From: Candidatus Thorarchaeota archaeon
GTDB lineage: Archaea > Asgardarchaeota > Heimdallarchaeia > Hodarchaeales > Hodarchaeaceae
Assembly (NCBI GenBank): GCA_048882505.1
Contig: JBHLRO010000022.1
Coordinates: forward strand, 31,362 to 63,361
Reading direction: 5' to 3'
Length of the DNA: 32,000 nucleotides
Below the pieces are notes generated by a model, which was not told the DNA's origin, did no database searches, and saw only the letters and a list, made by a program, of their open reading frames with translations. The translations under genes were made by a program, and so were the position numbers. Of the stretch, positions 1 to 32,000 are shown piece after piece; the first letter of the stretch is position 1; every line of letters begins with the position of its first letter.

Positions 1-2
1 TT

Positions 3-734
3 TTTTTCAGCTTTGCTTTCGTTTCAGCTGAAGCTTTCTATTCCTCCTCTGACTTATCCATATTTGATGCACTATTGCCTGTTGCCTGGGAAATTGGGGG
101 AGCTGTAATTTTGGGAATTTTAATTGCGTTAATGATGCGTCCCATTCATATTGAAGGAGTGGAGGTATATCGAAGCGCAGAATATGTCTTTCCTGCAATT
201 TTGATTTGTATTGCGCTTGCGGGGCTATTAGATTTTTCCGTAATGCTTAGTTGTATCGTTCTAGGGCTGACATTAAGTAATATGGCTCATTGTGAAGACA
301 TGGACTGCGTTAGATCAGTGGAACGGCTTAGTCAGCCTCTAATTGCCCTATTTTTCATTCTCGTGGGTTTTGAAATGGATTTAGCTCTACTGGTAACGCC
401 TACCTTTGTCGGAATTCTTTTATACTTCCTCTCGCGCGCTGGAGGGAAATCATTGGGTGCTTATGCCAGTGCGAGGATTTCCAATCAACCAGAAAAAGTA
501 ACGACAAATTTACCTCTTACTCTCTATACGCAAGCCGGAGTAGCTCTCGGACTGGTTGCATTTGCATACTCAAGGTTGTCTGATATTGGAACAATCGAGG
601 CAACTAGTGCCGCGCATCTTTTATTAGATATCATTATCGTCAGCGTGCTACTGGCTGAGCTGGTGGGTCCACTATTCATTAAGAAAGCTTTGTTTAGATC
701 TGGAGAGGCAAAAGATTCGATTAATTCTGTTTAA
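3..734 (+). CDS. Cation:proton antiporter (CPA2/Na_H_Exchanger family), 5' truncated by the window edge
   Basis: The frame is open from position 3 (FFSFAFVSAEAF...DALLPVAWEIGG), so the gene starts upstream of the window. It has multiple TM segments, CPA-type motifs FFILVGFEMD, SRAGGKSLGAY and QAGVALGL, and a terminal ELVGPLFIKKAL helix. Confidence 0.85.
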   Translation, partial: FFSFAFVSAEAFYSSSDLSIFDALLPVAWEIGGAVILGILIALMMRPIHIEGVEVYRSAEYVFPAILICIALAGLLDFSVMLSCIVLGLTLSNMAHCEDMDCVRSVERLSQPLIALFFILVGFEMDLALLVTPTFVGILLYFLSRAGGKSLGAYASARISNQPEKVTTNLPLTLYTQAGVALGLVAFAYSRLSDIGTIEATSAAHLLLDIIIVSVLLAELVGPLFIKKALFRSGEAKDSINSV

Positions 735-748
735 AATTATGCATCTAC

Positions 749-1507
749 TTAGAAGATCCTTTCGAAATTGATCGAAAAACCGATTTTTCTTAGTGATTTT
801 AGAAATGTGGCAGCTTCATCTATCTCTGTTGTCTTATAACTTGCAACAACCGCGGGAATCAAGCCTGCGCCCGCAGATTTTATTAATTTAGCTGGCGTTG
901 ATTTTGTTTGATTCAGTCTCTCTTCAATAATCTGTTTTCTTATCAAACTGGTCCTATCAATAAAACTCAGAATAAGGACTCCATATCGCTGTGGTTTGTC
1001 CTCCCCAATTTTAACATCGGGCCTCCTTTCCTCCTTTTCTCCTCCAGAGAAGACTCCCTTAAGCGTTTCCTGAATCTTACTTCCCGTTTTTAGTGCTAGA
1101 TCTGATAGCTGGTCAATTCCACGAATAAATCCATCAACTATCCCTGACGACTGCCCTTTACCATCAAAAAATAGCGTTTGATAAACAATTTCGTAGAATC
1201 TAGGTTCATAGATCATGTTGTATCTAGGTGGATAACCTACTTGGTCTTTTATCAATCGATAAGCGAACGAACCGCCAGGAATAAGTGAAAGAAGAGCAGA
1301 GAATGTTGATTCTAGGGCAACAATTTTGGCTACTTCTACGAGGCCTTCTATATTTTGTTTATTGATCCAAAAACAACGGCCCTTTTTATCCACCAATCCT
1401 CCTACTAGATAACCCTGGAATACTTCTAAAACAGTGCAGTCTTTGAACCCTAACATTTGACGGGCAAAATCACGAATCTTTAGCTCCTCTTGCTCATTGA
1501 AGCTCAT
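749..1507 (-). CDS. Hypothetical protein, 252 aa
   Basis: Long ORF with ATG start and protein-like composition; no family recognised. Confidence 0.7.
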   Translation of the reverse strand: MSFNEQEELKIRDFARQMLGFKDCTVLEVFQGYLVGGLVDKKGRCFWINKQNIEGLVEVAKIVALESTFSALLSLIPGGSFAYRLIKDQVGYPPRYNMIYEPRFYEIVYQTLFFDGKGQSSGIVDGFIRGIDQLSDLALKTGSKIQETLKGVFSGGEKEERRPDVKIGEDKPQRYGVLILSFIDRTSLIRKQIIEERLNQTKSTPAKLIKSAGAGLIPAVVASYKTTEIDEAATFLKSLRKIGFSINFERIF

Positions 1508-1637
1508 TTAAAACCCATGGAGCCATTAATAAGTTCCCCCATTAAAAGTTTTAATGGGGAATAGCAGTGCCTCTTCAATTTTCCATTGATTGATGGTAGA
1601 TTATCCTACCTTTGGAGCCTCTCTTGAACCTGAAAGG

Positions 1638-1910
1638 CTATTTTTTTGCAACCAATTTAGCAAATTTATATTGTTTGGTCCCTTGTGCGGGTACGGCTAT
1701 TAAAGCGTTACTACCCGCCGCCTATATAACAATAAATCCCTCTGTTCCGCGTATCATTATCTCCTCCATGTCTCCCCTTTCGGGAGGTTTAACAGCACGT
1801 TATGAAATACTTAAAGAAACCGCCGCCAAAGCAGATGCTATGCGTTCACCGTCCACAAAAGTAGAAGCTAATGGAGGTTTGTCCTGTTATAAAACTTTAA
1901 TTGATACCAT
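1638..1910 (-). pseudogene. Roadblock/LC7 (MglB-like) domain pseudogene
   Basis: The minus strand reads MVSIKVL*QDKPPLASTFVDGERIASALAAVSLSIS*RAVKPPERGDMEEIMIRGTEGFIVI*AAGSNALIAVPAQGTKQYKFAKLVAKK*. The core matches the roadblock consensus (ERIAA..A..LS.SERA...L.RG.MEE..I.G..G.IV...AG..A.L.V). In-frame stops lie at 1887-1889, 1800-1802 and 1722-1724. Confidence 0.8.
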
Positions 1911-2275
1911 TCTCTGCAATTTTCCTTGTTACCCCCCTGAGTAATGTGGAGAGCTCCTATAATGAAGTACGACGTTCTTGATCGGCGAGTATGACCAGTT
2001 TCTTCTCGAGGTATGGTGAGGAGCGTTAAGAAAAACATATCTGGAGAAGGTATCCGTCAAAAGCCTATTGTTCGTTTTATTAGTGATGCCACAAATTAAA
2101 CACTTGTATCGTGAAATACCACCTCACATTAGTATAGCAGACCTATTAGGAGCCGCCCACTCCTTCAACCAATTAAGAAAACTATTTAACCCTTGTAAGA
2201 GAGTTCGATCCTCAGTTTTCCGAGAAAGCCCGTAAACCGTGATAATTCCTCTCCTATTCCACGCTTTCTAGAATA

Positions 2276-3874
2276 ATGTCTAAGACCGTATGGACAATGA
2301 CAGTAGATAGCCAAGATGACGCAATTCAAATCCTTTATTTCAAGGGTGAACACTGTGCCCCGTGTAAACCCGTGGAGAAGCATTTGAAACGGATAGTTGA
2401 AACAAGTCAAGGGAAAGCCCTTATGACGACCATCGACACGGATGAACATGCTGAAATTGCTTCTCGATACGGCGTCAAACAGGTTCCACACGTCTTATTC
2501 AATGAGGAGATAGTGCTAACTGCAGGGCAAGCCAGTGGAATGGTGGGCTTTGGTGAATTTGACCAGTATGACTTATTCAATTACCTATTTAACAAGCTGA
2601 TTGAGGCTGGGGTCAAAGCAAGCGAAGCAGAACGAGATCGCTGGCGAAAATTGTCGATTATCACAGTGTCTGAACGGTTGATAAATGTAGAAGAAAGTGG
2701 TATTGTAACAAGACCCTCAGTAGGAGATTATGTTCATATTGGGCATCTTCAATCAATCGTAACGTCTTTACTAGCTATCAATCCTTCCGCCAAAACATAC
2801 CTATTTCGCGCGGGAGAGATGGCCGGAAAATTCGGCGCAGCGCAATCTTGGCTCGGACGCTATAACCCGAACATTATGTCCACCAATCGGATGGGTGACC
2901 GATTCAAGGAGGTTTTGAAAGGTTTTCGAGTTCTTTACGGTAAGAATCCCATGGAATCAAAGGTAGCGTCGGAGTTGAACTACACCCAATCCTCTCCATA
3001 TCACGCCACGCTTAAGATCATGGGTTCTGCTCATGCCGTTCGGAACTCCGAAATTGGGCAAGATGTTTGTGGGTTCTTGGCCGGGGAGATTTCAGGATTG
3101 CTAGAAGTCACCTTGGGAGAAAAAGCGGCGGTAGTTGAGACTAAATGTTGGGGCCTTGGACATGACCATTGTGAATTCGATATACGGCTGAATGAAAACT
3201 CAGATCACTATTTAGTTCCCTTCTCCAATGCCAAGGAATTTTTTGGAACAGATGACCGTCTTCGATTCGAGCTATCCCTCGCTGAAATCTCGAGAAATAT
3301 GTTTGATTCGATCTTACGTCGTCCTTACGGACTTTTGCGACCAGATATTGGAGATTACATCCATATTTCCTCTCTCCAACATATTCTGACCTCATTGAAA
3401 TTCTCAGATCCTTTCAATTCTACACTCCTCTCCTATGCAGGATTACATTATGGACAAATACTGGAGGATGTAGGTATTATTTCAAGGATTATGACACGCC
3501 GCAATCTCAAATATTCTTTTCCCATGGAATTTGATCAGGCATGTGAGGTTCTTGGATATTACTTTAGCACACCTGGAATGATATATGCTCGTATCCACGC
3601 AGATATGACTGTTGAGATGAAGGATGACGAAACAGCGATCTTTAAAATGTGGGAGAGCGCTGCCACTTCTGGTATTGATCTTTCAACCGTTGATTTATCG
3701 GCACTATTCCCTGGAACGGAAAAACCTGCTACCATAAACACGTTGGATGATTTCATGGCAGGTTTTATCAACGGTCGTTTGGATTTATTGGTGGAGGAAG
3801 ATGTGATTGTTCATGAAGCACGTTGTCAGGCTAGCGGGCACCCGTATTGCGAATTCGTAGCGGAACTAGACTGA
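2276..3874 (+). CDS. Thioredoxin-fold domain fused to two tandem V4R domains
   Basis: N-terminal HCAPCKPV (CxxC) and a cis-Pro QVPHVLF motif. Two internal repeats (RPSVGDYVHIGHLQ / RPDIGDYIHISSLQ) each end in the V4R signature ExxCxxxGxxxCEF. Confidence 0.85.
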   Translation: MSKTVWTMTVDSQDDAIQILYFKGEHCAPCKPVEKHLKRIVETSQGKALMTTIDTDEHAEIASRYGVKQVPHVLFNEEIVLTAGQASGMVGFGEFDQYDLFNYLFNKLIEAGVKASEAERDRWRKLSIITVSERLINVEESGIVTRPSVGDYVHIGHLQSIVTSLLAINPSAKTYLFRAGEMAGKFGAAQSWLGRYNPNIMSTNRMGDRFKEVLKGFRVLYGKNPMESKVASELNYTQSSPYHATLKIMGSAHAVRNSEIGQDVCGFLAGEISGLLEVTLGEKAAVVETKCWGLGHDHCEFDIRLNENSDHYLVPFSNAKEFFGTDDRLRFELSLAEISRNMFDSILRRPYGLLRPDIGDYIHISSLQHILTSLKFSDPFNSTLLSYAGLHYGQILEDVGIISRIMTRRNLKYSFPMEFDQACEVLGYYFSTPGMIYARIHADMTVEMKDDETAIFKMWESAATSGIDLSTVDLSALFPGTEKPATINTLDDFMAGFINGRLDLLVEEDVIVHEARCQASGHPYCEFVAELD

Positions 3875-5128
3875 CGATGCTTCAGCCGACCGAATCTCCC
3901 GATTTGGAGAATCATCTGTAAGGGCCCGTATCGAGGAAACCGCGAGGATTCCCAACCCTAGGATGCATAACAACGCGGAAATCGCAAAAAATGGATTTTC
4001 TGTTATTTTTGAATATGCTTCAATAGACCAAAGAAGCGACCACCAGATTTCTCCTATGTAAACCATTGTAAGACCGCCGACCAAGCCTAAAAGTGCGTAG
4101 TCAGACCAAAGCGCAATCTCAGTTTCCTTATCCTTTTTGATTCTAAGAACGAGCATAATGGAATAGAATGCAAAGAAAAATGGAATATAATGAGGGTATA
4201 GGATACGATTAAACATCAGAAATATAGTCATCAAAGGGACAACCGTCTCCAAAATCCATCGTTGGGAAATCACAGGTGATCGAATGACAAGATACATGAG
4301 ACAAATCGTGAGCAATGTGAACTGAATTAAAAATGGAAGTAATGTGGTCGAAAATTCGGTGAAAAAATAGGTATATAATGACATACTGGGATCTGGTCGG
4401 GTCGCGTGAATCAGAAAGACATCCTCTATATATTGTGAGGGAGCAAGAATTAGGAAAGGAAAGGAGACCATAAGAAATAATGCCCCTGCAATTCCCCAGG
4501 TCCACAGAACCTGCCATTTCCGTGCTCGAATCCCCCATACCAAAAGAGGAAGCATATATATACCTGCTGTTGGTTTGGTTAGCAGTGCAAGACCAAATCC
4601 CACACCGCCTAGTATGTAATTGTCATTCAAAATAGCAATAAACGCCATTAAAACAAAGATGAGCATAAAACCTTCGTGATAACCTCCGAAGACAACTCCT
4701 AGCGTTGCTGGATTTAGCAAAAACCAATTCATGGCTAGAAGGGAAACAGTTCGACTTTGAGGGATATTTTCGGTAATTTTAGACACAAGAAGATAAAGTA
4801 AAACTCCGTTAATTAGGTTACAGATTATTAAAAATATTTTAACTCCTTGCCATGTAACGTTTTCGACCCCCACTATGCCCATCAATGCTGCCAAGGTGTA
4901 TAAATAGAGCGGTGGATACTGTGGCCTAGGAAGACGCTTCCCTTCCAATACTATGGCGCCTATGTCACGGTAAAGGAGTTTACCTCTCGAAATTTCCTTC
5001 GCCGCTTCAAATTGAAGAACAAAATCCACTGGATTAAAATATAAGAGCCCTACCACCAAGTGTACAAGTAAATTTACAAAAAACGAAACCTTAACTCGCT
5101 GTAAATGATTCATATTGCTCAGAAACAT
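3866..5128 (-). CDS. GT-C fold membrane glycosyltransferase (GT87/PIG-M-like)
   Basis: About 10 TM segments, an N-terminal loop D..F...YPPLYLY, and motifs NPATL..V.GGYHEG, ALLTKP and YPHY typical of polyprenyl-phosphate-sugar dependent transferases. Confidence 0.75.
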   Translation of the reverse strand: MFLSNMNHLQRVKVSFFVNLLVHLVVGLLYFNPVDFVLQFEAAKEISRGKLLYRDIGAIVLEGKRLPRPQYPPLYLYTLAALMGIVGVENVTWQGVKIFLIICNLINGVLLYLLVSKITENIPQSRTVSLLAMNWFLLNPATLGVVFGGYHEGFMLIFVLMAFIAILNDNYILGGVGFGLALLTKPTAGIYMLPLLVWGIRARKWQVLWTWGIAGALFLMVSFPFLILAPSQYIEDVFLIHATRPDPSMSLYTYFFTEFSTTLLPFLIQFTLLTICLMYLVIRSPVISQRWILETVVPLMTIFLMFNRILYPHYIPFFFAFYSIMLVLRIKKDKETEIALWSDYALLGLVGGLTMVYIGEIWWSLLWSIEAYSKITENPFFAISALLCILGLGILAVSSIRALTDDSPNREIRSAEASSV

Positions 5129-5519
5129 ATAGTTCCCTGTCTTTGTAAAAGAGTACTAGAAGGATCAGGACATTTCGAAAATAAACTATATCCCGACTTA
5201 TATCGCTTTTCAGGAAAAAGCCCTGCTTATCATATGTATCGTATTATCCACCAATTAGTATGGAGGTTGTACCTAAGGCGCGTGTGGTCCATTGGTGGAG
5301 CTGATTAGCTATTTTCTTTTCGGGTTTCATCAACTAGCTTGAAAAACAGGAAGGTGTACTCGGAAATGACAAAATACTAGGAAAATTTTTCGCTTACGTG
5401 TATTCTGGTGCAGCTGGGAATATGTGAATCCGTCCACCAGCGGTGAGGTTATTAAATGTTCTCTTTATAAGATCAAGATCAGTGAATATACGGCACCGAA
5501 AAGATAGGCGAATTCCTGG

Positions 5520-6881
5520 TTAAGCCGCTTCTCCGTACAGTCGTTTAATCCTACTACGCCAAGGTAGGAACTCATCGGGACTTCTTGGATAATTTTCATA
5601 GAGATCCCTGGCATTGTTCATTCTGTTAAGGATTCCTCGAAATTTGAGAAGCGTTCCCAGCATAGTTCTGCCACGCCATATTCGTCCGAGGTTCTTTGTG
5701 AAGCTGCCACCAGATAGTTGCCCCGTTGCATTACCATATAGAAGATCGTCCTCTTGTAGGATCCGTTTATGAAAAACTTTATTTATGAGTTCACTGGGCA
5801 TCGGAACAATGAAATCTTTCATAATTGCTAATGGGGCCGTTACAGGGGCAATGGTTGTCATAAACTCGACACTGTAATCCCATAGCCCATTCTGTGAGAC
5901 ATCCCCATTTTCTAATGCTTTAGTAATAGTTTTTGTTGCCATTGCCGCAGCATTGACACTTATTCCTATTCCCCCGCCATCAGTGGGTTTAACTTGAGTC
6001 CCCGCATCGCCTATCAACATAAAACCGTTCCAAACCAAATTATCCTGTGGTCGTCTTAAAGGAACCGGCCAACCTCCACCATGTATGATCTCAGAGTCCT
6101 TGTAAAATCCTTTGACGGACTCCATGAATACTTGAAATTGTTTTTGCGGACTCAAATTGTTGATTTTCATTACTCCTAATCCGACATTCATACTCTTGGG
6201 CCCTCGTGGAAACTCCCAAATATATCCTCCGGGACAGATTTCTTGATCGAACATTAGACGTATGAATTCAGGAGATTCAATTTCTGTTTCCGTGTCCCGA
6301 AGTTCCCGGTAACATTTACAGACATCTTTTGGATCCAAGAACCGATCCATATAGGTTTTTTCTGGATCTAAATTTCTCCTGAGGAAGGCGTTTATCCCCG
6401 TGGCGTCTATTGTAACTTTTGCAAAGTCTTCCTTAAGCGTACTATCTTTTTCTCGATATCGAATCCCGATTACACTATCCTTTTCCACAATGGGCTCCTT
6501 AACCCTAGTATCATCAATGAGCTCGGCCCCATAGTCCATGGCCGTTTCTAATGTACGCATGCCCATTTTAAAGCGATCAAGGATGACACCCGTGCTATTT
6601 TTTTCGACGAGTTCAAGTTTTACTTCTCTGTCGGGGGAATATAGCCAGGCCCCTTTAACCCGTTGAAGGATTTCATCTCCTTTCGGAGGAGAAACCCCTA
6701 TTATCGATTCAATCTTTTTAAAATGATCAAGACTCGAAGCGTCACCACAGATTTTGACACCGATATCATCTTTAGGTAATCGATCATAAAGAGCGACCTT
6801 TAGCCCATGATGCGCCAGTCCAGCCGCCGCTACAGAACCCGCGGTGCCCGCACCAGCAACTATAACGTCGTAATTGGTCAT
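5520..6881 (-). CDS. Geranylgeranyl reductase family flavoprotein (DGGGPL reductase-like)
   Basis: Motifs DVIVAGAGTAG (FAD), ICGDA, PGGYIWEFP (PxxYxWxFP) and GDA..QVKP.DGGGI. The start is placed at ATG 6881 (MTNYD) rather than the ORF-track start at 6947. Confidence 0.9.
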   Translation of the reverse strand: MTNYDVIVAGAGTAGSVAAAGLAHHGLKVALYDRLPKDDIGVKICGDASSLDHFKKIESIIGVSPPKGDEILQRVKGAWLYSPDREVKLELVEKNSTGVILDRFKMGMRTLETAMDYGAELIDDTRVKEPIVEKDSVIGIRYREKDSTLKEDFAKVTIDATGINAFLRRNLDPEKTYMDRFLDPKDVCKCYRELRDTETEIESPEFIRLMFDQEICPGGYIWEFPRGPKSMNVGLGVMKINNLSPQKQFQVFMESVKGFYKDSEIIHGGGWPVPLRRPQDNLVWNGFMLIGDAGTQVKPTDGGGIGISVNAAAMATKTITKALENGDVSQNGLWDYSVEFMTTIAPVTAPLAIMKDFIVPMPSELINKVFHKRILQEDDLLYGNATGQLSGGSFTKNLGRIWRGRTMLGTLLKFRGILNRMNNARDLYENYPRSPDEFLPWRSRIKRLYGEAA

Positions 6882-7225
6882 TTTCCTCACGTTAAACATG
6901 ATGAATGGGATCTTATCAATTGCGCTGCATGAATTTAGTATAATCAAAAACCACGATGAAAGAACCTAGATAATGGACCGAAATTTCTTCTCAGGTCAAT
7001 ATATTATCCAAACTCTCTGACTAAGCATGCTGCAATTAAACGTGGATCTCCCTGGACTTCCTGAGAAAAATCTCTCTGAATTTTCTTTAAGATTCTAATT
7101 CATTGGTTCGCCTTGTTAAAATTGCATTCTCACCGATGCGAGAAACGAAAAATAACGTAAATAATTTGATTACGATGTGTACACGTTCAACTTTTATCTA
7201 CAGTAATGACAAGAAGAGTTCACCC

Positions 7226-8839
7226 ATGGCAACTAAATTACACCCGACAACACAATTCTATCTGTTTTTAGCCCTTCTTATAGGGGTTGTTATTGGCTCT
7301 GGAGGAGGCTTCATTATGTTTTCAATAGTCAACCCTAACCAACCTGCTAGAGAAACAGTAACTTTTGACATCGGAGCTTATCAATGGGGCTTTGATCCCA
7401 ATAGAATTGAAGTAAAACTCGGAGACCACGTGGTCTTGAGATTTTCAAGTAACGCAACTACGGAACCCGCTTACACAAGGCATTCAATTATTATTCAAAC
7501 CTATAATATAAGCGCTGATTTGCCCGTTGGTCAGATTACAATTGTAGAATTTGACGCGACTGTCCCTGGAGAATTTCTTGGTGAATGTGGTATCTTTTGC
7601 GGACGAGATCATGCAGCTATGTCTATGACGATCGTTGTGAGCGGAGCTGAGGAAGATGCTCCTGAACAGGACTTACAACCAGTCACCCAACTTGGCCAAG
7701 GTGTTACTGCCGGAACCTGGAATAACTCTGACGTAATGGTTATAGTCGAGAGAGAAGCCAGATCAATATCGTTTATTGATGGAAGCAGTAATACATACCT
7801 CGGAAGATTGTCAGGAATTGGTTATCAACCACATACAGTTGTGTTTTCTAGTAATTTAACATTTGGCTACATCATCGGACGAGGAGGATGGTTTGTAAAA
7901 TTTGGTTTGGATGATTTTCAAGCTAAAGCGTGGATAAAAGTCGGAACTTCAAGTAGAGGAACGGCTATTAGTAACGATGATAACTATGTGCTGGTAAGTA
8001 ACTATGAGCCGTCAAGTTTCGTGATCGTCAATACAAGGACAATGGAAATCGCTAAAGACTACCAAATCCCAATCCCATACGATGAAAACGGAACTACGGA
8101 AGGATCCCGGGTTGCATCGATCATTGATACGCCGAACAACCTGATGGTCATTGCAATGAAAGATCTAGGTGAAGTGTGGGTAGTTAATATGTCGGAACCG
8201 AACTTCCCTGTCGCAAAAATATTCTACGATGTCGGAGAGGTTCTTCATGACGCATTTTTAACTGAAGATGGACGGTATTACTTCCTAGCTAGTCAGGGGT
8301 CAAACTGGATTTGGGTTCTAGATACGGAGACCTTAACAGAGGTAGCACGGATTACTACTGGAGAAAAACCACACCCTGGTCCAGGTGCACTATGGGGTGA
8401 TTTGGCTTTCTCACCATCTATTGGTGAGGGAAGATTAAACATTTGGAATACCACTTCATTTACGATGCACAGAAATATTACACACGGTGGTCCGGGATTG
8501 TTTATTCGATCCTATTCCAGAAATGCTTCCTATCCTTATATTTGGTGGGATACCATACTATCCTCCGATCCTGCTGAAAACAGATTAATCCATGTACTCG
8601 ATGCAAGAACTATAGATGATCCTACTCCACTGATCTACGATTTAGCCCCAGGAAACGGATCCCTTCATCCCGAGTTCACCTATAATGGAAAATATGTCTA
8701 TGTATCACTTTGGCACGAAAGTAAAGTAGTCGTGTACGATGCCTACAACTTCAATGATGGGCCAATAACATCATTTATCATTACAACGCCAACAGGGATC
8801 TTTAATGCCGGATTACGCGTCGAAGAAGTAGGGCTGTAA
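7226..8839 (+). CDS. Membrane-anchored CuA cupredoxin plus cytochrome d1 heme-binding beta-propeller (NirS-like, no heme c domain)
   Basis: N-terminal TM helix; cupredoxin with YQWGF, H (7481) and CGIFCGRDHAAM (7586-7621). The propeller carries QPH, VLHDA, KPHPGPG, GLFIRSY, LHPEFT and TPTGIFN motifs like NirS/NirN/NirF. The probable start is ATG 7226; the ORF track extends to TTG 7103. Confidence 0.85.
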   Translation: MATKLHPTTQFYLFLALLIGVVIGSGGGFIMFSIVNPNQPARETVTFDIGAYQWGFDPNRIEVKLGDHVVLRFSSNATTEPAYTRHSIIIQTYNISADLPVGQITIVEFDATVPGEFLGECGIFCGRDHAAMSMTIVVSGAEEDAPEQDLQPVTQLGQGVTAGTWNNSDVMVIVEREARSISFIDGSSNTYLGRLSGIGYQPHTVVFSSNLTFGYIIGRGGWFVKFGLDDFQAKAWIKVGTSSRGTAISNDDNYVLVSNYEPSSFVIVNTRTMEIAKDYQIPIPYDENGTTEGSRVASIIDTPNNLMVIAMKDLGEVWVVNMSEPNFPVAKIFYDVGEVLHDAFLTEDGRYYFLASQGSNWIWVLDTETLTEVARITTGEKPHPGPGALWGDLAFSPSIGEGRLNIWNTTSFTMHRNITHGGPGLFIRSYSRNASYPYIWWDTILSSDPAENRLIHVLDARTIDDPTPLIYDLAPGNGSLHPEFTYNGKYVYVSLWHESKVVVYDAYNFNDGPITSFIITTPTGIFNAGLRVEEVGL

Positions 8840-8877
8840 GTATTTTTTAATACAGCACTGGCTCATTTTGAGCCCCT

Positions 8878-8900
8878 ATTTTTCTCTTTTCTTTTTTTTA
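8878..8900 (+). terminator. T-rich tract, probable archaeal terminator of the NirS-like gene
   Basis: The run ttttttctcttttctttttttta lies about 40 nt after the stop codon, between convergent genes. Confidence 0.45.
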
Positions 8901-9030
8901 GCGTTAGATTGGTACTCATCTATAAGGAGCTGATATGTACGAATAAGAAGCTGCTCGAAGTTGCCTCAGAAGCTTATGGAGAGAACAATTTAATTTAAAT
9001 CTCAATTCACCCGAATCTACCCAAATCGCC

Positions 9031-10179
9031 TTAACTGAGCCGCTGTAATGCCTCAATTACCTTGGATTGTGTTTGCTTCCGCTCTTCTAGTTCTCGTTTG
9101 AGGTAATCGATACTCGAGACTGTGCTTGGATCCTTGTGATTCAACATGGCCAGGTAGATACTGATGAAGTCAAATAAGTATGTAACAGACAGCAGTTGGC
9201 TAAGCAAGTGGACTCCCTTGCCATGGACCTCGATGAGTTCACACTTTGGACTTACGATTCTCTTACTGATCTCGAAACGTAAACGAACGTATTGATGCTC
9301 TGTTGGGAATCGTATCGCCAATACTAGGAAAGGGTAATCGTTTTTTTCGTACCCTTCCCATCCAACTATATGATTATGGTTTAGTTCGGGTAATTCCTCA
9401 GAGATCGCTAGCATCTTTGAATTCTCGTTGAACTGACACTTAATTCGATTTGCAACACATCCATACGGGGCCCAAATAACGGGTATTTTTTGAAACAGAT
9501 TCATCGCGGTATTTTTTGCACTGTTCTCAGGTAAATTAACATCAGGACGACATTGATCTCGTATATCTCGAAGGTTATACAATAATTCATCGATTGCGGT
9601 CCCTTGCAAACTTATCATATCGAATGATTGAAAAATCTTCACCAAAGCAAGAAAAATGAGTGGAAACGCTGCTCGTGGTTGAAAACCCCCTGGAATTTCG
9701 AAATGTGGTAGGGAATTCTCCTCAAAAAATCTGGTAATATAACCTCCTGAAGATATCCCTACAACAGGGCAGCCTTTTTCGAGAGCTAAGAGAAGACAGG
9801 ACAGGGTTTCCTCAGTGTTTCCAGAATAAGATACCAAACATACTAATGTATCTTTTCCAACAAATTTAGGAAGATTGTAATTCCTAATCACAGTAACGGG
9901 AATTTGCAGCGGAAATATTACCTTAACATAATCGCCACTAACAGCTGAACCCCCCATCCCGCAAATAATGATGCTATTCGGTTTTTCTACATATGAAACT
10001 TCGAACTTATCTGTTTTAATGTGAGAAGGTATTGTAAAATCACGCGAAAGAAGAACCTCTATCAATTCAGGCAGACTGTACACCTGGTTCAACATGTTTT
10101 TGGGATCGTATTCTTTCATTTGAGCCGTATTATTTAAATCCATAAAATCCGCTCCGACTAAGAATTGATAGTATGACAA
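9031..10179 (-). CDS. Bifunctional phosphoglucose/phosphomannose isomerase (SIS domain)
   Basis: Motifs GMGGSAVSG, SYSGNTEETL, GFQPRAA, KCQFNENSK and PELNHN. Confidence 0.93.
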   Translation of the reverse strand: MSYYQFLVGADFMDLNNTAQMKEYDPKNMLNQVYSLPELIEVLLSRDFTIPSHIKTDKFEVSYVEKPNSIIICGMGGSAVSGDYVKVIFPLQIPVTVIRNYNLPKFVGKDTLVCLVSYSGNTEETLSCLLLALEKGCPVVGISSGGYITRFFEENSLPHFEIPGGFQPRAAFPLIFLALVKIFQSFDMISLQGTAIDELLYNLRDIRDQCRPDVNLPENSAKNTAMNLFQKIPVIWAPYGCVANRIKCQFNENSKMLAISEELPELNHNHIVGWEGYEKNDYPFLVLAIRFPTEHQYVRLRFEISKRIVSPKCELIEVHGKGVHLLSQLLSVTYLFDFISIYLAMLNHKDPSTVSSIDYLKRELEERKQTQSKVIEALQRLS

Positions 10180-10266
10180 TCATCAATTAAAACATGAACT
10201 TCATAATGTGTTCTAGGTACTATCCTTCCTTTTTGCGTTTTTTTACGGTTATTGTTTTGATGTATT

Positions 10267-10728
10267 ATGCGAGGAACATTCCTCCGACTTCTTAGTTTTC
10301 TCGGTGAAACCGGATACTATGCGCGAACGCCAAATGAAAAAGAAATCTTGTCGGAATTAACTGAAACAGGAGTTGTCCAATTAAAAAAGAGAACGAAAAA
10401 CGTTTATACACTTACTCGTGAGGGGTATCAGTTGGTTAGCGAGAGATCAGCGAATACCCCCCAAGTTTCTGATGACCAATTCCTCCAATGGCTAAGAAAA
10501 GCTTATCAACAATTGGCCAATCCTCTTAACCCATTGGTTAAAATACCAGATCTCAGAACTCGATTAAGCACTAAATGTCACGATGCTGTTTTTGAGAAAA
10601 AAATGCTGGACTTTCATGATCAAGGAGTCTTGACTCTTCACACAGCATTTTCAAAACAACATGCGGAAGGTGGGATAGAATCAAGAACCAAACCTGGGGT
10701 ATATTACTACGTGATGTTTGAGGCATAG
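10267..10728 (+). CDS. Winged-helix domain protein, probably two wHTH modules
   Basis: LSELTETGVVQ....NVYTLTREG is a wHTH wing. The C-terminal LVKIPDLRTRL...FEKKMLDFHDQGVLTL is a second helix-wing unit. Confidence 0.6.
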   Translation: MRGTFLRLLSFLGETGYYARTPNEKEILSELTETGVVQLKKRTKNVYTLTREGYQLVSERSANTPQVSDDQFLQWLRKAYQQLANPLNPLVKIPDLRTRLSTKCHDAVFEKKMLDFHDQGVLTLHTAFSKQHAEGGIESRTKPGVYYYVMFEA

Positions 10729-10733
10729 TTACT

Positions 10734-12098
10734 ATGAGCCATCCTGCCACAATTATTACAGAAAATCCATTTCATACCTTTGTTGCACGCCCAGACGTTC
10801 CTGTACGTTTTAATCTTAACCGACCCAATCAAATGGCAGTTGATAATGTCAAACGATTTTTAAAGATAATAAGAGCCAAAAAACGAGAAAACGTCCTTCT
10901 TCCAATTATTGCAGAAGCGGGATCAGGCAAAACGCATCTCTTTCATGTAATTCGGGAAGTTGTGACGGATGCTTACGCAGTATACATTCCAGTCCCCATC
11001 AATACCGAGCGGATATTTGCTCATATTTATTTTGAAACGGTGAAGGCAGGTGGGGCATTGCTTCTTGAGTGGGTAGCGGATTATCTAGAGCAAACTTACA
11101 AATCTGTCGAAAACGCAGCTTTGGAATTCCCTGGAATGACCAATATAGTAATTACTGGTTTTTTTGCTCTAAAGGATCCTAAACAGGCCAAAATAGCCCT
11201 AAAATGGTTAACAGGTTTTGATGTGGACTCTGAGACAGTCCATTTTAAGCGGACAATAATGGACGATGAAGATCTTGCATTTGCCGCGCTACAATTAATT
11301 CTTAGGGTGATTGACAAACCCATTATCTTTTTTATAGATGAAGTCGAATCTTTATTTATTTCACAGGGCCCTGAAGCAGAACTTCGGTTTTTGGAGACAA
11401 TAAAGAAATTAGTTAACGAGGCTTCAAATTTTCTTATGTGTCTTGCCTGTTTGATCACCCTATGGGATAAAATTCTGGATCTTTCAAGCACTGCATTTCA
11501 AGGACGGATTGAACCACCAATTGTGCTGAAACATTTCACAAAAGAAGACATAAATGACTATTGTCAATCTGTTCTTCCTGAATTCCACGTTAGGTTTGAT
11601 ATTTCGCCTCCAGATCCTCTGTGGCCATTAGAAAAGGGAGATATCGAATCTTCATACGCGTACTCACATGGAAATCCTAGAGAAGCTATCAAATGGTTAG
11701 CAGGAATAATAGAGAAGAGAAAGATTGCACTTCTGGAAACATTGGATACAAATCAACAGTACCTTACTAGAATTGGTTCAAGAGTAAAAACCAAAATTGA
11801 ACATGTCATCAAAGGTACGGTTGGGCTCCTCCATAAAAATCATGGGCTTTTGGTTCCCGTTTCAAATGAAGACCTTCGCATTTTGGTCGTAATACCTCCC
11901 CATAACACCGTGTCTGACCTATTTCAGGAATCATTTTGGGCTGCAGTTGCTCGTAGAACCACAAATGAAGATTATGATAAAATTATCTCGATAGGTGAAG
12001 AGGAAGACATGGAACAACAAAAGACCAAGCTAGAATATGAATATTTTACTGAAGGGGAATTTGAAGAAGGTCTAGCGACAATATTGGACGTCAAATGA
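10734..12098 (+). CDS. AAA+-type P-loop ATPase with an uncharacterised C-terminal domain
   Basis: Walker A AEAGSGKTHL, Walker B IFFIDEVE, Arg-finger-like AFQGRI and lid motif GNPRE. It starts 5 bp after the wHTH gene. Confidence 0.8.
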   Translation: MSHPATIITENPFHTFVARPDVPVRFNLNRPNQMAVDNVKRFLKIIRAKKRENVLLPIIAEAGSGKTHLFHVIREVVTDAYAVYIPVPINTERIFAHIYFETVKAGGALLLEWVADYLEQTYKSVENAALEFPGMTNIVITGFFALKDPKQAKIALKWLTGFDVDSETVHFKRTIMDDEDLAFAALQLILRVIDKPIIFFIDEVESLFISQGPEAELRFLETIKKLVNEASNFLMCLACLITLWDKILDLSSTAFQGRIEPPIVLKHFTKEDINDYCQSVLPEFHVRFDISPPDPLWPLEKGDIESSYAYSHGNPREAIKWLAGIIEKRKIALLETLDTNQQYLTRIGSRVKTKIEHVIKGTVGLLHKNHGLLVPVSNEDLRILVVIPPHNTVSDLFQESFWAAVARRTTNEDYDKIISIGEEEDMEQQKTKLEYEYFTEGEFEEGLATILDVK

Positions 12099-12408
12099 TC
12101 TTAAAGACCAAAAGGAAAATAAAAGATTAAAAGGTCCTAGGTTTGGCTAGGATCGGATATTTCACCAAAACAAAATCCGAATAGTTTGTTTAAAATTGTT
12201 TAAAAAAAATAAACCGCATTTGATTGTTGAAATTAGTTTCAAGGTATTCGATCGAAATATCATGGAAACCATTTCATCAGGAGATTATCCCTCGGCTCAT
12301 GTATAGAAAAGAATGAGAAATTCTTGTTAAAGAAAGGCTATTGTCCTCTCTTTCTGGATGAAAATGACATAAAAAACATGAACTACTTGGTTCAATCTCA
12401 AATTCCTA

Positions 12409-13341
12409 ATGGTGAGTGAACTTAACATGGTCAGCGGAATTTACATTTTGAATAAAGAGACAAGCATACCATTATATTCCGTGCCTATCACAAAAGACGG
12501 TTTTAATCCGAATAATGGTGATTTGGTATCAGGATTGATGGGCGCAATAGTGAAATTTAGCGAACACATCCAAATCGGGCAAATCACAAACTTCGATACA
12601 CAGGAGCACAAAATCATTGTTGCCAGTTCTGCCAGTAATATCCTCAGTCTAGTTTATGACCAAAAACGCCAATCAATTAGGGACCCACATTACCTTGCGG
12701 CCTATTTATTGGATGAATTTGAGCGAAAGTACCCCGAACTTAGGGATTCTGAACCACCTGTTGATTTTGACACGACTGGTTTTGATAAGATAATTAGCGA
12801 TGCCCTTTCACTGAATATGCTTCCGTTTTTCTATAATGTGGTCAAATGGGCTAAGAAGGAATATGGAGGGGAGCCGCTTCTGCATCAGCAGGCTTATACT
12901 GAAAATGAAGAACCAGTTGTCATTGACATAATGTTAGATCGGGGCAATCGTGATATAAAAGGGATCTTAGATCGGGTAGCAAGTCGTGTTATCGGTGAAG
13001 ACTTTTCAAAGGATATAATTTACATAAAGGTAGTCGACGGCCAGGCAGGTGCGGGAGAAATTCGAGAATTTCTTAACATGTGTTCAGCATTTGGGAGACG
13101 TCGGGGACATGACTCTATACCCTCTTACTTTCCCTCAATTGCAGTAGTAGTAGCTAGAAGTTATAGTCCTACAGTTCCCCGGATTTTTGCGGAGCTTCAA
13201 AACAATGGGGATGCTCACTATCTCATACCAGAAGCCGCCCCTAGAATTGCTAAATCAATTAACAAACCTCCGAAATCACACCAATGCCTAATCCAATGCT
13301 GGCAATGGGATAAACAGTACCCTGATCTCGTTTATGAATAA
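12409..13341 (+). CDS. Longin-like domain fused to a putative PD-(D/E)xK (Mrr-like) fold domain
   Basis: The N-terminus GIYILNKETSIPLYS...DLVSGLMGAIVKFS...ITNF..QEHKIIV is the typical Asgard longin pattern. The C-terminus has VIDIMLD...IIYIKVVDGQAG.GEI.EF...AVVVARSYS. Confidence 0.6.
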   Translation: MVSELNMVSGIYILNKETSIPLYSVPITKDGFNPNNGDLVSGLMGAIVKFSEHIQIGQITNFDTQEHKIIVASSASNILSLVYDQKRQSIRDPHYLAAYLLDEFERKYPELRDSEPPVDFDTTGFDKIISDALSLNMLPFFYNVVKWAKKEYGGEPLLHQQAYTENEEPVVIDIMLDRGNRDIKGILDRVASRVIGEDFSKDIIYIKVVDGQAGAGEIREFLNMCSAFGRRRGHDSIPSYFPSIAVVVARSYSPTVPRIFAELQNNGDAHYLIPEAAPRIAKSINKPPKSHQCLIQCWQWDKQYPDLVYE

Positions 13342-13343
13342 AA

Positions 13344-14660
13344 TTAGGCCCATTTCTTGGGCATTTCAGGCCCCCAGCCTTCAGGTATCGTTCCAGTAGC
13401 AAAAACCGTGAGTCGATGCTTGAAGCCCTTCAAAAGAGAATTTGTTGCCTTGTGCATCTCTGATGGCTCTATTTGCACTAGTTCAGAGTACATTTTATCG
13501 GGGAAAATAGGTTCTCGGAATTTGAGGAATTTTTGTAGAAAGTCCACGCCGTAGGAAGAAGGATCTTCGATTTCGCTCAAATAGTTCCCCCAAACTTCTT
13601 CAATCAAGGTATTAACCATCGGCTGGGTCCATTCAATATCCTCCAATCTCGCGACTGTATTCATCACTTCTTCAAATACGTTCGGAGTTTGATTAGGGGG
13701 AGCCACAAACAAGATCGAAGCGGCAGAAATATCATGTAGAGGTTCAAAGCCATATCCGCAGACACCTGCAATGCCTTTACTAACTATTTCTCTGTATAAA
13801 AGAGAAGTTCTTGAGTTTCCGATATACGTGTTCAGTAGGAGGAGCGGAAAAATATGTTCCGATGAGATCCCGGGCGCATCTACGCACAATCCTACGTAAC
13901 AGAGAGGTTTATCGCTAAGTTGGGTACGGTACTTTATATTTTCATCACGTTTACCGAGGATGACGGGTGGGGGGTGTTCTGGGTTTGCTCTTGGATTTTC
14001 GATCGGGCTATCGAAGAGATCTGTGAGAAATTCTTTCCCTTCATCTACTTGAAAGCCACCACATAAACCCAAAGCTGCATTGTCGAGGGTATAGTATTTG
14101 TTAACATACGTTTCGATCATTGGGATATCCATACCCCTTACAGACTCAGGGCTACCAAGGATCGTATGCTCGAGAGGAGTACCTTCAAAATGCAATTTAC
14201 GAGCTGTAAATAGCGCATGTCTTGCTGGATTATCTAACGTCAACAAGATTTCCTGGATTACCACATCTTTCTCGGATTTCAGTTCCACGGGATCTAGTCG
14301 ACGGTTGAGCAGTAACTCACGCCAGATCTGAGCTGCTGTCTTTAAGTGTCTTGTAGGAACCTTAGCGTAGTAAATTGTGTGATCAAAACTGGTATAGGCA
14401 TTCAATTCAGCCCCCATACGAGTGAAGGCTTCATTTACTTCTTGGGTCGAGTATGAGGGGGTTCCCTTAAATGCCATATGCTCAAATAGGTGACTAATCC
14501 CATCTGTAGAGCCAGTGCCAAATCCTATCTCCATCATAGAGCCAACATTGTACGCTATTGCAAATAAGGTTGTTCTTGCCCTGGGAATTCCCACGAGATG
14601 CATTTGTAACCCATTGGGCAGAGAAGCGGACTCTATTTCCTCCTCTACTTTGGTTTTCAC
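13344..14660 (-). CDS. M16B zinc peptidase, catalytic subunit
   Basis: Inverted zinc motif HLFEHMAFKGT, NAYTSFDHT.Y and the distal EKDVVIQE. Confidence 0.92.
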   Translation of the reverse strand: MKTKVEEEIESASLPNGLQMHLVGIPRARTTLFAIAYNVGSMMEIGFGTGSTDGISHLFEHMAFKGTPSYSTQEVNEAFTRMGAELNAYTSFDHTIYYAKVPTRHLKTAAQIWRELLLNRRLDPVELKSEKDVVIQEILLTLDNPARHALFTARKLHFEGTPLEHTILGSPESVRGMDIPMIETYVNKYYTLDNAALGLCGGFQVDEGKEFLTDLFDSPIENPRANPEHPPPVILGKRDENIKYRTQLSDKPLCYVGLCVDAPGISSEHIFPLLLLNTYIGNSRTSLLYREIVSKGIAGVCGYGFEPLHDISAASILFVAPPNQTPNVFEEVMNTVARLEDIEWTQPMVNTLIEEVWGNYLSEIEDPSSYGVDFLQKFLKFREPIFPDKMYSELVQIEPSEMHKATNSLLKGFKHRLTVFATGTIPEGWGPEMPKKWA

Positions 14661-14666
14661 CTTGGT

Positions 14667-15917
14667 TCACCCTATGGTAATTTCTATCTCAGTTTTCCAT
14701 TGCTCATTAAGGACAGATGGTTTGATATTGCCTGAAGCGGCCAAGCTAAAGTTTTCAGGAGCAAGAATGTCCTTCCACCATAGTGTCAGCTCTTTTGGAT
14801 CAACCTTTCCGATTTCAGCATAAATATTCTCGATCGATTCTTCTAATCCGTGAATACGACGATTGATCATCTTTCCCGTAATTCCCAAGCAGCTATCGAA
14901 ATCAAGATCCAGTCCGTTTATCAAGAAATCCTTTGTGGTTTCGAATTCCCGCTTTGAAACAGGCTTCCTTCCCAAATCTATAATCAGATCAGTCAATCTT
15001 CCTAGAGCTTCCCCCACGCGTGCTGGATTAGTTTCCATAAAACACCTGAGAATCAGGGTATCGTTAATGACGCTCATATTTGACCCGGTAATATATCCCA
15101 ATCCCAATTCGTCTCGTAGAACACGAAACATGCGGGAACCAAACGATTCACCCAGTAGTGCACTTGAAAAACGACAAAATGCTACATTCAAAGGAGTAGC
15201 AGCCGTAGTTACGTTTAAACAAAGATATGCATTCTGATCCGTCGGTACTGGGGACAATACCGAGACTTTCTTTCCATTTTTCCGTTTGGGAAACTTGGTA
15301 TGCTCGCTAACGGGTAATTTTCTAGGGGAAAATTCTTCAAACTTCTTTTGTACCTTGGATAGAATAGTTCTATTGAAGTTTCCAACTAAAAAGCCAAACA
15401 TGTTCTCGCGAAACTTTGAGAGTGTAGCACTCAAATCCTCTATGCCAATTTTACTTAGAGACTCTTCATCACCAAATTGCGAACGACCCAACAGATGATT
15501 CGGGCCAAATATTGCTCTATCAGCATCAAAAAAGAGCATCTTTTGTAAGGAGCTCGCCTTAATTTGCTGAACGGTTTGGATTAGTTTTTCGCGTTCAATT
15601 TCAAATGCCATTGGATTTAGGATGGGAGTGGAAATAAGATCGAACAGGAGATCCAGCACGTCGTCAGAATACCTGGGAAGAACCCGGCAACCAAATATTG
15701 AGTAATCTTTTTCTACGGCGGTGAAGAATACCCCACCTTTGCCATCAATAAGTTTCGCAACCTCTGGTTCAGAATAACGAGAACTACCACGTTTCATAAC
15801 CTGAGCTAACACCGTGGTAGTTCCTCCTACTAAATCGTTCGCTGCTCCGTGTTTTGTTACTAAACCAAGAGTGCATGTCCTAAAATGGTCATAAGGGTGA
15901 ACCATTGACAATTCCAT
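14667..15917 (-). CDS. M16B peptidase, non-catalytic partner subunit
   Basis: M16 fold motifs (MKRGS, FEIEREK, LGESFGSRMFRVLRDELGLGY) without HxxEH; 6 bp from the catalytic gene. Confidence 0.88.
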   Translation of the reverse strand: MELSMVHPYDHFRTCTLGLVTKHGAANDLVGGTTTVLAQVMKRGSSRYSEPEVAKLIDGKGGVFFTAVEKDYSIFGCRVLPRYSDDVLDLLFDLISTPILNPMAFEIEREKLIQTVQQIKASSLQKMLFFDADRAIFGPNHLLGRSQFGDEESLSKIGIEDLSATLSKFRENMFGFLVGNFNRTILSKVQKKFEEFSPRKLPVSEHTKFPKRKNGKKVSVLSPVPTDQNAYLCLNVTTAATPLNVAFCRFSSALLGESFGSRMFRVLRDELGLGYITGSNMSVINDTLILRCFMETNPARVGEALGRLTDLIIDLGRKPVSKREFETTKDFLINGLDLDFDSCLGITGKMINRRIHGLEESIENIYAEIGKVDPKELTLWWKDILAPENFSLAASGNIKPSVLNEQWKTEIEITIG

Positions 15918-15966
15918 GTCTCATCCACCAAAGATTAGCAGAAAAAGGTACCGAGAGAGAAGAGGG

Positions 15967-17598
15967 CTAACTGGAAAGATCTAAGGCTGCCTTTTGGGTT
16001 GGAGCTAGCTTTGCTCGACCCTTTTTCCACCACCATATACCCCCTAGGATTAATGCTCCAATAAATACAAGTACTTCTAAAGTTATCACCACAATGTCCA
16101 TTGAGATTGAGTCTGCTAGTGTAGGAAGGACATAGGCCAATTGGGTCGCCAATGTTGCCTGAAGGTTAACACCAAACAAAAAATCAAGAGCAGGAAGAGT
16201 GCCTCCAGCCAAGGTTCCAAGGCTCGCGATAAGCTGGCCAAATCGATGGCTACTTACACTCAGCCTAGGTAGAATCATTTCTTGGAGTAAAGTCCCCCGT
16301 TCGTTTCTAATGTAGATTTTTCCGTTTAACGGGGTCGATCTGAGACCAGGATCCACTAATGGTGTTACAAAGAATACAAGTTCCATGGGGAAGTTCTGTG
16401 ATTCAATATTTACCCGTTGGTATGTTGGTTGAACCAAACATCCAGAAAGAAGCGGTTCAACATGCAATTGACGGGTTGGTTCTACTAGTTCGAATTTATC
16501 TCGAACTTCTGTCTCCTGTTCACCTGAAAAGACGTGAGTTTTATCTCGCATGATCTCTCTTGCTCGAGACGACAACGTAACTGTAAAAGGATAGGTTTTC
16601 CGAGGATTCATTCGAGAGAAGTAATGGAGATGTGTGTGTATCGTTCGAGGAGAGGGTTTCTGCCCGATAGTAACTTCATCCGCAGAGGTATCTACTTCCG
16701 ACTCTCTTGGTTTGGCCTTAGACATTTCATCGGAAGCGGGAGCTGGCATACCAGCAGCGAGATCATCCCCCACCGTCGAAGATGAGATTGAAAGAAAGGA
16801 GTCTTCCATTGGGGTAGGTTCAGGGGTAGTTGGAGGCGGTTCGGGAATAGCAGCCAAAGAGGGAGAACTTGGGGTCTTTCGACTCTTTTTCTGCTTATCC
16901 TCGATCCCACTGGAACTCACAGAAGTAGGCTTTGGAGCAGGTTGTGGTGGGCGTATGGCTTGACCAGGAGGAGGTGGAGGAGCTGCCTTTGCGCGAGCTG
17001 GTGCGCGGCGGCTCCTCAATTCAGACAGTTCTTCTTTTTCTTCCTCCTTTCCTTCTTCACCGGGAAGATCGCCAGATTTTTCCCATAAAGAAGATAGGGT
17101 ATCTGGAGTAAGTTCCGATTCTTCCTTGGTCAAGATTGCCTCTGGTGGGGCTTTGGAAGATTTTTCCAGAAGTTCTAAGTCTGCCTTACTGTCAAGAATC
17201 TCCTCTAGTTTACTAGACAGCTCTGCTGCTGCCTTTGAGTAAATTATATCTGAAGATAGGGCCATTTCGGTTAGAAGGGCCTGGAGTTCGGATTGTTCGG
17301 CGAGGAAGTGCCATGTAGCCACCGCTTTAAGGAGAACATTGATTAACATCAATCTTCCAGCATCTGTTCCATTTCTCAGCACCGAGAGGATCATGGGAAC
17401 AAATTTTTGTGGAGAAGGGAGAAAATATTCTTGGAGTTTAGCAACCAAGTAATGCACAAATTCGTCATGATCAATCCAGGGTGAATCTTCGGGGAGAGAT
17501 AATAGAAACTTAGGGACAAAATCTAGAAAGTTCTCTGCGGAGTGTAATGAGAATGGAAAAATCATCAGGAAACCAACCAATACTATTTGAACAGTCAT
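15967..17598 (-). CDS. Multidomain protein: helical N-domain, long Pro/Ser/Glu-rich linker, beta-rich domain, C-terminal TM anchor
   Basis: 543-aa ORF with low-complexity AAPPPPPGQAIRPPQPAPKP and PEPPPTTPEPTP, and a hydrophobic C-terminus ending GGIWWWKKGR. The exact start is uncertain. Confidence 0.75.
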   Translation of the reverse strand: MTVQIVLVGFLMIFPFSLHSAENFLDFVPKFLLSLPEDSPWIDHDEFVHYLVAKLQEYFLPSPQKFVPMILSVLRNGTDAGRLMLINVLLKAVATWHFLAEQSELQALLTEMALSSDIIYSKAAAELSSKLEEILDSKADLELLEKSSKAPPEAILTKEESELTPDTLSSLWEKSGDLPGEEGKEEEKEELSELRSRRAPARAKAAPPPPPGQAIRPPQPAPKPTSVSSSGIEDKQKKSRKTPSSPSLAAIPEPPPTTPEPTPMEDSFLSISSSTVGDDLAAGMPAPASDEMSKAKPRESEVDTSADEVTIGQKPSPRTIHTHLHYFSRMNPRKTYPFTVTLSSRAREIMRDKTHVFSGEQETEVRDKFELVEPTRQLHVEPLLSGCLVQPTYQRVNIESQNFPMELVFFVTPLVDPGLRSTPLNGKIYIRNERGTLLQEMILPRLSVSSHRFGQLIASLGTLAGGTLPALDFLFGVNLQATLATQLAYVLPTLADSISMDIVVITLEVLVFIGALILGGIWWWKKGRAKLAPTQKAALDLSS

Positions 17599-18117
17599 TG
17601 GTGTTCAAAAATATATCCTTTTCCCAGTAACGCCAGGAATGGGTGGCGATTGGTGTTCATCATCAATATATCTTTATTTCAACCTAGACATACCGAGGAG
17701 CTTCCCCAACAGGCTCGAATTCTCTCGTTCAGATATCAGGTAGAATTTTTTTTAAATTTGCATGAGGATTCCCGCCATCTCCATACTCGGTGGGATGCTT
17801 AGTGCTTGACGATACTCTAAGATTTCTGTATACAAATCATGTAACAAATGAAAGTTATTAACTGATTATCTAAAGAAAGACCTGGTAGAGCGCAAATAGT
17901 TCGGGTATGGATGTTTCCCTTGGGATTTTAAGTTCGTTTATCATTCTTTTCAAATTTCGCCAAAGATTCAGGATGTCTTGCCTGGAAATCCACGAGACTT
18001 ATTCAGAAAACTCTAAGGAAATGAATTTCATGGCCTATTTGTGTCCCCTCCTGATGATCGATAGAATGTTGACTTATTTTCACCGTCATATAGGCGTAGT
18101 GAGCGATCTTTGTTAAG

Positions 18118-18564
18118 TCATTTAAGGTTAAGATGTTCTTGATAGATAGTAAGTTCACGTAGAATCTCTGATATGATCTTATCATAGGGCCGCAAAAGTC
18201 GAATTAAAACTTTATCCTGAAACATTTCCGTTGGTGAGAGTCCCTGCCTAATTAACTCTGGCAATCCACTTGGAACGTAAACGATCCCTTCCCGAATTAA
18301 GCGATAGATCTCCTGAAGCACCCGTGCCTTCTCCTCTATGGTTTTAATGTCTAAGGCGTCAAGAATCTCAGGAAGATTCTGCTGGGGAGCATCTTTAAAC
18401 GAAAGAAGCAAGATAACTCTCTCCATTAACTGAGCTATGCGCTCTGCATCAGCTTTTTCTTTTGAGGAACCCTTTCGCTCGGCTACGCCGTTCTTCTCCT
18501 TTAAAAGAAATAATTTCCCGAGAATTCTATCGGTTTTCTCTTGCGTATTTGATGTTGGGCACAT
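18118..18564 (-). CDS. Hypothetical protein, possible central wHTH
   Basis: 148-aa ORF; LPEILDALDI...VLQEIYRLIREGIVYV resembles a wHTH core. Confidence 0.6.
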   Translation of the reverse strand: MCPTSNTQEKTDRILGKLFLLKEKNGVAERKGSSKEKADAERIAQLMERVILLLSFKDAPQQNLPEILDALDIKTIEEKARVLQEIYRLIREGIVYVPSGLPELIRQGLSPTEMFQDKVLIRLLRPYDKIISEILRELTIYQEHLNLK

Positions 18565-18837
18565 TAGAAATCCTGCTTAGCTTTGGCTAGCTCGGAAAAG
18601 CTAGCACGATAACGACCACGGAGTCTTCCAGAAAAGCTAGGAAAATATCTGCATAACATCTTCCCGTATCAACGCGTGCGGTATATGGACAACTGAGGAT
18701 GGCCTATCTAAGGCGTCTAATTATCGGGATCTTATATAAAAACGCCAAAAAAGGAATTCTTTAAACTTCGAACACTTCCGAAAAACATTGAGGAAAGGAG
18801 TATTAAGCAAGCTCGAGTCAAAGTAAAATGGATAAAA

Positions 18838-19665
18838 ATGTCACAAATGCGCTTAATTGATGAGGACGAGCAAGAGATAAGTTTCCAAAGTCAGAAAATA
18901 AAACGAAAAATCGTAGTTCTTTCTGGCAAAGGAGGAGTAGGTAAATCGACTGTAGCCACCAATCTTGCTCTCGCATTTGCCAAGAAATTTGGGAAAGGAA
19001 AAGTTGGAATCATTGATTTGGATCTCTCTGGCCCAAATATCCCCAAAATGCTTGGCATTGAGGATAAGAAAGTACAAGCTGCAGTTAAATCTCCTGTGGA
19101 AACAGGAAAAGAGCTATTAGAGCCTGTAGAAGGACCGTTGGGACTCAAAGTAGTATCCATGGGATTTTTTTTGGAAACTCGTTCTACGCCAGTAGTTTGG
19201 CGTGGTCCCATTAAAATCAAGGCACTTCGACAATTTATGGACGATTTCGATTGGGGTGAGTTGGAGATACTAATCTTTGATATGCCCCCAGGGACAGGCG
19301 ATGAAGCACTATCCGTTATGCAACTCCTACCAGAGATGGATGGTGTAGTAATAGTAACTACTCCCCAGGAGGTTGCTCTCTTAGATACGGGAAAATCGTT
19401 AACCATGTCCCGGGAAATGCAACGCCCAGTGATTGGTATCGTAGAGAATATGGCGACTTTTCAGTGTCCCAATTGTGGTACCCAACATCCCATCTTTGGT
19501 GAAGGGGGCGGTCAAAGGCTCGCAAAAGAGTTTAATACCGATTTGCTTGGCCAAATTCCTCTAGATCCCGTTATTCGGGTAAAGGAAGATCAAGGAATAT
19601 CCAAACCATTTGATTATTTCGTTCCCATTGTAGATCGGATACTTGAGAAGATTGACTCTGCTTAG
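18838..19665 (+). CDS. mrp: Mrp/Nbp35/ApbC family Fe-S cluster carrier ATPase
   Basis: Deviant Walker A SGKGGVGKST, VVWRGP, DMPPGTGD, IVVTTPQ and ENMA.FQCPNCG. Confidence 0.95.
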   Translation: MSQMRLIDEDEQEISFQSQKIKRKIVVLSGKGGVGKSTVATNLALAFAKKFGKGKVGIIDLDLSGPNIPKMLGIEDKKVQAAVKSPVETGKELLEPVEGPLGLKVVSMGFFLETRSTPVVWRGPIKIKALRQFMDDFDWGELEILIFDMPPGTGDEALSVMQLLPEMDGVVIVTTPQEVALLDTGKSLTMSREMQRPVIGIVENMATFQCPNCGTQHPIFGEGGGQRLAKEFNTDLLGQIPLDPVIRVKEDQGISKPFDYFVPIVDRILEKIDSA

Positions 19666-19955
19666 GTATCGTCAAAGGAATCTTCCTCCCCTTTTTTTTC
19701 CATTTTAAATTATTGGGACTCTAATCAATGTTAAAATTCCACAAAGACCTTTTCCGGAATCTTTTACGAGGCCCACCTACTTTCCGGAAATTTTCCCGTT
19801 GGCGTCACTCTCCGAAAATAGATGGTGTTATAATTCCAAGGTTCAATGAGTTGGTGACTTATCAAAAGTTGATTTATGATAGGCTCTAATCTTAATTTGT
19901 TGAATATGATACTGTTTCTACATATCTTGTTCGATCCTGTCGGCTTCATACCGTA

Positions 19956-20411
19956 GTGTGTACCTCCATGCCGAAGCTATTAATCTTTGAATCGGGATTA
20001 ATCAGGAACGGATTACCCCTAATTCGAAGGCAATACCTTGAGTCAGAAGATCTGAAAGCCAATCCCACTCTTGTTGGGGGATTCTTGTCGGCCATTCAAC
20101 AGTTTACAGCTGCAACGTTCAAAGATCTTCCAACTTTACTTAAAATGGAAAAATATATGGCTTGTCTCAAGAGGATCGATTGGCCTTCGGATAACGTCCT
20201 TCTATATGCTATCTGTGATGGCAAAGGTGACCCCAAGATAATCCAGAACGCCCTCGCCAAGATCACCAAGCGTTTGGTGGGATGGGAGACCGCATTGCAG
20301 AGTATAGATACTGAGGATTATAAGGGGCTTTTTCCAATCTTTGATGAAGAGTTCTCATTGTTAAACCGAAACTATGCGGATTCGTTTGTGGATTGGTTAG
20401 CGGAAGTATGA
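19956..20411 (+). CDS. Stand-alone longin-like domain protein
   Basis: IFESGLIRNGLPLIRRQY...NPTLVGGFLSAIQQFT...LLKMEKY...LLYAICD matches the Asgard longin pattern. It may start at ATG 19968. Confidence 0.7.
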   Translation: MCTSMPKLLIFESGLIRNGLPLIRRQYLESEDLKANPTLVGGFLSAIQQFTAATFKDLPTLLKMEKYMACLKRIDWPSDNVLLYAICDGKGDPKIIQNALAKITKRLVGWETALQSIDTEDYKGLFPIFDEEFSLLNRNYADSFVDWLAEV

Positions 20412-20470
20412 CCAATTAAAAAGGGATAATCGAATCCTGGACGCGATCGGCTCATTTCGGTATCGTTAAT

Positions 20471-20668
20471 CTAGTGTTTTCGAAGTTGAGTTGATGAGAA
20501 TCCTGAATATGGATTCCAATCCCTAATCTTCGGGTAGGTCTCTTCTTTTCCCTGTTGATAGCTCTGGAAAAGCTGACCCCGCCACGTCTTGCTGAAGGCC
20601 TTGATCTTACGCCTTCCAATTAGTGGATATCATAACTAGTCATGAGAAATCCCCGGTCCAAGGAAAAA
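20471..20668 (-). pseudogene. 3' remnant of a diverged DUF362 gene copy
   Basis: 20507-20668 translates FFLGPGISHD*L*YPLIGRRKIKAFSKTWRGQLFQSYQQGKEETYPKIRDWNPY, which has 37/54 identities (hand count) to the C-terminus of 21283-22428. Two Trp codons have become TAG and TGA. Confidence 0.9.
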
Positions 20669-20669
20669 A

Positions 20670-20738
20670 TACGTAGAGTCATTTATCGACTGGCTAGCTG
20701 ACCAACGTGTAAGTTGTTCATATACTGTAAAAATCTAG
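20670..20738 (+). pseudogene. 3' remnant of a diverged copy of the longin-like gene
   Basis: Reads YVESFIDWLADQRV against YADSFVDWLAEV* at the end of 19956-20411 (7/10 identical). It directly abuts the DUF362 remnant. Confidence 0.65.
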
Positions 20739-20754
20739 AAGAGAGGTTATACAG

Positions 20755-20964
20755 TTAAGTCTCCACTGGATCTTTAGGTGAAACCAAAATGCGAGACTGA
20801 AAAGCGGCGAGAAGAAGTACGGAGCCAGGTATGAGAAGTAACATACTGGTGACACCATAAATCGTTTTCACACTGATGTCTGTCAGAAATATGAGCAGGG
20901 TGTGTACCCCAAGAACCCAGAGCATAATTGCAAGGGCCAAAAAAATGTACTCTTGTCGATTCAT
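20755..20964 (-). CDS. Small two-TM membrane protein, 69 aa
   Basis: ATG start and two clear hydrophobic helices. Confidence 0.6.
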   Translation of the reverse strand: MNRQEYIFLALAIMLWVLGVHTLLIFLTDISVKTIYGVTSMLLLIPGSVLLLAAFQSRILVSPKDPVET

Positions 20965-21282
20965 AGTTACAATTCAATCAAAGATGTATTAATAGTTTCC
21001 TCTTTCGGAACTCCCATTATCACAAATATATAACTTAAATTCATGTTGTTTTTTTTCGCGATAACAGTATGTTCCCTTTGTTGGGATTTAAGTACGAAAA
21101 ACAGAGTTTATTTCCCAACTCTGAATCAGAGTAATGATGACTCATGAAAATCATTTTCTACATTTGTGGATCGTCAGGCGACGCGTCATATTCAAATTCG
21201 ATAATTGTTGTCCAAAAGAAAGAACCCATCCACTTATTCGGTAATCCCATTAAAACATCCTTAAGTGAGTCTTCTCTAGGAT

Positions 21283-22428
21283 TTAATACGGGTTCCAATC
21301 TCTAATCTTAGGGTACGTCTCTTTTTCTCCATACTCATATTTTTGAAAGAGGTGTCCCCAGTCCGTTTCTTCAAATGCCTTGATCTTGCGTTTTCCGATT
21401 AGAGGGTACCATATCCAGTCGTGATAAATCCCGGATCCAAGAATAAAGAGCTTGAAGAAAGGTGTATAGAATAATAACCAGTGGAGAGGTTTAAGAGGAC
21501 GGTATCGATAGGTAGTACTTCTCAATCTTTGATCCCAGCGAACCACCAAGCTTCGTTTTGTCTTGAATCTGAAATTCGTAACCTTAAATTGTTCTTCTTC
21601 CCATCCTATTATATCGATCTGCTCTACATCCCCCTGCCCTAAACCCTGATCATGGGCCAAAGCGATGTATTTTATTGATAGAGGATCAAAGCCCATCAAT
21701 TTTGCTGCTACCGCATCGATAGCTACCTGATCCTCGCTGGCCAGTAAAAGGTTTAACGGGCGTGGTTCCATAACGCGAGGTCCAGCACCGTCTCCAGCCA
21801 CTGTACCATCCATCACAGCTAAAAGCCCAGGATGGATTTCTTTCTGAATGGCCAAGAGATCCACAAGTATTTGATGTATAATTTTATGGCTGTGGTGACG
21901 ATATTTTGGAATTAAACCTCCAAAAGCGTTTTTAATCGCGCCTGTGGTCACAGTATGTCCGTGGGTCTTGAACGTTGGAAGATGAACCATGTTGCTATTC
22001 AGAAAGATCTCAGGAACTATAATCTGGTCTTTGAACAGTTCCCGCATCCCTGGAACGTCTGACTTTGGCTCGTAGTGCACCCATTTTTCATTGGTTAATG
22101 GTCTATATACTGTATTTTGCTTCTTGAGTATTGCCAACCATTTATTCAAGTAGGCCCCCTTATATGGATGAGTTACGACTGTTTGATTCTCAGTAGGAAT
22201 TATTTTAGCCGGGTCAAACCCATCATCAATGAATTTTTGAAGAACACCATCCAATTGCCATGGAGGGGTTGAACATGCTGGATAGAAGAGAGACCAAGAT
22301 AAATTGATTTTAAAAATCGTGTCGATTTCTTTTTTTAGAACACGTTGATAGTCGATGAGATCTAGAATCCGGGAATAGTCTGTGGTCACCTGCTGGGGGC
22401 TTGTCGATAGAATAGCAACCTTACTCAT
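21283..22428 (-). CDS. DUF362 domain protein
   Basis: Motifs FKINL, LPTFKTHGHT.TTGAIKNAFG, DGTVAGDGAGP and DQVAIDAVAAKLMG. Confidence 0.88.
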   Translation of the reverse strand: MSKVAILSTSPQQVTTDYSRILDLIDYQRVLKKEIDTIFKINLSWSLFYPACSTPPWQLDGVLQKFIDDGFDPAKIIPTENQTVVTHPYKGAYLNKWLAILKKQNTVYRPLTNEKWVHYEPKSDVPGMRELFKDQIIVPEIFLNSNMVHLPTFKTHGHTVTTGAIKNAFGGLIPKYRHHSHKIIHQILVDLLAIQKEIHPGLLAVMDGTVAGDGAGPRVMEPRPLNLLLASEDQVAIDAVAAKLMGFDPLSIKYIALAHDQGLGQGDVEQIDIIGWEEEQFKVTNFRFKTKRSLVVRWDQRLRSTTYRYRPLKPLHWLLFYTPFFKLFILGSGIYHDWIWYPLIGKRKIKAFEETDWGHLFQKYEYGEKETYPKIRDWNPY

Positions 22429-22738
22429 ATCTAAACATCGCCATATAATCAGAATGTTGTTTTATCCAAAAAGATTCCGTGAAAATTACTGAAATGAATA
22501 CTAGAAAGCGCTAATGTTTCCGCTCCTCCTCGTTCTAGAGTTAAAATATGAATATTATCTGCATTCAGGAAGGTAAATCAACAATCAAAACGGATGGTGC
22601 TGCTTCTAGAACTCATTCACTGCATTGGAGTGTGTTCTCAACCCAATGTTCATCGGGCATTTTCAAAAGAGACGAAAAGGATATGGAAAAAGGAAAAAGA
22701 GGAAATGGCTTGGCACCGCCAGCCGTTATTTATAGAAT

Positions 22739-23440
22739 TTAGGCGCCTACGGCTATTCCGCTCAGGCTGCCTCGGATTTTTAGGGGGATATTGGTAAACG
22801 CCAAACCGGCCAGGAGGATTCCAATGTTAATCACAAGGCCGCTCACAGAGGCAAAGGTCATTGGGACAAGAATGTCGTTAGTACTCAAAAAAGCTGAGAT
22901 GATGCCAATAAATCCGATGACGAGGCCCAAAATGAGGAAAAGAATTTTGTTTCGGACGTCGGGACTATCTGCACTTACCTGATAAATCTGACCAAATACG
23001 TATGCCGACAGAACTAAAGCAACAGAGACGATTAGGGCGCCAACCAAAACACTTCTACTAAGCTGGAAACTCGCCGAGAAATAGAGCAACGCGTATGCGA
23101 TCGTAAATAGTAAATAGGCCCCGAAAACGACGATGGCGAGGGGACTCCTATAGGCCCCATCACGTCCGTCCAGGATCAGCTTGCCCGCAAAAAAGATCGC
23201 CGTTGGAGCCCAGATCATAATGATGTTTCCGATAAATCCAAGAGCTTCCGCCTGAAATCCATAAAATGCCAACATACAGATAAATGATGAAACTCCGAAT
23301 AAGATTGTTGAAAAACCGAATGTTAGATTGATCTGATTTCGGTTAGATCTTAGGATTAATAGCGTCAATAAGGTGAACGCAATCCCTAAGATGCCAAAGA
23401 AAGATCCCATTAAAATGTCAACTTCAGCCATTATTTCCAC
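22739..23440 (-). CDS. Stand-alone seven-TM membrane protein (HisKA_7TM-like sensor region, no output domain)
   Basis: Seven hydrophobic segments counted in 233 aa, with a short C-terminal tail. Confidence 0.7.
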   Translation of the reverse strand: MEIMAEVDILMGSFFGILGIAFTLLTLLILRSNRNQINLTFGFSTILFGVSSFICMLAFYGFQAEALGFIGNIIMIWAPTAIFFAGKLILDGRDGAYRSPLAIVVFGAYLLFTIAYALLYFSASFQLSRSVLVGALIVSVALVLSAYVFGQIYQVSADSPDVRNKILFLILGLVIGFIGIISAFLSTNDILVPMTFASVSGLVINIGILLAGLAFTNIPLKIRGSLSGIAVGA

Positions 23441-23703
23441 ATCGATTAGGATAATTGGATAAGAAAAGGTATACCTTCATTATAAAAATGATTATACGAA
23501 AACTGATCTCAGGCGCATGAATTCTCTAGTTTACAATCTGATTTTCGTATGGGCAAAAAAATCGGATTCGGATTGCCTCCGAGAGAAATTTTAGATTTTT
23601 TAAGGTTCTTCGTAGATGGGAAGGAGATTTGAGAGTGAGGAGGATCGCTTTCTTCCTGTATACGGGATTACTACCCTGCTAGCCCATCTTTTAGGAAGAT
23701 TCG

Positions 23704-23829
23704 CTAGAGAGTCTCCAATTTTTCAATTAAGATGCTTTCAAAATCCTTGAAAATTTCGTTTACAATTGCGTACATTTTTCGTAAGTCGATTATTGTTTTC
23801 AAAAGTTGCTTTGACTCTGGTGGAATCAT
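23704..23829 (-). CDS. Small helical protein, 41 aa (not in ORF track)
   Basis: MIPPESKQLLKTIIDLRKMYAIVNEIFKDFESILIEKLETL*. It has an amphipathic pattern, a purine-rich AAGGAG..GGTGG just upstream and a TATATATAA at 23869-23877. Confidence 0.45.
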   Translation of the reverse strand: MIPPESKQLLKTIIDLRKMYAIVNEIFKDFESILIEKLETL

Positions 23830-23885
23830 TTTCCACCGACTCCTTGCTGCCGTGTTGCGCTTATGTGCTTATATATACTAGGTGT

Positions 23886-24176
23886 TTAATCCAGCCCTAA
23901 TACCGCGGTGAGTCGCCCTTGACAATAGGGACAAACTGGAGATTTAAAGAGAGTGGCCAGCGTGGCATAACAGGTTCCGCACAGACAGGTGTCACCTTGG
24001 GCACACCAATAAGCTGACTCGTGTGTGGCGTGCAGGCGTTCATCGATCTGGCAGAGGAAGGGCAGTTCCAATTTCAGGTCATCGGAGATGGTCAATTTCG
24101 GGAACCTTAATGACTGGAGGTTCTGGCTTAAGAGGTTCATTCCAACCACCTTCGCTGGATTTTTATCCTCTACCAT
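23886..24176 (-). CDS. Small zinc-finger protein with RING-like ligand spacing
   Basis: Pattern CxxD-x12-C-x3-D-x3-CxxC-x12-CPYC. Confidence 0.65.
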   Translation of the reverse strand: MVEDKNPAKVVGMNLLSQNLQSLRFPKLTISDDLKLELPFLCQIDERLHATHESAYWCAQGDTCLCGTCYATLATLFKSPVCPYCQGRLTAVLGLD

Positions 24177-24253
24177 TAGACCGAGTCCCTTTTATAAACC
24201 TGGAGTAACATCCTGACACCCTTAGATCACCCAGGGATGCTTAGGCTAGGAGC

Positions 24254-24637
24254 TCAGCGAGGTACCGCCCTACCACATTGCTCTTCGTATCTGGCCATCT
24301 CAGCTGTCGCTTCAGCCACCCACGGACACCCCCAGCGGCGTGCGTTCTCTAAAACTTCATACGCGTACTGGTTAGTGCGGCACCCCTGGCGGATTATAAC
24401 GGGCTCACAATCTATGGTTCCTTCGAACACGATTTGGCCTTCTTTGAACGTACCTTTGGGCGGTCTATCACACTGCAGTTCAAAGCGGATATCCGCAAAG
24501 ACCTTGGGAATTTGATCCCAGATTCGTTTATAGGACTGACACATTCGTTCAGGCAATGTTTGCGCAACTTCCGCACCTCTCTCGTATTGAAAGAGAATTT
24601 GGGCGTCCCGTAGGACTACTCGTTCATATTCCGGCAT
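24254..24637 (-). CDS. Hypothetical protein, 127 aa
   Basis: ATG start with GAGAGGTGG upstream; no family recognised. Confidence 0.6.
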   Translation of the reverse strand: MPEYERVVLRDAQILFQYERGAEVAQTLPERMCQSYKRIWDQIPKVFADIRFELQCDRPPKGTFKEGQIVFEGTIDCEPVIIRQGCRTNQYAYEVLENARRWGCPWVAEATAEMARYEEQCGRAVPR

Positions 24638-24811
24638 ATATCAACCACCTCTCATAAATTTGCTAGAAGAACAGGTACCTATGCGGTAAAAACCAACAAT
24701 TTGATACCTAAATATCCTTTATTGTCTGATGTGCTATATTAGCTTTACCATCCAAACATTGACATAGCGCCGAGGATTTCCACTTGCCTGTACTCTCATA
24801 ATCAACACAAC

Positions 24812-25393
24812 CTATTTTCTTTTCCTTACTTGCACAACATAATAGCTGGTCAAGAATCCTACTGATAGATATGTAGTCAAAAAAAGAAAGCCTCCTAGAT
24901 CATTAAATTGAGTTATTTGACCTAAAATACTGGGAATTAAAACTACCCAGGCACCGATTGTGATCCAAGCCATGTAATAATAAAAGGGAGTGCTGGCAGG
25001 GATCCCCGTTTCTTCAGGTCTCCAAACTTCCGAATTAAGAACATGCGCCTCTCTTATCTTGCCCTCAAGGTATCTGTATCTAATATACGCGATGAGGAAG
25101 TTTAAACATGCAGTAATGACGCACAAAAGCGCGGCCAAAAGGCCGTCATTTATTGCGGCGCTTGTGATCACCGTAGCAGGGAGTATTTCTATTAGAAGTC
25201 CTTCAAAAACATTAAATGTCGTGTAAATGAAAGATAGGAAAAATATTAGTATAAACGACCCCTCTAGGATTGAAATTGCCACACCTTGTATGGAATAAAT
25301 ACTCAACATCACCCAGATAGCTCCCATAATCATCTCCACTCCAATCAGATATTTTTGCCGTATAACCAGCGGTCCACTTCTAAGTAACCCCAT
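24812..25393 (-). CDS. Hypothetical multi-pass membrane protein, 193 aa
   Basis: About six TM segments; 3 bp downstream of the zinc-ribbon gene. Confidence 0.7.
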   Translation of the reverse strand: MGLLRSGPLVIRQKYLIGVEMIMGAIWVMLSIYSIQGVAISILEGSFILIFFLSFIYTTFNVFEGLLIEILPATVITSAAINDGLLAALLCVITACLNFLIAYIRYRYLEGKIREAHVLNSEVWRPEETGIPASTPFYYYMAWITIGAWVVLIPSILGQITQFNDLGGFLFLTTYLSVGFLTSYYVVQVRKRK

Positions 25394-25396
25394 TTT

Positions 25397-25606
25397 TTAT
25401 CTTCCTTTCCTCAAGAAGCTTCCACATTCCTCGCAGTGATATACTTTCATATAGGCCCTTGGAAATGGGATGATTAAGAACAATACAATCCTTAATAAAT
25501 GGGTAGAACTGGCTGCTGTAAATTTTCTGCAGGTAGGACATTTAATGATTTCGGGCTTAAGTGATTTCCATAACATGAGGGTAAAAGTTCCGAATCCTAC
25601 TGCCAC
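25397..25606 (-). CDS. Small zinc-ribbon protein with a hydrophobic insert (LITAF-like / zinc_ribbon_15-like)
   Basis: CPTC-x-LLRIVLFLIIPFP-x-YHCEEC. Confidence 0.65.
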   Translation of the reverse strand: MAVGFGTFTLMLWKSLKPEIIKCPTCRKFTAASSTHLLRIVLFLIIPFPRAYMKVYHCEECGSFLRKGR

Positions 25607-26391
25607 TTTTCTGGTCCCTCTTGGAGTCTCTTTTCGATAGAGGTATTGGACGACTTCTAAGCTAGGCCTAATCTAACATCCTTTTTCCATAATCCTATCA
25701 CACTTTTCAAGCAGATCGGAGAACTATTGTTATGAGTATCAACGGACTAATTACGAGTGGACTTGGTTTTCCTCAGGTCTGCTAGAATAGGGGCAGTCTA
25801 TTATAAACTTAAATGGTTTTTTTCCACGGATGACCCAGAAAAATATCTCTAGACACTTCCCATTCCTGACAGATATATGCTAACCAGCGAGCTCATACCT
25901 TCTCTCAAGTTTTACTTGCTTCTCGGGGTAAGTATCATCCTATGGGTTCTTTGCTCGCACATTTAGTATCGAAAGGGGTCATTCTTTCAGTTAATGAATA
26001 AAATAATGGCACTCTGAGGATATCCGGAATGGTGTTGTTCGATAATCAAACTTCTATATGTTAAATCAATAATCATTGGTTTTTGGACTAAACATCCGAT
26101 GTAAAAAACAAGGGAACTCACTTAGAAATACTCCAAACCTAGCATGCCTAATTCACTGCCAAACCATACACGAAGTGTTAAGGATAAACCTCAGTTATTC
26201 TAATCTTCATTTTAAGACTTTTTTCTGTTCTGTGATTGTAATAGAATTCTTTAAGACCTTTTTTCTAGACCAAATACCTGAATTGATTAAATTATGGAAT
26301 CAGAAGAAGTAATAATACCAAACACTAAAGGGTTAGTAAGGGTTTTTAACGTTGATTATGTACACACATTTCTTTATGCTGTTCTCAAAAT

Positions 26392-27237
26392 TTACTTGAG
26401 TATGTAGTTTCTTAATTTGACAAAATCGTCTTTCTCCTTTGCATATATCTCCTTATTACTGTATTCAGCTATTTTTTTGTTGAGAAACATTATTTCTTCT
26501 GCATTTGATATTTCGAATTCTACAGGAAAGAGACGTGGACTTGTCCTAGTCTTCGAGATGAGAACTGCAGCTATTTTTGGAGACAATGGAAATAGAAATT
26601 CACAAGCAATTACTTCTCCATTTATCTTTACACAGCCCTCTCCGTTAAACGATAGCACTACTGGATTATCGCTTGTAATAAAACTCTGGCTTGTCTTATT
26701 CATAAAAAGGATCATATTTTCCTCGTTTATCATATCACAGATTACCTCTTCTACCCTACTAATCTCCGGTCCTAATTTTTCGAGATAAAAGTCCGCAGGT
26801 GATCCAGTTGGATAGGGATTTGGAATAGAAGGAAAAAACTGCTGTTCTTGTAGTTTTTTCACATCAAGCTGGTTCTTAGGATTGAATATTCCCATCACAT
26901 CACGCCAATAACGACCCCGAATCCGTTGATATCCGATATAAATATACAAATCCCCTAAACCAGTGTTTAATGTCCCTCTATCTACTATCTGCTGAATAGC
27001 AGGAAAGTGCCGGTTTTCTATTTCAGACAGTAGACAATCAACTTTGTAATTTAGGAAGTGAAATTCCATTGATAGTTTATCAATTTTCTTGGGTTTGCCT
27101 ATGATATCTATCTTGCTTCTTTTTGTCTCTGCTACCCAAATCTTTCTTTTCTCTCTTTCTTGTGTGGGGTCGATTGCAAAATTCTTCAAATATGCTGCTT
27201 GCACATAATGCTGCCTTTTTTTCTCTTTTTTAGACAA
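26392..27237 (-). CDS. DUF4238 domain protein
   Basis: N-terminal RQHYVQAAYLKNFA, FITSDNPV and LFPLSPKIA are characteristic of this family. Confidence 0.85.
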   Translation of the reverse strand: MSKKEKKRQHYVQAAYLKNFAIDPTQEREKRKIWVAETKRSKIDIIGKPKKIDKLSMEFHFLNYKVDCLLSEIENRHFPAIQQIVDRGTLNTGLGDLYIYIGYQRIRGRYWRDVMGIFNPKNQLDVKKLQEQQFFPSIPNPYPTGSPADFYLEKLGPEISRVEEVICDMINEENMILFMNKTSQSFITSDNPVVLSFNGEGCVKINGEVIACEFLFPLSPKIAAVLISKTRTSPRLFPVEFEISNAEEIMFLNKKIAEYSNKEIYAKEKDDFVKLRNYILK

Positions 27238-27326
27238 GATGTTATCCTCTTCTCCCTATTGTAGTTGATTTTCAATTCGTTCACCCTCATTCTAAGTAGC
27301 AAATTTATTTACTTCATTTGAAATAA

Positions 27327-27929
27327 ATGTTGCTATTTCGATACAAAACTGTTAACAAATGGGATAACGATAAAGACCCAAGTATCCTTCTTAGGATGAT
27401 GGCCTATATTAGTTTTACCATCCTAATATTGACAATACCGATAAAGATAACCCATTACCTTTTCTTTTATACCCAGGATTCATCCTTTATAGCTATTTTC
27501 AGGTCCGTTTTCGGTTTTGTGATTTTGACATGAGGGACTGTTATGTTTTGTAATTGGTCTCCCGTACCACGCCAGAACTTGGAACATCACAATCATATGT
27601 GTACTTCACTTGATTATTTCGAGAAGATATCATCCTTTGATCCTTGGGAAAAGATAAACGCCATCATTTCCATCCTTCAGATGAACATCGGGAAATTGGC
27701 GATATTACGGCTATGGCGTAGGGGTCTCCAACCCCTTCTTTATGCTGCGTATTCACTCTTCTTGGATTATAATGGTACAATCGCCAGACAGACCGCTGGT
27801 GCCTTTATGGACGTTTTCTTAGGTTATGAACCAAGCGATCTAACGTATATAATGTATGACAAATATGAACTGGCCCTGCAGCGAGGAGAAGCTTTCAACT
27901 TCTTTGATTATGCAGAGTACTTTAGCTAG
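27327..27929 (+). pseudogene. Single reading frame interrupted by one in-frame TGA (two TM helices plus a soluble domain)
   Basis: The track ORFs 27327-27533 and 27543-27929 share one frame: ...VILT-TGA-GGG-ACT-GTT-ATG.... They could also be two separate small genes. Confidence 0.45.
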
Positions 27930-27935
27930 TCCATG

Positions 27936-28691
27936 TCAGCGACGGCCTGAATATAATCTATAGCTCATGTAACTCAGACCACAACCAATTATGAAAATAA
28001 ATGGGGTAACAATAGGATCGACTGGAGTACTATTGTACAGCGGTTGAATTTGGGCGACCATCAAGAATGGATGAAAGTAGCTATGGACTCCAAACATCAT
28101 AAAGATAGCGATTACAATCGTGTGGGGAACGATTTTGTTTAAGTTGCCATTGATCGCCAAACCAAGACGACCTCTTAAATCAGATATAACGCTAAATCGC
28201 GCCTTGATTCTAGCGGAAAACCATGAGTAGTCTGTAATCCCAAGGATCAAAAGCATCACAAGACAAACCTGAGCTAAGGCAACGAAGATTACTTGCAATA
28301 TATATAGATTAGAAAAAAAGACCACAATAGCCTGATTACTTCGAGAACTTTGGATATGTTCGTCTATCCGCATGAAATAATAAAATGAAATATAACATAC
28401 CATCAATATGGTAGCAAGAGGGGGAATGAGAATAGACGAGGCGTTCTCGTTTTCTTGTTCATTGAATAGTCTGATGTAATGATAAATGCTCTGCCCCACT
28501 AACATCAGAATCAAAAAGAAGAGTAGTTCGAGAAGGAGTAAGAGGAAGGTTAGTTCTTCTAGCGGAAGAATGGATTCAAACAATAATTTTTCTTGTATCC
28601 ATATATACGCCGATTCTCCAAAGTATTTTGAATTAGGTATTTCTACAACGCTAATAGCCAATGAGAGACTGAGAAATATATTAAGCCCCAA
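27936..28691 (-). CDS. Hypothetical multi-pass membrane protein, 251 aa
   Basis: Several TM segments; overlaps the upstream gene by 11 bp. Confidence 0.65.
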   Translation of the reverse strand: MGLNIFLSLSLAISVVEIPNSKYFGESAYIWIQEKLLFESILPLEELTFLLLLLELLFFLILMLVGQSIYHYIRLFNEQENENASSILIPPLATILMVCYISFYYFMRIDEHIQSSRSNQAIVVFFSNLYILQVIFVALAQVCLVMLLILGITDYSWFSARIKARFSVISDLRGRLGLAINGNLNKIVPHTIVIAIFMMFGVHSYFHPFLMVAQIQPLYNSTPVDPIVTPFIFIIGCGLSYMSYRLYSGRR

Positions 28692-29013
28692 AGCTACACA
28701 AACCTAGCCAAATTACCTTCGATAAAGAAATTGGTAGTTTTTTGGGATCCACTTGACGTCTCATTCTCAGGCCCTTTACACCAAGTAAAATTCCAATGCC
28801 TATAAATAAAAAAACGTACCATTCGTGGAAAATAAGGAGAAGACGGGAAATAACGGCACAAATCGCTCTAAGTTGGAAGATCTCTACATTGCTCCCTATG
28901 CGGGCATGGTTGGTGAGGATTCTGTTAAAAATGATAAGGTAATTGAATAGTAGAGGTAAACTACCCGTCAAACATAGTAAACTTCCGATAGTATAGGCAT
29001 TAGACCGGTTCAT
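28681..29013 (-). CDS. Hypothetical membrane protein, 110 aa
   Basis: Hydrophobic segments; ATGA start/stop overlap with the upstream gene suggests translational coupling. Confidence 0.6.
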   Translation of the reverse strand: MNRSNAYTIGSLLCLTGSLPLLFNYLIIFNRILTNHARIGSNVEIFQLRAICAVISRLLLIFHEWYVFLFIGIGILLGVKGLRMRRQVDPKKLPISLSKVIWLGLCSFGA

Positions 29014-29546
29014 TCAACGTTAGGCCTCACATCAATTGGGGGAACCCATCCCAAGTTGTATCCCTTGGATGTTTCGTAAGCTAGTTTCATTACATCCGTC
29101 CTGTCAGTTTCATAACCCCAATTCAGATAATCACCAAGAATTGTAGACAATCTACGCTTAAAATCCACTGGATTCAATAAAATCTCAAGTTTTATCATAA
29201 AAAGGTCTTTTCTTTCATAGTCGAACAAGAAAAGGATTATCTTATACTCTGTCATTTGGAGAGCACAGAGACAGTGATAAGAATCATTTTCAACTAGGAT
29301 CTCCCAGTTTTTTGTCCTTTTAATCTCTTCCCAAATGGGCTTTAGATCTATGTGGGAGTTGAAATCAGGAATAAATTGGTATCTGATCCAATTTTGATTT
29401 TTGATCTGTTGATCTTCTGTAATTAGCCTAAATTCAGAGAAATCACGATGTTCAGGATTATGCGGGTCTTGACGAAATCCGCTTGTCTGTATAAACACTT
29501 CTAAATCTTCGACAGACTTTAAATTCTTGAATTCTTGCATCTTCAT
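29010..29546 (-). CDS. Hypothetical protein, 178 aa
   Basis: ATG start with GGTAGG upstream; first gene of an overlapping three-gene run. Confidence 0.7.
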   Translation of the reverse strand: MKMQEFKNLKSVEDLEVFIQTSGFRQDPHNPEHRDFSEFRLITEDQQIKNQNWIRYQFIPDFNSHIDLKPIWEEIKRTKNWEILVENDSYHCLCALQMTEYKIILFLFDYERKDLFMIKLEILLNPVDFKRRLSTILGDYLNWGYETDRTDVMKLAYETSKGYNLGWVPPIDVRPNVE

Positions 29547-29614
29547 TCCTACCCTAATTCTCCATTTTTATTTGGAATAATCCATCTTTTATACTTTACA
29601 GACCCCAGAGTCAA

Positions 29615-30181
29615 TCAATTGAAATTGAATCCATCTCTTGATTGAGGTTTGATATTCTTAAGTTCATCTTCAATGCGAAGAAGAAATTCTTTATATATCT
29701 TTAAAGTGATATCATAGACCGCTAGCATCTCCGATACGATTTTGCGTAATTCTTCGTCGCATATAGATTCATCAGAAATTAATTTCCCTCTGAGATCTCC
29801 TAAACTATTCCTATATCTTGTTAATTCTTGCACATGATATTGAGTTCTATCTAATGCTAATTTTTTAGGATTTAAATTAAAGTAATAACGAGTTTTTCCT
29901 CTTTTTCCTTTTTCAGGTGAAATGGCGCAACAGTACTTTTCATTAACCATTTTCGTTAGAGTTCGGCTTACCGTACTTACTGAAAGGTCACGAGCAAAAT
30001 TTTCATTGATGAAGGTCAGTATTTTCCGCTGATCAAGACTATTCTCTTCTGATCTGGCCTTTAAAAAAAGCAAAGCGAATATTCTGCCGAAGTTTCTGGA
30101 TCTTCGAGAAGCAAAAATTCCGCCATAGAGCTCGACAAACTCTTTCTCATATTTTGTTAGAGTATAATCAGGATCAGGGAT
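29615..30181 (-). CDS. GbsR/MarR-family wHTH transcriptional regulator; start codon non-canonical or mutated
   Basis: The frame is open to 30202. The region above the track start encodes PDPDYTLTKYEKEFVELYGGIFASRRSRNFGRIFALLFL (GbsR-type N-terminal helices), followed by LSVSTVSRTLTKM...KRGKTRYY. There is no ATG/GTG/TTG upstream of 30073 in frame; the candidate start is ATC at 30179-30181. Confidence 0.75.
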   Translation of the reverse strand: MPDPDYTLTKYEKEFVELYGGIFASRRSRNFGRIFALLFLKARSEENSLDQRKILTFINENFARDLSVSTVSRTLTKMVNEKYCCAISPEKGKRGKTRYYFNLNPKKLALDRTQYHVQELTRYRNSLGDLRGKLISDESICDEELRKIVSEMLAVYDITLKIYKEFLLRIEDELKNIKPQSRDGFNFN

Positions 30182-30299
30182 GGTTCCAACACTTCCAAAT
30201 GATTAAACGCTAGTTATGACCAGAAAGTCACTTACTAAATCCGCGGTACAATGTATTTATAGAAATGACCGAGAACGATATATTTAAAAAGATTTTTGC

Positions 30300-30358
30300 A
30301 TTGCAACGAAACGCAATTGATGTGAAAAAGATGGATTATATTGCACTACTTCCGCAAT
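30300..30358. promoter_or_regulatory. Two inverted repeats ATTGC-N8/9-GCAAT in the divergent promoter region
   Basis: ATTGCaacgaaacGCAAT at 30300-30317 and ATTGCactacttccGCAAT at 30340-30358, both followed by TG, next to the AT-rich box TATATTTAAAAA. Confidence 0.55.
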
Positions 30359-30420
30359 TGTATCAATCTAAGCAACTGAAAAAGAGAAAAGAAGCTGTTT
30401 TACAGGTATGGTAATGGAAA

Positions 30421-32000
30421 ATGAAGAGTATTCAACAAGAGGAAAAATACATCTTTACTTTTCGAGAAATTAAACCAGAAATGCAAAAATTGGCAGGAGG
30501 AAAAGGAGGTGCTCTTGCCCGTCTTTTGAACGCAGGATTCCCAGTTCCTGATGGTCTAGTTATTACTCCAAAGGCATTTGAGGAGGATCAGTTACTTCCA
30601 GAGGTTTGGAAACAAGTTAAAACTTACCTTAAAGGTGTGTGGAAGAAAAATGGTAGTGTTTCTTTCGCCATACGTTCAAGTGCCCTAGCCGAAGATTCAG
30701 CAACAGCCTCATTCGGAGGGCAGTTTGAGACGGTTCTTGATGCAAAGACCGATGAGGAGATTCGCGAAGCGATAACGCAAGTTCGTAAATCTCGATTAAA
30801 CGAAAGGGTACAAGCCTATTCAAGAGCCAGGGGTCTGACGTTAGACCATGAAATTGCAGTTATAATTCAGCAGTTGATCAGGTCCGAGATTAGTGGCGTA
30901 TTATTTACAGCCGATCCTGTCTCAGGCAATCGGAATATTATGGTGGGAAATTATGTGTACGGAATGGGAGATCAATTGGTGTCTGGTGAGGTTGATGCTC
31001 ATGAATTTACCTTTACGAGACCTAAGGGAAAATATGGAGGGCCACCCGGTTTGAAACGATATAAAAAAGCCCTATTCAGGCAAGCCAAAGCAATCGAAAA
31101 CGAGTTCAAAGGTATTCCACAGGATATTGAATGGGCGATAGCTAATGGTGAAGTGCATATTCTACAATCCCGGCCTATTACCACATTGATAGGAAAAGAT
31201 CCAACTACTGGATATTACAATGAAAGCTTGACAGGAGACTATCTCTGGACCCAAACAGGGATTGGAGAGATCCTCCCCCAGGTCATGAGTCCAATGGAAT
31301 GGTCACTTTGGCGATTATATAATGTGGAATTAATGGAACATGACTGGTTTCAACCCCATACGATGATTGGAAATATTGCTGGACGAGCGTACATGAACGT
31401 TTCCATTTTGGTAAGTATCATGCGAAAAATGAAGGTCGGTCCCTTGGGTTACAGTGAGGAAAGGATCAGTGAAATCCTCCTAGAGAATATGATGGGAGAC
31501 ATTCCTGAAAATATGAAAATTCCCACTTTTCCAGTTTCTTGGAGGAAGATCCTCTTCAAGATGATTCCTGATGAATTCAGATGGCAACGTGCAGTCAAAA
31601 GATATCAAAAACAATTTCCTGACTTTTTAACAACACATTCTAAAAAATGTAAGGATTTTCAAGGGCGGATCAAAGTTCTGGAAACTAGATCAGAGCTTGT
31701 ATCGTTCTGGACCAAGGACCTTCGACCAGATTTTACTAATGCTGGATATATGATAAAAACCGCAAATGAAGTGTTTATCAATCCATTAAACGATCTTTCC
31801 ATAGAATTAGGAAAAATTATTGGCAAAGAGACCGCCAATATCCTTATCCAAGGTTCCCCTAAGGCAGAAAGACTAGAAAGCTTGGGCCCCATGCTCGGGT
31901 TATCGGACATTTTGGACGGGAAAATTTCACGGGAGGAGTATATGGAGCAATATGGACACCGAGATCCGAATGAGAATTATCTGATTTATCCGCGGCCGGC
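30421..32000 (+). CDS. PEP-utilising phosphotransferase, PPS/rifamycin-phosphotransferase-like; 3' truncated (not in ORF track)
   Basis: ATG 30421 reads MKSIQQEEKY...AGGKGGALARL...FPVPDG...AIRSSALAEDSATASFGGQFET...SGVLFTADP...GDQLVSG...PQDIEWA...LQSRPITT, then YLWTQTGIGEILPQVMSPMEWS. There is no stop before the window end. Confidence 0.9.
   Translation, partial: MKSIQQEEKYIFTFREIKPEMQKLAGGKGGALARLLNAGFPVPDGLVITPKAFEEDQLLPEVWKQVKTYLKGVWKKNGSVSFAIRSSALAEDSATASFGGQFETVLDAKTDEEIREAITQVRKSRLNERVQAYSRARGLTLDHEIAVIIQQLIRSEISGVLFTADPVSGNRNIMVGNYVYGMGDQLVSGEVDAHEFTFTRPKGKYGGPPGLKRYKKALFRQAKAIENEFKGIPQDIEWAIANGEVHILQSRPITTLIGKDPTTGYYNESLTGDYLWTQTGIGEILPQVMSPMEWSLWRLYNVELMEHDWFQPHTMIGNIAGRAYMNVSILVSIMRKMKVGPLGYSEERISEILLENMMGDIPENMKIPTFPVSWRKILFKMIPDEFRWQRAVKRYQKQFPDFLTTHSKKCKDFQGRIKVLETRSELVSFWTKDLRPDFTNAGYMIKTANEVFINPLNDLSIELGKIIGKETANILIQGSPKAERLESLGPMLGLSDILDGKISREEYMEQYGHRDPNENYLIYPRP

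Follow-up and report, generated by a model that had tools for sequence, protein, structure and literature searches.

The window analysed here is a 32,000-nucleotide stretch of the genome of a Heimdall archaeon, in agreement with the first-pass annotation, which had taken the host for a probable Asgard archaeon. At 7226-8839 (+) it contains the coding sequence of a 537-aa protein (P0001), assigned from its open reading frame, Pfam and a homologue, in which a transmembrane (TM) helix, a CuA cupredoxin and a Cytochrom_D1 propeller of the type found in haem d1 enzymes follow one another. The open reading frame spans 7103-8839, and the ATG at 7226 is the probable start because a 94% identical Heimdallarchaeota homologue is of equal length. 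Judging from the sequence, a putative TATA-box-like element (TTTTATCT, 7192-7199, +) is located 27-34 nt upstream of this ATG, and a terminator-like T-rich run (8879-8899, +) is found 3' of the stop codon. Public sequencing runs list only sediment and other metagenome DNA and no RNA dataset.

The gene and its own flanks form a segment (6948-9030) inserted between the genes for a geranylgeranyl reductase (GGR; 5520-6947, -) and a phosphoglucose isomerase (PGI; 9031-10179, -), as seen by comparison within the genus. The GGR-PGI gap in other genomes of the genus measures only ~0.2-0.5 kb, and the 2.1-kb segment occurs only in the host genome (G000) and one further genome (G016), which places the gene in 2 of the 22 genomes of the genus. 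It arrived as a lone single-gene insertion, without cofactor genes. The region is syntenic with that of Heimdallarchaeota TM2S.58 (87% nucleotide identity), and comparison with the orthologue of TM2S.58, i.e. between two Heimdall species, gave a dN/dS of 0.049 at a dS of 0.58 with both domains constrained. The gene is under strong purifying selection, and its frame is uninterrupted in G000, in G016 and in G023, a related genome in which the gene also occurs.

Within the protein, residues 7-35 (7244-7330, +) are predicted as an N-terminal TM helix and membrane anchor, based on a helix in the AlphaFold2 (AF2) model and a hydrophobic stretch in the translation. The cupredoxin domain (residues 44-139; 7355-7642, +) was delimited by Pfam, NCBIfam and a PDB match to Thermus ba3 oxidase, and the eight-bladed d1-type beta-propeller (residues 166-528; 7721-8809, +) by PF02239 and Foldseek. 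Both are joined by an acidic linker (residues 140-160; 7643-7705, +) of low model confidence, with a mean pLDDT of 59 in the block 141-150 and values below 50 at residues 143-145. The AF2 model as a whole (mean pLDDT 89.3) consists of the TM helix, a beta-sandwich and the propeller. As CuA domains are extracytoplasmic, the domains probably face outward. The only two cysteines of the protein both belong to the CuA motif, so that CxxCH is absent from all 537 residues. The layout proposed in the first-pass annotation (TM anchor, CuA cupredoxin, d1-type propeller, no haem c and no CxxCH anywhere) is therefore borne out, and its coordinates for the metal-site motifs (7481, 7586-7621, 7832, 8246 and 8372) all proved correct when the codons were checked. 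A predicted complex of the CuA domain (38-142) with the propeller (160-537) and haem scored 0.00 and is uninformative either way.

The CuA ligand set is complete, comprising H86 (7481-7483, +) and the loop C121-x3-C125-x3-H129-x2-M132 (7586-7621, +). In the alignment with the CuA domain of Thermus ba3 oxidase (PDB; E 2e-9), H86 coincides with the CuA histidine of subunit II and the loop with the ba3 CuA loop, placing all five side-chain ligands in register, and each of them is invariant across 14 of 14 proteins that combine CuA and D1 domains (CuA-D1). Together these observations confirm that the Cys/His/Met spacing is of the CuA type, as had been read from the motif. The general profiles were narrowly missed, with Cupredoxin_1 at 8.7e-6 (26.2 bits; cut-off 27 bits) and COX2 at 5e-4 (20.4 bits; cut-off 22 bits), and the NCBIfam matches lay in the L-NosZ, NosZ and CoxB models, at their C-terminal domains. 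The ligand set and the fold are those of NosZ and COX subunit II.

The propeller matched Cytochrom_D1 (PF02239) almost from end to end (1.9e-61, 208 bits, profile positions 2-365 of 368). Foldseek with the AF2 model retrieved NirF, NirN and NirS at E values of 1e-26 to 1e-28. In a HMMER alignment to Pseudomonas aeruginosa NirS, H203 in QPH (7832-7834, +) corresponds to the proximal iron ligand H182 (H48 in NirF), H341 in LHD to the distal H327, followed in both by Asp (H341-D342; 8246-8251, +), and H383 in KPHPG (8372-8374, +) to the distal H369 (H238 in NirF). The three NirS histidines noted at first reading are thus present at equivalent positions, and the 42-residue spacing given for the distal pair is right. 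Position 341 separates the families, being His in the query, Tyr in NirF and Asp in NirN, while a further histidine, H481 in LHPEF (8666-8668, +), is common to NirN, NirF and most NirS-type proteins, with Gln in its place in Pseudomonas NirS (P. aeruginosa, P. mandelii). Basic residues are found at the haem d1 carboxylate-binding positions of NirS and NirN, namely R176 (7751-7753, +), R219 (7880-7882, +), R244 (7955-7957, +) and R428 (8507-8509, +), the first three of which align with R156, R198 and R225 of P. aeruginosa NirS. According to the NirF paper, the position of R244 is Arg in NirS and NirN and Ile in NirF. Across 121 relatives, H203, R219, R244, H341, D342, H383, R428, H481 and E483 are invariant, including the only four invariant histidines of the propeller.

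The top sequence matches in the PDB were NirF (2e-37) and NirN (5e-35) rather than NirS, hinting at a grouping with these proteins that was ruled out by both site analysis and trees. The 11-site signature of the query propeller (R-H-R-R-H-D-H-P-R-H-E) recurs without change in the cytochrome c-D1 protein that occupies the place of nirS in a complete nir cluster of Ruegeria, and also in cytochrome c-D1 proteins of Bacillota, Thermaerobacter and Arhodomonas. The query falls within this NirS-signature group in both trees (52 and 81 propellers), outside NirN and apart from NirF, whose sequences make up a long branch of their own (the split from NirF has SH-aLRT values of 96-100); the trees come from a 'quick' search only and leave the order of the main NirS-signature clades unsettled. 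Grouping with NirF, NirN or generic YVTN proteins, which would have spoken against the original assignment, was not observed. The sister clade of the query propeller is a large family from Patescibacteria in which cytochrome b5 replaces CuA, and in one sister protein the propeller is fused to a two-domain multicopper oxidase (MCO). The propeller of the probable haloarchaeal CuA-D1 protein branches elsewhere, near the group of NirN and canonical NirS. CuA fusions would have occurred independently at least once and up to four times.

Based on these comparisons, the query shares with NirS (EC 1.7.2.1; PDB 1nir, 1aof; Ruegeria and Bacillota-type clades) the eight-bladed d1-type propeller, the proximal His, the distal His-His pair with its Asp, the basic residues for the cofactor carboxylates, the placement of a one-electron entry domain N-terminal to the propeller and, presumably, the extracytoplasmic location. 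It differs from NirS in that a binuclear CuA cupredoxin with a TM tether takes the place of the covalent haem c entry, the protein has no cytochrome c motif, and neither d1 nor haem is made by its host. NirN (PDB 6rtd), a dihydro-haem d1 dehydrogenase, and NirF (PDB 6tv2), which together with NirC is a dihydro-haem d1 synthase, have the propeller fold and H203, H383 and H481 in common with the query. NirN, however, contains a haem c domain and Asp at 341, whereas NirF lacks an entry domain and carries Tyr at 341 and Ile at 244. NosZ resembles the query in the fusion of CuA to a catalytic beta-propeller, but the domain order is reversed and the carrier of CuZ is seven-bladed. The membrane/b5/D1 proteins of Patescibacteria (e.g. 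P0020, 698 aa) have 40-44% propeller identity to the query, its site signature except for K at 176, and hosts that likewise do not synthesize tetrapyrroles. They differ in their bacterial origin and in receiving electrons through one or two cytochrome b5 domains, which follow a membrane domain of five to eight helices, and their number is much larger, with more than 100 clusters at 90% identity. Identity of this N-terminal membrane domain with the CopD-like gene upstream of a Marine Group II (MGII) homologue was rejected, as BLASTP found no similarity; in Pfam, DUF2269 came up as a weak hint only.

The CuA-D1 architecture is not unique to the Heimdall host and also occurs in Desulfurococcales, Thermofilaceae, Poseidoniales and a probable haloarchaeal contig. 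Pold et al. 2024 (PMC10999283, supplement) had come across haloarchaeal 'NirS-like' proteins without cytochrome c but left them aside, and no characterization of a CuA-D1 protein was found in the literature. The protein on the probable haloarchaeal contig L045 (P0149; 31% identity) is collinear with the query over both the CuA domain and the d1 propeller and retains the catalytic histidines. In contrast to the query with its simple TM anchor, it has a long signal region and is encoded within a siroheme/d1-type biosynthesis cluster: its gene is directly followed by two D1-only propellers, two NirJ/AhbC-family radical SAM genes, GlutR, CbiX, a TP-methylase and two fused siroheme decarboxylases of the AhbA/B type, and SCO1/SenC is found upstream. 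As this probable haloarchaeal gene adjoins siroheme/d1-type biosynthesis genes, a class of d1 enzymes with electron entry through CuA is credible. On Thermofilaceae-type contigs, the CuA-D1 gene is part of a conserved operon with a CuA-NapH-like polyferredoxin and a second CuA cupredoxin, and a split version of this module is found on contig C6 of the host genome. Next to one MGII homologue, and divergently oriented, is the gene for a genuine NirK (321.6 bits; cut-off 296.3 bits). No linked haem transporter, haem-uptake, nor or nos gene was found beside any of the homologues examined.

No pathway leading to haem d1, or to a tetrapyrrole of any kind, is present in the host. Neither the haem d1 genes nirDLGH/ahbAB, nirJ, nirE, nirF and nirN nor HemB, HemC, AhbAB/NirDLGH, NirJ, GlutR, CbiX and CobA were found in its genome (94.5% complete), and HemB was found in only 1 of the 21 other genomes of the genus and is missing from three single-contig genomes. 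Five further genomes with query-type or Thermofilaceae-type CuA-D1 genes (one Heimdall, three Poseidoniales, one Thermofilaceae) all lacked HemB, AhbAB (PF17805) and NirJ. The query clade and its b5-bearing sister clade from Patescibacteria were found only in lineages without tetrapyrrole synthesis, and Kim et al. 2021 count Patescibacteria, MG-IIb and Asgardarchaeota among the groups in which haem auxotrophs abound. The host, though rich in copper proteins, encodes no NarG, NirK or NOR and a single haem-copper oxidase of the A-type, so that the gene is not surrounded by a denitrification chain. NarG is present in G023.

Our preferred reading, held tentatively and at somewhat less than even confidence, is that the gene codes for a functional two-domain redox enzyme of the NirS (cd1 nitrite reductase) family, anchored in the membrane and facing outward, that is fed by CuA and reduces nitrite to NO, which would be the most likely reaction. 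A copper-protein or quinol-linked donor, perhaps the C6 module of a CuA protein, a NapH-like polyferredoxin and a cupredoxin, would reduce CuA, and single electrons would pass to an iron tetrapyrrole at the propeller centre, ligated by H203 and held in place by R176, R219, R244 and R428. The NirS-type distal pair H341/H383 would then protonate bound nitrite, and NO would leave. Since the host is unable to make haem, the enzyme would need a borrowed cofactor, and the tetrapyrrole (haem d1 or a substitute) presumably comes from outside the cell and is inserted into the protein on the external side of the membrane. This reading draws on the full-length Cytochrom_D1 match, the full CuA set, the 11-site signature, the position in the trees, the invariant pocket residues and the low dN/dS, together with the biosynthesis neighbours of the probable haloarchaeal protein, the Thermofilaceae operon, the C6 module and NarG in G023. 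Against it stand the lack of tetrapyrrole synthesis and of a denitrification chain, PDB scores favouring NirF and NirN, and the MGII homologue beside NirK, where a second nitrite reductase would be redundant. Of the hybrid NO-forming nitrite reductase proposed in the first-pass annotation, the architecture, the NirS histidines and CuA entry as a class stand, but haem d1 as the cofactor in this host (for which biosynthesis genes are absent) and a role in denitrification (with neither NarG nor NirK and a single haem-copper oxidase) are not supported. A wider form of the idea, in which NirS-type enzymes with CuA entry in Heimdall and Marine Group II archaea and b5 entry in Patescibacteria form a clade confined to tetrapyrrole auxotrophs and work at the cell surface with haem d1 or ordinary haem from the environment or from neighbours, is possible but rather doubtful.

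Some of the same observations could be explained differently. Perhaps the propeller captures or modifies an external tetrapyrrole on behalf of a haem-auxotrophic cell, much as NirF and NirN work on precursors of d1 together with a cytochrome, with CuA as an electron sink or source. The restriction of the query and b5 clades to lineages without tetrapyrrole synthesis (compare Kim et al. 2021), the leading PDB matches to NirF and NirN, the H481 common to all three, and the redox chemistry that NirN, and NirF together with NirC, carry out on a tetrapyrrole bound to them all point this way. The query nevertheless retains the NirS-specific distal H341 that is replaced in NirF and NirN, branches with neither, and has no linked transporter or haem-uptake gene in any context examined, making this explanation unlikely. 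Equally unlikely is a NirS-type haem enzyme with a substrate other than nitrite (O2, NO or hydroxylamine), which would be reduced, or oxidized with the electrons passing via CuA to the A-type oxidase, in detoxification or as an auxiliary electron sink. Enzymes of the cd1 type are known to reduce O2 and hydroxylamine, as reflected in the automatic JGI name of the homologues; the host has a haem-copper oxidase and no NarG, NirK or NOR, the MGII homologue beside NirK suggests a step after or beside nitrite reduction, and the sister protein with the propeller-MCO fusion fits as well. However, the NirK adjacency and the MCO fusion are one case each, and the distal His pair and Asp, which in NirS serve nitrite protonation, are invariant.

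The cofactor-supply problem would disappear if the protein were a NosZ-like copper enzyme, in which CuA feeds a metal centre on propeller histidines with no tetrapyrrole involved. CuA plus a beta-propeller is indeed the design of NosZ, copper proteins are abundant in the host, and the clade III L-NosZ model is the best NCBIfam match (1.8e-16, three stretches). Yet this match reaches 59.7 bits against a cut-off of 700, its best stretch being the cupredoxin alone, and the NosZ model reaches 29.9 bits against 625. Four invariant propeller histidines compared with seven in CuZ, a conserved Arg set that fits the carboxylate binders of d1 enzymes and the end-to-end PF02239 match render this possibility very remote. 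A similarly slight chance is left for a horizontally acquired gene that is inactive in its host since the cofactor cannot be made: its insertion as a single gene without cofactor genes in 2 of 22 genomes would be compatible with this, but not the dN/dS of 0.049 at dS 0.58 with both domains constrained, the frames intact in G000, G016 and G023, and the invariance of all functional residues.

Denitrification is defined by two enzymes, of which NirS is one and is counted in surveys by the signature of cytochrome c plus d1. Haloarchaea have been reported to possess NirK only. If the CuA- and b5-fed versions are active, conversion of nitrite to NO would extend to groups that current nirS screens exclude by design, namely Asgard archaea, Marine Group II, Thermoproteota, haloarchaea and many Patescibacteria, and if the clade reading is true, haem auxotrophs, which make up a large share of uncultured microbes and include Asgard archaea and ultra-small bacteria, would gain an unrecognized capacity for this reaction. 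More surprising is the cofactor problem, i.e. the strong conservation of a d1-type pocket in hosts without any tetrapyrrole synthesis. Whether the cofactor is scavenged or different, either case would bear on how haem auxotrophs equip their redox enzymes. As the protein is small and single-chain, direct testing is feasible. The cupredoxin-C1-C2-NirS proteins of Chloroflexi were rejected as a case of the same architecture, as they retain cytochrome c domains (PMC8756737), and a match on a plasmid of Natrinema thermotolerans (33% identity, in two pieces, with no annotated gene) looks like a disrupted copy.

At 7226-8839 (+) the window holds a single intact gene of 537 codons, with a TTTTATCT element 27-34 nt upstream of its ATG. 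A longer TTG-initiated frame from 7103 is an unlikely start, as a Heimdallarchaeota protein at 94% identity matches this one over its entire length and is likewise 537 residues long. In the encoded protein, residues 7-35 form a hydrophobic helix and 44-139 a cupredoxin, which a short acidic linker joins to an eight-bladed propeller (166-528). The first-pass annotation, whose coordinates were all correct, had described a CuA cupredoxin joined to a NirS-like propeller without any CxxCH motif. In Pfam, Cytochrom_D1 covers its whole profile (1.9e-61), which bears out the propeller; Cupredoxin_1 and COX2 were also matched, slightly short of their cut-offs. The CuA assignment was upheld by the ba3 oxidase of Thermus, whose soluble CuA domain aligns with the cupredoxin at E 2e-9 and has its metal ligands exactly at H86, C121, C125, H129 and M132. 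CxxCH is indeed impossible, since the protein contains two cysteines in total. An AF2 model was confident (pLDDT 89.3), and with it Foldseek scored NirF, NirN and NirS nearly equally.

Sequence scores against the PDB favoured NirF (2e-37) and NirN (5e-35) over the NirS proteins of P. aeruginosa and P. pantotrophus (~1e-17). A propeller grouping with NirF had been named beforehand as evidence against a nitrite reductase, but pocket sites and trees overrule the scores and separate the protein from NirF. The PDB preference is explained by the particular NirS proteins for which structures exist. With nirS, nirF and nirN of P. mandelii, a Ruegeria nir cluster and Thermus nirS as labelled references, all taken from plasmid records, eleven pocket positions were compared: R176, H203, R219, R244, H341, D342, H383, P386, R428, H481 and E483. 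This set is identical in the cytochrome c-D1 protein that the complete Ruegeria nir cluster encodes at its nirS position and in cytochrome c-D1 proteins of Bacillota, Thermaerobacter and Arhodomonas, whereas NirF carries Ile244 and Tyr341 and NirN carries Asp341. According to the NirF structure paper, the iron ligands are the equivalents of H203 and H383, the equivalent of D342 is common to NirS, NirF and NirN, and the site of R244 holds Arg in NirS and NirN but Ile in NirF. Maximum-likelihood trees, one with 52 propellers and one with 81, place the protein within a large NirS-signature group, with NirF as a separate long branch and NirN as a distinct clade. H203, R219, R244, H341, D342, H383, R428, H481 and E483 are invariant in 121 relatives.

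Among the nearest relatives, the same architecture (CuA-D1) is limited to about 14 clusters at 90% identity, which belong to Heimdallarchaeota, Poseidoniales (Marine Group II, MGII) and a Thermofilaceae-type group, and the five CuA ligands are invariant throughout them. The sister clade of the propeller comprises more than 100 Patescibacteria clusters, in which a five-to-eight-helix membrane domain without a Pfam match and one or two cytochrome b5 domains precede the same propeller. This b5-D1 family (P0020, P0036, P0095 and more than 100 others; contig L037:8001-10097) has a NirS-signature propeller and is found in ultra-small bacteria that do not synthesise haem. Of 1.84 billion cluster representatives scanned, only 44 proteins matched at E <1e-30, with CuA, plastocyanin-type cupredoxin, cytochrome b5 or cytochrome c as N-terminal modules and, in one archaeal relative, a two-domain multicopper oxidase. 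The latter (P0122, L051:1596-3836, adjoining PCNA on an archaeal contig) is, in the tree, the closest relative outside the CuA clade that holds the window protein. Based on these varied modules, the propeller is a catalytic cassette coupled to each lineage's own one-electron carrier. CuA coupling in Heimdall relatives fits the inference of Eme et al. 2023 that cupredoxins are electron carriers of their respiratory chains. A further D1-propeller match (33% identity) lies on the Natrinema thermotolerans plasmid CP031304.1 (L034:8001-9085), adjoining a molybdopterin-binding oxidoreductase; being in two pieces and without an annotated gene, it probably represents a NirS-like gene of haloarchaea that has been disrupted.

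The host genome (4.32 Mb, 94.5% complete) contains one D1 gene. NirJ was not found in it (best radical-SAM match 50 bits against a 515-bit cut-off), nor were HemB, HemC, AhbAB/NirDLGH, NarG or NirK, and tblastn with P. mandelii NirD, NirE and NirC and with haloarchaeal GlutR, CbiX, TP-methylase and NirDL/GH gave no match. NarG is present in a Heimdall relative with a CuA-D1 gene (G023). Within the genus, HemB was detected in one of 21 other genomes, at a contig end of a 74%-complete MAG, and is absent from three single-contig genomes. As the host encodes a haem-copper oxidase despite the missing synthesis, haem must be imported, and the genus seems to consist of aerobic haem auxotrophs. HemB, PF17805 and NirJ are likewise absent from each of the five further CuA-D1 genomes that were tested (one Heimdall, three Poseidoniales, one Thermofilaceae), and HemB from one 0.6-Mb Patescibacteria genome with the b5 form. 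This pattern agrees with the haem auxotrophy reported for Patescibacteria, MG-IIb and Asgardarchaeota by Kim et al. 2021.

The reading favoured here is a CuA-fed NirS-type iron-tetrapyrrole enzyme on the outward-facing side of the membrane. Nitrite to NO would be its most likely reaction, to which we give slightly less than an even chance, because all residues separating NirS from NirF and NirN are kept and invariant. The cofactor would have to come from outside the cell, and an extracytoplasmic apo-propeller could be loaded without an import step. Geranylgeranyl-reductase and phosphoglucose-isomerase genes flank the gene, and their spacing is 0.2-0.5 kb in other genomes of the genus; only the host and one same-genus genome (G016) have a 2.1-kb segment there, which indicates that a single gene was inserted there without any cofactor genes. 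The region is syntenic between the two species at 87% nucleotide identity, and the gene itself shows dN 0.028, dS 0.58 and dN/dS 0.049, with both domains constrained. Such constraint would not be expected for a useless apo-protein, making an inactive passenger very improbable.

Alternatively, the propeller might capture or process tetrapyrrole for an auxotroph such as this host appears to be, which we consider unlikely. Action on a different small-molecule substrate (O2, NO or NH2OH) is an equally doubtful explanation. Here one MGII homologue (L041:8001-9857 (+)) and a bona fide NirK (L041:6217-7740 (-); TIGR02376, 321.6 bits), which carries a cupredoxin extension at its N terminus, are divergent neighbours. 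This one case speaks for a role beside, not instead of, nitrite reduction. A NosZ-like all-copper enzyme is highly improbable.

The neighbours in the window are lipid, sugar and housekeeping genes and give no functional clue. On two Thermofilaceae-type contigs (L039:2266-6734 and L038:10001-13277), CuA-D1 is the first gene of a conserved operon, followed by genes for a small protein, for a membrane protein that joins CuA to a NapH-like polyferredoxin, and for a further CuA cupredoxin. The same parts occur as separate genes on another host contig (C6:157892-161699), which encode a CuA protein (216 aa), a polyferredoxin (749 aa) and a putative cupredoxin (190 aa), and we infer that this module would be the quinol-linked donor to the CuA-fed enzyme.

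A more distant CuA-D1 protein (P0149, 639 aa) shares 31% identity with the host protein, collinear over both domains. Its contig (L045; NCBI GCA_964469475.1) is probably haloarchaeal, given 60% GC and haloarchaeal-type Pfam families. The order at 4994-21679 is SCO1/SenC, a multicopper oxidase, CuA-D1, directly downstream two D1-only propellers, two NirJ/AhbC-family radical SAM genes, GlutR, CbiX, TP-methylase and two fused AhbA/AhbB-type sirohaem decarboxylases. By gene content the region is a candidate for a complete 'copper-d1' nitrite reductase locus; it looks as expected where a d1 enzyme is encoded together with the genes for its maturation and cofactor, and would support 'CuA feeds d1 enzyme' as a class. 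Some of these genes could serve ordinary haem, which haloarchaea also produce via sirohaem; the three consecutive D1 propellers argue for d1.

Such proteins have received very little attention in the literature. Pold et al. 2024 (PMC10999283) treated 'Halobacteriota NirS-like proteins' without cytochrome c as an outgroup left out of counts, a survey of haloarchaeal denitrification gives NirK as the only nitrite reductase of haloarchaea, and a Heimdall MAG paper lists NirS as annotated automatically, its domains not having been analysed. The literature searched contained no biochemical study of a CuA-D1 protein. The architecture is already in databases and has been noticed in haloarchaea; it varies a known enzyme family and does not represent a new kind. 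What appears to be unreported is the Heimdall/MGII CuA clade together with the b5 sister clade in Patescibacteria, and the confinement of both to tetrapyrrole auxotrophs.

Other genes in the window include a 420-aa multi-pass membrane protein (3866-5128 (-)) matching Pfam PIG-U, a GPI transamidase subunit (27.4 bits, cut-off 24.5), a eukaryote-type family within an Asgard genome. At 2276-3874 (+), a 532-aa protein has the unusual combination of an N-terminal thioredoxin domain and two V4R domains. Two adjoining genes at 10267-12098 (+) (153 and 454 aa) are without a Pfam match, the second with a P-loop-like GSGKT motif.
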